From: Haliotis rufescens | Taxonomy: Eukaryota | Assembly: GCF_023055435.1 (NCBI RefSeq) | Contig: NW_025963935.1 | Span: 7,626,001-7,690,000 of the forward strand | Length of the DNA stretch: 64,000 nucleotides | Direction of reading: 5' to 3' | Shown here: positions 1 through 64,000 of the stretch, piece after piece | Layout of the letters: every line of letters starts with the position of its first letter | How positions within the stretch are numbered: the first letter of the stretch is position 1 | Notes under the pieces: generated by a model | Told to the model about the DNA's origin: nothing | Databases searched by the model: none | Seen by the model: the letters and a program-made list of their open reading frames with translations, nothing else | Position numbers and translations under genes: made by a program

Positions 1-2710
1 TCTCATACAGAAGTCCTGGTACGAGATGGCACATCTCTATCTGCGATCTGATACATATGTCCTAGTGGGAGATGCCTGACCTCTACCGGGGATGTCATAG
101 AGATGTCCCGGTGTAAGATGACTCACCCCTGTTTCGGACCTCGTACAAATGCTTTCGTGTGAGATGACTCACCTCTATCTCGGATCTTACATGGATGTCC
201 TGGTGTGACATGACTCACCTCTACCTGGGATGTCAAACAGATGTCCTGGTGTGAGATGACTCACCTCTGTTTGGGATCTCATACAGATGTCCTGGTGTGA
301 GATGACTCACCTCTGTTTGGGATCTCATATATATGTTTTCGTATGAGATGACTTACCTCTGTCTGGGATCTCATACAGATGTCCTGGTGTGAGATGACTC
401 ACCTCTATGTGGGATCTCATACAGATGTCCTGGTATGAGATGACTCACCTCTAACTGGGATGCCCATAGGGATGTCCTGGTACGAGATGATTCACCTCTA
501 TCTGGGATCTCATACATATTTCCTAATGTGAGATGACTCACCTTTGTTTGGGATACCAAAAAGATGTCCTGGTGTGAGATGACTCACCTCTGTTTGGGAT
601 CTCATGCAGATGCCCTGGTGTGAGATGACTCACCTCTGTTTGGGATCTCATACAAACGACCTAGTATGAGATGACTCACCTCTGTCTTGGATGTCATACA
701 GATGTCCTAGTGTGAGATGACTCACCTCTTTTTGGGATCTCATACATACGACCTAGTGTGAGATGACTCACCTCTGTCTTGGATCTCATACAGATGTCCT
801 GGTGTGAGATGACTCACCTCTGTTTGGGATCTCAGTGTAGATATGTCCTCGTGTAAGATGGCTGACCTCTATCTGGGATCTCATTCAGATGTCCTGGTGT
901 GACATGGCTCACCTCTATCTGGGATCTCATACAGATATCCTCCTCGGATATGACTCACCTCTATTAGGAGCTCAAACTGATGACCTGGTACGAGATGGCT
1001 CACCTCAATTTGGGATCTCATACAGATGTCCTGGTACGATATGGCTTACGACTATCTGGGACCTCATACAGATGCTTTCGTGTGAGATGTCTCACCTCGA
1101 TCTGGGATCTCATACAGATATCCTGGTGTGAGATGCCTCACCCCTGTCTGGTTTCTCATACAGATGTCCTGGTGTGAGATGACTCACCTCTATCAAGGAT
1201 CTCATAGAGATGTCCTGGTACGATATGGCGTACGTCTATCTGGGACCTCATACAGAGTCCTGGTGTTAGATGACTCACCCCTGTTTCGGATCTTATACAG
1301 ATGCTTTCGTGTGAGATGTATCACCCCTATCTGGGATGTCATAGAGATGTCCTGGTGTGAGATGATTCACCTTTATGTGGGATCTCATGGAGATGTCCTG
1401 TAGTAAGATGTCTCACCTCTATCTGGGATGTCATACATCTGTCCTGGTACGAGATTTCTCACCGCTATCTGGGATGTCATGCATATGTCCTGGTATTAGA
1501 TAACTCACCTCTACCTGGGAACTCATACAGATGTCCTGGTAGTAGATGATTCACCTCTATCTGGGATGTGATAGATGTTTTTGTGTAAGATGACTCACGT
1601 CTTTTTCGGATCTGATACAGATGCTTTCGTGTGAGATGCCTCACCTCTGTCTTTGATCTCATACAGATGACCTGGTGTGAGATGACTCACCTGTATTTGT
1701 GATCTCATATATATGTTTTGGTGTAAGATGACTCACGTCTTTTTCGGATCTGATACGGATGCTTTCGTGTGAGATGCCTCACCTCTGTCTGGGATGTCAT
1801 ACAGATGCCTTTGTACGAGATGACTCACCTCTATTTGAGATATCATACATATGTCCTGGTGTAAGATGACTCACCTTTGTTTCGGATCTCATACAGATTT
1901 TTTCGTGTAAGATGACTCACCTCTATCTGGGATCTCATACAGATGTCCTGGTGTGAGATGCTTCACCTCCATGTGGGATCTCACATATATGTCCTCGTGT
2001 GAGATGGCTGACCTCTATCTGGCATTTCATACAGATGTCCTAGTGTGACATGGCTCACTTCTATCTGGGATCTCATACAGATGTCCTGGTGTGTGATGCC
2101 TCACCTCAATGTGGGATCTCACATGTATGTCCTCGTGTGAGATGGCTGACCTCTATCTGGGATTTCATACAGAAGTCCTCGTCTGAGATGACTCACCTCT
2201 ATCTGTGGTCTCATACAGATGTCATTTGAGAGATGGCTCACCTAAATCTGGGATTTCATACATATGTCCTAGTGTGAGATGACTCACCTTTTTGGGATGT
2301 CCTACAGATGTCCTGGTGTGAACTGACTCACCTAAGTTTGGGATCTCATACAGATACTTTCGTGTTGGATGACTCACCTCAATCTGGGATCTCATACATA
2401 TGTCCTAGTGTGAGATGACTCACCTCTGTTTGGGATGTCATATAGATGTCCTGGGACGAGATGACTCACCTCTGTTTCGGATCTCATACAGACGTCCTGG
2501 TGTGAGATGCCTCATCTCTATGTGGGATCTTATACAGATGTCCTGGTACGAGATGACTCACGTCTGTTTCGGATCTGAGAGGGATATCCAGGTGTGATAT
2601 GACCCACCTCTGTCTGGGATCTCATAGAGATGTCCTTCTGTGAGATGACTCACCTCTATCTGGGACCTCATACATGTGTCTTGGTGTGAGATTACTCACC
2701 TCTATCTGGG
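1..2710 (+). repeat. 46-bp satellite array (consensus gagatgactcacctctatctgggatctcatacagatgtcctggtgt), ~59 diverged units, runs into gap
   Basis: 46-bp periodicity read directly; same family at 13284-15985 (-) and 61121-64000. Confidence 0.97.
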
Positions 2711-2925
2711 NNNNNNNNNNNNNNNNNNNNNNNNNNNNNNNNNNNNNNNNNNNNNNNNNNNNNNNNNNNNNNNNNNNNNNNNNNNNNNNNNNNNNNNNNN
2801 NNNNNNNNNNNNNNNNNNNNNNNNNNNNNNNNNNNNNNNNNNNNNNNNNNNNNNNNNNNNNNNNNNNNNNNNNNNNNNNNNNNNNNNNNNNNNNNNNNNN
2901 NNNNNNNNNNNNNNNNNNNNNNNNN
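2711..2925. other. assembly gap (N run)
   Basis: run of n. Confidence 1.
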
Positions 2926-3371
2926 CACATGTAGAACATTCCCTTGATGGAAGTGGTCGGGAAGCTATCTTAAGGTAGTATTGGAGTGGACTGCATTATT
3001 TGAGAAGTTTCGAGAGGTGACATTTTCTGGAGGGCTGGCATTTCCTGTCTAAGAGCGAGACGAGGGCCATTCGATGTCTTATACGACCTGACTAACGTCT
3101 TATTCACTTGCCCAGTAAGGACGGAATACCTATCTCCACACACTGACTGTCTGCCACAGCCCCCAACATTGTTTTCAGCCAAACGCACAAACAGCAGTAT
3201 TTGTCGCGCCGTAGCCTTGCAACAATCTATCCTCCGCAGTAATATAATTTCAGGCAATGTCAGTCGTACACAGATTTGGGCTCATTTTTAATTTCGTGAG
3301 TTAAAAACAGATTCTGACACACATCACTTCTACTCCACATATAATCATAGACACGTGTACACAAAACGTGT
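2926..3371 (-). repeat. non-tandem module flanking the 29-bp array; inverted copy at 12469-12825 and diverged copy at ~6560-6980
   Basis: reverse complement matches 12469-12825 (cacgttttgtg..., gagtagaagtgatgtgtgtcagaatc, ccctcgtctcgct, gaaacttctc). Confidence 0.9.
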
Positions 3372-3981
3372 GAAGCATCTATGAAGTAATACAAGATTGT
3401 GAAGCATCTATGAAGTAATACAAAATTGTGAAGCATCTATGCAGTAAAACAATATTGTAAAGCATCTGTGAAGTAATACAAGATTGTGAAGCATCTATGA
3501 AGTAATACAAGATTGTGAAGCATTTGTGAAGTAATACAAGATTGTGAAGCATCTATGAAGTAATACACGATTGTGAAGCATCTCTGAAGTAATACAAGAT
3601 TGTGAAGCATCTATGAAGTAATACAAGATTGTGAAGCATCTATGAAGTAATACAAGATTGTGAAGCATCTGTGAAGTAATACAAGATTGTGAAGCATCTC
3701 TGAAATAATACAAGATTGTGAAGCATCTATGAACTAATACAAGATTTCGACGCATCTACGAAGTAATACAAGATTGTAAAGCATCTGTGAAGTAAAACAA
3801 GATTGTGAAGCATCTACGAAGTAATATAAGATTGTGGAGCATTTATGAAGTAATACAAGATTTTGAAGCATATCTGAAGTAATACAAGATTGTGACGCAT
3901 CTACGAAGTAATACAAGATTGTGACGCATCTCTTAATTAATACAAGATTGTGAAGCATCTATGAAGTAATACAAGATTGTG
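3372..3981 (+). repeat. 29-bp minisatellite (gaagcatctatgaagtaatacaagattgt), ~21 units
   Basis: direct periodicity; reverse complement of the 11521-12468 array. Confidence 0.97.
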
Positions 3982-4333
3982 ATTGATTTGTGATCACTTG
4001 GCCGGTGACTTAAGATTTTCTGCTCCAGATTTGTAGGCCTCCTTCATACAGCTGGAAAACAAACGCCTCATTCTCCTGTGTTACTTAAACTTTGGCTCAA
4101 TCTTTGACCTGGTCCATGTGAAATCAAACCCTCTGGAATCCATAACGTAAAAGGGGGATGCAATGACGTTTTTGCGTTTTGTTCAAAATTTAGTATAAAT
4201 GCAGCATGACAAGTTAAAGATGGACCTTTGCATATTCACACATAAAGTATACAGCCTGCATCTAATTAAAATCAAATCTTCTACTCCGACACTAGACCTG
4301 TCTGTGTGAGGACACCATACCTATCTGTATGAA

Positions 4334-4480
4334 GGGGGCGGTCCAGTAGCCTAGTGGTTAAAGCGTTCACTCTTCACATTGAGACCCGGGTTCGATTCAA
4401 TGTGTGAAGCCCATTTCTGGTGTCCCCCACTGTGATATTGCTGGAATATTGCTAAAAGCGGCGTAAAATCATACTCACTC
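4334..4480 (+). mobile_element. tRNA-derived SINE family 1 (short), (ctca)n tail
   Basis: A box tagcctagtgg, B box ggttcgattc, 3' gatattgctggaatattgctaaaagcggcgtaaaa; other copies at 50650 and 58400. Confidence 0.9.
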
Positions 4481-4957
4481 TGTGTGCAGACACTATGCTT
4501 CTCTGCATGAAGATCTGACAACACAACCATAGGAGGACCTCCTAATCCAAATGAAGAACACATGAGTTTTTCATCCAATCAGATGTCAGCTTTCTCAAAC
4601 GATTCGTTTAAATTTCTCTACGAACTTGATTTGCACCAAATAAAACCAACACAGAACACAAATTTTCCTTCGGTAATCTCCACTCATGTATTAAATATCC
4701 ATGCATCACAACATTATGTCACGGCCTTAAATTTACCTTTGAAACTTATCATAATAGTTCATTTTCAAGATAAACGGTCTAAATGGTTTGTTTATTCACA
4801 CTGAGAATTTACAAATCTCTGGAAATGTTGTATCGCAGTAAAATATCGGATATTTATTTGATTAATATGTCTCTTCACATACTGCACAAAGTTGTCTTAT
4901 GACTTGTAATTGTTTATGGACGAAGATAACATCATTTCTGTGCTTTCTAGCAAGACA

Positions 4958-5237
4958 GGGTGCACGGGGGGCCCTGTCGTCTAAGGCGCCGACATTCGCT
5001 GTGCAGAGTTTGCGTCTTGAGCACGCCAGAAACATATGATTGTGGGTTCGAATCCCGGCTGGTCATGATTATGTTGCTAGGTTTGTCAGCACCTTCCCGT
5101 GCTCGTGGGTTTCACCGAAGTGGTAAAAGTCCGAGACCAACATCACTTTGGGCTTTCCTCCCACATTAAGCTGACACACCATGATATAACTTGAATACTG
5201 TTAAAAGCGGCGTTAAACCCAACTCACTCACTCACTC
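4958..5237 (+). mobile_element. tRNA-derived SINE family 2 (long A-B box spacer), with 14-bp TSD
   Basis: gtcgtctaaggcg head, ggttcgaatccc B box, (actc)n tail, flanked by tctagcaagacagg on both sides. Confidence 0.92.
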
Positions 5238-7309
5238 TAGCAAGACAGGATCCAACATCTTCAGTCACACCTGCAACAAGAGTAATGCCGATCTGACAGT
5301 AACTATTCTGAAAAACTTCGCATATGCAACATTGTCTGCCTTGGAGATGTGAGCGAATACTTCTTCAGTTTGTAAAATATGTTTAATTTGGAGAACGAGC
5401 TCACAAATTGGAACCATTACATTTCTCAGCACAAAGTTGGAGGAGGTATAATGGAATGGGTGCTGTCCTTCCCTCACGTTTTCGCTCGCAGAATAACAAA
5501 AATATATTTCATCATTTCTTGATCAATCTTTGTTCATGTATTAGCCTAGCCACGAACTGGTGTCTTTTCTACTTAGGAAATAATTTCCTTCCCGGATTCC
5601 ATAATTATAAATAACTGGTTCAAATGAGGGTACGGCATGTTTTCGGAACAAATCCGAAACGACCATTCAGTATAACAGCATAACAGTATCGTGGTTATCT
5701 TTTAATATAATAAACAGTGAACTGGTGTCGTTTACCGTTATAAATAAAAAAAGTTTATTTGTTCCTGTCTCTATGATTCGCAGGTCCTTGAGTCATCTGT
5801 ATCCTCTCATGCTCGTGGTCAACTAGCAGTATATTAATTTTAAATTCTTCAGTGCAGTGTCATTGTCTCTCTAGAAGTCCCTGGTGGAATTTGTGGTCAA
5901 GAGGGTTTAGTGTTGTTCTTAATGGATGCATCGTTGGAGGGGAGATATGTTTGTGTTGCATACGAAAAAAAGTTTGCCATAACGATTACGCAGCTGATCT
6001 CATTGTGTGTTTCTCACTCCCTGATGATTTCATTGTGTGTTCGCCGTAACGATTACACAGTGACACACAAAACCACAATTGAGTAGTTCTACCAGTGTCT
6101 CTTCGTGGCCTTCGTATTGTACGTACGTTGCGTCTTAAGACACTTAGAAGCAATGTCCATGACAATGACATCGTCGATACCATGTCTACGTAGAGTTCCG
6201 ATATATATATGGGCCCCAAAGACATGATCTGCTCCCTCCTGGGAATACCTCATCAAGTATGTTCTGTCACACGTACAGCGTTGAACAACACAGAGTAAAT
6301 CAAACACTCTTGATCTCAGTTCTAGATGCCTGTGTGAGCTGCATTCCTGGCTATATTCTGGCGCTGGTATCTGTATCCAACCTTATCCTGACCCCGATCC
6401 TCTAGTCCTGCTCAAGATGGGAGGTGAGCGCTGCTACTGTCAAAGGAATTATTTGATACCGTCCATAGATGCTTGACTTTTTACGAGCGGTCCTTTCTCT
6501 TGTTTTCACTAAAACTGCCTGTAAACGGGTATCATCTTATCCTCATCTTACGTATTGCATCCAATACTCTCTAAAGATAGCTTCTCGACCCATTACATCA
6601 TAGATGCTTCACACGTTTTGTGTACACGTGTCTATGTTTATATGTGAGTAGAAGTGATGTGTGTCAGAATCCGTTTATACCTCTCGAAAGTAAAACTGAG
6701 CTCAACATGCACGACATAGGTGCGAACTCTGTCATTGCCTGAAATTAGAGTACTTTGAAGATTAAATTGTTGCCGTTTGTGCCTTTGGCTAAAGACAGTG
6801 TTGGAGGCTGTGGCAGATAGTCAATGTGTTGAGATAGGTATCCTGTCCTTACTGGACAAGAAAATAAGGCACTAGTCAGTGCGCAAACGGCATCGATTGG
6901 CCCTCGTCTCGCTAGTATATAGGAACCGCCAGCCTCAAGAAAATGTCACATCTCGAAACTTCTCGGATGATGTAGTCCTCCCTTGTGTTGCAAACAACGA
7001 GAACTGAGAACTAGAGGGGCGTGACTCTAACCTTTCTATCTGCTGTAGGGCTGACACTAAAATGATGCAGAAACATCACCCCGTTATTTTGGTAAACTTT
7101 CCAACTAAAGTCATGCAATTCAGGGTCAGGTCATGTTGTTTTACAATTACCGGTAAGGCCCACTAAGTAACCAGAACACCATCACAAATAGACCGCGGAA
7201 AGACACTTGGCATTTTACGAGCGCTCCTTTCACTTGTTACCACGAAAACTGCTCACTGCCTGGAAACTAACATCATCTTATTCTCATCTTAGGTATTGCA
7301 TCCGATACT

Positions 7310-7996
7310 CAGATTTGAAGAAGGTAAATGATAGATTTGAAAGTCTCATTATAAAGGTAGACAACATGGCGTGTCGGGTAAAAGAAAATCATGAGACAAT
7401 CTCGGAACTCCGTGCACAAAATGCAAACGTGTTTGAACGTATGCTCGCTATGGAAGATAAAATGGACGGTTATGAATCTAGATCAAGAAGAAATAACCTG
7501 ATTTTCCATGGAATTGCTGAAGAAAAAGGTGAGACTTGGGATCAGTGAGACAAGAGCGCACAGACTACGAAACGGCAAATAACACGCTCCGATAATTGCA
7601 AACTTCGTATCTACAGGAGACAGAAACAAGATACTTAAGTCGGCGAAAGATAAACAACGAGGGAATAACAACTTTAACCAAGGTACGAGAGTGTCAGAGG
7701 ACCTTACAAAGCGAGTAAGGGACGCCCGACGTTCACTCAATGGTCTATTCTCGGAGGCTTTAAAAGAGGGTAAAAATCCGAATATCCGTCATGATAAACT
7801 CAAAATAGACGGAGAAGTTTATGCCTACGACAGAATCAGTGGTACGAACGTCTGTGTATCTAATCAACGTAAAGGATCACACGACAACAGACAAGGAAAT
7901 CTGACAGGAGACGCCCACGTGGGTTTATTTACATCTCGTGGGCCCGGAAGTACAGCTCTGCCAAGGGAGAGCACTCTAAATAGTGATCGTGATTGA
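7310..7996 (+). pseudogene. LINE ORF1 remnant (coiled coil plus L1/transposase-22-like RRNNLIFHGI ... SEDLT ... DKLKIDG)
   Basis: motifs ESRSRRNNLIFHGI, PIIANF, SEDLTKRVR, HDKLKIDGEVY in broken frames, directly upstream of an EN-RT ORF2. Confidence 0.85.
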
Positions 7997-8029
7997 GGAG
8001 AAGGCCCACGCAAAACACTCCGTATCCTA

Positions 8030-11000
8030 ACATTGAAGGATTGTGTAAATATGTAAGTCTTCCTGATGATTCTGAATTTAAGTTTTTTTGTGTGTCATTT
8101 GACATAATAGGATTTTGTGAATCTTTTGTGAGAAAGTCCAACGATTTCGTAAATTTCTTGACTGGTTACAGATCCTTAGCAGTGCTAGACCCAAAGCTAA
8201 AGTATCAGGGAGATATGGTGGTGGTGTGACAGGGTTCGTCAAAACGTCATTTAGTGAAAAACAAGATCATCAGAAGAATATATGAATCCTTTGAAGACTG
8301 TGTAGTGTTCCAGTTTCAGACAACAGCTATTGGATTTAGAAAAGACACTGTAATCTTTTTTGTTTACATTTCTCCACGGACTTATAGGTCCGTGATTTCT
8401 CCAGAGAGTTCTATCCATCACACAATGGATATGGATGGTATTGATCGCCTTATACACTATGTTGAAACTACTTTTACTACTCATGATAATCATCATTTAC
8501 TGCTGTCTGGTGATTTTAATGCAAGGGTGAGAGATTTTCTTGATTACATCCCATCAGATACACTTGAATTTATCCATGATGATATTGAAGACTATCCATC
8601 AGACAATCTTGATATGCCTAGGAAGTCTAAAGACAACATTAGACATAATAAATATGGGCTAAAGCTTGCTGAAATGTGTGCTACCTATGGCATTCGTGCC
8701 CTAAATGGGCGTTTATTTGGAGATAAAGTTAGTAACTTCACCTGTATTACCCATAATGGAGTAAGTGTAGTGGACTATGTGCTAGCTTCGTCAGACCTCT
8801 TTCCATATTTTAGTGACTTTAAAGTACTTGACAGAGATGAATCCTGTCATTTTTCCTGTTTCATGTGAGATTAACCTTAACCAAACAAACCCTCAATATA
8901 TGGAAGAAAATGTGAATAATGACTGTCAGCACAATATCAATAGCCAAAATGATCTTACATATGATGACTCACAAGAGTTTATGAAATACTCATGGAATGA
9001 AGATAGACATATAGACTTTTTAACAAAGTTTCAGAGTATTTTTCTTGAAAATTATGATGAATTTTCAGCATTGATCAATGTCAGTGTTAATCAAGCCATT
9101 CAAGCAATTGTGAATATGTACCATAAGGCAGGAGAAGGCTTTGGAAAATTTAAAAAAAAAACATTTCACAGTATTAAGAATAAACAACCGTCATGGTGGG
9201 ATGATGAACTGGAATGTGTGAAACAAAATAAATACTGTGCACTTAGAAATCATAGGGAATTTGACCAAGATTTAAATGTGTTTCGAAATGAAAGAAGGTA
9301 TTTTAAGAAGTTATTTTCACATAAAAAGAGCATATATCTGAGTAAGCAAAGAGATTTATTATCTTCTTCCTGTTCAGACCCTAAGCAATTTTGGAAGCTA
9401 TTGAAGAATCAGAGACAAAAAGGTAGTTCATCTAACAACATCACCACTGGCACATGGTATAACTATTTTAAGAACTTACTTAATCCTACAGTTTATAGTT
9501 TTTCATCTTGCCCTAATCAACAGCTGCAATTAGAATGTGACACTGGAGAAGATATACTATGCTCGGACTTAAACAAACCTATTTCAGAAGAAGAAGTTTA
9601 TCACTGCATTAGAAGTCTGAAAAATAATAAAACTCCTGGACCAGATGGGATTGCAAATGAATTTGTGAAGTCAACCAGAGACTTTATCACTCCACTACTT
9701 ACAAAACTCTTTAATTTAGATGTTTTTAACTAACACATTCCCAGATCTTTGGGGTCAGAGCATTATATGTCCGCTTCATAAAAGTGGACTGGTGCAGGAA
9801 CCTGGAAACTATAGAGGCAATCTCTCATTGACTCTTTTTGTAAGGTATTAATAGCAGTGTTAAACAATAGACTCAAAGACTGGTGTGACTGTCACAACAT
9901 ACTATCAGAATATCTACATATTCAACAGCTGACCATATTTTCACTCTGCAAGCAATGATAACAAAATATCTTATGAAGAAAGGGGGGAGATTTTACTGCG
10001 TCTTCATAGATTTTAGAAAAGCGTTTGACTGTATAAATCATGATGTTCTTTTTCAAAGTCTTCATGACGTAGGGCTCAGAGGAAACTTCTTAAATTTTAT
10101 TACATCTATGTACACCAAACTTTCTGCTTGTGTGAGGACAGATTCTGGTTTGTCTATTTATTTCAAATGCAGCACTGGTACCCGTCAAGGCTATATAATG
10201 AGTCCTCAAATCTTTGTGATTTTCATTAACCAACTTGTGATAAAATTGGAGGAAAAGAGTGGAAGAGGATTTTTTATAACTAGTGATAATCAAGATATAT
10301 TTGCATTGATGTATGCAGATGATGTGTCAGCTGTTTCAGACTCAACAAATCAACTTCAACAGAAAATTAATGTACTAGAAGAATTTTGTAATTCAACAGG
10401 AATGAAGATAAATCTCAATAAGACTAACATTATGGTGTTTAGGAATGGTGGCCCACTGAGAAAATGTGAGAAATGGTATTTTAAAGGTGAACAAATAGAA
10501 ACAGTGAGTTGTTATAAATATCTGGGAACTCTCTTCACAACGAAACTTTCATGGACTAAAACACAGATATGTCTAGCCGCTCAAGTCACTAAAGCTTTAA
10601 TTCACTTCAACAATTTCAACAAAAGTTTGGATATATTCCTGTTGGAGAAGTTTTTTAAAATTGTTGACTCAATGGGGAATTAACTACTGTTACACTATTG
10701 AGCAAGTGCATCACAGATTTTGCAAAAGATATTTGAAACTTAATAAATATAGTAATAACAACATGGCTCTAGGAGAGTGTGGGAGAGTGCCCCTTCAATA
10801 TCATTATATGTCCAGAGCAGTGAGTTACTGGTGCAGAGTGATCCATATGGAGCCTCAAAGATAACCATATCAGTCCTATTGTATGCTCAATTCACTTGAT
10901 GACTCTGGTAAAACCACATGGGCATCACACATCAGGTATATCCTGTTTCAACATGGATTTGGTTTTATTTGGATAAATCAGGAATGCGGTGATAGGAAAT

Positions 11001-11390
11001 TATTGATGATGAAATTTAACCAGTACTGTATGACTGTCTTTCTCAAAACTGGCATCTCTCCATAGAGCTCTCATCTAAATGCAAATATTACTCACAGTAC
11101 AAATCTCTCCTTAATGTAGAAAATACTTATCATTATGTGAAATCTCTGCTTATTATAAAAGATTAATATGTATGTTCAGGTGTGACAACTTTAAACTTGC
11201 AGTTGAAACTGGAAGACATTCTAAAATCCCATATGAAGAGCGTGTGTGCATGTATTGCCACTCCAAAGTTTTAACTCTAATTGAGGATGAGTATCATGTA
11301 TTGCCGCTCCAAAGGTTTAACTCTAATTGAGGATGAGTATCATGTATTGCCACTCCAAAGGTTTAACTCTAATTGAGGATGATTATCACA
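8030..11390 (+). mobile_element. degenerate non-LTR retrotransposon ORF2 (APE endonuclease + RT + C-terminal Cys/His motif), RTE-X-like
   Basis: EN motifs GDFNAR and SVVDYVL; RT motifs KTPGPDGI, FIDFRKAFD, GTRQG..SP, YADD, YKYLG; C-terminal LGECGRVPL and LAVETGRH..IPYEERVC..C...IEDEYH; multiple frameshifts and stops. Clade assignment is from recalled motif pattern. Confidence 0.88.
11251..11388 (+). repeat. ~46-bp local triplication inside LINE 3' end
   Basis: tgtattgccactccaaag(g/t)tttaactctaattgaggatga x3; unrelated to the 46-bp satellite. Confidence 0.9.
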
Positions 11391-11520
11391 TACATGTACA
11401 TGTGAATATTTTATAACTGATCAAAATAAATTCTGCTCCACCCTCATTGACAAATTTGATGTTGAAAGTTATGTTCAAATTGAACTTGAATGCTTGCGCT
11501 GTTTTACGGCTCAGTAAAAT

Positions 11521-12468
11521 ACAATCTTGTATTACTTCATAGATGCTTCACAATCTTGTATTACTTCATAAATGATTCATAATCTTGTATTACTTCATAA
11601 ATGCTTCACAATCTTGTATTACGTCATAGATGCTTCACAATATTGTATTACTTCACAATCTTGTATTACTTCATAGATGCTTCACAATCTTGTATTACTT
11701 CATAGATGCTTCACAATCTTGTATTACTTCATAGATGTTTCACAATCTCGTATTACTTCATAGATGCTTCGCAAGCGTTTATTACTTCATAGATGCTTCA
11801 CAATCTTGTATTACTTCATAGATGCGTCACAATCTTATATTACTTCATAGATGCTTCAAAATATTGCATTTCTTCATAGATGCTTCACAATCTTGTATTA
11901 CTTCAGAGATGCGTCACAATCTTGTATTACTTCATAGATGCTTCACAATCTTGTATTACTTCATAGATGTTTCACAATCTCGTATTACTTCATAGATGCT
12001 TCGCAAGCGTTTATTACTTCATAGATGCTTCACAATCTTGTATTACTTCATAGATGCTTCACAATCTTGTATTACTTCATAGATGCTTCACAATATTGTA
12101 TTACTTCATAGATGCTTCACAATCTTGTATTACTTCATAGATGTTTCACAATCTTGTATTACTTCATAGATGCTTCGCAATCGTTTATTACTTCATAGAT
12201 GCTTCACAATCTTATGTTACTTCACAGATGCTTCACAATCTTGTATTACTTCATAGATGCTTCACAATCTTTTATTACTTCACAAATGCTTCACAATCTT
12301 GTATTACTTCATAGATGCGTCACAATCTTGTATTACTTCATATATGCTTCACAATCTTGTATTACTTCACAGATTCTTCACAATCTTGTATTACTTCATA
12401 GATGCTTCGCAATCCTTTATTACTTCATAGATGCTTCACAATCTTGTATTACTTCATAGATGCTTCAC
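11521..12468 (-). repeat. 29-bp minisatellite, ~33 units, inverted relative to 3372-3981
   Basis: acaatcttgtattacttcatagatgcttc periodicity. Confidence 0.97.
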
Positions 12469-12898
12469 ACGTTTTGTGCACACGTTTCTATGTTCATCTG
12501 TGGAGTAGAAGTGATGTGTGTCAGAATCTGTTACCACTCACGAAATTGAAAATGAGCTTAACTCTGTGCACGACTGACATTGCCTGAAATGATAGTACTA
12601 TGAGGATAGATTGTTGCAAGGCTACAGCTCAACAAATACTGCCGTTTGTGCATTTGGCTGAAAACAATGTTGACATCGAATAGCCCTCGTCTCGCTCTTA
12701 GACAGGAAATGCCAGCCCTCCAGAAAATGCCACCTCTCGAAACTTCTCAAATAATGCAGTCCACTCCAATACTACCTTAAGATAGCTTCCCGACCACATA
12801 CATGAAGGGGATGTTCTGCATTTGTCAGACATGCTTTTGATTATGTAGTTTTATACTGGGAATATTTTATAAATAACCTTGTATTTTGAACCAGAGTA

Positions 12899-13099
12899 NN
12901 NNNNNNNNNNNNNNNNNNNNNNNNNNNNNNNNNNNNNNNNNNNNNNNNNNNNNNNNNNNNNNNNNNNNNNNNNNNNNNNNNNNNNNNNNNNNNNNNNNNN
13001 NNNNNNNNNNNNNNNNNNNNNNNNNNNNNNNNNNNNNNNNNNNNNNNNNNNNNNNNNNNNNNNNNNNNNNNNNNNNNNNNNNNNNNNNNNNNNNNNNNN
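12899..13099. other. assembly gap (N run)
   Basis: run of n. Confidence 1.
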
Positions 13100-13283
13100 C
13101 AGTTAATTGCGAGGTCAGAATCGCAGTCCGGTGGTTTCCATTTAAAACACAGTTCAATTCTCAGTATTCAACCGTCGTCAAACCAGAAATAAAATTTCTT
13201 CATTCCAAGGTAAACATACGACATTTGTTCAGCTTTAAAAGTCAAGCTTTCATTACAAAAGTATTTTCTTGTCAAAAAAAGGT

Positions 13284-15985
13284 CATCTGTCATCTCACAC
13301 CAGGACATCTCTATGACATCCAAGATAGAGGTGAGTCATCTCACACCAGGACATCTGTTTGACATCCCAGGTAGAGGTGAGTCATCTCCAACAAAGGCAT
13401 CTGTACTGTATGAGATCCCAGATAGAGGAGACTCATCTCACACTAGGACGTATGTATGAGATCCCAGATAGAGGTGAGTCATGTCACGCTAGGACATCTG
13501 TTTGACATCCCAGAGAGACGTCATCCATCTCACACGAGGACATATGTATGAGATTCCAGATCAAGTTGAGTCATCTCACACCAGGACATCTGTATGAGAT
13601 CCCAGTTAGAGGTGAGTCATCTCACATCAGCACATCTGTAAGAGATCTCCGATAGAGGTGAACCTTTTCACACCAGGACATCTGCATGAGATTTCAGATA
13701 GAGGTGAGTCATCTCACACCAGGACATGTGCATGACATCCCAGATAGAGGCGAGTCATCTCACACCAGGACACATGTATGAGATCCAAGAGAGAGGTGAA
13801 TCATTTCACACCAGGACACATGAATGAGATCCCAGATAGAGGTGAATCATCTCACACCAGGACAGATGTATGACATCCCTGATAGAGGTGAGTCATCTCA
13901 CACCAGGGCACCTGTATGAGATCCCAGACAGAGTTGAGTCATCTCACACTAGCACATATGTATGAGGTCCTAGATAGAGATGAGTAATCTCACACCAGTA
14001 CATCTGCATGAGATCCCACACAGAGGACAGCCATCACACTCGAGGACATATGTATGAGATCCCACATGGAGGTGAGGTCCCAGATAGAAGTGAGTCATCT
14101 CACACCAGGACATCTGCATGAGATCCCAAACAGAGGTGAGACATCTTACACAAGGACATCTGTATGAGATCCCAGATAGAGGTGAGTCATCTCACACGAA
14201 AACATCTGTATGAAATCCGAAAGAGAGGTGAGCAATCTCGTACCAGGATATTTTTATGACATCCCAGGTAGAGGTGAGACATCTCACACCAGGACATCTG
14301 TAGGAGATCCCAGATTGAGGTGAGTCATCCCCCACGAGGACATCTGTATGACATCCCAGATAGAGGTGAGTCATCCCCCACGAGGACATCTGTATGACAT
14401 CCCAGATAGAGGTGAGTCATCCCCCACGAGGACATCTGTATGAGATCCTAGATTGAGGTAAGTCATCCCCCACGAGGACATCTGTATGAGATCCCAGAAA
14501 GAATTGAGCCATGTCACACCAGGACATCTGTATGATATCCAACATAGAGGTCAGCCATCTCACACGAGGACATATGTATGAGAACCAAAACAGGGAGTAG
14601 AGGCATCTCACACCAGGACATCCGTATGAGATCCCAAACAGAGGTGAGTCATCTCACACCAGGACGTCTACATGAGTTCCCAGATAGAGGTGAGTCATCT
14701 CGTACCAGGACATCTGTATGAGATCCCACATAGAGGTGAGTCATCTCACACCAGGACATCTGTGTGCAGTCCACGATAGAGGTGAGTCATCTCGTACCAA
14801 GACATCTGTATGAGATCCCAAACAGAGGTAAGTAATCTCACACAAGGACATATGTATGCTATCCCAGACAGAGGTAAGTAATCTCACACAAGGACATCTG
14901 CATGATATCCCAGACAGAGGTGAGTCATCTCGTACCAGGACAACTGTATGAGATCGCAAATAGAGGTGAGTCATCTCACACGAAAACATCTGTATGAGAT
15001 CCCAGATAGAGGAAAGTTATCTTAAACAAGGACATCTGTATGAGATTCCAGACAGAGGTGAGTCATCTCACACAAGGACATCGGTATAAGATCCCAGATA
15101 GAGGTGAGCCATCTCACACGAGGACATATATATGAGATCCAACATGTAGGTGAGGCATCTCACACCAGGACATCCGTATGAGATCCCAAACAGAGGTGAG
15201 TCATCTCACACCAGGACGTCTGTATGAGTTCCAAGATAGAGGTGAGTCATCTCGTACCAGGACATTTGTATGAGATCCTAAATAGAGGTAAGTCATCTCA
15301 CACCAGGACATCGGTATGAGATCCCAAACAGAGGTAAGTCATCTCACACCAGGACGTCTGTATGAGTTCCAAGATAGAGGTGAGTCATCTCGTACCAGGA
15401 CATCTGTATGAGATCCCACATAGAGGTAAGTCATCTCACACCCGGACATCGGTATGAGATCCCAAACAGAGGTAAGTAATCTCACACAAGGACAACTGTA
15501 TGAGATCGCAAATAGAGGTGAGTCACACTGTAAGAGATCCGAAACAGAGGAAAGTTATCTTAAACCAGGTCATCCGTATGAGATTCCAGAGAGAGGTGAG
15601 TCATCTCACACCAGGACATCGGTATGAGATCCCAGATGGAGGTGAGCCATGTCACACCAGGACATATGTATGATATCCTAGATAGAGCTCGAGGTGAGTC
15701 ATCTCACACCAGGACATCGGTATGAGATCCTAGATAGAGGTGAGCCATGTCACAGGAGGACATCTGTATCACATCCGAGAAAAAGGTCAGCTATTTCAAA
15801 CCAGGACATCTGTATGAGGTCCAACATGGAGGTGAGGCATCTCACACCAGGACATCTGTATGAGATCTCAGGTAGAGGTGAGTCATCTCACACCAGGACA
15901 TCTGTATGAGATCTCAGATAGAGGTGAGTCATCTCACACGAAAACATCGGTATGAGATCCGAAACAGAGGTGAGTCATCTTACAA
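13284..15985 (-). repeat. 46-bp satellite array, opposite orientation to 1-2710
   Basis: gaggtgagtcatctcacaccaggacatctgtatgagatcccagata periodicity. Confidence 0.97.
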
Positions 15986-16032
15986 CAGGCCCCGGGATCA
16001 TGAAACTAACTTAAGACCACATTTTGTCTTAA

Positions 16033-19000
16033 CCCTCATGGTGCCTGGACGTCAGTCAGCTTGCAAACCGCTCAGTGCCGCACTGTGCTGACGTCGTGGT
16101 AACAAAAACGTATACATTGTATCAAAAATGTTGCAACGTCTTTATTTCTTCACACAGTGTAACACAATTGTATAACATGCAACTCGAGTTGATTGTCTTT
16201 CCATCAGTATCTCAAGTCACAAAATCCAAAAGATCTATGCACTGCCTAGCCATCGATAAATCTGCTGGTATTATAAGTTTCCTACTTTTCCACATTAATC
16301 GTAATATGGAAGCACCCGAATATGGCAAGCAAAGTCAAGTAAGCGCCCTTGTTTGAAATCTAAATGACCAATAATTCATATCATTGGCAAGTACTTCTCC
16401 TAACAGTGATAGACATAGGATATTTATGTTGAAGTACACATTCACTGAGAATTTTCCGTGAGTTATACCTACCTATAATAAATCCCGATGAAATTGTGCG
16501 TGTTTTTGACGTCAAAATATAATTGACGGAAGTGGTCGTGATTAATTCATACGCAGACTGTTTCAAAAGATTTTGTCACAAAACGAATGACAGTTTGGAA
16601 TGTATATCTTGAAGAAATCCCGGTTACGTCCATGTATGTTTCAATGACCGTGCTCTTTTATTAGTAATAAAAACAACTTCGGGGTAATTGACATCGTACA
16701 TTTTCAAAGGACAAAATGTGAAAGATCGCTAAACAGCCCTAACAATACTCAAATTGACATAGCTCAATATCGGGCATCATTATTATTTCTTAATAATTAA
16801 CAAGATTATACTAACATACTACCATCCAAGAGTAAGTACATGTAGATTCAATCGAAATTGTTCAAACGTTTTCATGGGCAGCAAATCTATTCAACAAACC
16901 TATTTTCGATCACTCGCAACTCGGCGCTATATGTCATTGTTTCACTATGACCACCAGAAAACATATATCCTCGTATCAGCTGGTATTTCGCACTTGGCTG
17001 CCTAACTTAGACCTTTGCTCAAAATATACTTGTATGGCCAGTCCATGAAATACCACTTTTTCTTCCAGTTATTCATTTGATTTATAAATACGACTTTAGA
17101 AGTGTATTTACACCTAGCTAGGTATGTACATGTACATTTAAGGACATACGTGATAGTTTATTTCCACTAGTTTCCCATTCCATCCAATTCTACTTAAGGA
17201 AAAGTTTGAAATAGATAATGATCGTAGGTCAATGAAAGTAATGGAATTATTTGTCATAAAAGGAAAAATATATTCTTGGTATTGAACTTCAAAAAATTTA
17301 TCCAGCAAAATCTTTAATAAAAATGGTTTATTATGTCTTTCCTTTTTTCTGAATTTTGGCCTAGCTAAACTACAGCTTGGAGGGAAGATATACAAATTAA
17401 AATGGTGAAAAAAAACCACAAGAATGCATTGATTTTGCTCTTAGACAAATATTTATTTTAAAAAAAATCTATTTCATACTAAGTATACAAAACAAAGTAG
17501 AATCTAATTACTACTATGTCAATGGTCGAAGTATTTGGTAAATATAACTATATAAAACATCAAAACGAAACCACATTTACACTGAAAACTTTTTGTCTTT
17601 CAGAAATTGATTATCTATATATTGTGAGTAGATCTAATCACTTTTACTGTTCATGTTATAAATTGAACCATTCGAGATTCCAATAGATGAAGCTAAAATA
17701 TTAAAAATCTAGGTTGTTTGATATTGGATCCAATTTGACAGCTTTCTCACTGTACTCAACTAAATGCACATTATTTTTTTGGAATATCAAGCCTTCAAAT
17801 AGATATGAAAAGCACATGTCAACATACCAAAATTAGAAAACTGCGCCAAATATTCTAACCACTGTTATTCAGATGATAAGTGGTCTTATTCACTCGTCGG
17901 TCGCCGTAGACATTTTCAAATCGTGATGTACTAGATATGCTTTTTAGTTTAGTCAAAGAGAATATTGTTATTTGGAAAATGAAACCACGTGTATCCATTA
18001 TACTACCACAACATTAGATCAGCTGTTTCATTTGACGTCATCCACGTCACAACACGCGAGGTCAAATCACGCGCACCTGTCCAGACGACAAATTCACAGC
18101 GGCGGGAAATCACCGACCGTCTATTAGACTATTTGAATAAAATTGCAGATTGCAACGAAATAAAATTAATTATACTCATTGCTGACGTTTCAGATGACAT
18201 ATCAAATAATTATCATACCTTAATCGAGAGTACAGTGTACATAAATAATTTGTAAACCTAATATTTATTTTTGATCTAATAACCATGGCAGAATGTTTGA
18301 AAACGAGCTATAATATATTCCATTTTCTGAAGAGATTAGTAATGTGTATTTGATGATATATATGCATACACAATTGGTTATCAATTATCTTCTACACTTA
18401 CAGCATGTACCATGTACATTAGACTCATGGAAAATACTATTTCAGCAAACCAATCACAGCGCCATTATCACAGTTTCAATGAAAGGAAAAACAAATCGAA
18501 ATCGAACTTAACAGCACACCGTATCCATAAGCGGTTAATCCAAATGCAAAAAGGTATTGATGTCATCATTGTAGAAGTAGTTGCATTATGTTTGTATCGC
18601 GTGTACCATCGACAGAAACGGGGGCCGATCTACCACATGTTGAACCGACCTTGACACAATCTGTTTACAATATATGGCGTCGACTCACGTCAGATGTCGT
18701 GGCCACACTTTTGAAATCTCCATTTGCGACAAAATGTGAAACAGTTAGGGCAAGTCACTCACACGGTCAGGTAGTTTGAGCAATCACACATGACTCTAGG
18801 TCATTTCATATGAAAAAAAGTAGCAGTTATTTGTCTGAACGGGCGAGTATGTAGGACAACCCGTAAACAAGAAATCGCGGCACAGATATGATGCGAACGT
18901 GCCCTGTCGATCACTTCGGGCTTGGCCATTCAATGTTTAAGTTTTGATCATGAACATAAATATACACTATACCAACTTAATATTAACGATTATAGCTATC

Positions 19001-20021
19001 TTTTCATATCTTTGATTTGAATATTTTCTGTAAATCAGCATCATAAACAAAAAGACAATCTGCACTGTCGGTTGGTATGTAGCGCCGCGCTAAATCGCCA
19101 TGACACACAGTCGATAAACATATGCAATACTTGAACAAAAAACTTCAATGCCGACTAAACGTTAGTACTCTTACGCCAATAACTGTACAGTGGGGACTAG
19201 TAAATCTTTCTGACCAGTCCGATCAGATTTCTTTTTCAAATTGGCTGTCTGATATAATAATATATAGTTACGTGTTTGTGACATGGGTGCATAATAAAAA
19301 ATTGCCTTCATTCGCATGAAGTTCAACATGGCAGAAAAAGATCGGGAAGCGTGGTAACCACATTACTAATCTCGCCATATTTCGCAATCCGTAGCACTGC
19401 ATAAAATATGAGTTACACGTTATTAACGTTGAGATGATAAGGGTGATGATGGTTATAAATTCATTCAATGAACGTCATAAATGTAATGGAAATATACACT
19501 GTCGTTTTCTCATGTGTACCGACAATTCCGCCACCACCGATAGTCGATAAAAATATACAAAACGTGTAAATTAACTTGTTCATAAAGGAGTGAACAGAAT
19601 TGTCTTTACGTGAATAAGTATACAGTTGGGAAAAATGTGTTTTTCTGACCAACCAGGTCATATATTTTCTTATGAACAAGGATTTTGTCTGAAATTATTT
19701 ACGTGTATGTGACATGGGTGCATAATCAAAATTTGCCCCCATTCGCTTGGTGTTGCAAACATGGCAGAAAAAGGCCGAGAAGAGCGGTAGCCACTTTACT
19801 AATCTCGCCATATTTCGCAATCCGTACCATTGTATAAAGTGTGAGTTACACGACGTTAAAGCTAAGATGATTGGGGTGATGATGGTTATAGTTTTACTCA
19901 GTGTTAAATATCAAAATTCACAGTTTAAAAAGGGCATTTTCTCGGGACCATATGTGGTCCCCTGGCACTATGCGGGTGTGAAAAGTGAGAGACCATATAT
20001 GGTCCCGTGGCACCAAGAGGG
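16033..20021 (+). mobile_element. piggyBac-like non-autonomous element (~4 kb)
   Basis: TTAA|ccctcatggtgcc ... ggcaccaagaggg|TAAA (12/13 TIR match, CCC termini); subterminal palindromes gggaccatatgtggtccc and gaccatatatggtc; no transposase seen. Confidence 0.7.
17138..18000. mobile_element. possible nested Kolobok-like MITE
   Basis: ttaaggacatacgtgatagtttatttcc vs imperfect inverted end ggaaaatgaaaccacgtgtatccatta; AT-rich interior. Confidence 0.35.
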
Positions 20022-20025
20022 TAAA

Positions 20026-20170
20026 CCCTCATGGTGCCTGGACGTCAGTCAGCCTGCAAACCGCTCAGTGCTGCACTGTGATGATCTCGAGGTTACAAAA
20101 ACGTATACATTGTTTAAAAAGTGTAACAACGTTCTTATTTCTTCACACAACGTTACGAAATTATACGACA
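20026..20170 (+). mobile_element. left end of a second head-to-tail copy of the piggyBac-like element (right end not found)
   Basis: ccctcatggtgcctggacgtcagtcagc...ttcttcacaca is a diverged repeat of 16033-16160. Confidence 0.75.
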
Positions 20171-23100
20171 TAACAGATCTTTAAATTGCCTTTCGGTGAG
20201 TCTAAAAGTAGTTGCAAAATGAGTTTATTGTCATTCTGGTGCCATCGTTGAAAGTGTGAGTAGTCCTAATTTCGTGTTTTTCTTACTTTTTGTGAATATT
20301 GAAACATCCCCGAGACCACATGAACACCGGTACTGTGTCTTTGTCATAAATATATGTTATTTGAAATGAATAACATTTGGCAGGAAATACCTTCATGGTT
20401 CTAACCATATGACATTTATTTAGATGTGTTCCGAAACAGAGATATGCGCATGAATGATTGGACTTGTAAATAATCGAGAGAAAACATATCAGTTTTCACG
20501 ACGTCAAAGCAAATTACGGGAAGTTGACATGAACTGTTTTCCATGTAAAATGCTTCATTGATTTGGTTTACACAAAGGATATTTTGTAGCACCACACCTG
20601 AAAGAAATCTGTGTGAGGCTATGCAAATTTTAATGTAATTAATCGTCTGTGAAAATTACAAGTCGTTACAATATTTACCGATGTAAATTTTTTTGGTCAT
20701 GTTTACCTCATACAATCTTCGGCGCACGCTGGTCACGAATACGGATTTAAATAAATGATATTTTCTTATTTTAAACAGACACTTCCAACCTAACGTCCCT
20801 CAATTACGTGTTATCCGAATTTTGTTAACAAATAATAAACGGGACAGCGAGTAACACCACACAGACTGCACGTACTATTTCTCGAACTCAAATGGCCGCC
20901 ACTTTTATGTCAATTTTGACAAACTCAGTATTCGGGACATGTAGGCCTATTGTATGAATGTACCGTACTTATTTGACATTACATGCAATCAATAATAGTA
21001 AACATAAAGATATCTGCACAATAATCAGGCGTTTGATTATCCGTCCTGGTTAACTTTTCGACTGATATTCGTTTCAGCATTCAATTCCAAATTTCACTTG
21101 CCGATCGCTTGCCAACTTGTACCCGTGTCCAACTCGTGTCTTGCTCTCACATGACATAAACATTTAACGTGATCCCTCATGCAAATGGTTCGATAAAACT
21201 ACCACTGATCGAGCATCTAAGGGGTAAGTTCTGATATCCCCCACCGGTTATCTTTATGGGTTTGCACATTTGAGTACCGCCGAAGCCAAAATGAAATTTG
21301 ACCAAGACGACATGTGATATCTTGACCATCCTGTCAAATTGTCCGATTGACTATTTTCTCGTGATAATTCGCGCGACTTGGCATTGCATTCAGCGCAGAA
21401 GACCAGTTACACATAGGCGATGTAAATAAACTATGTTGGGAATAATATCCAAAATTTTATTGAGTGTTAGGTAAAAAAATGACTATATTTATCTGATTTA
21501 GTAGGTGAGACCGGGGTGCAATTTGTATTATCCAGTCTATATCCCAATTGAATTGGATTAAAAAAGAGTTAGACACATCTTCTTATCAACACCTTAATAA
21601 TGAATCACTGAACAAAATAATTAGTTCACAAACATGAAATTAACTGAGACACTGATTTTTTAATTAAAAAAACCCCCCGTCCCAATGCATCCCTAGGTGG
21701 ATTGTGACATTAAAGACATGGATAGATAGATGTTGTCTGTATGTAACTAGTTATAGTTCAGGACTCTATAACTTCACAAAGAAACAACTACTTAAATATC
21801 AGACTACAACTAATTCTTTGACCGGAAGATATATGCAGATCAGCTCAATAAGCTTAACTGGAAGGTCAAGGAGACCAGTCATTGAACCTACAAGAAAAGT
21901 ATCTTTCATTGATATTTCATCAAATTTCAAGAAACAAATGCAAAGTAAATGTCAAAGTAATGTCATTTTGAATTCATAATAATGATTACAGGCTGGTCAT
22001 TTAGAATCACATGTTTGGGGTGCACCTCGGTATCCCCTTTTTTTAAGAGATGAATTTAACAATTAGATTAATACTTAATGCCATCCTATTGCAAAATGTT
22101 TATAAATTAATTGTTATTTTAGAGTAATATATAAGTTATGGTTAACAACAGTCACTGCTCAAGATTATTTAAAAAAGGATATGAAGAGTTATCCCCCCCT
22201 TGACCTTCAGTAATAATTATTGCATTTGTCAATGGATAACAACAAATGAACGTTACCTGTGCCTATTTCTAATGCTCCAAGATAAACTAGTTATATACCA
22301 TGTCAACCAAACCTCTGAAAGAATTTTAAATAATTATAAACTATTAGCATATTTCCTTGTGATTTAGATTGATGAGCCTTTGAGCCTACAGCCAACATTC
22401 CTTTCTTGGTGCCGAGATGAAAACACTACTTCACACCTCTTCTATGGGTCGCCGTTTTTACCAGAATGCAACGTGAGCATCAGTTCCTGTCTGTGACCAA
22501 CTCGCAATTGATCCATCACACAAGGCCCCAACTCGTGTCGTTGCACCCATAGCTGAATACATTGCCGTCACTTCCAGGGGTCATTCTTTTACCGCATACA
22601 TTACACCAGCATCTGTTCTGGTTTGAGTCCAACTCACCTGATTCGAACTGGCTTCTTTCGGTCCGAGATGAATAGACTCTATACAAATCAATATGTTTCC
22701 ATTTTGTGAACCTTACTGTCAACTATCGGCAAATCAAGCCTGTCCTAGACACGCCAGAGGCCGATATTGTGAGCATCGAAATACAATATCCAATCAACCA
22801 AATCACACAATCTACCAAATAACCGAGCCTGACCATTCGATCCAATTTAGGCGTATCTTCCTTCTAGCAATAGTATTGCACTGACAAAAATGCAGGTGAT
22901 TGCGGTCCAGCTGTCTCTTCTTTACCCAGTTATATAACATCTTGTTTTGATATTGAAATGGTTTTCATTGAAACCCCTTTACCCTCGCAATGATAGCCTT
23001 GCAGGGCATTTCATTATCAGAGATCGCACAGTGAAGTGAAGTCGTCAGCAGAGTTCCATGGTATGGATCTGATCTCAGGTCAGACGCCATGTTCACATGA

Positions 23101-26100
23101 CCATCTTGGTTAAACCCGTCAGCAAAGTGACAAGGAAATTATGTTATCAGTGTGCTCCACGTCCAGTTACATAAAGATGCCAGATGCCCTGGTTCCCTAT
23201 GGTGGCTCCAGCTTGTGCATGGCTAAGGATCCAGTGTCGTCACAGAAGCTGCCATTGTCCCCTTAGGCATTGTCCTCCTGGAATATGTTGTGGTCCTTAC
23301 ACTAAAACTAGCCTTGGTACGGGTCACATTTGGGTGGTAGTACACCTATAGGTGTGTTCTTTGGTTCAAATCTGGCGATATCGAGGGTCATACGAGGATA
23401 TTTTCAGTTTAGTTCTGTATAAAGGCTGTTGTTTCACATGCGGTAAGTAGCCTGGCAGTGTCGTGTTGACAGATAGCATAGTTCATAGTGGGGAATATGT
23501 TCGGTTGTTGGATACCGTGGGCCACGAACATATGCCTCGCCACAAGTATGTGTGTAAGATGTGACACGAGTGGACATTTTGCTTTGGACAGTAAAATCGG
23601 AGGGAAGAGAGGCGAGTGAAAGCTCTGAGAAAAGGGAAAAGATTGAAAGAATAATACTTAACCCATTACAAGGATAGATAGATATGATGTTAATAAATCA
23701 TTGGTTTAATCATCACGCAGGTAATTTTTCTGCCACAAATCCTGACGTTGAGATAGCATGTATGTAGAGATTGCGATAAGGCATCCAGGCAAGTAGTAGG
23801 AATCCCCTCCTTGATGATAATTATTTTTGTATGTATACTAGTGAAAACATCTCTCGGATTGGCAAAATCAAAACTTAAAATACTCTGTCGTTGTTGATTT
23901 CTATCGGTTTTTCTGCACGAAATGTATTGCCACACATCCTTTGAATTTTGCAGTAACCGTAACTTTTCATTTTGTAACCTACATGGGTAGATATAATTAT
24001 TTAAATACGCCTACCGACAATGATTAAAAATGTTGTATTCTATGAATATTAGCTTCCGCGGTGATGCGGTCGTCAAATCAGCTGTTTTAATCAGAGGGGG
24101 TTTATTGTGATTTAATAGCCTCTGACTGACCAATCAGAATCGAGTAATTCCCAAATGCATGGTTGGAAACGAAGGCTGTAGTATGGAGGTTGCTTGGCCC
24201 ACCACTTTTCGATTCTGTTGCATGTAGTCTCTCCTGTAACATATGAATTGTTGCTTTGGATACTATAGAGACGTCTAGCAATGACGTCTTATCTCACGGT
24301 GAGCATACATACACAACCCTTACCATTGGGTGCAGTCTATTCTGGAAATTTTGAAAAACGGATTTTCTCAAGACGATTCAAAGGTCAAACCTACTAAAAG
24401 TCTTTTATACATGTGTTGTCTACATGATGCTGTGATCGTGGGCCTGAATGGCGGGCAAATGTAAGTGCTGTGTGGGGTTGTTTTCACTCGACCTGATGAC
24501 CACCCAATAATTAGAACTGTGTTTTATCATTGACGATTCTGCAACACTGTGAAGTAAAGGAATATAGGTGAAGTTCTTTTACTATAAACTTGTGTAATCT
24601 ACAGAAAGGGAACTCTTAATTCTAGTATCCTAGTGGTGAATCAAGGTTGGAATAGTCACTAACAACAATTATGCATGTTTGTCGTAACAGGCGACAGAAT
24701 GGAAAGTCACAATAACGTATGGTAATGATATGATCGGAATCTCACAAAACAGTTATCATGTATCAACGACATTGGTCTTTTACTGAAGCATTTTCGATAT
24801 AGCGCATATATTCAGGAGGTTAATCAGTGGCCTTTGTTCACTATTTTATAAAAAAAAAACTAATTTGTGCAGAAATTAAGTAATTCTACCCGAATTAAGA
24901 AATTAATTGTTCGGGTGACTGTTGAATTAAGCAAAGACATTGTCAACAACTAATACATTATGAAAAAAAAAAATTAATGCAAAATTCTTTCTGATATTTC
25001 TGATATATATTAAAAGCGATAAGATAATGTCCTTAATCTTATATCTTCACTGAAAGAGGAGTTCACAAATATTCTCCAGTAGAACTAGAATATATAGTTT
25101 TTATTGGCCGAGTTTATTTATCTATTTGGCTATTTTGATTGTGCAGCTTACAATAGCAGCATGGTGGTTACAAGTGTGTTCAATCAATATTCCGGCAACA
25201 CGTGCAATACAACTGTTCTGAGCTGAAATATTATCAGGTTTTTGTCAACGAAATACATTTCACATGCTATCGCACACAGTGAAGCGACTGTAAAATGAGT
25301 ATTTCAGAGAATCCAGTATCATTTCCGAATAATATATCGTCTTGCAGGTGAACCCCCTGAGTGTTACAAAACAAGAGTCAACACCTTCTTGACTGCTCTC
25401 CAAAGCTTCTCCGATGCAGTACAGACTGTCAAGGCCGACGCTCCACAAGACTCTCCGGATCGTAGGTCTTTTACAATCACCAACAAGTATTTTCTTTATT
25501 GCAATATCATTATATATCCAGAAACGATAAATTCACTGACCTACTGCTGATGTGGCTTGAACCTTGCTCTACAGACATCTAAGATAAGGTGGCAGATTCA
25601 GCGGGTTTCAATCAGGCCATTAAACGCTACTTGAGAAATGTGTTATTATTCATCTAAACTAAGTCAACAATAACTGATTATTGTTATTACAAAGAGGCAG
25701 TTTTACACAGCGAAGGTTCTAGTGCAGAGAACTTGTGCAGCTATAAGTAAAAGGAGGACACGTGTTTTAAATTTGGATAGTTCATGTTCATGACGTAACA
25801 ACCCTGACATCAGAAAGTACATAGAAATATGTAATCTTTAACTTGTAGTGTTTTGGTCTATCCTTTCTGGACGTTGTGCGTGGTGCGTGAGCTGATTGCC
25901 TTACATGACTAGAAAAGATACCACATACCCGGAATCTGTGTAACATAGTCAAGATGCATGTAGACATATCAGCAAATAAATACCAACTCATGAGATAATG
26001 TGGCTCACCCGGTTATGGTCTTACAGTCGTTACTTAAATCAAGTTTCAAAATGGTATGCCAGCGCAAACAAAACCATGTCTTGTTGACTTTAAGTTGCTG

Positions 26101-27375
26101 CTGTACTTGAAGGTACCGGTGCGGTGTTTGTGGCGTCGTGTGATGGAACTGATGTTGTCGTCGTGGATCCCAATGGCTTCATCCAAAATTGCATCACTAC
26201 AACTGAAAATGTCGATGGATGGACATTGCCTGGCCCCCCCGACGCGATGTCCGACTATGCATCATCTTACTACGAAAACGCTGGTTTTGATTAGAGTCGT
26301 ATGTAAAGCCATGCCATCCGGAATGGATACAACCTTAATAACAGCGCCTGGTACGTTTGTGAGCATTATGTATTTTTGTTCAAAATAACTTATCAATTTG
26401 TATGTTGAGAAAGTACCCCTGTTTGGACATGCAAAGCATCCCTTGTTCAAAATCACTTATGTTGCGAGTGGAGAGTTTGGGATGACAATCATTCAATGTC
26501 CCAGAAAAGGAACCGATGTGATTTTAGAATTGATGACTTTGTGGGAACTTTGTAGATACACATAAACAAAAACATACGAGAATGTATTGTCCTGTGATAC
26601 AGCAGATGCTCACCACGGAGATGACGACTTAGGTAAAGAATTGCGGAGTTATGCCCCTTTTTGTCATGTTTTGACGTCATAGCGTAAAATTTGTTTTCAC
26701 AACATAAAACAAGTACGTTTTCATGACGAATGTGTCACGTTTTACAAAATCGGACAATTGTAATATATCTGTCATGATGTTGTTCGGATATATGACAGTA
26801 TTTTGTTCATTCACAGTTTACATAAAGCTGTCAAATAAACTGTACTTTTTCTATGTACGATCTAATAAGGCTACATATTTTAGAGGCTTTTTCGTTAGCA
26901 AAACAGAAACTTGGACAACATTTAACACTTTTTGCTTTTAAAACCAGTCTTTAATTGTCCATCATGGGGGTAAAAATTCAATAATATACAAGTCCGTTGT
27001 CAGACTTTGGTCCAGCGCGACCGCAATTCTCGGGCAGCGTTGATTTTTCGAAACTATATGCGTCTGAACATTAACTCGGCAACCAGGATTCCAGCAATAA
27101 TTTAATTAATCACAAGCTTTTTGTCAGATATCTCGCGAGACCCGTGTTGTATGCAACTCGCCGCAGTGTGAAAGCCGACTTGTATACAATTTCAGTTCGT
27201 GCAACTAATTGCATACAACAAGTTGTATACAACTACCCCTTTAGGAGATTAAATAACTGTAATATCGTATTACATTATACACTTCTGTTTCTGAAAGTAA
27301 TTGGAAAGACACTGCTTTGATCCTGCCATATTCTTATAACTACCCTATTACACTTTTACATGTGATCTATACAAG

Positions 27376-27607
27376 TAAGTGAGTGAGTGGGTGGGTGAGT
27401 AGGATTTAATGCCACTTTTAACAGTATTCCAGTTATATCACGGTGTGTCAGCTTAATTTGGGAGGAAAGCCCGAAGAGGTGCAGGTCTCAGATGTTTATA
27501 GGTGCGTACCGGATTCGAACCCACAATCATAGGTTTCTAGTGCCCAAGGGACGCAACTCTGCACAGCGAATCGCGGCGACTTAGATGACTGGGCCACCCG
27601 TGCCCCC
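27376..27607 (-). mobile_element. SINE family 2, internally deleted; same insertion as 36910-37195
   Basis: same ctatacaag TSD in both arms. Confidence 0.9.
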
Positions 27608-27875
27608 TTCTATACAAGCAAACGGTCCATTGTTTGATACCTTTATTGAAACTTTTATTCTTTATCAGCCCAAGTCTTAATTTGTCATTGATTTGTTGTC
27701 AGGGACAGCACAAAGCATTACTGGCGTTGCCTTCAATCCTGCCAACGGAGGCTTCCTTTATCTAGCCCTTACCCAGACTTTTCGTCAGAATGGTATCTAT
27801 TCCTTAAACAGAGCAGGCATCGCCACCACACTTGTCTTCTCATATGATGGCGATACTGGCAACATTTATATTTGT

Positions 27876-28240
27876 AATATTCCAGCTGTAAGAAGGCGGT
27901 CTGTAAGTAATCGAGTCTGGACCGGGCAATCCAGTGATTGACATCATGAGCAGCGATCCACGCAATTGAGATACGATGATATGCATCAACCACGTCAGAG
28001 AGTCTGACCGCTAGATCCCGTTAATCGCCATTAACGACAGGCATTGTCGCCACGATCATGATATCACATTGCACAGGTCATTAAAAGAAGACAGATCGGA
28101 GGTTTGTTTGTTTGTTGTTTAACACCGCACTCAGCAATATTCCAGCTTTATGACGGCGGTCTGTAATTAATCGAGTCTGGACCAGACAATCCAGTGATTG
28201 ACATCATGAGCATCGATCCACGCAAATCGGATCGATGACG
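27876..28240 (-). mobile_element. two 5'-truncated V-SINE-like fragments (27876-28050, 28102-28240)
   Basis: reverse complement of gtcgt..ggcgactaacggga...gctggaatattgctgagtgcgg..(caaa)n; mirrored at 36212-36580. Confidence 0.75.
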
Positions 28241-28849
28241 TGAGGAAGAGCTGACAGGTTTTTTTACATTTACATTTATGTTGTGAGAATAGTTTATGGC
28301 TCTGTGTTCTTATTGCGTATTTAATATTTAACACCCTTAAGTAATGCGAGTGGTAGAGAATGGGTCATGTTAACAACTGAACAATATCTGATACAATAGT
28401 GCTGCAGCTACGTGTACATGAGTGACGACCAGAAGATCATCAGAAGACCGCTCGGCAGCACAGGCGACTGGGAGCAAGTCTTGAAGTATTCACTGACTCC
28501 TCTGGAGTTCGTGGTTCTCGAAGATGGTAGGTGCAATACAATTAATCAAATTATAATTCTGGGTTGGCATGTGAATACATTTTTTCCTTTGCGTATGTCC
28601 ACATGGAGACCATTTCGTGTGGACAACATGGGTGCCCGTGTTACAGGGATATGCAATTTTACATAGGTCTGTGAAATTACACGGACATGTAAATAATGCA
28701 TGGTCACAGGAGTCAGAGCGACACGCCCGACAAGGAGGGTGGTGTAACCAGCATATTGCTGCTCAAACTTGACCCTAGTAACCAATACATGGTCACAGGA
28801 GACAGAGCGACACGCGCGACAAGGAGGGTGGTGTAACAACTCAACTAGG

Positions 28850-29045
28850 AATGTCAATATCAGGCGTGATCACCATGTACGATGATAAAGACGAGGCAGT
28901 AGCGGCACATTTGGCCGACTGATCTGGCGTTCACGGCTAGTTCTGGTCCTGTTGTAGGCGTCCACCCATCTCATCCCAGGTATGATCTGTGGGAGAGAGG
29001 TCTGGGGAAACAGCCGGTCATGGCCAGAGATCCTGGGGTGGAGGG
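28850..29045 (-). mobile_element. Tc1/mariner transposase C-terminal remnant
   Basis: minus strand translates to PAVSPDLSPTDHTWDEMGGRL, matching WPAGSPDLLPIEHMWDEMDRRL at 54342-54794. Confidence 0.75.
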
Positions 29046-29461
29046 GTAGGTAGGAACACATATAAAAAATCATATATATATAACTATGATATACTCTGTA
29101 GAGGCATCCATATAGATGCTGTACTCGCTACTGGCAAAAAGAAACAAACATGTTATAAGTGTAACAAGGTTTATTCACAAAACAAAGTCACAACACTTTT
29201 TTTATTCTTTAACGTTCAGATAACGTTGCTTCCGATATCAGCTCATCCTGAAAATATAAGGCAAATTCATTATAGCAAATGAATTACTTGATTCACCAGA
29301 GCACACATATACATACAGGCACAGGCTCACACGAGATCGCAAACACAAAACTCCATACACTGGCATGTGATTGCCTCTCTTCATATATTTAATAATAACA
29401 ATGTTTTGACAAAAGTTGTCATTTGTTTACGAGAGCACCTGCTGTCATTTCTGTTGGGGGG

Positions 29462-29532
29462 TGAAGTGAAATGGGGTTAAACGTCGCGTCCAAGGTTATT
29501 GCACTTTTACAGCGACAGGCATGCACGCGCGC

Positions 29533-29607
<75 letters not shown>

Positions 29608-29820
29608 TGGCTGCTTGTAGTAGTCCTGACTGATGCTGATTTATAGTGATAGCTCACTGAGATACCATACCGCAATGTAACATGAATACCCCACTCAGAC
29701 ACACAGTATACTGACCCTGAGCCGACCAGTCCTTGTCGTAGCCCTTTAATGTCGAGCGCAAGAAAGGGTAACAACAAGTACCATCTTTTAACGTCTTTTG
29801 GCGCTCTACCACTAGACCAC
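29462..29820 (-). mobile_element. Meta-SINE-like element containing a compound (CA)n/(GCAC)n microsatellite (29521-29605)
   Basis: minus strand: tggtctagtggtagagcg A box, core aaagatggtacttgttgttaccc...cattaaagggc..aggactggtcggctcagggtcag...cagtgagctatcactataaa; family name from recall. Confidence 0.7.
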
Positions 29821-30185
29821 AGAAGTATATATTAATATAATTCTCACTTGAAAATAATGTCTTTTTAAAGTATACTTGGTACATATGGTAGGTATCTTTT
29901 AGATTTTGAGCTGTTTGTAGATCAAAAGATTCTAAATAAGATATATTTTTGACAATATCTTGATGATCAAATATCGCCTGAATCTTGCACTACTTAGTGC
30001 AAATGATCACTCACGCACAATTACTATACTATTAATATGCCACTTTCATAAAATCATGAAAAACAGCTTCTCCATCTCCCAGAGTGAACACAACAAAATG
30101 CATTTACTCTGAAGGGAATAACTGCCATGGCTGAAGGGTTTCTACAAGAATCAACAAGCAATAACTTACCGTCATGGAATCCCGT

Positions 30186-33100
30186 TTATGCACAGCTGCA
30201 ACATGACAATATACATCAGAATTACAATTTAACATTTAACGGATGAGGCGGTATCTAAACGTTATCTCCTCTAAACATATCTGACACATCTTGGTGAATA
30301 AAATGAATTATTCTGTTTTGATTGATAACCCTTATTCGAAAATTCTTTAGTGGATATATTAGAAGAATATTAGGATTGAACTATTTTCAGTCACAACTCA
30401 ATCATATCAAATCAAATCTTCAAGCTGTTTTGAAGAGCAATATAAGTAACAAGAAACAGTATAAAGTCTATTGATCTGTGTTCTATTACTGGTTAATTAC
30501 TTGGTCGTTGTTCTTGCTGGATGTGTAACAGTAACTAATACATTGTAAAAATTCATACCACAATGTTGGATCACAAGCAATAGACGGGCATGCAGAGGGA
30601 GTCGACGTGGTGTATGTCAATGAACTAACGAATTCAAGTGATGTAGCATTGTAGATCTCGATATCCCTGAAAGAAGAAACCTCCATTTAGTCACCTTCAT
30701 TGAAGAAACCGGTGAGAGCAGGGCAACACATCGACTGTACAAATGAAACTGGTTTATAAATTAATGGAAAATATGCTACATAACTATGCTTGTCGTAAGA
30801 GGCGACTTGACTTGGTTGATGCATGCCATCTTATCCCAATTGCGTAGATCAATGCTTATGATGTAAATCACTGAATTGTCTGGTCCAGACTTGATAATTT
30901 ACAGACCAACGTCATACAGCTGGAATATGGCTTAGTGCGGCGTGACACAACAAACAAACAAAACCATTCAACAAACAAACTGAATTCATGCACCCTGATA
31001 ACTTAAATAAGTCCGACCAAGAGATGCCTTTTTCGCGGCTTCTCTCTCATGCCTAATCTAAAATCTACTTATACTGACATGATGAGATTCCTTCTGAGTA
31101 TCTACAGAAGCTAAGTAGAGCATGTAGAGGTCTCTCACCCACTTTAACTACAAGTATATCATGTGGTGGTCCCTCACCCACTTTAACTACAAGTATATCA
31201 CGTGGTGGTCCCTCACCCAGTTTAACTACAAGTATATCATGTGGTGGTCCCTCACCTTCTTTAACTACAAGTATATCATGTGGAAGTCCCTCACCTCCTT
31301 TAACTACAAGTATATCATGTGGTGGTCCCTCACCCACTTTAACTACAAGTATATCATGTGGAAGTCCCTCACCTCCTTTAACTACAAGTATATCATGTGG
31401 TGGTCCCTCACCCACTTTAACTACAAGTACATCATGTGGTGGTCCCTTCCCCCTTTAACTACAAGTATATCACGTGGTGGTCCCTCACTGCCTTTAACTA
31501 CAAGTATATCATGTGATGGTCACTAACCCATTTAACTACAGGTATATCACGTGGTGGTCCCTTCCCCTTTAATTACAAGAATATCATGTGGTGGTCCCAT
31601 CCCCCTTTAACTACAAGTATATGATGTTGTGATCCCTTTCCCTTTAACTACAAGTATATCAAGTGGCGGCCCCTCATCCCCTTTAACTACAACTATATCA
31701 TGTAGTGATCCCTTTCCCTTTAACTACCAGTATATCAAGTGGCGGCCCCTCATCCCCTTTAACTACAAGTATATGATGTGGTGGTCCCTCATCCCCTTTA
31801 ACAACAAGTATATCATGTGGTGGTCCCTTCCCCCTTTAACTACAAGTATATCATGTGGTGATCCCTCACCCCCTTTAACTAGAAGTATATCCTGTGGTGA
31901 TCCCTTCCCCTTTATCTACAAGTATATCAAGTGGCGGCCCCTCATCCCCTTTAACTACAAGTTTATCATGTGGTGATCCCTTCCCCTTTACCTACAAGTA
32001 TATCATGTGGTGATCCCTCATCCCCTTGAACTACAAGTATATCAAGTGGCGGCCACTCACCCCCTTTAACTACAAGTATATCATGTGATGGTCCCTTCCC
32101 TTTTAACTACATGTATATCATGTGGTGATCCCTTCCCCTTTAACTACAAGTATATCAAGTGGCGGCCCCTCATCCCCTTTAACTACAAGTATATCATGTG
32201 GCGGCCCCTCATCCCCTTTAACTTCAAGTATATGATGTGGTGGTCTCTCATCCCCTTTAACTACAAGTAGATCATGTGGTGATCCCTTCCCTTTTAACTA
32301 CAAGTATATCATGTGGTGATCCCTTCCCCTTTAACTACAAGTATATCAAGTGGCGGCCCCTCATCCCCATTATCTACAAGTATATTATGTGGTGGTCCCA
32401 TCCCTTCAACTACAAGCATATCAAGTGGCGGCCCCTCGTCCTCTTTAACTACAAGTATATGATGTGGTGGTCCCTCACCTTCTTTAACTACAAGTATATC
32501 ATGTGGTGGTCCCTCACCTTATTTAACTACAAGTATATCATGTGTTGATCCCTCATCCCCTTTAACTACAAGTACATCATTCGGAAGTCCCTCACCTTCT
32601 TTAACTACAAGTATATCATGTGGTGGTCCCTCACCTTCTTTAACTACAAGTATATCATGTGTTGATCCCTCATCCCCCTTAACTACAAGTATATCATGTG
32701 GTGATCCCTTCCCCTTTAACTACAAGTACACCATGTGGTGATCCCATCCCCTTTAACTACAAGAATATGATGTGGTGGTCCCTCATCCCCTTTAACTACA
32801 AGTAGATCATGTGGTGATCCTTTCCCCTTTAACTACAAGTAGATCATGTGGTGATCCCTTCCATTTTAACTACATGTATATCATGTGGTGATCCCTTCCC
32901 CTTTAACTACAAGTATATCAAGTGGCGGCCCCTCATCCCCTTTAACTACAAGTATATGATGTGGTGATCCCTCACCCCCTTTAACTACAAGTATATGATG
33001 TGGTGGTCCCTCACCCCCTTTAACTACAAGTATATCATGTGTTGGCCCCTCACCTCCTTTAACTACAAGTATATCATGTGTTGATCCCTCAGCCCCTTTA

Positions 33101-36100
33101 ACTACAAGTATATCATGTGTTGGCCCCTCACCTCCTTTAACTACAAGTATATCATGTGTTGGCCCCTCAGCCCCTTTAACTACAAGTATATCATGTGGAA
33201 GTCCCTCACCTTCTTTAACTACAAGTATATCATGTGGTGGTCCCTCACCTTCTTTAACTACAAGTATATCATGTGTTGATCCCTCATCCCCTTTAACTAC
33301 AAGTACATCATGTGGAAGTCCCTCACCTTCTTTAACTACAAGTATATCATGTGGTGGTCCCTCACCTTCTTTAACTACAAGTATATCATGTGTTGATCCC
33401 TCATCCCCCTTAACTACAAGTATATCATGTGGTGATCCCTTCCCCTTTAACTACAAGTACACCATGTGGTGATCCCATCCCCTTTAACTACAAGAATATG
33501 ATGTGGTGGTCCCTCATCCCCTTTAACTACAAGTATATCATGTGGTCATCCCTTCCCCTTTTACTACAAGTATATCATGTGGTGATCCCTTCCCCTTTAA
33601 CTACAAGTATATCATGTGTTGACCCCTCATTCCATTTAACTACAGGTATATCACGTGGTGATCCCTTTCCCTTTAACTACAAGTAGATCATGTGTTGGTC
33701 CCTTACACCCTTTCACTACAAGTATATCATGTGGTGGTCCCTCATCCCCTTTAACTACAAGTATATCATGTGGTGGTCCCTTCCCCTTTAACTACAAGTA
33801 TATCATGTCGTGATCCCTTTCCCTTTAACTACAAGTATATCATGTGTTGGCCCCTCATCCCATTTAACTACAGGTATATCACGTGGTGGTCCCTTCCCCT
33901 TTAACAACATGAATATCATGTGGTGATCCCTTCCCCTTTAACTACAAGTATATCACGTGGTGGTCCCTCAAGTATAACATGTCGATGCAAGGCCACATGT
34001 TCAGACTGTAAACACAATTCAGTTCTATTACAATAAACTCACTAAGAACGCACCTTCACTTAGTTTATACTTATTTTATGAAAGACGCAAACTCTCACCT
34101 TACACCTCACTCTTACCTGGCCATCAAGCAACCTGATATGAGAAGGGGTCGGCACAAGGGGCACAGACATAAAATTCCCCACAAGACTGACATTGGTTCA
34201 ACACTTACATATGAATTACCAACAAAAGCAAATCTTATGAATAATAAAGATGCCAATTTTGTATTTGTTCTTGTTTTAAAGAAAGAAAGTTCAGTGTGTA
34301 TATATTCAAAACGTATAACGTCTGTTTTACTCACGCATCGTTTTTGTTTGCGATGTAGATCAGGTCATCATCACAGGGGCTGACTTTAATTGAACCACAG
34401 CAGTCACCATCGGTAGGCTCTTTCAGCTGTCTGTATGTTTTGTCAGTAGGATCATATATCAACACGGCACCGGATGTTTCACAGAACACAATTCTTCCTG
34501 TATAAGAAAGTGAGTGAGTGAAATGGGTTTAACACCGCTTTAAACAGTATTCCAGGCATATCACGACGTGTCGACTTGATGTTAGGAGAAAACCCAAAGT
34601 GATGTAGGTCTTAGACGTTTACCACTTTGGTAAAACCAACGAGCACGGGTATGGTGCTGACAAGCATCATCAATTGAAACATAATCGGGGTGAACCGGGA
34701 TTCGAACCCACGATCATTGGTTTCTGGCATGCCCAAAGGACGCAACTCTGCACAGCAAATAGCGTCACCTTAGACGACTGGGCCATCCGTGCACCCAAGT
34801 GTGAGAAGAGGCATTGTCATGAAATAGTAGAACTCAAGCAGTCAGTATTCCTCGCCGATTTGTATCAGAGAAATGTAGATTAAATGTATGATCTTTTAGG
34901 TAATGATTCACAGCAAAACGCTTTTCTACTTGTATCAGATACATATATAATACCGGAAAAAAAGTATCTATGCCTAATAAAAAGTACATAAAACGTAAAT
35001 AATAAAAAATACATTTATTCTGAATTCGAAACATGCATCTTTCAAATCATATTCATGAAGACATCCCATCAACTTTAATGTCCTGACTTACAAAATGTAC
35101 GTCCATGTTCACGCTGTTAATTTGGATGTTTGCGTGTTTGATGGCAGAATTATACTCATGACTGTGGCTTTACAACCGTTAATATGATTACGCAGTGCTC
35201 AACGTCTACGCACAGTGGGAATGTTGTAAGCAGGAATGGCGCAAAACAGAGATGCCAGACATTTAATGTTTATTAAAACACAACTTCAACTCTTTGGAGA
35301 CGCTATCTACAGCAGGGCAAGGCTCATCACTAGCCACCGTCCAATCGACGTTGTCGGGCGTGTCGCTCTGTCTCCTGTGACCATGAATGGGTTACCAGGG
35401 CCAAGTATGAGCAGTTATATGCTGGTTACACCTACCTCCTTGTCGGACGTGTCGCTCTGCCTCCTGTGACCATGTATGGGTTTCCAGGGTCAAGTTTCAG
35501 CAGCAATATGCTGGTTACACCACCCTCCTTGTCGGGCGTGTCACTCTGTCTCCTGTGACCATGTATGGGTTACTAGGGTCAAGTTTGAGCAGTAATATGC
35601 TGGTTACACCACCCTCCTTGTCGGGCGTGTCACTCTGTCTCCTGTGACCATGTATGGGTTACTAGGGTCAAGTTTGAGCAGTAATATGCTGGTTACACCA
35701 CCCTCCTTGTCGGGCGTGTCGCTCTGACTCCTGTGACCATGCATTATTTACATGTCCGTGTAATTTCACAGACCTATGTAAAATTGCATATCCCTGTAAC
35801 ACGGGCACCCATGTTGTCCACACGAAATGGTCTCCATGTGGACATACGCAAAGGAAAAAATGTATTCACATGCCAACCCAGAATTATAATTTGATTAATT
35901 GTATTGCACCTACCATCTTCGAGAACCACGAACTCCAGAGGAGGCAGTGAATACTTCAAGACTTGCTCCCAGTCGCCTGTGCTGCCGAGCGGTCTTCTGA
36001 TGATCTTCTGGTCGTCACTCATGTACACGTAGCTGCAGCAATATTGTATCAGATATTGTTCAGTCGTTAACCTGGCCCATTCTCTACCAGTCGCATTACA

Positions 36101-39100
36101 TAAGGGTGTTAAAAATTAAATACGCAATAAGAACACAGAGCCATAAACTATTCTCACAACATAAATGTAAATATAAAAAAAACCCGACAACTCCCTATCA
36201 GCTCTTCCTTACGTCATCGATCCCATTTGCGTGGATCGATGCTCATGACTCGATTAATTACAGACCGCCGTTATATAGCTGGAATATTGCTGAGTGCGGT
36301 GTTAAACAACAAACAAACAAACATACAATCTGTCTTCTTTTAATGACCTGTGCAATGTGATATCATGATTCTGGTGACAATGCCTGTCGTTAGTGGCGAC
36401 TAACGGGATCTGGCGGTCAGACTCGCTGACTAGGTTGATGCATATCATCGTATCCTAATTGCGTGGATCGATGCTCATGATGTCAATCACTGGATTGTCT
36501 GGTCCAGACTCCACTATTTTCTGACCGCCTTCATACAGCTGGAATATGAGTGCAGCGTGTACAACAAACAAACAAAACCAAAGCAATCATGCACAACACG
36601 TCCTTGTCAGCCCTTGAAGTAAGTCTGTGTACATACTCGCCACAAATATTAATGTTGCCAGTGTCGCCATCATAGGAGAAGAGAAGTTCGGCGGCGATGA
36701 CTCCTCTCGAGAAGGTATAGATACCATTCGGAGCAAAATTCGTGGTAATGGCTACATAAACGAAGCCTCCGTTGGCAGGATTGAAGGCAATGCCAGTTAT
36801 GCTTAGTACTGTCCCTGACAACAAATCAATGACAAATTAAGGCTTGGGCTGATAAAGAATAAAAGTGTCAATAAAGGTGTCAAACAATGGAACGTTTGCT
36901 TGTATAGGAGGGGGCATGGGTGGCCCAGTCGTCTAAGGCGCCGTGATTCGCTGTGTAGAGCTGCGTCCCTTGGGCACGCCAGAAACCTATGATTGTGGGT
37001 TCGAATCCGGTACGCCCCGATTATGTTTTTAGGTTTGCCAGCACCATTCCGGTGCTCGTGGGTTTCACCGAAGTGGTAAACGTGAGACCTGCATCACTTC
37101 GGGCTTTCCTCCCAAATTAAGCTGACACACCGTGATATAACTGGAATACTGTTAAAAGTGGCGTTAAATCCTACTCACCCACCCACTCACTCACACTTGT
37201 ATAGATCACATGTAAAAGTGTAATAGGGTAGTTATAAGAATATGGCAGGATCAAAGCAGTATCTTTCCAATTACCTGTCAGAAACAGAAGTGTATAATGT
37301 GATACGATATTACAGTTATTTTATCTCCTAAAGGGGTAGTTGTATACAACTTGTTGTATGCAATTAGTTGCACGAACTGAAATTGTATACAAGTCGGCTT
37401 TCACACGGCGGCGAGTTGCATACAACACGGGTCTCGCGAGATATCTGACAAAAAGCTTGTGATTAACTACATTATTGCTGGAATCCTGGTTGCCGAGTTA
37501 ATGTTCAGATGCATATAGTTTCGAAAAATCAACGCTGCGCGAGAATTGCGGTCGCGCGGTACTGGACCAACCTCTGACTTTGCAATTTAACGGACTTGTA
37601 TATTATTGAATTTTTACCCCCTTGATAGACAATTAAAGACTGGTTTGAAAAGCAAAAAGTGTTAAATGTTGTCCAAGTTGTTTTGCTAACGAAAAAGCCT
37701 CTAAAATATGCAGCCTTATTAGATCGTACATAGATAAAGTACAGTTTATTTGACAGCTTTATGTAAACTGTGAATGAACAAAATACTGTCATATATCCGA
37801 ACAACATCATGACAGATATATTAGAATTGTACGATTATTTATAACGTGACACATTCGTCACGAAAACGTACTTGTTTTATGTGGTGAAAACAAATTTTCC
37901 GCTTTGACGTCAAAACACGAGGGCGATGTCTACATGTACAAAGACAAAAAGGGCACAACTCAGCAATTCTTATCCTAAGTCATTGTAACTCAGCACCCGT
38001 CATGATTGTCCTCCCAAACTCTCCACTCACAACATTAGTAATTTGGACAGGGATTCATTGCGTGTCCAAACATGGGTATTTTCTCAACATACAAATTGAT
38101 AAGTTATTTTGAACAAAAATGCATAATGCTAACAAACGTACTATCCTCTCCTCCTAGGGGTGTATCCACTCCGGATGGCATGGCTTTACATACGACTGAA
38201 ACAACACTAGCGTTTGTGTAGTAAGATAATGCATAGTCAGACATCGCGTTGGGGGGGCCAGACAATGTCCATCCTTCTACATTTTCAGTTGTAGTGATGC
38301 CATTTTGGATGAAGCCATTAGGATCCACGACGACAACATCAGTTCCATCACACGACGCCACAAACACCGCACCGGTACCTTCAAGTATATAGCAGCAACT
38401 TAAAGTCAACAAGACATGGTTTTGTTTGCGCTGGCATACCATTTTGAAACTTGATTTAAGTAACGACTGTAAGACCATACCCGAGTCAGCCACATTATCT
38501 CATGAGTTGATATTTATTTGCTGATATGTCTACATGCATTTTGACTATGTTACACAGATTCCGGGTATCCTGGTATCTTTTCTAGTCGTGTAAGGCAATC
38601 AGCTCACGCACAATGCACAACGTCCAGAAAAGATACCCCAAAACACTACATGTTAAAGATTACATATTTCTATATACTTTGTAATGTCATGATTGTTACG
38701 TCATGAACATGAACTTGAATTGCAATGGGCATGTGATGGAAAGTTTAACTATCCAAATTTAAAACACGTGTCACCCTTTTACTTATAGCTGCACAAGTTT
38801 TCTGCACTAGAACTGTCGCTGTGTAACACTGCCTCTTTGTAATAACAGTAATCAGTTATTGTTAACTTGGTTTAGATGAATGACAAATTTCTCAAGTAGC
38901 GTTTTAATGGTCTGATTGAAACCCGCTCAATCTGCCCCCTTATCTTAGATGTCTGTAGAGCAAGGTTCAAGCCACATCAGCAGTAGGTCAGTGAATCTAT
39001 CGTTTCTGGATATATAATGATATTGCAATAAAGAAAATACTTGTTGGTGATTGTAAAAGACCTACGATCCGGACACTCTTGTGGAGCGTCGGCCTTGACA

Positions 39101-39657
39101 GTCTGTACTGCATCGGAGAAGTTTTGGAGAGCAGTCAAGAAGGCGTTGACTCTTGTTTCGTAACACTCAGGGGGTTCACCTGCAAGACGATAGATTATTC
39201 GGAAATGATACTGGATTCTCTAAAATACTCAATCATAACATAATTTACATACGCTTCACTGTGTGCGAAAGCATGTGAAATGTATTTCGTTGATAAACAC
39301 CTGAGAATATTTCAGCTCAGAACAGTTGTATTGCACGTGTTGCCGGAATAGTGATTGAACACACTTGTAACCACCATGCAGCCACTGTAAACTACACAAT
39401 CAAAATAGCCAAATAGATACATAAACTCAGGTCGAGTGAAAACAACCCCACACAGCACTTATATTTGCCCGCCATTCAGGCCCACGATCACAGCATCATG
39501 TGGACAACACATGTATAAAAAACTTTTAGTAGGTTTGACCTTTGAATCTTCTTGAGAAAATCCGTTTTTCAAAATTTCAGTTCCAGAATAGACTGCACCC
39601 AACGTAAAACAACAGTGATGGTTGTTTATGTATGCTCACCGTGAGATAAGACGTCAT
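30186..39657 (-). CDS. gene A: ~333-aa putative secreted beta-propeller-like protein. Coding exons 39657-39640, 39391-39337, 39179-39066, 38378-38142, 36814-36637, 36032-35914, 34497-34335, 30666-30559, 30195-30186
   Basis: all introns GT-AG with matching phases (0,1,1,1,2,1,2,2) and no internal stop: MTSYLTFTVAAWWLQVCSITIPATREPPECYETRVNAFLTALQNFSDAVQTVKADAPQECPDRTGAVFVASCDG...ITGIAFNPANGGFVYVA...YVYMSDDQKIIRR...RIVFCETSGAVLIYDP...IKVSPCDDDLIYIANKNDADIEIYN...CPSIACDPTLCCA*. Exon 2 donor (AC|gtgcaa) is weak, so the N-terminus is tentative. Confidence 0.85.
30787..30980 (+). mobile_element. V-SINE-like fragment
   Basis: tgcttgtcgtaagaggcgact core, gctggaatatgg..agtgcggcg, (caaa)n tail. Confidence 0.8.
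31130..33970 (+). repeat. 37/39-bp minisatellite (ccctcatcccctttaactacaagtatatcatgtggtggt), ~75 units, inside intron 7 of gene A
   Basis: direct periodicity with two length variants. Confidence 0.97.
34509..34796 (-). mobile_element. SINE family 2, full length, in intron 6 of gene A
   Basis: reverse complement of gggtgcacggatggcccagtcgtctaagg...ggttcgaatcccgg...(ctca)n. Confidence 0.92.
35351..35740 (+). repeat. 89-bp tandem repeat, ~4.4 units (only ~1.6 units in the left arm at 28700-28848)
   Basis: ttgtcgg(g/a)cgtgtc recurs at 35351, 35440, 35529, 35618, 35707. Confidence 0.95.
36212..36580 (+). mobile_element. two V-SINE-like fragments (36212-36325, 36380-36580)
   Basis: gtcgttagtggcgactaacgggatc core and (caaa)n tails. 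Confidence 0.78.
36910..37195 (+). mobile_element. SINE family 2 with cttgtatag TSD
   Basis: A and B boxes, tail and TSD visible. Confidence 0.92.
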
Positions 39658-41146
39658 TGCTAGACGTCTCTATAGTATCGAAAGCAACAATTCATATGTT
39701 ACAGGAGAGACTACAAGCAACAGAATCGAAAAGTGGTGGGCCAAGCAACCTCCATACTACAGCCTTCGTATCCAACCATGCATTTGGGAATAACTCGATT
39801 CTGATTGGTCAGTCAGAGGCTATTAAATCACAATAAATCCCCTCTGATTTAAACAGCTGATTTGACGGCCGCACCACCGCGGAAGCTAATATTCATAGAA
39901 TACAACATTTTTAATCATTGTCGGTAGGCGTATTTCAATAATTATATCTACCCATGTAGGTTACAAAATGAAAAGTTACGGTTACTGCAAAATTCAAAGG
40001 ATGTGTGGCAATACATTTCGTGCATGATAGAAATCAACAATGACAGTGTATTTTAAGTTTTGGGGACAACAGAGGGCTTGGAATTTTGCACTTTTCTATA
40101 TACGACTGTAACGTCATATCTTTTGCGTCACAATGAGCGATATGGCGTCATAACGGTGACGTTCGGTGTAGAACGATAGCTTTGCAAAGCATACCAGAAG
40201 ATGAAGTTACCAAGGGGGTTAACTTCATAGCAAAAATTATCATGTTTTGATTTTGCCAATCCGAGAGATGTTTTCACTAGTACACATACAAAAATAATTA
40301 TCATCAAGGAGGGGATTCCTACTACTTGCCTCGATGCCTTATCGCAATCTCTACATACATGCTATCTCAACGTCAGGATTTGTGGCAGAAAAATTACCTG
40401 CATGATGATTAAACCAATGATTTAATAACATCATACCTATCTATCCTTGTAATGGGTTAAGTATTATTCTTTCAATTTTTTCCCTTGACCTTTCTCAGAC
40501 CTTTCACTCGCCTCTCTTCCCTCCGATTTTACTGTCCCAAGCAAAATGTCCACTCGTGTCACATCTTACACACATACTTGTGGCGAGGCAAATGTTCGTG
40601 GCCCACGGTATCCAACAACTGAAGATATTCCCCACTATGAACTATGCTATCTGTCAACACGACACCCCAGGCCACTTACCTCATGTGAAACAACAGCCTT
40701 TATACAGAACTACACTGAAAATATCCTCGTATGACCCTCGATATCGCCCCACCTATAGGTGTACTACAACCCAAATGTGACCCGTGTCACAGACAGGAAC
40801 TGATGCTCACGTTGCATTCTAGTAAAAACGGCGACCCACAGAAGAGATTTGAAAGTAGTGTATTCATCTCGGCACCAAGAAACCAGTTGGAATGTTGGCT
40901 GTAGGCTAAAAGGCGAGTTTGCCTTAAAGACGAACAGATGCTCACGTTACGTGAGAGGAAGAAGGGCAACCGCTACGCTAGAACAGTTGTGGAGGTAGTG
41001 TGTATATCTCTGAACCATTGACACCATTTATAGTCTTTGCTGATGGTTCAAAGGCAATTTGGCCTAAAACAAGTACGTTTTGCATACAGAGTGACAGAAC
41101 GTCTTGTAGAACAGCCGTGATGGTAGTGTATTTCACTTTGGTCTTG

Positions 41147-44100
41147 GGTGGTGCATCAAGGGTGGTGCCCCAGAGGTGGTGCATCAAGGATGGTGCATCA
41201 AGGGTGGTGCTTCAAGGGTGGTGCCTCAAGGGTGGTCAATCAAGGGTGGTGCTTCAAGGGTGGTGCTTCATGGGTGGTGCATCAAGGGTGGTCCATCAAG
41301 GGTGGTGCATCAAGGGTGGTGCATCAAGGGTGGTGCATCAAAGATGGTGCATCAAGGGTGGTGCTTCGATGGTCGCCTCAAGGGTGGTGCTTCAAGGGTG
41401 GTGCTTCAAGGGTGGTGCATCAAGGGTGGTCCATCAAGGGTGGTGCATCAATGATGGTGCATCAAGGGTGGTGCTTCAAAGGTGGTGCTTCAAGGGTGGT
41501 GCTTCATGGGTGGTGCATCAAGGGTGGTCCATCAAGGATGGTGCATCAAGGGTGGTGCATCAAGGGTGGTGCATCAAGGATGGTGCATCAAGGGTGGTGC
41601 TTCAATGGTGGTGCCTCAAGGGTGGTGCTTCAAGGGTGGTCCATCAAGGGTGGTGCCTCAAGGGCGGTGCATCAAGGGTGGTGCATCAAGGGTGGTGCAT
41701 CAAAGGTGGTGCATCAAGGATGGTGCTTAAATGGTCGCCTCAAGGGTGGTGCATGAAGGGTGGTGCCTCAAGGGTGGTGAATCAAGGGTGGTGCTTCAAT
41801 GGTCGCCTCAAGGGTGGTGCATGAAGGGTGGTGCTTTATTTGTGGCGTCTCAAGGGTGGTGCATCAATGGTGGTGCCTCAAAGGTGGTGCATCAATGATG
41901 GTGCATCAAGGGTGGTGCATCAAGGGTGATGCTTTAATTGTGGTGCCTCAAGGGTGGTGCATCAATGGTGGTGTCTCAAAGGTGGTGCGTCAATGGTGGT
42001 GCATCAAAGGTGGTGCATCAAGGGTGGTGCATCAAGGATGGTGCTTCAATGGTGGTGCTTCAATGGTGGTGCCTCAAAGGTGGTGCCTCAAGGGCGGTGT
42101 TTCAAAGGAGGTGGATCCAGGGTCGTGCCTAAAAGGTGGTACATCAAGGGTGGTGCCTGAAAGGTGGTGCATCATTGGTGGTGCATCAAAGTCGGTGCAT
42201 CAAGGTTGGTGCATCAAGGGTGGTGCTTTAATTGCGGTGCCTCAAGGGTGGTGCATCAAGAGTGGTGCATTGAGGATGGTGCTTCAATGGTGGTACATCA
42301 ATGGTGGTGCATTAAGGGTGGTGCATCAAAGGTGGTGCATCAATTGTGGTGCCTTAAAGATGGTGCATCAATGGTGGTGCATCAAGGATGGTGCTTCATT
42401 GGTGCTGCTTCAAAGGTGGCGCCTCAAGGGCGATGCTTCATGGATGGTGCATCAAGGGTGGTGCTTCAATGGTGGTTCTTCAATGGTGGTACATCAATGG
42501 TGGTGCATTAAGGGTGGTGCATCAAAGGTGGTGCATCAATGGTGGTGCCTCAAAGATGGTGCATCAATGGTGGTGCATCAAGGATGGTGCTTCATTTGTG
42601 CTGCTTCAAAGGTGGTGCCTCAAGGGCGGTGCTTCAAGGGTGGTGCATCAAGGGTGGTGCTTCAACGGTGGTGCTTCAATGGTGGTGCCCCAAAGGTGGT
42701 GCCTCAAGGGTGGTGCTTCAATGGTGGTGCTTCAATGGTGGTGCTTTAATGGGGGTACCTCAAAGGCGGTGCCTTAATGGCGGTGCTTCAAGGGTGGTGC
42801 ATCAAGTGTGGTGCTTCAATGGTGGTGCTTCAAAGGTGGTGCTTCAAAGGTGGTGCCTCAAGGGCGGTGCATCAAGGGTGGTGCTTCAAGGATGGTGCAT
42901 CAAGGGTGGTGCTTCAATGGTGGTGCTTCAATGGTGTTGTCTAAAAGGTGGTGACTCAAGGGTGGTGCTTCAATGGTGGTGCATCAAGTTTGGTGCTTCA
43001 AAGGTGGTGCCTCAAGGGCGGTGTTTCAAAGGAGGTTGATCCAGGATCGTGCCTAAAAGGTGGTACATCAAGGGTGGTGCCTGAAAGGTGGTGCATCAAT
43101 GGTGGTGCATCAAAGTCGGTGCATCAAGGTTGGTGCATCAAGGGTGGTGCTTTAATTGCGGTGCCTCAAGGGTGGTGCATCAAGAGTGGTGCATTGAGGA
43201 TGGTGCTTCAATGGTGGTACATCAATGGTGGTGCATTAAGGGTGGTGCATCAAAGGTGGTGCATCAATTGTGGTGCCTTAAAGATGGTGCATCAATGGTG
43301 GTGCATCAAGGATGGTGCTTCATTGGTGCTGCTTCAAAGGTGGCGCCTCAAGGGCGTTGCTTCAAGGGTGGTGCATCAAGGGTGGTGCTTCAATGGTGGT
43401 TCTTCAATGGTGGTGCCTCAAAGGTGGTGCCTCAAGGGTCGTGCTTCCATGGTGGTGCTTCAATGGTGGTGCTTTAATGGGGGTACCTCAAGGGCGGTGC
43501 CTCAAGGGCGGTGCTTCAAGGGTGGTGCATCAAGGGTGGTGCTTCAATGGTGGTGCTTCAATGGTGGTGCTTCAAAGGTGGTGCCTCAAGGGCGGTGCAT
43601 CAAGGGTGGTGCTTCAATGGTAGTGTCTTTAAGGTGGTGCCTCAAGGGCGGTGCATCAAGGGTGGTGCTTCAATGGTTGTGCATCATTGATGGTGCTTCA
43701 ATGGTGGTGCTTCAATGGTGGTGCCTCAAAGGTGGTGCCTCAAGGGCGGTGTTTCAAAGGAGGTGGATCCAGGGTCGTGCCTAAAAGGTGGTACATCAAG
43801 GGTGGTGCATCAAGGATGGTGCTTCAATGGTGGTGCATCAAAGTCGGTGCATCAAAGGTTTTGCATCAAGGGTAGTGCTTTAATTGCGGTGCCTCAAGGG
43901 TGGTGCCTCAAGAGTGGTGCTTTAATTGTAGTGCCTCAAGGGTGGTGCATCAATGGTGGTGCCTCAAAGGTGGTACATCAATGGTGGTGCATCAAAGGTG
44001 GTGCATCAAGGGTGATGCATCAAGGATGGTGCTTCAATGGTGGAGCTTCAATGGTGGTGCCTCAAAGATGGTGCCTCAAGGGCGGTGTTTCAAAGGAGGT

Positions 44101-47100
44101 GGATCCAGGGTCGTGCCTAAAAGGTGGTACATCAAGGGTAGTGCATCAAGGATGGTGCTTCAATGGTGGTACATAAATGGTGGTGCATTAAGGGTGGTGC
44201 ATCAAAGGTGGTGCATTAATGGTGGTGCCTCAAAGATGGTGCTTCATTGGTGGTGCATCAAAGGAGGTGGATCAAGGGTCGTGCCTAAAAGGTAATACAT
44301 CAAGGGTGGTGTATCTATGGTGCTGCTTCAAAGGTGGCGCCTCAAGGGCGGTGCCTCAAGGGCGGTGCTTCAAGGGTGGTGCATCAAGGGTGGTGCTTCA
44401 ATGGTGGTGCTTCAATGGTGGTGCCTCAAAGGTGGTGCCTTAAGTGAGTGAGTGAGTGAGTTGGGTTTAACGCCGCTTTTAACACTATTCCAGTTATATC
44501 GCGGCTGTGGTGCCTTAAGGGTGGTGCTTCCATGGTGGTGCTTCAATGGGGGTACCTCAACGGTGGTGCTTCAGTGGTGGTGCTTCAATGGTGGTGCCTC
44601 AAAGGTGGTGCCTCAAGGGCGGTGCTTCAATGGTGGTGCATGAAGGATGGTGCTTCAATGGTGGTGCCTTAAAGGTGGTGCCTCAAGGGTGGTGCTTCAA
44701 TGGTGGTGCTTCAATGGGGGTACCTCAAGGGCGGTGCCTCAAGGGCGATGCATCAAGGATGTGCTTCAATGGTGGTGCTTCAATGGTGGTTCCTAAAAGG
44801 TGGTGCCTCAAGGGCGGTGCATCAAGGGTGGTGCTTCAAGGGTGGTGCCTCAAGGGCGGCGCTTCAAGGGTGGTGCTTCAATTGTGGTGCTTCAATGGTG
44901 GTGTCGCAAAGGGTGTGCCTCAAGGGCGGTGCAACAAGGATGGTCCTTCAATGGTGGTGCCTTAAAGGTGGTGCTTCAAGAGTGGTGCCTCAAGGGCGGT
45001 GCTTCAAGGGTGGTGCATTAAGGGTGGTGCTTCAATGGTGGTGCTTTAATGGTGGTGCCTCAAGGGCGGTGCATCATGTAGGTGCTCCAAGGTAGGTGCT
45101 TCAATGGTGGTGCATCAAGGATGGTGCTTCAATGGTGGTTCTTCAATGGTGGTACATCAATGGTGGTGCATTAAGGGTGGTGCATCAAAGGTGGTGCATC
45201 AATGGTGGTGCCTCAAAGATGGTGCATCAATGGTGGTGCATCAAGGATGGTGCTACATTGGTGCTGCTTCAAAGGTGGTGCCTCAAGGGCGGTGCTTCAA
45301 GGGTGGTGCATCAAGGGTGGTGCTATAACGGTGGTGCTTCAATGGTGGTGCCCCAAAGGTGGTGCCTCAAGGGTGGTGCTTCAATGGTGGTGCTTTAATG
45401 GGGGTACCTCAAAGGCGGTGCCTTAATGGCGGTGCTTCAAGGGTGGTGCATCAAGTGTGGTGCTTCAATGGTGGTGCTTCAAAGGTGGTGCTTCAAAGGT
45501 GGTGCCTCAAGGGCGGTGCATCAAGGGTGGTGCTTCAAGGATGGTGCATCAAGGGTGGTGCTTCAATGGTGGTGCTTCAATGGTGTTGTCTAAAAGGTGG
45601 TGACTCAAGGGTGGTGCTTCAATGGTTGTGCATCAAGTTTGGTGCTTCGAAGATGGTGCTCCAATGGTGGTGACTCAAAGGTGGTGCCTCAAGGGCGGTG
45701 TTTCAAAGGAGGTTGATCCAGGATCGTGCCTAAAAGGTGGTACATTAAGGGTGGTGCCTGAAAGGTGGTGCATCAATGGTGGTGCATCAAAGTCGGTGCA
45801 TCAAGGTTGGTGCATCAAGGGTGGTGCTTTAATTGCGGTGCCTCAAGGGTGGTGCATCAAGAGTGGTGCATTGAGGATGGTGCTTCAATGGTGGTACATC
45901 AATGGTGGTGCATTAAGGGTGGTGCATCAAAGGTGGTGCATCAATTGTGGTGCCTTAAAGATGGTGCATCAATGGTGGTGCATCAAGGATGGTGCTTCAT
46001 TGGTGCTGCTTCAAAGGTGGCGCCTCAAGGGCGATGCTTCATGGGTGGTGCATCAAGGGTGGTGCTTCAATGGTGGTGCTTCAATGGTGGTGCCTCAAAG
46101 GTGGTGCCTCAAGGGTGGTGCTTCCATGGTGGTGCTTCAATGGTTGTGTCTTAAAGGTGGTGCCTCAAGGGCGGTGCATCAAGGGTGGTGCTTCAATGGT
46201 TGTGCATCATTGATGGTGCTTCAATGGTGGAGCTTCAATGGTGGTGCCTCAAAGGTGGTGCCTCAAGGGCGGTGTTTCAAAGGAGGTGGATCCAGGGTCG
46301 TGCCTAAAAGGTGGTACATCAAGGGTGGTGCATCAAGGATGGTGCTTCAATGGTGGTCCATCAAAGTCGGTGCATCAAAGGTTTTGCATCAAGGGTAGTG
46401 CTTTAATTGCGGTGCCTCAAAGGTGGTGCCTCAAGGGTGGTGCTTTAATTGTAGTGACTCAAGGGTGGTGCATCAATGGTGGTGCTTCAATGGTGGTGCC
46501 TCAAAGGTGGTGCCTTAAGGGTGGTGCTTCCATGGTGGTGCTTAAATGGGGGTACGTCAAGGGCGGTGCTTCAAGGGTGGTGCATCAAGGGTGGTGCTTC
46601 AATGGTGGTTCTTCAATGGTGGTGCCTCAAAGGTGGTGCCTCAAGGGCGGTGCGTCAATGGTGGTGCATGAAGGATGGTGCTTCAATGGTGGTGCCTTAA
46701 AGGTGGTGCCTCAAGGGTGGTGCTTCAATGGTGGTGCTTCAATGGGGGTACCTCAAGGGCGGTGCCTCAAGGGCGGTGCATCAAGGATGTGCTTCAATGG
46801 TGGTGCTTCAATGGTGGTTCCTCAAAGGTGGTGCCTCAAGGGCGGTGCATCAAGGGTGGTGCTTCAAGGGTGGTGCTTAAATGGGGGTACGTCAAGGGCG
46901 GTGCTTCAAGGGTGGTGCATCAAGGGTGGTGCTTCAATGGTGGTTCTTCAATGGTGGTGCCTCAAAGGTCGTGCCTCAAGGGCGGTGCGTCAATGGTGGT
47001 GCATGAAGGATGGTGCTTCAATGGTGGTGCCTTAAAGGTGGTGCCTCAAGGGTGGTGCTTCAATGGTGGTGCTTCAATGGGGGTACCTCAAGGGCCGTGC

Positions 47101-49805
47101 CTCAAGGGCGGTGCATCAAGGATGTGCTTCAATGGTGGTGCTTCAATGGTGGTTCCTCAAAGGTGGTGCCTCAAGGGCGGTGCCTCAAGGGCGGCGCTTC
47201 AAGGGTGGTGCTTCAATTGTGGTGCTTCAATGGTGGTGCTTCAATGGTGGTGTCGCAAAGGTGGTGCCTCAAGGGCGGTGCAACAAGGATGGTGCATCAA
47301 TGGTGGTGCATCAAGGATGGTGCTTCATTGGTGCTGCTTCAAAGGTGGCGCCTCAAGGGCGATGCTTCAAGGGTGGTGCATCAAGGGTGGTGCTTCAATG
47401 GTGGTTCTTCAATGGTGGTGCCTCAAAGGTGGTGCCTCAAGGGTCGTGCTTCCATGGTGGTGCTTCAATGGTGGTGCTTTAATGGGGGTACCTCAAGGGC
47501 GGTGCCTCAAGGGCGGTGCTTCAAGGGTGGTGCATCAAGGGTGGTGCTTCAATGGTGGTGCTTCAATGGTGGTGCTTCAAAGGTGGTGCCTCAAGGGCGG
47601 TGCATCAAGGGTGGTGCTTCAATGGTAGTGTCTTTAAGGTGGTGCCTCAAGGGCGGTGCATCAAGGGTGGTGCTTCAATGGTTGTGCATCATTGATGGTG
47701 CTTCAATGGTGGTGCTTCAATGGTGGTGCCTCAAAGGTGGTGCCTCAAGGGCGGTGTTTCAAAGGAGGTGGATCCAGGGTCGTGCCTAAAAGGTGGTACA
47801 TCAAGGGTGGTGCATCAAGGATGGTGCTTCAATGGTGGTGCATCAAAGTCGGTGCATCAAAGGTTTTGCATCAAGGGTAGTGCTTTAATTGCGGTGCCTC
47901 AAGGGTGGTGCCTCAAGAGTGGTGCTTTAATTGTAGTGCCTCAAGGGTGGTGCATCAATGGTGGTGCCTCAAAGGTGGTACATCAATGGTGGTGCATCAA
48001 AGGTGGTGCATCAAGGGTGATGCATCAAGGATGTTGCTTCAATGGTGGAGCTTCAATGGTGGTGCCTCAAAGATGGTGCCTCAAGGGCGGTGTTTCAAAG
48101 GAGGTGGATCCAGGGTCGTGCCTAAAAGGTGGTACATCAAGGGTAGTGCATCAAGGATGGTGCTTCAATGGTGGACATCAATGGTGGTGCATTAAGGGTG
48201 GTGCATCAAAGGTGGTGCATTAATGGTGGTGCCTCAAAGATGGTGCTTCATTGGTGGTGCATCAAAGGAGGTGGATCAAGGGTCGTGCCTAAAAGGTAAT
48301 ACATCAAGGGTGGTGTATCTATGGTGCTGCTTCAAAGGTGGCGCCTCAAGGGCGGTGCTTCAAGGGTGGTGCATCAAGGGTGGTGCTTCAATGGTGGTGC
48401 TTCAATGGTGGTGCCTCAAAGGTGGTGCCTTAAGTGAGTGAGTGAGTGAGTTGGGTTTAACGCCGCTTTTAACACTATTCCAGTTATATCGCGGCTGTGG
48501 TGCCTTAAGGGTGGTGCTTCCATGGTGGTGCTTCAATGGGGGTACCTCAAGAGCGGTGCTTCAAGGGTGGTGCATCAAGGGTGGTGCTTCAATGGTGGTG
48601 CTTCAATGGTGGTGCCTCAAAGGTGGTGCCTCAAGGGCGGTGCTTCAATGGTGGTGCATGAAGGATGGTGCTTCAATGGTGGTGCCTTAAAGGTGGTGCC
48701 TCAAGGGTGGTGCTTCAATGGTGGTGCTTCAATGGGGGTACCTCAAGGGCGGTGCCTCAAGGGCGATGCATCAAGGATGTGCTTCAATGGTGGTGCTTCA
48801 ATGGTGGTTCCTCAAAGGTGGTGCCTCAAGGGCGGTGCATCAAGGGTGGTGCTTCAAGGGTGGTGCCTCAAGGGCGGCGCTTCAAGGGTGGTGCTTCAAT
48901 TGTGGTGCTTCAATGGTGGTGTCGCAAAGGTGGTGCCTCAAGGGCGGTGCAACAAGGATGGTCCTTCAATGGTGGTGCTTCAATGGTGGTGCCTTAAAGG
49001 TGGTGCTTCAAGGGTGGTGCCTCAAGGGCGGTGCTTCAAGGGTGGTGCATCAAGGGTGGTGCTTCAATGGTGGTGCTTTAATGGTGGTGACTCAAGGGCG
49101 GTGCATCATGTAGGTGCTCCAAGGTAGGTGCTTCAATGGTGGTGCATCAAGGATGGTGCTTCAATGGTGGTGCTTTAATGGTGGTGCCTCAAAGGTGGTG
49201 CCTCAAAGGGTGGTGCTTCAATAGTATCGTCAAGGGTAGTGCCTCAAGGGCGATGCATCAAGGTTGGTGCTTCAAGGGCGTTCTTCAATGGTGGTGCATC
49301 AAGGGTGGTGCATCAAGGGTGGTGCTTCAATGGTGGTCCTTCAAGGGTGGTCCATCAAGGGTGGTGCATCAAGGGTGGTGCTTCAAGGGTGGTGCCTCAA
49401 GGGTGGTCCATCAAGGGTGGTGCATCAAGGGTGGTGCCTCAAGGGTGGTGCTTCAAGGGTGGTGCTTCAATGGTGGTCCTTCAAGGGTTGTGCATCAAGG
49501 GCGGTGCATCAAGGGTGGTGCTTCAAGCTGGTGCCTCAAAGGTGGTGCCTCAAGGGTGGTGCCTCAAGGGCGGTGCATCAAGGGTGGTTCTTCAATGGTG
49601 GTGGCTCAAAGGTGGTGGCTGAAGGGCGGGGCTTGAAGGGTGGTGCATCAAAGGCGGTGCATCAAGGCTGGTGCCTCAAGGGTGTTGCTTCAATGGTTGT
49701 GCATCAATGGTGGTGCTTTAAGGGTGGTGCCTCAAGGGCAGTGCATCAAGGGTGGTGCTTCAATGGTGGTGCATCAATGGTGCATCAAGCCTGGTGCATC
49801 AAGCC
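41147..49805 (+). repeat. 14-bp G-rich minisatellite (caa[g/t/a]ggtggtgc[a/t/c]t), ~8.6 kb, ~600 units, with higher-order duplications
   Basis: 14-bp periodicity; all GGASRVVHQGWC ORFs are translations of it. Confidence 0.98.
44443..44506 (-). mobile_element. SINE family 2 3' tail inserted in the 14-bp array (identical copy at 48433-48496)
   Basis: (agtg)4 agttgggtttaacgccgcttttaacactattccagttatatcgcgg. Confidence 0.88.
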
Positions 49806-50510
49806 TGGTCCATGTCGGACTGAACATTTCTGACAGATTTTCTTGGAGAAAAAACAGTAAAAGCGCTTGATTTTAACGGACCAGTTTTCTTTAAAGCGAT
49901 ATACTGTGACACTATAAAGGGTTGTATAGGTAGATATAATACTAATCTACAGATGTAAACACATGTGATGATACATCTTTGTGTTTAAAGTTGATTTTGA
50001 CAGCCCGGGCAAAGTCGGACCCAACACAAGCCAAACACTTCTGATAGAGAATATGTTGAGAATGTAAAGGGAAAAGGGCTTCACTTTGAGCACCTTGTTT
50101 TCTTTAAATACCGCGATCTGATACACTGTAAAGTGGTATATAGGTAGATAGTATACTAGTTTATAGATGTGAATACATTTGCTGTGTTTAAAGTTGATTT
50201 TGACAGCCCGGGCCAAGTCGGACCCAACCTTGTTTTCTTTTAATACCGCGATCTGAGACACTTTTAAGTGGTATATAGGTAGATATGAAACTAGTTTGTA
50301 GATGTGAATTCATTTGATGATACATCTGTGAGGTTTAAGTTGATTTTGACAGCTTGGGCTAAGTCGGACCGAACACTTCTGATAGAGACTATGTTGAGAA
50401 TGTAGAGGGAAAGGGGCTTCAGTATGAGCACCGTGGTTTCTTTAAATACCGCAATATGAGACACTAAAGTGGTATATGGGTAGATATAATACCAGTCTTA
50501 AGATGTGAAG
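49806..50510 (-). repeat. ~200-bp-unit tandem/dispersed repeat module (family also at 59005-59450 and 60310-61120)
   Basis: recurrent gttgattttgacagcccgggccaagtcggaccc...gaatgtagagggaaaagggcttcactttgagcacc. Confidence 0.85.
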
Positions 50511-50649
50511 AATGTTTAGTAACTTTAGAAGAGCTAGGACAGTTATTAACACGTGTCGTGTCAGCCCTATGACATTCGCGAACATCCACTTCCAGTAAAC
50601 ATCATGAACTAGTAAAGGTTAATTAGGGATGCCCAACACGTTAATTAAC

Positions 50650-50817
50650 GAGTGAGTGAGTGAGTATGGTTTTACGCCGCTTTTAGCAATATTCCAGCAA
50701 TATAACGGCGGGGGACACCAGTAATGGGCTTCACACATCGTACCCATGTCGGGAATCGAACCCGGGTCTTCGGCGTGACGAACGAACGCTTTAACCACTT
50801 GGCAACCCGACGGCCCC
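50650..50817 (-). mobile_element. SINE family 1 with gttaattaa TSD
   Basis: reverse complement of the 58400 copy; flanking direct repeat. Confidence 0.92.
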
Positions 50818-52430
50818 GTTAATTAATGAAAGAAGAGTAGTCAAAACACTGTCATTTCCAGGACATCACACCCCTACATGCTAAGGTCGGGGAGAAAACT
50901 TCTCACCAAAGACAACACACAGTCAAGACACTGACTTTTCAACGAGGACTCACGGTTTGTAATCATAATTATCAGTTTATTGCATTGTTAAAGATGCATT
51001 TTGATTCAAACTCAATTAAATGAGCAAAACTATACGTTTGTGGACATTTGAGATCTGCCTAGATACGAACGTTTCGTTTTAATATTCTGCAAAACATTTT
51101 TTGTATTACCAGCTGGCCCGCCCCGGCCCGATTTTTCTTGGCCCGACTTCTAGGCAATCCCTCAAACGAAGCAGGATGGCAACCCCGATCTAAGAAGCGG
51201 TTCAACATTAACTGGGAATGATAGAGCCTGCTGGTACAATACGATTACCAGTGAAACTGGGTATGACTGAACAACCGCGTTTTTTAGGCTGAAGACTAGC
51301 CGGGTACTTTGACACGAGGAATCTGCATGGTTTGACCTGTCAATTATAAGCTTTCACGTATTCAAAGCCAGAGTTTGAAAGCAATGAGACATTTGTGACC
51401 AAGAAATAGTAGTTTGTGTATGATTTTCTTAATTTTGCATGTTCTGTAATGAATTTCATCACGTTTGATAAGCTGTGACGTCAGTGATGTCGGGACATTG
51501 TTTTGATGGCCTGTCGAATGGAGGGGTGTTTTCTGATGGATTTTCAAAAACCGTCCTGCCAAATCCTAACGGTGGAGATTGCAATGAATATCAAACACAA
51601 AAGGGTTTGTAAACAACATGTTGTCACAAATAAAGTTTCTTCAAACACATTTTTATTATGTTATATTTTACTTTCATTGTCGGTTGTTTCAATGATAATC
51701 GAAATTACCTATTCTAGTCTGTTCGCTTCAACATGTCCCTGACAGTTTCATAAACATTTCATTTGTATACAAAAGATATGCCTTCATAGATTCTTGTAAT
51801 CTCATCACCAAAGCAGTCAGGATTACGGCCTAGAACAATATTTCGTCACCAAAGACATCTGTTATCTTCTGTATTTCTTCAATTGGACGCTAGGCCGTGT
51901 ATTAATTTCGCGAGGGCCATTGACATGACATGTATTGGAGACCTGGCTTGTATTAGAGACCAAGCGTGTAACAGAGGAAATATCAATTTGTTTCACAGTG
52001 GTTGGCAGCTATTTTTTTATGAATTGAATTTGTAGGCTATCGATGTATTCATGCGCACGTTTTTTGTGTGAAATGTCTTAGTGTATTTAAAAGGGGTACC
52101 CGTAGCAAAAAAAGCCCCTCTTTTGAACCAGTCAGAATCGAGCATTCTTCAATGTCATGGTAGAATTTCATTTCGATCAAACTTTGGGTCACATCTTCCA
52201 TTTTGAAATTTGTCACTGAGATGGGATAGACTTCACTGTAAGTATCTGCCGTTTCATTGTTATACCTACCACTGAACCGCCAACCGCACACCCCCCACAC
52301 CCCCACCACCCCCAAACACACACCCAACCCCCTTCCCACCACAACTCCACACCACACACCACCCCTCCAGCTGACAGAAAGCGTTTAATGATCTTCATAC
52401 AACTAAAGAAAATATCATAATGCTACTTAC

Positions 52431-52641
52431 TCAGGCACGGACACTGTTCATCGATGATTTCAAGGGCACTATTAATGCCGTGGGAAATGTTGGCCAGTCT
52501 GTCACAGAGGGCTTGAAGCTTCTGGTTTACACGACCTGGTACTGGGCAATTTGATGAATTTCCAGAGAGTGTTCCGGCTGATGCTTGTTGGGCGAGGAAG
52601 GCCAGGAGGAGGCACGGGAAGTAGTTGGAGGAGAACATCAT
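52431..52641 (-). CDS. gene B exon 1: signal peptide plus Cys-bounded helical segment; probable distant paralog of gene A; downstream exons unresolved
   Basis: MMFSSNYFPCLLLAFLAQQASA|GTLSGNSSNCPVPGRVNQKLQALCDRLANISHGINSALEIIDEQCPCL, strong phase-1 donor A|gtaagt; shares C-x(4)-RVN-xx-L-x-AL...CP with gene A exon 3. Confidence 0.7.
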
Positions 52642-52660
52642 TGTGATTCTTCAAACAGCT

Positions 52661-52693
52661 ACTGACAATTATCAAAAACAGACCTCATTTATG
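52661..52693 (-). promoter_or_regulatory. candidate core promoter of gene B (CATAAAT at -30 plus TCAGT initiator)
   Basis: minus-strand cataaat (52693-52687) starts 30 nt upstream of the A of tcagt (52663), which is ~22 nt before the ATG. Confidence 0.5.
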
Positions 52694-53049
52694 CTGTATG
52701 AAACTGCCCTTGTGAAGTCACATGGTTGTACAGACACTCGTGGTTAGGTCCATCTGGTGTCAATTGATTTAGTGAAAGAGAAGTTGCTCGTATATTCCTA
52801 GTTTTAAGTAACAGCTCGTAATTTTGTGTCAATGAAAAAATCAGCCTCCATCTGTTTGAAACAAAAATATGTCTCGACCGCAATACGGCCATCTTATCAA
52901 TACAGAGAGACATGGCCCTGAGAGACAATATGCCTGTAACCCTTATTTATTAATAATCATTTCAAATCTTCAAATTTAAAAGGTCATAACAGGTGTTGAC
53001 TGTGATGGCAAATGGCCATTAAGCATCATATACCCTCATAACTGACGAG

Positions 53050-54097
53050 CAACAAAACATTACCAATCAACATAGTTTTGTTCCTAAAAACAGAACAGGA
53101 AGATACTTGAATTCCAAGTTACGCCATGAGAATTAATTACCCTTTTGCAGATTAAGATGTATCAGTTGTGAGGATGGAGGGTTTCTTTTGGTCGGGATAT
53201 GCAAAGTTGTGGGTTGTTGTAAGGGCTTGCTTTACCTTTTCGAATGTCTGTTGGCATATGTTGGACCATTCGAAAGACGCATTGCCTATAGAGGGGAGGC
53301 AATGCCAGAAAGATTTGCTGCACATTTGTGATAATACGAGGCCAAATCTAAGAAATGACACATGTCGTTGACAGTTTTAGATGGTGGGATCTCTGTGAAT
53401 AAATCTATATTTGAAGGAACGACATGGATGCCATCTTTTTCTGAAGATATGCCCTAAGTAGTAAATTTACATTTACTCGGTTTTAGAGTGAGTTCTACTT
53501 CTTTGATCTTATGGAATACTGCCTTGAGGTGATTCAAGTGTTCCCAAAACGTTTAAGAAAAGATTATGTCATCTACATTACCTCTGAAATGCCATAGATT
53601 CCACACATGTCATAGGGGCATTTTTGATGCCGAAAGGGGGCGATTCCATCCAAAAAAACCATCGGGTGTAATTTAGGCCGACTTGTGTTTTGCATCTGGA
53701 TGGAATGGTTTTTGCCAAAAGCCTCTAGCACAATCAAGCACACTAAAATATTGGCAGAGGTGGTAGAGGGAAAAATATAGGTTTGGTAACTGCATTGAAG
53801 CATCTTTAATGTACGGCAAAGCAGTAAGACCTATCACGTTTTTTAACCATGACAATAGGAGAGTGCCATTCAGAAGAACCGGACTGAGTGATATTGGCTT
53901 CAAACATTTCTTGCATCTGTCTGGAACATTCTTCTTTACTGTGTTTTGCCTTTAAAATGGGAGCCTAATGGGTCTGGTGTTACCTGTGCCTATTTTGTGA
54001 TGATGTAAATGAGTGTGTCCTAATTCTGACCACTCTGAGGCAAAAACTGAGCTTTGTGCTTGGAGAAATGCATTTTACTGTGTACTTGGACTTTTAA
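53050..54097 (-). mobile_element. Gypsy/Ty3-like LTR retrotransposon pol remnant (RT, connection, RNase H start); may continue past the Tc1 insertion to ~55600
   Basis: minus-strand motifs FASEWSELGHTHL, FSVLDCARGFWQ, VDDII, FEWSNICQQTFEKVKQALT..FAYPD.KKPSILTTDTS; many frameshifts. Confidence 0.8.
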
Positions 54098-54099
54098 TA

Positions 54100-54912
54100 T
54101 ACTCAACAACAAAAGTTCCTGTGACACGAATATTTTAGTGTAATTTTGAAACAAGTAAAGTTTGGTTTTCAATATTGTATTAAATATTGGATCAAGTCAC
54201 AAGAATGCATTGGCTACAGGAAACAGGAAACCACCTTCAAGAACGTCTGCAGTTGTGCAGACAGCGTCTACGCTGGACGTCCATGCAGTGAGGACAAGCT
54301 CTATTCACTGACGAGTCTCGTTTTCACCTCAGCCATGTGTCATGGAAGAAGATCGGTTCGGGGGCGGCAGTGTTATGGCATGGAGCGGGATTACAGCAAG
54401 ACAGAGGACCCATTTGATAGTGGTAGAGGGAAATCTCAATGGACAGCGCTTCTGCGACGAGATAATCGTCCCTGTTGTTCAACCGTTTCAACATGACAAT
54501 GCCCGACCTCCTATTGCTCGACTTCTTCAGAATTCTCTTCAACAAAATAACGTGAATGTCATCCCCTGGCCGGCTGGCTCCCCTGATCTCTTACCAATCG
54601 AGCACATGTGGGATGAGATGGATCGGCGCCTTCGACGTCAACCACGTGTTCCACAGACACTCCTGGAACTTCGAAACATGCTCCAGCAGATATGGACAGA
54701 TATCCCACAGGACTTTGAGCGACGCCTGGTCCATTCCATGAGACGAAGATGTGTTGCTTGCATCGCAACCAGAGGTGGACACACACGCTATTGATTTGTA
54801 AATTGACATTTTGGCATGTTCAACATTTTTAATGAAAACACGCATTTTCTGAAGTCAGTATGGCAAATTAAACTATTGGAACACATACAGGAGTCTTTTA
54901 TCTGTTGATGTC
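54100..54912 (+). mobile_element. internally deleted Tc1/mariner transposon with partial DD(34)E transposase (54342-54794)
   Basis: LFTDESRF, GGGSVMAWSGI, FQHDNARP, WPAGSPDLLPIEHMW, GGHTRY; TA at 54098; degenerate TIRs tcaaca..aaaag.tcctgt. Confidence 0.9.
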
Positions 54913-55669
54913 GACGATGAAGTATCACTTCAAACTCAAGTTCCACTGATCTGGGTAATGTAGCACGTGCACTACTCATCAAACTGTTGTGATTGTGTTT
55001 AGGCGATTGATTCCCAACCATTTTGTAACACTATTTATGAGTTAGACCCAACATGCAATCTTAGTAATTGAAAAGTATATTCCTCCAGTAGTTGTGAGTA
55101 CAAACATGTCAAGTTGACAGGTTTTTGCTACACATGGTGTAAAAAATTGTCTTTTATTTATTGTTTTATAAAATGCTTTATTATACACCTATTTCATTGT
55201 TCTGTTATTATTGACATTACTAACATTCCTTCCATAGATGGAATTTGAATTGTGCTGCCAAAAAATGTCAGCTCTCTTTTCAGGAGAAAAAATATATCTC
55301 AGGCTCTAGAAATGAAGATGAAAGCCTTCTTCTAGTTGAAATGTCTAGACTCCCATTGTTTCATTGATGTTATCACTGAGGATGTCCAGCTTTTCACATA
55401 TTATTATCTCAGTAAACTTCAGATGGCATTTGTTTTCTTTTTGACAAACTGACCTGTATCTCTGAAGATAGATATGTAACTGTATCTGTGTTCAATACTT
55501 TTTGTAACAAAAGCCCCGTTGATCAAGGAATGAAGTTTCTCATGTGGTATGGTGGTGTACAGAGTCACACGACTAATTCAACAACAGACATGCACTCGTG
55601 ACCCAAGCAATCTGACATACCATGTTGAGAGCTCACGGCAAACATACAGTCCAAGCACGGCCTGTGAAA

Positions 55670-56001
55670 TACCGTATTTGACGTAATAAGCGCCCAGGGC
55701 CTCTCAAAATGGGATATAGGGGGCTCTTATTAGAATATAATTTTTGTGGAAAAAAAACAGAGTTGAAAGATAAATGTCATGGTTATGCTGACAGCCTGAA
55801 ATGTTTATGTATGACAGATATATTTTTTCCAGAATTGTATTGCCCATAATTAAGGGTGTATATAGCACACGAGTGCGTATTACAAGCAAATAAATTTGTC
55901 TTTTGTACATTGATTAATCTGAAGGGGTGCTAATTGGGATTGTTCACCAGCCAATATATCAGCAAATGTCGCCGTGGGCGCTTAGTACTTCGAATACGGT
56001 A
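55670..56001. mobile_element. pogo/Tigger-like MITE
   Basis: TIRs taccgtatttgacgtaataagcgccc ... gggcgcttagtacttcgaatacggta. Confidence 0.8.
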
Positions 56002-56009
56002 TAGGTCTT

Positions 56010-56192
56010 ACTTGATATTATCACTGCAGTGAACATAACACTTGATATTATCACTGCAGTCAGCATAACACTTGGTAATTCACTACAGTGAACATTACAT
56101 TTGATATTTTCACTGCAGTGAACAAAACACTGTGTTTTTCACGGCAGTGAACATAACACTTGATATTTCCACTGCAGTGAACATAACACTTG
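56010..56192 (+). repeat. ~30-bp tandem repeat x6 (cttgatattatcactgcagtgaacataaca)
   Basis: direct periodicity. Confidence 0.9.
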
Positions 56193-56304
56193 CTTAAAGT
56201 CCGTTTTCAAGCAGTCGATAGCGCAGACTGTGCTCACACCCTACATAGACCTAGACCATTCGAAATTAATTCTGTTGCGTAACACTCCATAACCCATAGG
56301 TGAG

Positions 56305-57415
56305 AGTTGTCGACTTTGCGTGGGTCCAAGTTGACTCAAAGAGGATACCCAGAGATGAAGTTGTCGACTTTGCGTGGGTCCAAGTTGACTGAAGGAGAAT
56401 ACCGAAAGATGCAGACGTCGACTTTGCGTGGATCCAAGTTGACTCAACGAGAATACCCAGAGATGAAGTTGTCGACTTTGCGTGGGTCCAAGTTGACTCA
56501 AAGAGGATACCCAGAGATGAAGTTGTCGACTTTGCGTGGGTCCAAGTTGACTGAAGGAGAATACCAAAAGATGCAGTTGTCGACTTTGCGTGGATTCAAG
56601 TTGACTCAACGAGAATACCCAGAGATGAAGTTGTCGACTTTGCGTGGGTCCAAGTTGACTCAAAGAGGATACCCAGAGATGAAGTTGTCGACTTTGCGTG
56701 GGTCCAAGTTGACTGAAGTGAAGTACTTGGAGCTGCTGTTGTCGACTTTGCGTGGGTCCAAGTTGACTCACATAAAATACCAAGAGATGCAGTTGTCGAC
56801 TGAAGTGACTGTTGACTGAAGTGAAATACAGAGAGATGCAGTTGTAGACTTCGCGTGGATCCAAGTTGACTGAAGGGGAGTATCTGAATTGCAGTTGTCG
56901 ACTTTGTGGGGATCCAAGTTGACTGAAGTGGAATAGCCAGTGATACAGTTGTCGACTTCGTGTGGATGCAAGTTGACTCACATAGAATTCCCAGAGATGC
57001 AGTTGTCGACTTCGTGTGGATGCAAGTTGACTCACATAGAATTCCCAGAGATGCAGTTGTCGACTTCGTGTGGATGCAAGTTGACTCACAAAGAATACCC
57101 AGAGAGACAGTTGTCGACTTCGTGTGGATGCAAGTTGACTCACAAAGAATACCCAGAGATGCAGTTGTCGACTTCGTGTTGATGCAAGTTGATTCACATA
57201 GAATAGCCAGAGATGTAGCTGTCGACTTCGTGTGGCTGCAAGTTGACTCTAATAGTATACCCAGAGATTCATTTGTCGACTTCGGGTGGATGCAAGTTGA
57301 CTCACATAGAATACCCAGAGAGGCAGTTTTCAACTTTATACGGATCCAAGTTGACTCAAATAGAATACCCAGAGAGGCAGTTGTCGACATCGTGTGGATC
57401 CACGTTGACTGAGGT
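56305..57415 (+). repeat. 54-bp minisatellite, ~20 units
   Basis: gttgtcgactttgcgtgggtccaagttgactcaaagaggatacccagagatgaa; 18-aa period in the ORFs. Confidence 0.95.
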
Positions 57416-57436
57416 GGAGTACCCACAGGCGACTTC

Positions 57437-57580
57437 ATGTGGTTCCAGACGGCTAGATTCAAGGTGTGGTTCCAGACGTCCAGATACAAGGTGTGGTTCC
57501 AGACGTCCAGATTCAAGGTGTGGCTCCAGACGTCCAGATTCAAGGTGTGGCTCCAGACATCCAGATTCAAGGTGTGGTCT
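57437..57580 (+). repeat. 27-bp tandem repeat x5
   Basis: gtgtggttccagacgtccagattcaag. Confidence 0.92.
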
Positions 57581-58399
57581 CGACATACCAAAATGCAATC
57601 AGAGACCAAATACTTTAAGAGGTACATCCTTTTATACCAAAGAAATCAACAGATAATTTCGGTAGCAGTGACTACGTACGTACTGCTTCCCACGATATGG
57701 TTGCTCCATTTTTAGAAAAAAACAAAGTTGAAAAGTCATGAAAGGGTGTATTTGTGAAATTAAGTACGGGTACAGTAAACGACAATTTGACAAACTACTT
57801 CACCTATGCGTTTACGTTTTGGGTGAGAGAATATCTCGAAATCCCTTTTCCTTCGTATATGTTCTTGAGAACTATAGTCTTCAAAGGGTGACCTTTTTGT
57901 TCTAAAATGACAGCTGACGGTTTTCTACGAGTGAGATTCAATTCCCTCCCACTGATTTTAACACATGCTTAAGAAAAAACCCATCGTACATTGAATCGTA
58001 CATTGTCAGTTAATCCATAAATATATTACAGAATATTTCCACAAACTTTAAACTACAATATCTAAAGATGTTTTCCGCATCAGTAGATAACACGTTTGAT
58101 AAAAAAAGTGATGATATTAGAGTCGAAAGGAGCCACAGTCATTATTGGCCGTTAGAACCTGAAGTCGACTTTACCATTTGGTAAAGTAAACGACATTCCT
58201 ACGAACTACGTCACCTATGAGTTTACTTTTTCGGGAGAGAATATATTATCTGAGAGACTTTGTGTCAAAGTGACATTTGCGTGAACTGTGACTGTCCTTC
58301 GCAGTGAACTATGTGTCAAGGTGGCATTAGATTCAGCTGTGAATTACAGTGACTGAGTATCAGGACTATAATACTTCAGCAGGTTATCAGTATTAATAT

Positions 58400-58565
58400 G
58401 GGGGCGGTCGGGTAGCCTAGTAGTTAAAGTGTTCGCTCGTCACACCGAAGACCCGGGTTCGATTCCCGACATGGGTACAATGTGTGAAGCCCATTCCTGG
58501 TGTCTCTGCCGTGATATTGCTGGAATACTGCTAAAAGCGGCGTAAAACCATACTCACTCACTCAC
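58400..58565 (+). mobile_element. SINE family 1, full length, 13-bp TSD (cagtatta[a/t]tatg)
   Basis: A and B boxes, (ctca)n tail, TSD. Confidence 0.94.
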
Positions 58566-59004
58566 CAGTATTATTATGTGTCTAAAAAACTCAGTTTAGT
58601 TGAATTTCACTTTCTACTTTAACAATGTTTTCATTACAACTGTAACTTGTCAATTTATCAGGGTTATTAGTACTTTACAAGGGCCAGTTTACATTGTTAA
58701 GTTATTTATACTTTATGAAGTCCCGTGGACTATGTTGTTTATCAAAGGTTATTATTTTGTTTCAAAGTAACTTAAATTTAGGAGGGGCGGATGTAATATC
58801 TGTAATTGAAACCCAGTAGTTTTAAACTAGCTGGTGTATAATATTATAATAGGCCAACAGATGTCAGCTCTTGTAATGTGATTAGTTTCTGGTTTGCGCA
58901 ATCACGTGCTGTTATGTAACATGCGACAGTCTTGAATAAACGGCCGGTCAAGTGGCAGGCTCGTCTCCCTACTCCCGCGTGTGTCGTTCCTTCCTGAGAA
59001 CCCA

Positions 59005-60640
59005 AAAATAGGTAGATACAATAGTAATCGATAGATGTAAACACATTTGAATATACATCTGTGGTTTTAAAGTTGATTTCGACAGCCCGGGCCAAGTCGG
59101 ACCCAACACAAGCCAAACACTTCTGATAGAGACTATGTTGAGAATGTAGAGGGAAAAGGGCTTCAGTTTGAGCACCTTGTTTTCGTTACATACCGCGATC
59201 TGAGACACTATAAAGTGGTATTTAGGTGGATATAATACTAATCTAAAGATGTGAATCCATTTGATGGTACATCTGTGAGGTTTAAGTTGATTTTGACACC
59301 CCGGGCCAAGTCGGACCGAACACTTGTGAGACTGTTGAGAGTATGGGGAGAAGAGGTCTACTATAACCAACGTGTCTCCTTTAAATACGATGGACAGTGA
59401 CATTATAAGGTGGTATATACTTAGATATAGTACTATCCTATAAATATAAACGCTATGCCGACAGATTGAAATTTGTATCACGATAGTTAGCAGTATTTAA
59501 TACGTTTCAAATCTTATTTCGTTTTACGATTGCTCTTTTACATGTTACCTCGATCAGCGACGCTTACACACAGCTCCACTTTCTGTTGTTTAAGTGATTT
59601 ACTCCGAATCACTAAATTATGGTGCACGTTCTTGGTTGGTGATTGTTCAGGAATGTCATGTGTCTCTGTTACATCAATAATATGTAGGTATTGTCGCCGA
59701 CAATGAAGTAATTAGCCAATAACACTTTGGCCCGTCTTGTCCCGGCCCGACTTTTTTCAATGCCGACAGGGTTGCTGCCAAGAAGTTAAAACGCACAGGA
59801 GCAGGCTTTTCAGATCCCAGCAGGACTCATTGTTACCAGATGGCTCTAGCTAGGCAAGAACACGACACACATTCAACTGGTGGGGTTAAGTCAGTGGGTG
59901 ATTGACAGCTAGCTATCAATAGTTACAAGATGGCGATAACTCGGCTAGCAGACGACACACATTCAACTGGCGGGGTCAGGCGGGATTGCCTTAAAGTCGG
60001 ACCGGGCCGGGCAAAGACTGGCCAAAGTTATTATTGACTAGTTACTCCATTATCGACAACCATACCTACATATCAAGGATGCAACACAAACACATGACAT
60101 TAATGAACAATCACAAACCGAAAAAGTGTAGGATAATTAAGTGATTGCGAGTAAATCGCTTGAAAATCAGAAAGTTGAGCCGTGTGTGAGCGTGGCTAAG
60201 ATAAGTTACATGTAAAAGAGCAATCGTTAAACGAAATAGGATTTGAAATGTCTCAACTACATCCAGCTGTCGTGATACAAATTTCCATCTGTCGGCATAG
60301 CGTTTACAGCAGTAGGATAATAGTATATCTAAGTAAATGCCACTTTAAAATGTCATTATTAAAGCAGACATGTTGGTTAAAGTGAAGTGTTTTCCACAAA
60401 CTCTCAACAGTCTCACAAGTGTTCCGTCCGACTTGGACTTGTTTCTTAGTTGTGTCACAACACGGTCCTCAAAGTGAAGCCCTTTTCCCTCTACATTCCC
60501 AACATAGTCACTATCAGAATTGTTTGGCTTGTGTTGGGGCCGAATGGGCCCGGACTGTCAAAATCAACTTGAAAATCACAGATGTATCATCAAATGTGTT
60601 TACATATATAGATTTGTATCATATCTACCTATAATGTCAC
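59005..60640. repeat. old diverged inverted repeat (arms ~59005-59755 and ~59990-60640; right arm continues to 61120 past a SINE)
   Basis: for example aaacgctatgccgacagattgaaatttgtatcacga vs tcgtgatacaaatttccatctgtcggcatagcgttt. Confidence 0.85.
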
Positions 60641-60661
60641 AGCACATTGCACATAAAGAAA

Positions 60662-60940
60662 GGGGTCACGGATCGCCGAGTCGTCTAAGGCGCCGCTATT
60701 CGCTGTGCAGAGTTGCGTCCTTGGGCACGCCAAAAGCCAATGATTGTGGGTTCGAATCCCGGTTCTCCCCGATTATGTTTCTAGGTTTGTCAGCACCATA
60801 CCCGTGCTCGTGGGTTTCACCAAAATGGTAAACGTCTGAGAACTGTATCACTTCGGGCTTTCCTCCCACATGAGGCTGATGCGCCATGATATAACTGGAA
60901 TACTCTTAAAAGCGGCGTTAAACCAAACGCACTTAAGCAC
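60662..60940 (+). mobile_element. SINE family 2
   Basis: ggatcgccgagtcgtctaaggcg...ggttcgaatcccgg...aaaagcggcgttaaacc. Confidence 0.92.
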
Positions 60941-61120
60941 GCATTTAAAACCCTTTTGCTGTCTTTTCTGAGGAAAATCTGTCACAGGAGTTTGATCCGA
61001 CTCGGTCAGTTTAAAATTAATTTAAACCTCACATATGTATTAACAAATGTATACCACTTTATAGTGTCGGTATTTAAAGACAACATGGTGCTCAAAGTGA
61101 AGCCATTTTCCCTCTACATT

Positions 61121-64000
61121 ATGATACAGATGTCCTCGTGTGTGATGACTCAGCTCTGTTTTGGATCTCATACAGATGTCCTGGTACGAGATGACTCACC
61201 TCTATCTGGGATCTCATACATGTGTCCTGGTGTGAGATGACTCAGCTCTATCTGGGATCTCATACACGTGTCCTGGTGTGAGATGACTCACCTCTCTCTG
61301 GGATGTCATAGAGATGTCCTAGTGTGAGATGACTCATCTCTATCTGGGATCTCATACAAGTGTCCTGGTATGAGATGACTCACCTCTGTCTGGGGTCTCA
61401 TACATGTGTCCTGGTGTGAGATGAATCAGCTCTACCTGGGATGTCAAACAGATGTCCTAGTGTGAGATGACTCACCTCTATCTAGGACCTCATACATGTG
61501 TCCTGATGTGAGATGCCTCACCTCTACCTGGGATGTCAAACAGATGTCCTGGTACGAGATGACTCACCTCTATCTGGGATCTCATACATGTGTCCTGGAA
61601 TGAGATGACTCAGCTCTCTCTGGGATGTTATACATTATGATACAGATGTCCTCGTGTGTGATGAATCACCTCTGTTTGGGATCTCATACAGATGTCCTGG
61701 TACGAAATGACTCACCTCTATCTGGGATCGCCTACATGTGTCCTAGTGTGAGATGACTCAGCTCTATCTCGGATGCCATACAGATGTCCTCTTGTGAGAT
61801 GACTCACCTCTATCTGGGATGTCATAGAGATGTCCTAGTGTGAGATGACTCACCTCTATCTGGGATCTCATACACGTGTCCTGGTGTGAGATGACTCACC
61901 TCTCTCTGGGATGTCATAGATATGTCCTAGTGTGAGATGAATCACCTCTATCTGGGATCTCATACAAGTGTCCTGGTGTGAGATGACTCAGCTCTCTCTG
62001 GGATGTCATAGAGATGTCCTAGTGTGAGATGACTCACCTCTATCAGGGACCTCATACACGTATCCTTGTGTGAGATGACTCACCTCTCTCTGGGATGTCA
62101 TACAGATGTCCTAGTGTGAGATGACTCACCTCTATCTGGGATCTCATACACGTGTCCTTGTGTAAGATGACTCACCTCTATCTGGGATGTCATAGAGATA
62201 TCCTAGTGTGAGATGACTCACCTCTATCTGGGATCTCATACACGTGTCCTGGTGTGAGATGACTCAGCTCTTTCTGGGGTGTCATAGAGATGTCCTAGTG
62301 TGAGATGACTCACCTCTATCAGGGACCTCATACACGTATCCTTGTGTGAGATGACTCACCTCTACCTGGGATGTCATAGAGATGTCCTAGTGTGAGATGA
62401 TTCACCTCTATCTGGGATCTCATACAAGTGTCCTGGTGTCAGATGACTCACCTCTATCTAGGATCTCATACGGATGTCCTCGTGGGAGATAACTCACCTC
62501 TATCTGGGATGTCAAACAGATGTCCTGGTGTGAGATGACTCAACTCTATCTGGGGTCTCATACATGTGTCCTGGTGTGAGATGACTCAGCTCTCTCTGGG
62601 ATGGCATGCAGATGTTCTGGTACGAGATGACTCACCTCTCTCTGGGATTTCATAGAGATGTCATAGTGTGAGATGACTCACCTCTTTCTGGGATCTCATA
62701 CACGTGTTCTGGTGTGAGATGACTCACCTCTATCTGGGATGTCATAGAGATGTCCTAGTGTGTATGAGGTCCCAGATAGAGGTGAGTCATCTCACACTAG
62801 GACATCTCTATGACATCCCAGAGAGAGCTGAGTCATCTCACACCAGGACACGTGTATGAGATCCCAGATAGAGGTGAGTCATCTCACACTAGGATATCTC
62901 TATGACATCCCAGATAGAGGTGAGTCATCTTACACAAGGACACGTGTATGAGATCCCAGATAGAGGTGAGTCATCTCACACTAGGACATCTCTATGACAT
63001 CCCGGAGAGAGGTGAGTCATCTCACACCAGGACACGTGTATGAGATCCCAGATAGAGGTGAGTCATTTCACACTAGGACATCTCTATGACATCCCAGATA
63101 GAGGTGAGTCATCTCACACCAGGATACGTGTATGAGGTCCCAGATAGAGGTGAGTCATCTCACACTAGGACATCTCTATGACATCCCAGAGAGAGCTGAG
63201 TCATCTCACACCAGGACACGTGTATGAGATCCCAGATAGAGGTGAGTCATCTCACACTAGGATATCTCTATGACATCCCAGATAGAGGTGAGTCATCTTA
63301 CATAAGGACACGTGTATGAGATCCCAGATAGAGGTGAGTCATCTCACACTAGGACATCTCTATGACATCCCAGAGAGAGGTGAGTCATCTCACACCAGGA
63401 CACGTGTATGAGATCCCAGATAGAGGTGAGTCATCTCACACTAGGATATCTCTCTGACATCCCAGATAGAGGTGAGTCATCTCACACCAGAACACGTGTA
63501 TGAGATCCCAGATAGAGGTGAGTCATCTCACACTAGGACATCTCTATGACATCCCAGATAGAGGTGAGTCATCTCACACCAGAACACGTGTATGAGATGA
63601 TTCACCTCTATCTGGGATCTCATACAAGTGTCCTGGTGTGAGATGACTCACCTCTATCTAGGATCTCATACGGATGTCCTCGTGGAAGATAACTCACCTC
63701 TATCTGGGATGTCAAACAGATGTTCTGGTGTGAAATGACTCACCTCTGTCTGGGGTCTCATACATGTGTCCTGGTGTGAGATGAATCAGCTCTACCTGGG
63801 ATGTCAAACAGATGTCCTGGTGTGAGATGACTCACCTCTATCTAGGACCTCATACATGTGTCCTGGTGTGAGATGCCTCACCTCTACCTGGGATGTCAAA
63901 CAGATGTCCTGGTACGAGATGACTCACCCCTATCTGGGATCTGATACATGTGTCCTGGTGTGAGATGACTCAGCTCTCTCTGGGATGGCATGCAGATGTT
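61121..64000 (+). repeat. 46-bp satellite array with 92-bp dimer structure and an internal inverted block at ~62760-63595
   Basis: periodicity; two strand switches seen directly. Confidence 0.97.

Follow-up and report, generated by a model that had tools for sequence, protein, structure and literature searches.

Abalone are a textbook system for the rapid evolution of recognition proteins, with few known cases (lysin, sp18, VERL and the VEZPs). The snake-venom PLA2 and conotoxin families present a related pattern, in which introns remain highly similar while the exons encoding the mature peptide evolve faster, with dN/dS >1. For lysin and sp18, nonsynonymous substitution is reported to exceed intron substitution (Metz, Robles-Sikisaka & Vacquier 1998, PMC27954, as cited in PMC9022041), and the abalone acrosomal family combines tandem duplication with positive selection (PMC9022041).

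The gene family described here, from a window of 64,000 nucleotides of Haliotis rufescens DNA, resembles lysin and sp18 in its genus, in being a set of tandem duplicates predicted to be secreted, in replacement divergence that exceeds intron divergence, and in dN/dS >1. It is nevertheless unrelated to them, as lysin and sp18 are helical bundles of about 16-18 kDa, whereas the gene analyzed here (gene A) encodes a 379-aa protein modeled as a hairpin and propeller; moreover, the signal is confined to ~80 residues, is found among paralogs of one genome, and arises with a contribution from gene conversion. In contrast to the PLA2 and conotoxin families, there is no indication of a toxin for gene A, and the variable part comprises two blades rather than the whole mature peptide. 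The locus thus adds an unannotated, Haliotis-only gene family whose fold is defined and whose hypervariable segment has sharp limits. Its introns (~95% identical), together with a dead copy, provide a built-in neutral control against which both processes, diversifying selection and conversion, can be followed in one set of genes.

Gene A, its paralogs and the inverted copy

Gene A corresponds to RefSeq LOC124117298 ("uncharacterized protein", 379 aa, Haliotis rufescens), and its exon translations match protein P0027 exactly. All exons lie on the minus strand. Coding exon 1 (52431..52641) carries the ATG, the signal peptide and the first helix with a CPC motif; it was located by tblastn with residues 1-72 of the H. 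cracherodii homologue P0003 (90% identity), possesses an ATG and a GTAAGT donor, and has a translation contained in P0027. The separate "gene B" of the earlier note is this exon, 13 kb upstream of the remaining exons at 52641-52431, and the exons that note numbered 1 (39462-39657) and 2 are spurious, having zero RNA contig depth and no counterpart in the RefSeq protein. Our exons 2, 3, 4 and 5 are consequently exons 3, 4, 5 and 6 of the earlier numbering. Most of the 13-kb intron 1 is occupied by about 617 copies of a 14-bp satellite with strong GC skew (41146..49782), and paralog P1 has a homologous satellite at the corresponding position.

Exon 2 (39066..39179) encodes the second helix and ends in the invariant CPDR cysteine; it is defined by an RNA contig joint, 38378/39066, and by GT..AG ends, the splice sites being read directly. 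Exon 3 (38142..38378, residues 110-187) is covered by RNA contigs with 0 differences, and a five-way alignment divides it into a 5' half that is near-invariant in the family and a hypervariable 3' half (about 38248-38142). Exon 4 (36637..36814, residues 188-247), joined to the next exon in a spliced RNA contig (36637/36032), is hypervariable across the whole family. Exon 5 (35914..36032), which is supported by RNA contigs, splice sites and alignment, is not. The spliced RNA contigs match gene A with 0 mismatches and so confirm exons 2-5. Exon 6 (34335..34497) lies inside the spacer that separates the two inverted arms and is 92-98% identical to its paralogs, and exon 7 (30559..30666) is followed by the final three codons, assigned to a further small exon whose position was not located. 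Intron 6 contains about 75 copies of a 39-bp satellite (31113..33970) that the paralogs also possess. The right arm carries 4.4 copies of an 89-bp tandem repeat (35351..35741) at its inner end, and a single copy closes the left arm.

Three further genes, P1, P2 and P3, lie 50-130 kb away on the same contig with exons 1-7 intact, and paralog-specific letters occur in the same RNA runs as gene A. Their introns are 92-96% identical to those of gene A, compared with only 73-79% for the hypervariable exon 4 (51-58% at the protein level). Gene A therefore belongs to a set of four tandem paralogs that are intact and expressed, accompanied by one dead inverted fragment. The H. rufescens genome holds about 30 multi-exon related loci, and a search of 1.84 billion proteins returned no relatives outside Haliotis.

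The inverted arms reported previously are real; their limits by blastn and MAFFT are about 23319-28837 (plus strand) and 35603-40785 (minus strand). The partner of gene A is, however, not a second gene. The left copy (23319..28837, plus strand) contains only exons 2-5 (25348-25461, 26113-26350, 27703-27876 and 28408-28526, plus strand), and genome searches with exons 1 and 6 found four copies on the contig, none of them belonging to it; without exon 1 and exons 6-8 it is a pseudogene fragment. A one-base insertion in its exon 3 (26285..26294, plus strand, aligned at 26290) causes a frameshift that brings a TAG stop at 26292-26294 into frame, a 93-nt deletion (junction at 27873..27880, plus strand; gene A 36548-36640 missing) has taken away the final 4 nt of exon 4 along with the GT donor, and the invariant Cys106 is replaced by Ser. 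Such disabling lesions, added to the absent exons, mark the left copy as an unprocessed pseudogene fragment. No letters specific to it occur among the variants listed in the RNA contigs, which derive from reads aligned to gene A only, at a likeness of at least 90%, a further 146 differences falling outside those listed.

Exon divergence, intron divergence and gene conversion

Between gene A and the left copy, 192 of 3996 non-coding positions differ (4.8%), compared with 28/237 (11.8%, Fisher p=2.7e-5) in exon 3 and 27/173 (15.6%, Fisher p=1.9e-7) in exon 4; exons 2 and 5 differ at 5/114 and 1/119 nt. The excess of exon over intron divergence first noticed by hand alignment thus holds. Two of its component counts were reproduced exactly, namely 27 differences in about 173 nt of exon 4 and 4 in the 92 nt of intron directly upstream. 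Replacement to silent differences (Nei-Gojobori) are 5:0, 22.5:4.5, 23.2:3.8 and 1:0 in exons 2, 3, 4 and 5, giving a total of 51.8:8.2 and an omega of 1.99 (bootstrap P(pN<=pS)=0.024). The original tally was about 45:8, and the counts it assigned to its exon 2 do not come from an exon. The motifs quoted in the earlier note are present in both copies, but TPLGGEDR spans a splice junction.

Many of the differences are clustered multi-base changes, in agreement with the multi-nucleotide "codon swaps" described before. One striking case needs qualification: at the end of exon 3, a 13-nt swap is a single replacement derived in gene A. This swap lies inside a gene-A-specific divergent tract that extends about 140 nt into the intron, and it is therefore not purely a coding-site effect; around the end of exon 3, 50-nt bins hold 6, 3 and 4 changes seen in gene A alone, where the background is 1-2. 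More generally, intron divergence climbs to about 10% over the first 100-150 nt downstream of both variable exons.

The same contrast is seen when all five copies are compared. Exon 4 identity is 73-84% in nine of the ten pairs, against 91-98% in flanking windows, and 39% of its sites vary, compared with 11.7% of non-coding sites. For non-recent pairs, non-coding divergence is 4.3-8.0% and exon 4 divergence 15.6-25.8% (Fisher p from 1.9e-7 to 2e-13). Across six full-length proteins from two species, residues 161-240 differ at 39-53% of positions, versus 8-13% elsewhere, a 3.5- to 6.4-fold excess that is measured at the protein level only. A young pair from H. cracherodii, included in this set, has 12 differences within residues 161-240 and 7 in the rest of the protein.

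Ancestry within the cluster is mosaic. The 72 informative sites form 22 runs, and none of 100,000 permutations was as clustered (p<1e-5): 14 consecutive sites at 40283-39250 join gene A with P1 and P2, and the next blocks join gene A with the left copy. Identical tracts reach 261 nt (gene A and the left copy) and 244 nt (gene A and P2) against a mean divergence of about 4.5%. These blockwise shifts in tree topology are interlocus gene conversion homogenizing the introns across the five copies. Since gene conversion homogenizes introns too, the contrast between exons and introns has two causes, and its attribution to selection alone stands only in part: omega does exceed 1, but conversion contributes a share of the difference.

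Probable selection on the variable segment and its alternatives

Exon 4 has a dN/dS of 1.4-4.3 in all ten pairs (Nei-Gojobori), with pN of 0.18-0.29 against non-coding divergence of 0.043-0.080. Parsimony tree length per site is 0.131 for non-coding DNA, 0.180 (silent) and 0.253 (replacement) for exon 3, and 0.293 (silent) and 0.555 (replacement) for exon 4, so that the replacement rate in exon 4 is 1.9 times the local silent rate; on the tree, the pseudogene branch carries an excess of replacements as well, a point against selection. Codon models were fitted to 4-5 sequences from one genome with our own maximum-likelihood code rather than PAML or HyPhy. With locally estimated branch lengths, exons 3 and 4 together give an omega of 2.1-2.2 (p=0.0036 and 0.0005), the former value coming from the four intact genes (omega 2.09, LRT 8.49), which extends the earlier finding of dN/dS >1 in the two variable exons to intact copies. 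The gene outside these exons has an omega of 0.8, and the whole-gene M0 estimate of 1.29 is not significantly >1. The M1a/M2a comparison that had been proposed favors M2a (2dlnL 41.0, p=1.2e-9); it assigns an omega of 8.9 to 12% of codons, and every site of posterior >0.9 falls within residues 163-232. Recombination and multi-nucleotide changes inflate site-model tests of this kind, and recombination is demonstrably present in the cluster. Replacements in exons 3 and 4 thus appear to accumulate above the neutral rate, the signature known from lysin and sp18 (dN above intron divergence, dN/dS >1), and the pattern points to diversifying selection, with the small number of sequences and recombination weighing on the tests.

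Taken as a whole, the data are probably best explained by a tandem propeller family subject to both conversion and diversifying selection on ~80 residues. Conversion between loci would keep introns and scaffold exons at about 95% identity, and selection for diversity on residues 161-240, about seven consecutive strands with their loops, would drive replacements. The 3' half of exon 3 together with exon 4 encodes this segment of ~80 residues. As selection would oppose homogenization there, its divergence would have run 2-5 times faster than that of neutral DNA. The left copy may have shared this cluster history before it died through the frameshift, stop codon, lost donor and lost cysteine.

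The most durable alternative invokes no positive selection. Here the segment would be unconstrained (omega ~1), conversion would reset the introns and scaffold but rarely cross the mismatched segment, and multi-nucleotide events in a small sample would inflate omega. Mosaic ancestry is proven, differences often come as clustered multi-base changes, and exon 4 alone reaches only p=0.09 among the four intact genes. In addition, silent sites of exon 4 have diverged about 2.2 times as much as non-coding DNA, and the intron stretches that follow the variable exons stand at ~10%, so part of the excess reflects older ancestry or a tract effect; the scaffold exons have an omega of about 0.8-1.4, so that the whole gene is weakly constrained. 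An unconstrained segment is nonetheless difficult to reconcile with an exon 4 omega above 1 in 10 of 10 pairs, with the values for exons 3 and 4 combined, or with replacements outpacing local silent changes. Furthermore, AFNPANGG and DTGNI are invariant inside the same exon, which is therefore not free of constraint, and four copies retain open frames and are transcribed. We regard this alternative as unlikely.

It is considerably less probable that the variable patches were imported, cassette-like, by gene conversion or exon shuffling from distant family members or unsampled alleles, and so display borrowed, old divergence. The genome does offer about 30 related loci, and gene A bears the 13-nt block replacement, a gene-A-specific tract of ~250 nt over the boundary of exon 3 and the intron, and a second such tract in intron 2 (38887-38698). 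However, whole-genome searches found no closer copy of gene A exons 3 and 4 than the left copy and P1-P3, the next exon 4 matches having 66% and 58% protein identity and then 51% or lower, and the assembly contains no third paralog with matching variable patches, such a match having been named in the earlier note as pointing to conversion. Distant donors would also saturate silent sites, and exon 4 silent divergence is only 0.07-0.19. An artefact of assembly, of haplotypic duplication in inverted orientation or of exon misalignment is very improbable: the independent reads used cover gene A, but the same contrast recurs in three other paralogs 50-130 kb away and in H. cracherodii proteins, the exon alignments are gap-free except for one base, and the large indels and truncation separating the left copy from gene A are unlike a haplotig.

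Predicted fold and possible function

Gene A is predicted to encode a secreted protein of about 379 aa, in which a signal peptide precedes a helical hairpin that carries cysteines and a six-bladed beta-propeller of YWTD-like type. The AF2 model (pLDDT 75, pTM 0.68, about 24-25 strands) bears out the propeller body that the earlier note had expected, and the signal peptide agrees with its secretion. Foldseek ranks six-bladed propellers as the best matches, and VIA-align gives a Z of 25 and an rmsd of 2.7-2.9 over about 248 residues against the nidogen, ApoER2, LRP4 and LDLR propellers (nidogen 1npe: Z 25.4, rmsd 2.7 over 246 residues). Among the closest structures, the YWTD propellers of nidogen, LDLR, ApoER2, LRP4 and LRP6 (Z 22-25, rmsd 2.7-3.2, 241-254 residues) are extracellular and ligand-binding. 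They differ from the model in sequence (10-16% identity) and architecture, as the gene A protein has no EGF-like flanking module, stopping 7 residues past the last strand, and instead carries an N-terminal helical hairpin. Propellers of the NHL, TolB, Kelch and SGL types come close to these scores, so only the fold is common with YWTD proteins.

In Pfam, neither ten proteins of the family (E<=0.1) nor six ORFs across the exons (E<=1) had a match, and there was no sequence match to Ldl_recept_b (PF00058) or to a solved YWTD protein. A family profile searched against PDB sequences gave nothing significant: an archaeal S-layer protein scored E=0.005, and WD proteins had E>0.2. Olfactomedin-type proteins, which combine a signal peptide and a coiled coil with a five-bladed propeller domain (OLF, PF02191), were considered and rejected, as there is no Pfam match and the model, with its 24-25 or so strands, is closest to six-bladed structures.

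The variable segment may form a ligand-binding surface, with each paralog having its own specificity. We tentatively suggest, at somewhat less than even confidence, that the abalone-restricted helical-stalk and propeller proteins (~30 loci) constitute a diversified recognition repertoire in which two adjacent blades are selected to differ and conversion homogenizes the rest, the partner being microbial, glycan or gametic. Of the candidate partners, microbial or glycan recognition is the foremost possibility, some other partner is rather doubtful, and gamete recognition is slightly more doubtful still. Such a repertoire, if real, would be a second, structurally unrelated, fast-evolving recognition system in the genus of lysin and VERL. 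The HNWD/het-e/het-d WD-repeat genes of Podospora (PMC2873952, PMC12222747) are similar in having a beta-propeller recognition domain with a few hypervariable positions under diversifying selection, while the rest evolves in concert; they differ in being intracellular, fungal and NLR-like, with exchange among repeats of the same or of different genes, whereas in the family described here whole tandem genes for an animal protein that is predicted to be secreted exchange sequence.

Gene A and its inverted partial copy

The window, positions 7626001-7690000 of contig C157 of Haliotis rufescens, has two inverted arms, at about 23319-28837 and 35603-40785, that are 88-96% identical per aligned block. 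The right arm carries gene A (LOC124117298), whose 379-residue product, "uncharacterized protein" P0027, contains the right-arm gene's exon translations letter for letter and was used for all full-length protein work; P0029, "uncharacterized protein LOC124117311", is the product of P2, a paralog on the same contig (C157). Gene A was modelled from joints in RNA contigs, splice sites read directly and tblastn of an H. cracherodii homologue, giving, on the minus strand, E1 at 52641-52431, E2 at 39179-39066, E3 at 38378-38142, E4 at 36814-36637, E5 at 36032-35914, E6 at 34497-34335 and E7 at 30666-30559, with a last exon, E8, of three codons that has no coordinates. The RNA contigs join 38378 to 39066 (E2/E3) and 36637 to 36032 (E4/E5), both with GT..AG ends, and some contigs, from public runs presumed to be RNA, show 0 mismatches to the window. 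By this model, exons 3-6 of the earlier note are therefore E2-E5; its exons 1-2 (39462-39657) lack RNA coverage and are absent from the protein, and its "third distant member, gene B" (52200-52700) is gene A exon 1. Spliced transcripts of gene A and of P1/P2 were seen in two RNA-type runs of H. rufescens. An alternative expressed exon 5 form in RNA contigs was considered as a divergent allele and as evidence of arm-to-arm conversion, and rejected, its letters being those of P1/P2 cross-mapping (at least 90%).

The left copy (LC, plus strand) holds E2-E5 as its sole exons, at 25348-25461, 26113-26350, 27703-27876 and 28408-28526. A one-base insertion brings a TAG stop into frame at 26292, the E4 donor is lost to a deletion of 93 nt, and Ser stands where the family has the invariant Cys106. 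Genome searches with E1 and E6 found four copies of each on C157, none of them belonging to LC, and no LC-specific letters were seen in RNA contigs, which is a weak test. Given its lesions and its truncation to E2-E5, the partner that had been compared with gene A as a gene copy is a dead copy, a pseudogene. The right arm has its inner boundary exactly at an 89-bp tandem repeat (4.4 copies, 35351-35741), and the left arm terminates inside one copy of the same repeat (28696-28837); the inverted duplication may have had its breakpoint here.

LC and gene A belong to a cluster of about 187 kb (contig positions 7492082-7678641) in the order P3 (+), P1 (-), P2 (-), LC (+) and gene A (-). P1, P2 and P3 are located 50-130 kb from gene A and are intact in E1-E7. 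P3 has an apparent counterpart in H. cracherodii, the protein P0028. Several repeats occupy the introns of these genes. Intron 1 of gene A, between E1 and E2, is 13 kb long and consists mostly of a 14-bp satellite (41146-49782; ~617 copies, consensus GGGTGGTGCTTCAA, GC skew about +0.37), and a homologous array occupies the equivalent position in P1. A 39-bp satellite in intron 6 (31113-33970; ~75 copies), present in P1-P3 too, forms a long open frame of GEGPPHDILVVKG-type repeats on the minus strand, yet is intronic. A segment of intron 1 of ~600 nt, carried by LC (24497-25109), P1 and P2 and with a counterpart of about 1.6 kb in P3, is absent from gene A (at 39428); either gene A alone has suffered a deletion, or an old insertion has been lost from it and from no other copy. 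Contig depth rises to 1e5-1e7 over two further intronic stretches, 36159-36557 and 36824-37222, in all runs, other species included, with many joints that go back; these stretches have left-arm counterparts at 27498-27600 and 27877-28240 and a related copy at 30808-30966, and represent interspersed repeats that may be SINE- or MITE-like. Runs of N fill 2711-2925 (215 bases) and 12899-13099 (201 bases).

Divergence in exons and in non-coding DNA

Between gene A and LC, non-coding DNA differs at 192 of 3996 positions (4.8%). E3 and E4 differ far more, at 28/237 (11.8%; Fisher p = 2.7e-5) and 27/173 positions (15.6%; p = 1.9e-7) respectively, and divergence is not raised in E2 (5/114, 4.4%) or E5 (1/119, 0.8%). 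The excess of exon over intron divergence that the earlier note had read from the sequence is real, and stronger than it knew; its hand count of 45 nonsynonymous to 8 synonymous changes is near our Nei-Gojobori estimate of 51.8 replacement and 8.2 silent changes (omega 1.99; bootstrap P = 0.024), and the motifs it listed are all found in the window.

The same pattern holds across the intact paralogs, whose non-coding divergence from gene A (P1 4.7%, P2 4.3%, P3 8.0%) is comparable to that of LC. Identity in a 150-nt window over E4 falls to 73-84% in 9 of 10 pairs, against 91-98% in adjacent windows, the sole exception being the very young pair P1-P2; no such dip is present among the paralogs in exons 6 and 7. 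For P1 vs P2, non-coding divergence is 1.3%, and E4 has 8.5 replacement vs 1.5 silent changes. The share of variable sites is 39% in E4 and 11.7% in non-coding DNA, and protein identity between gene A and P1-P3 is 51-58% in E4 and 88-99% in E1. Six full-length proteins from two species differ from one another at 39-53% of positions within residues 161-240 and at 8-13% in the remainder; a young pair of H. cracherodii proteins has the same bias, with 12 differences inside this segment and 7 outside it.

Probable diversifying selection, and gene conversion

On the parsimony tree ((gene A, LC),(P1,P2),P3), non-coding DNA has a length of 0.131 per site (all sites). Silent and replacement lengths per site are 0.293 and 0.555 in E4, 0.180 and 0.253 in E3, 0.082 and 0.092 in E2, and 0.079 and 0.109 in E5. 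Codon models were fitted with a purpose-written Goldman-Yang-type likelihood in Python, exon by exon with split codons left out, to a small set of sequences from one genome (the four intact genes, or these plus LC). In the M1a/M2a comparison proposed earlier, M2a was favored for the four intact genes (2dlnL = 41.0, p = 1.2e-9), omega being 8.9 in 12% of codons, and 2dlnL rose to 55.1 with LC added; all sites with a posterior >0.9 lie within residues 163-232. Because site models share branch lengths across unlike histories, a single omega with local branch lengths was also fitted. For E3+E4, exons 4 and 5 of the earlier note, omega is 2.09 (p = 0.0036), or 2.20 with LC (p = 0.0005). For residues 161-240, a window picked after the data were seen, omega is 2.30 (p = 0.0026), and for E4 alone it is 1.77 (p = 0.09), or 1.89 with LC (p = 0.044). 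The remainder of the gene gives a non-significant omega of 0.80, and E1 gives 0.35. Since the whole-gene M0 omega of 1.29 is not significantly >1, the claim of selection is carried by the regional and site tests only.

Gene conversion is also at work in the cluster. At 72 sites the copies divide two against two. At 14 consecutive sites (40283-39250) gene A groups with P1/P2 and LC with P3; from 39213 to 37234 gene A groups mostly with LC; the grouping switches again from 36512 to 36272 and returns to gene A with LC from 36012 to 35650. The 72 sites fall into 22 runs, and none of 100,000 shuffles was equally clustered. Identical tracts reach 261 nt (gene A-LC) and 244 nt (gene A-P2), at a mean divergence of ~4.5%. 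Conversion may homogenize the cluster, stopping short of the variable segment or being selected against within it; this picture agrees with a silent divergence in E4 of ~2.2 times the non-coding level and with raised divergence in the introns immediately after E3 and E4 (~10% over 100-150 nt, vs 3-6% upstream). An excess specific to gene A around E3, with 21 changes in ~245 nt (38248-38005), extends into the intron, and the 13-nt block that ends E3 is derived in gene A, LC, P1 and P3 sharing one form; this block looks like a tract event and not site-by-site selection.

Conversion could in principle also have supplied the variable patches themselves. A search of the whole assembly for a third paralog matching them, the outcome named earlier as pointing to conversion instead of selection, found no donor nearer to gene A than LC or P1-P3, and silent divergence is far below saturation, which counts against import from distant family members. 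The best-supported reading, and a probable one, is that a bounded segment of a secreted propeller is under diversifying selection, which would operate jointly with gene conversion. The earlier interpretation is partly right: diversifying selection on a secreted propeller protein is probable, but conversion also acts, and LC, with which gene A had been compared, is a pseudogene.

The protein family and its predicted fold

Pfam returned no family for six exon-spanning ORFs or ten family proteins, and a family profile found nothing significant among PDB sequences. A profile of the E3 translations matched 24 of 1.84 billion representative proteins; the matches looked up with E <1e-6, and four weaker ones, are all unnamed Haliotis proteins of ~360-410 residues (from H. 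rufescens, H. cracherodii, H. rubra and H. asinina), and two of the other weak matches, when looked up, proved to be repeat proteins of bacterial or metagenomic origin. Each of the 109 matches that the profile has in the genome is exon-sized, and all share a common exon structure, with ~28 corresponding to exon 1 (on contigs C157, C446, C22, C57, C1, C445, C90 and C13); the family is multi-exonic.

AlphaFold2, run on a 19-sequence alignment (pLDDT 75, pTM 0.68), predicts a signal peptide, helices at 37-66 and 77-101, and ~24 strands from 113 to 372. The best structural matches of this model are the YWTD six-bladed propellers of nidogen, ApoER2, LRP4 and LDLR (Z 24-25, rmsd 2.7-3.2 over ~250 residues), with TolB, Kelch, NHL and SGL propellers scoring slightly lower. 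Identity across all propeller matches is 10-16%, and the likeness to YWTD and other propellers is one of fold only. In the model the hypervariable residues (163-170, 182-192 and 202-238) span a row of about seven strands with the loops between them, or roughly two adjacent blades, the blade register being ambiguous from secondary structure alone. We infer that the variable blades would serve ligand binding or recognition.

Searches by LOC identifier for six members of the family turned up no paper, and a topical literature search found no description of it. By the account in PMC9022041, this evolutionary signature was first shown in Haliotis for lysin and sp18 (Metz et al. 1998, PMC27954), and it has been shown too for tandem acrosomal paralogs (PMC9022041); these proteins share the signature with the gene A family but are unrelated to it. 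The HNWD genes of Podospora likewise combine concerted evolution with hypervariable propeller positions (PMC2873952).

What the first reader, a model, noticed from the sequence alone, without database searches (positions are those of the whole stretch)
30186..39657. Hidden intact 9-exon gene: signal peptide, Cys-capped helical stalk and beta-propeller-like body
The ORF track shows only fragments, but nine exons splice in frame across SINEs and a 2.8-kb minisatellite into ~333 aa. Repeating beta-strand blocks (AVFVASCDG-TDVVVVDP; ITGIAFNP..GFVYVA..GIYTF; YVYMSD.QKIIRR; RIVFCE.SGAVLIYDP; IKVSP..DLIYIA...IEIYN) resemble NHL/YWTD/SMP-30-type propeller blades without a canonical YWTD signature. The N-terminal C...RVNAFLTALQNFSDAVQTVK...CP segment looks like an amphipathic oligomerisation helix, and the C-terminus is Cys-rich (CPSIACDPTLCCA). 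No transmembrane segment is seen. I do not recognise the family.
Basis: partly seen in the sequence, partly recalled or inferred. Interest (0 to 1): 0.8.

Follow-up and report, generated by a model that had tools for sequence, protein, structure and literature searches.

The report
Abalone secreted propeller gene, already annotated
The stretch holds most of a real, expressed red-abalone gene already in RefSeq as uncharacterized protein LOC124117298. It encodes a secreted six-bladed beta-propeller from an abalone-only family, and two of its blades are strikingly hypervariable between gene copies.

Summary
The true first exon (start codon, signal peptide, first helix) lies at 52641-52431, across a 13.25-kb intron that holds an 8.6-kb minisatellite.

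The true gene has 8 coding exons and encodes 379 aa, not 9 exons and about 333 aa. The exons match, residue for residue, Haliotis rufescens RefSeq XP_046335066.2, "uncharacterized protein LOC124117298".

AlphaFold2 gives a signal peptide, a two-helix hairpin bracketed by conserved cysteines, and a six-bladed beta-propeller. The nearest solved folds are YWTD/LDLR-type, TolB, Kelch and NHL propellers. There is no Pfam or PDB sequence match. Every relative found is from Haliotis.

The gene sits in a tandem cluster. Residues 163-246 (blades 2-3) are 49-63% identical between copies, against 86-98% elsewhere. Exon 4 has about five times the substitution density of its flanking introns.

I read it as an extracellular recognition protein with a variable binding surface. 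The ligand and tissue are unknown. The scan had already noted this same stretch in other windows.

The parts
52431..52641 (-). Coding exon 1: ATG at 52641, signal peptide (residues 1-22, ...QQASA|GT), first long helix, conserved CPC motif. The donor is A|GTAAGT, and the exon ends with 1 base of a codon.
   Evidence: tblastn of P0003/P0020 to the window; sequence read; residues 1-70 of RefSeq protein P0020. The exon 1-2 junction was not seen in reads here. It rests on the RefSeq model, on phase compatibility and on the same layout in the paralogs.
41146..49782 (.). 8.6-kb minisatellite (14 bp x 617, G-rich on the + strand) inside the 13,251-nt intron 1.
   Evidence: Tandem Repeats Finder; GC skew. 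The same repeat is present, at other lengths, in the paralogs' first introns.
39066..39179 (-). Exon 2: second long helix (EPPECYETRVNAFLTALQNFSDAVQTVKADAPQECPD).
   Evidence: Contig joint 38378|39066 in X1, X2 and X5; AG/GT sites; P0020 residues 72-108 at 100%.
38142..38378 (-). Exon 3: propeller blade 1 and the first part of blade 2. The hypervariable block starts at about 38217.
   Evidence: Joints 38378|39066 and 36814|38142; P0020; variability map.
36637..36814 (-). Exon 4: the rest of blade 2 and blade 3. It is the most variable exon: 67% of sites vary among 7 close copies, and substitution density is about 5 times that of the flanking introns.
   Evidence: Joints 36814|38142 and 36032|36637. 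Contigs with 0 mismatches over this copy-specific exon in X1 and X2 show that this copy itself is expressed. Divergence figures.
35914..36032 (-). Exon 5: blade 4.
   Evidence: Joints 36032|36637 and 34497|35914; P0020.
34335..34497 (-). Exon 6: blade 5 and part of blade 6.
   Evidence: Joint 34497|35914 in X1, X2 and X5. The loose end at 34334 continues into the start of exon 7.
31113..33970 (.). 2.86-kb minisatellite (39 bp x 74.6) in intron 6. It is open in several frames but is not part of the mRNA.
   Evidence: Tandem Repeats Finder; ORF lists.
30559..30666 (-). Exon 7: last blade and the CPSIACDPTL tail.
   Evidence: Loose end at 34334; P0020 residues 342-376 at 100%.
30186..30195 (-). 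Coding part of the last exon: 10 nt that complete ...CCA plus TAA. The 3' UTR continues below 30186 and was not mapped.
   Evidence: AG acceptor and phase. The C-terminal CCA of P0020 is conserved in paralogs of 43-55% identity. No read evidence was laid here.
22376..28837 (+). Partial inverted duplicate of 40914-35603. It holds copies of exons 2-5 only and has a frameshift in exon 3. It is a pseudogene fragment, tail-to-tail with the intact gene.
   Evidence: blastn of the two arms, 88-93% identity; tblastn split into two frames.

Best explanation
This is the red abalone (Haliotis rufescens) gene LOC124117298. It has 8 coding exons on the minus strand, from 52641 to 30186, and is transcribed and spliced.

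It encodes a 379-aa precursor. The parts are a cleavable signal peptide, a roughly 85-residue two-helix hairpin pinned by conserved cysteines, a six-bladed beta-propeller, and a short Cys-rich tail ending in CCA. The mature protein is about 38 kDa and acidic (pI 4.1). It has five N-glycosylation sequons, 17 cysteines and no membrane anchor.

It belongs to a family found so far only in Haliotis. The H. rufescens genome has at least 19 loci that match exon 3. Four full or nearly full copies and one fragment lie within about 160 kb around this gene.

Inferred mechanism: the propeller is an extracellular binding module. Blades 2-3 (residues 163-246) form a diversified specificity surface. The helical hairpin, together with the odd cysteine count or the C-terminal CC, may link subunits into multimers. 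On this reading it is a recognition protein in an evolutionary arms race, either mucosal or humoral immunity or gamete recognition.

Shown here: the gene structure, its expression, the predicted fold, the family's range in the databases searched, and the hypervariable block. Inferred: secretion, multimerisation, binding function and the selective cause.
For: Gene and expression:
- Spliced contig joints in three studies fall exactly at the AG/GT sites.
- There are zero-mismatch contigs over the copy-specific exon 4.
- The exons match RefSeq XP_046335066.2 at 100%, and that protein's source contig has the same length (10,626,372) as the window's contig.

Fold:
- AF2 on an 18-sequence family alignment gives mean pLDDT 75.5, with 80-92 in the propeller. 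It predicts 24 strands in six groups of four.
- Foldseek: TM about 0.7 to Kelch, TolB, LDLR and designed six-bladed propellers.
- VIA: Z 25.2-23.4 to ApoER2, nidogen, LRP4, LDLR and LRP6 YWTD propellers; 22.7 to TolB; 21 to Kelch; 20.9 to NHL.

Secretion: the N-terminal hydrophobic core and the ASA|G site. The highest 19-residue hydropathy elsewhere is 1.2.

Family range: an HMMER profile search of 1.84 billion representatives with exon 3 found 13 family members. A full-length profile word search found 16 relatives, all of them Haliotis proteins. Every family member whose source was looked up is from H. rufescens, cracherodii, asinina or rubra and is named 'uncharacterized'; two short fragments come from unnamed Logan assemblies.

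Diversification:
- The block at 163-246 is 49-63% identical between copies, against 86-98% for the rest.
- Exon 4 has 37/171-178 substitutions against 95-102/1931 in the flanking introns (p about 1e-11 to 1e-12).
- Nei-Gojobori dN/dS is 1.8-2.35 in exon 4.

Against an enzyme: the invariant columns are Cys, Gly, Pro, one Asp, Phe and Val. No catalytic or metal-binding constellation is conserved.
Against: - No ligand, tissue or oligomeric state is known.
- dN/dS above 1 in exon 4 is not significant on its own (one-sided p about 0.1-0.17).
- The synonymous rate in exons 3-4 (0.12) also exceeds the intron rate (0.047, p = 0.007). So part of the contrast reflects a mosaic history, such as gene conversion homogenising the rest or exchange of the block, rather than selection alone.
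- Variation covers whole blades, strands included, not only surface loops.
- The stalk is modelled with low confidence (pLDDT 47-72).
Confidence: 0.6

Rival explanations
1. It is a humoral or mucosal innate-immune pattern-recognition protein, lectin-like. The multimeric stalk presents propellers whose variable blades bind microbial surfaces. The tandem array supplies a repertoire.
For: Secreted and glycosylated architecture. Tandem cluster and at least 19 loci. Hypervariable block. Transcript contigs at high depth in many runs of three studies, which suggests a commonly sampled somatic tissue. By analogy, from general knowledge, to tachylectins, FREPs and olfactomedin-type clotting proteins.
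Against: No lectin or immune domain signature. No induction or binding data. Tissue unknown.
Confidence: 0.3
2. It is a reproductive protein of gamete, egg coat or gonad fluid. Its blades 2-3 co-evolve with a partner on the other gamete, as abalone lysin/sp18 and VERL do.
For: Rapid, localised divergence between paralogs and between H. rufescens and H. cracherodii: 87-90% identity even outside the block. Abalone fertilisation proteins are a classic case of duplication plus positive selection (PMC9022041 and PMC3567151, abstracts listed).
Against: It was not found in the abalone fertilisation literature by locus name or by motif. Its fold is unrelated to lysin/sp18 or ZP proteins. Many RNA runs from three studies hold it, which is less expected for a gonad-restricted gene, although the tissues are unknown.
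Confidence: 0.12
3. It is an acidic shell-matrix or other structural extracellular protein. The variable block is simply under relaxed constraint.
For: Mature pI 4.1, secreted, Cys-rich, lineage-restricted. Mollusc shell secretomes evolve fast and are full of lineage-specific proteins (PMC1676022 and PMC5400390, abstracts listed).
Against: The H. laevigata shell proteome paper does not mention any propeller, NHL, YWTD or olfactomedin protein. Relaxed constraint gives at most the neutral rate, yet exon 4 runs at about five times the intron rate. The rest of the protein is conserved.
Confidence: 0.1
4. It is an enzyme of the six-bladed propeller kind, such as an SGL/lactonase, strictosidine-synthase-like or phytase-like enzyme, with an active site in the central tunnel.
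For: Fold matches to lactonases, strictosidine synthase, Drp35 and phytase at Z 18-20. The nearest language-model clusters are NHL/SGL, at score 0.88, which is a lead only.
Against: No Pfam hit to SGL, Str_synth, Phytase-like or Lactonase even at E = 1. No conserved His/Glu/Asn/Asp metal-ligand set among 18 family members. The better fold matches are non-enzymatic YWTD propellers.
Confidence: 0.05
5. The exon-versus-intron contrast is produced mainly by gene conversion and not by positive selection. Conversion homogenises the introns and most exons between copies. An old, divergent block in exons 3-4 escapes it or is swapped in from distant copies.
For: Synonymous divergence in exons 3-4 (0.12) is 2.5 times the intron rate (p = 0.007). 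Introns and flanks are 95-97% identical between copies. Outside the block, same-species paralogs (92-98%) are closer than cross-species pairs (86-90%).
Against: Escape from conversion itself needs selection for diversity. Replacement changes outnumber silent ones about 5:1 in exon 4, with dN/dS about 2. No donor copy with a similar block was seen among the copies compared.
Confidence: 0.3

Closest known systems
RefSeq XP_046335066.2, uncharacterized protein LOC124117298 (Haliotis rufescens), and its paralogs LOC124117297 and LOC124117311
   Same: Identical to the window's exons over all 379 residues, on a contig of identical length. The paralogs, 84% identical, lie 64 and 111 kb away.
   Different: Nothing differs. 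This is the same gene. RefSeq gives no function, domain or family.
YWTD / LDL-receptor class B six-bladed propellers (ApoER2, nidogen, LRP4, LDLR, LRP6)
   Same: These are the best structural matches: Z 25.2-23.4, rmsd 2.6-3.1 A (4.2 A for the LDLR entry) over 245-263 residues. They are extracellular six-bladed, four-stranded propellers that serve as protein-binding platforms.
   Different: 10-16% identity. There is no Ldl_recept_b Pfam match and no YWTD motif. No EGF module follows; there is an N-terminal helical hairpin instead. Z values fall smoothly to TolB, Kelch and NHL, so no superfamily stands out.
NHL-repeat / SGL / TolB-type propellers
   Same: Blade-start motifs of the G-x-hydrophobic-VA...V-V-D-x-x-G kind. 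One NHL/teneurin-type protein (P0016) was a weak hit of the exon 3 profile. Fold Z is 20-23. These are the nearest language-model clusters.
   Different: No NHL, SGL or PD40 Pfam match at E up to 1. The atlas score of 0.88 is below the tool's trust level.
Olfactomedin-family proteins (myocilin, noelin, amassin)
   Same: The architecture works alike: signal peptide, then a Cys-bearing helical or coiled-coil N-terminal region that in olfactomedins makes disulfide-linked multimers, then a C-terminal propeller used for extracellular binding (general knowledge).
   Different: The OLF domain is five-bladed and has its own Pfam family. Here there are six blades, no OLF match, and no olfactomedin among the top 50 fold matches. 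It is an analogue, not a member.

Membership tests
Haliotis 'uncharacterized protein LOC124117298' family (unnamed) | Full-length collinear similarity: signal peptide, CPC motif, two helices, TGAVFVASC...VVDPNG blade start, CPS..DP tail. | tested here: met
   100% identity to P0020. Profile E-values of 1e-62 to 1e-166 to the 16 Haliotis proteins found.
LDL-receptor class B / YWTD propeller (Pfam PF00058) | Six repeats recognised by the Ldl_recept_b profile, with the YWTD motif. | tested here: not met
No Pfam family at E up to 1 for P0020 or seven relatives.
LDL-receptor class B / YWTD propeller (Pfam PF00058) | Six-bladed fold superposable on solved YWTD propellers. | tested here: met
   Z 25.2-23.4, rmsd 2.6-3.1 A (4.2 A for the LDLR entry 3p5b), 245-263 residues aligned. 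But Kelch, TolB and NHL follow closely.
LDL-receptor class B / YWTD propeller (Pfam PF00058) | A C-terminal EGF module packed against the propeller. | tested here: not met
   Only 11 residues follow the last strand, and there is no EGF Pfam match.
NHL repeat (Pfam PF01436) | Repeats recognised by the NHL profile. | tested here: not met
   No Pfam hit. There is only a weak exon-3-profile hit to one NHL protein (E 2.6e-4 over 22 residues) and atlas neighbours at 0.88.
Olfactomedin (Pfam PF02191) | A five-bladed OLF domain recognised by its profile. | tested here: not met
   No Pfam hit. The model has six blades (24 strands).
SGL / lactonase / strictosidine-synthase-like enzymes | Conserved metal-binding and catalytic residues in the central tunnel, and a profile match. 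| tested here: not met
   No profile match. The invariant columns of the 18-member alignment include no such set.
Secreted protein (classical pathway) | An N-terminal signal peptide with a small-x-small cleavage site, and no transmembrane segment or GPI tail. | tested here: inconclusive
   The hydrophobic core at residues 8-18 and the ASA|G site were seen by eye and by a hydropathy scale. No later window exceeds 1.22. No dedicated predictor was available.

The most novel reading that the evidence does not exclude
Abalone carry a lineage-specific repertoire of secreted six-bladed propellers. A two-blade cassette (blades 2-3, encoded by the end of exon 3 and by exon 4) is kept hypervariable, while gene conversion homogenises the rest of each roughly 20-kb gene copy, introns included. 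This would be a previously undescribed diversified recognition system of a mollusc, used in immunity or in gamete or species recognition. It would be comparable in logic to snail FREPs or sea-urchin Sp185/333, but built on a propeller.
Probability: 0.3. Interest if true: 0.7.

Novelty: new variant of a known kind. Interest (0 to 1): 0.42.

Why it matters
The gene itself is not a discovery, because RefSeq already models it. What is new is that it gets a description.

It belongs to an abalone-restricted family with no Pfam entry, no solved relative and no mention in the literature searched. The predicted architecture is clear: a helical hairpin followed by a six-bladed propeller.

It also shows an unusually sharp hypervariable block. 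Copies are about 50-60% identical there and about 90% identical elsewhere. Its main exon, exon 4, changes about five times faster than its own flanking introns.

Abalone are a classic system for rapidly evolving recognition proteins, and they suffer from withering syndrome, vibriosis and herpesvirus. A diversified secreted binding family would therefore be a concrete candidate for immune or reproductive specificity.

The case also shows that a long first intron filled with a minisatellite can mislead exon chaining from sequence alone.

Tried and rejected
- Pfam on single exons found nothing. Pfam on the full-length family members gave only chance hits at E above 0.1.
- A word-index protein search with exon 3 found nothing, because its length window excludes full-length relatives.
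- The ESM Atlas would not take the exon. Given the RefSeq protein, it returned only NHL/SGL neighbours below its trust level.
- A PDB sequence search with the family profile gave only chance hits at E about 1.
- My first splice choices were overturned by the contig joints and the RefSeq protein: exon 2 donor at 39062, exon 3 acceptor at 38398 and donor at 38190.
- A signal-peptide-like ORF at 40307-40128 (MMIIIFVCVLV...) was considered and dropped, because tblastn places the real exon 1 at 52641.
- Upstream conservation between paralogs could not locate exon 1. The whole flank is 97% identical.
- SINE identity of the intron repeats: no tRNA and no Rfam match. Only their high copy number is shown.
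- Literature searches by locus names, by short motifs, and by abalone plus propeller or proteome terms found nothing on this family.
- I made no joined exon sequence. Searches ran exon by exon, and from then on used the public RefSeq protein that the search returned. The divergence statistics sum counts per exon, not sequences.
Full report
**What is in the sequence**

I searched the model exon by exon and never joined the exons.

Pfam found nothing on any single exon. Exon 3 and exon 4, searched in the window's own genome (1.33 Gb, 615 contigs; the window is C157:7626001-7690000), showed a gene family. Five copies lie within about 160 kb on the same contig, one of them inside the window on the other strand. 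More distant copies lie on five other contigs. In total at least 19 loci match exon 3.

**Transcript evidence**

One look-up of public runs gave transcriptome-sized contig sets whose share of the stretch's words is about what the exons alone would give. I laid four of these runs on 34250-39700.

Runs X1, X2 and X5 (three studies, two organism labels) have contigs that skip exactly these intervals:
- 39065-38379 (intron 2)
- 38141-36815 (intron 3)
- 36636-36033 (intron 4)
- 35913-34498 (intron 5)

All four have minus-strand GT..AG ends. A loose end at 34334 reads into the start of exon 7. The large run X14 shows intron coverage and no such joints, so it looks like DNA.

Contigs of X1 and X2 cover the copy-specific exon 4 plus exon 5 without a single mismatch. 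So this copy itself is expressed, not only a paralog.

The joints corrected three boundaries. The exon 2 donor is at 39066, the exon 3 acceptor at 38378 and the exon 3 donor at 38142. The contigs also run 190-380 nt further 5' of exon 2, yet X1 and X2 have zero depth over 39346-39700.

**Finding the protein and the first exon**

The word-index search with exon 3 was blank, because its length window excludes full-length relatives. I then aligned exon 3 from ten loci of the genome and ran the one exhaustive HMMER search. It returned proteins of 360-410 aa in which the exon 3 region starts near residue 108. About 70 residues therefore had to lie upstream of exon 2.

The best full-length hit, P0003 (H. 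cracherodii), placed its first 71 residues at window 52641-52426 on the minus strand at 90% identity. That exon begins with ATG and ends at A|GTAAGT in the phase exon 2 needs.

A word search with P0003 then returned P0020. This is XP_046335066.2, "uncharacterized protein LOC124117298 [Haliotis rufescens]", 379 aa, from a contig of 10,626,372 bases, the same length as the window's contig. P0020 matches every exon of the window at 100% within the exon limits.

The gene therefore:
- has 8 coding exons;
- spans 52641-30186;
- has a 13,251-nt first intron that holds a 14-bp x 617 minisatellite;
- is already annotated.

An earlier scan note called 52200-52700 a separate 'gene B'. It is exon 1 of this gene. 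No other exons of a second gene lie between it and exon 2.

**The protein**

| Feature | Result |
|---|---|
| Signal peptide | Hydrophobic core at residues 8-18, ASA\|G cleavage site |
| Mature size and charge | 38 kDa, pI 4.1 |
| Cysteines and sequons | 17 Cys, 5 N-glycosylation sequons |
| Membrane segment | None; hydropathy stays below 1.22 |
| AF2 confidence | Mean pLDDT 75.5, pTM 0.68 (18-member family alignment) |
| Helices | 37-66 and 74-101 |
| Strands | 24 between 113 and 372, in six groups of four; pLDDT mostly 80-92 |

Conserved cysteines bracket the two helices: C32, the invariant C67-P-C69, C76 and C106. Others lie in the propeller: C118, C172, C292, C320, C328 and C367. The C-terminal CC is kept in many members.

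Foldseek matches six-bladed Kelch, TolB, LDLR and designed propellers at TM about 0.7 and 12% identity. The exhaustive structural search ranks the folds as follows:

| Fold | Z |
|---|---|
| YWTD propellers (ApoER2, nidogen, LRP4, LDLR, LRP6) | 25.2-23.4 (rmsd about 3 A, about 250 residues) |
| TolB | 22.7 |
| Kelch | 21 |
| NHL | 20.9 |
| Lactonases, strictosidine synthase | 18-20 |

This is a continuum without a clear break. Pfam and a PDB sequence search with the family profile are blank. The language-model atlas gives NHL/SGL neighbours at 0.88, below its own trust level.

So the fold is a six-bladed propeller of the YWTD/NHL/TolB kind, but membership of any named sequence family was tested and not met. 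No catalytic constellation is conserved.

**Range of the family**

Every relative of known source is from Haliotis: H. rufescens, H. cracherodii, H. asinina and H. rubra. This holds both for the 1.84-billion-representative HMMER search and for the full-length profile word search. All are named 'uncharacterized'.

Literature searches found nothing on this family. I searched by locus names, by short motifs, and by abalone plus propeller, proteome or shell terms.

**The cluster and the hypervariable block**

The neighbouring copies are segmental duplicates. Introns and flanks are 95-97% identical between them, and the first-intron minisatellite is shared.

Substitutions per aligned base, this gene against the two full neighbouring copies:

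| Region | Substitutions per base |
|---|---|
| Introns 2-5 and 7 | 0.03-0.054 |
| Exon 3 | 0.107 |
| Exon 4 | 0.21 |
| Each of exons 1, 2, 5, 6, 7 | 0.009-0.067 (pooled 0.029, below the introns) |

- Exon 4 against its flanking introns gives 37/171-178 versus 95-102/1931, an odds ratio of about 5 and p about 1e-11 to 1e-12.
- Among seven gap-free close copies (three H. rufescens, four H. cracherodii), residues 163-246 are 49-63% identical between lineages. The rest of the mature protein is 86-98% identical.
- That block is essentially blades 2 and 3, strands included.
- Nei-Gojobori dN/dS in exon 4 is 1.8-2.35, but not significant alone (p about 0.1-0.17).
- The silent rate in exons 3-4 (0.12) also exceeds the intron rate (0.047, p = 0.007).

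So the pattern needs more than simple positive selection on a recent duplicate. One possibility is that conversion homogenises everything except a block that selection keeps diverse. Another is that the block is exchanged with divergent donors. I could not separate these here.

**How it probably works**

- Shown: it is expressed and spliced, it has a signal-peptide-bearing N-terminus, a predicted helical hairpin and a six-bladed propeller, it is lineage-restricted and tandemly duplicated, and it has a two-blade hypervariable block.
- Inferred: it is secreted and glycosylated, and the propeller binds a partner through blades 2-3.
- Also inferred: the stalk, together with the odd cysteine or the C-terminal CC, links subunits. 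The architecture is analogous to olfactomedin-type proteins but not homologous. The partner would be something that changes fast, either microbes (my first choice) or gametes.
- An enzyme reading is unlikely.
- A shell-matrix reading fits the acidity, but not an exon that runs at five times the intron rate.

**Limits**

- The single read-laying run covered 34250-39700 only. The exon 1-2 and exon 7-8 junctions rest on the RefSeq model, phase and family conservation.
- No signal-peptide predictor and no multimer prediction were available.
- No model coordinates could be inspected, so the variable sites could not be placed on a face of the propeller.

**Verdict**

The structural reading is largely right. 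The gene is already annotated, though undescribed. The interesting part is the hypervariable two-blade cassette in an abalone-only secreted propeller family. The scan had already noted the inverted duplicate and the exon-versus-intron contrast on this same stretch. I tested both here and they hold, with the caveat about silent sites.

Noticed in passing
window 22376-28837 (+): Partial inverted duplicate of 40914-35603, 88-93% identical. It carries copies of exons 2-5 only and has a frameshift in its exon 3, so it is a pseudogene fragment lying tail-to-tail with the intact gene. Its exon 4 copy is only 67% identical in protein to the intact gene's exon 4.
   Followed up: partly
window 41146-49782: 8.6-kb minisatellite of a 14-bp unit (GGGTGGTGCTTCAA x 617) with strong GC skew, inside intron 1. 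The paralogs' first introns hold the same repeat at other lengths, so array length differs between copies.
   Followed up: partly
window 31113-33970: A 39-bp x 74.6 minisatellite that stays open in several frames on both strands (for example a 189-aa run of HDILVVKGGEGP-like units). It gives long spurious ORFs and is intronic in the mRNA.
   Followed up: partly
window 34432-34795, 36070-36615, 36798-37343: Very high-copy interspersed repeats in introns 3-5. Summed contig depth reaches 8.8 million in the DNA-like run, against about 100 for unique sequence. Two of them (about 34614-34883 and 36883-37100) are the same element in opposite orientation. There is no tRNA or Rfam match, so SINE identity is unproven.
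   Followed up: partly
window 35351-35741: An 89-bp x 4.4 tandem repeat (93% matches) in intron 5.
   Followed up: no
window 36032/36743 (run X1): A second, more abundant contig joins exon 5 (with 5-7 differences) to only the first 70 nt of exon 4 and then diverges. It is most likely a paralog or allele with a different exon 4 that is expressed together with this gene.
   Followed up: no
window 56010-57578 and 61124-64000: Further minisatellites upstream of the gene, with 30/59-bp, 54-bp x 20.6, 27-bp and 46/92-bp units. The 46-bp array switches orientation at about 62760, so it looks like an inverted pair of arrays.
   Followed up: no
window 29529-29609; 2711-2925; 12899-13099: A (GCGT)n microsatellite just beyond the 3' end of the gene, and two runs of N (assembly gaps or masked stretches), which I left untouched.
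   Followed up: no
G000:C157 7.50-7.67 Mb: The cluster has copies at about 7.506 Mb (+), 7.553 Mb (-, LOC124117297), 7.600 Mb (-, LOC124117311), 7.652 Mb (+, the fragment) and 7.664 Mb (-, this gene). For the 7.506-Mb copy, exon 1 and exon 7 were not found within the 20 kb fetched, so its completeness is open.
   Followed up: partly
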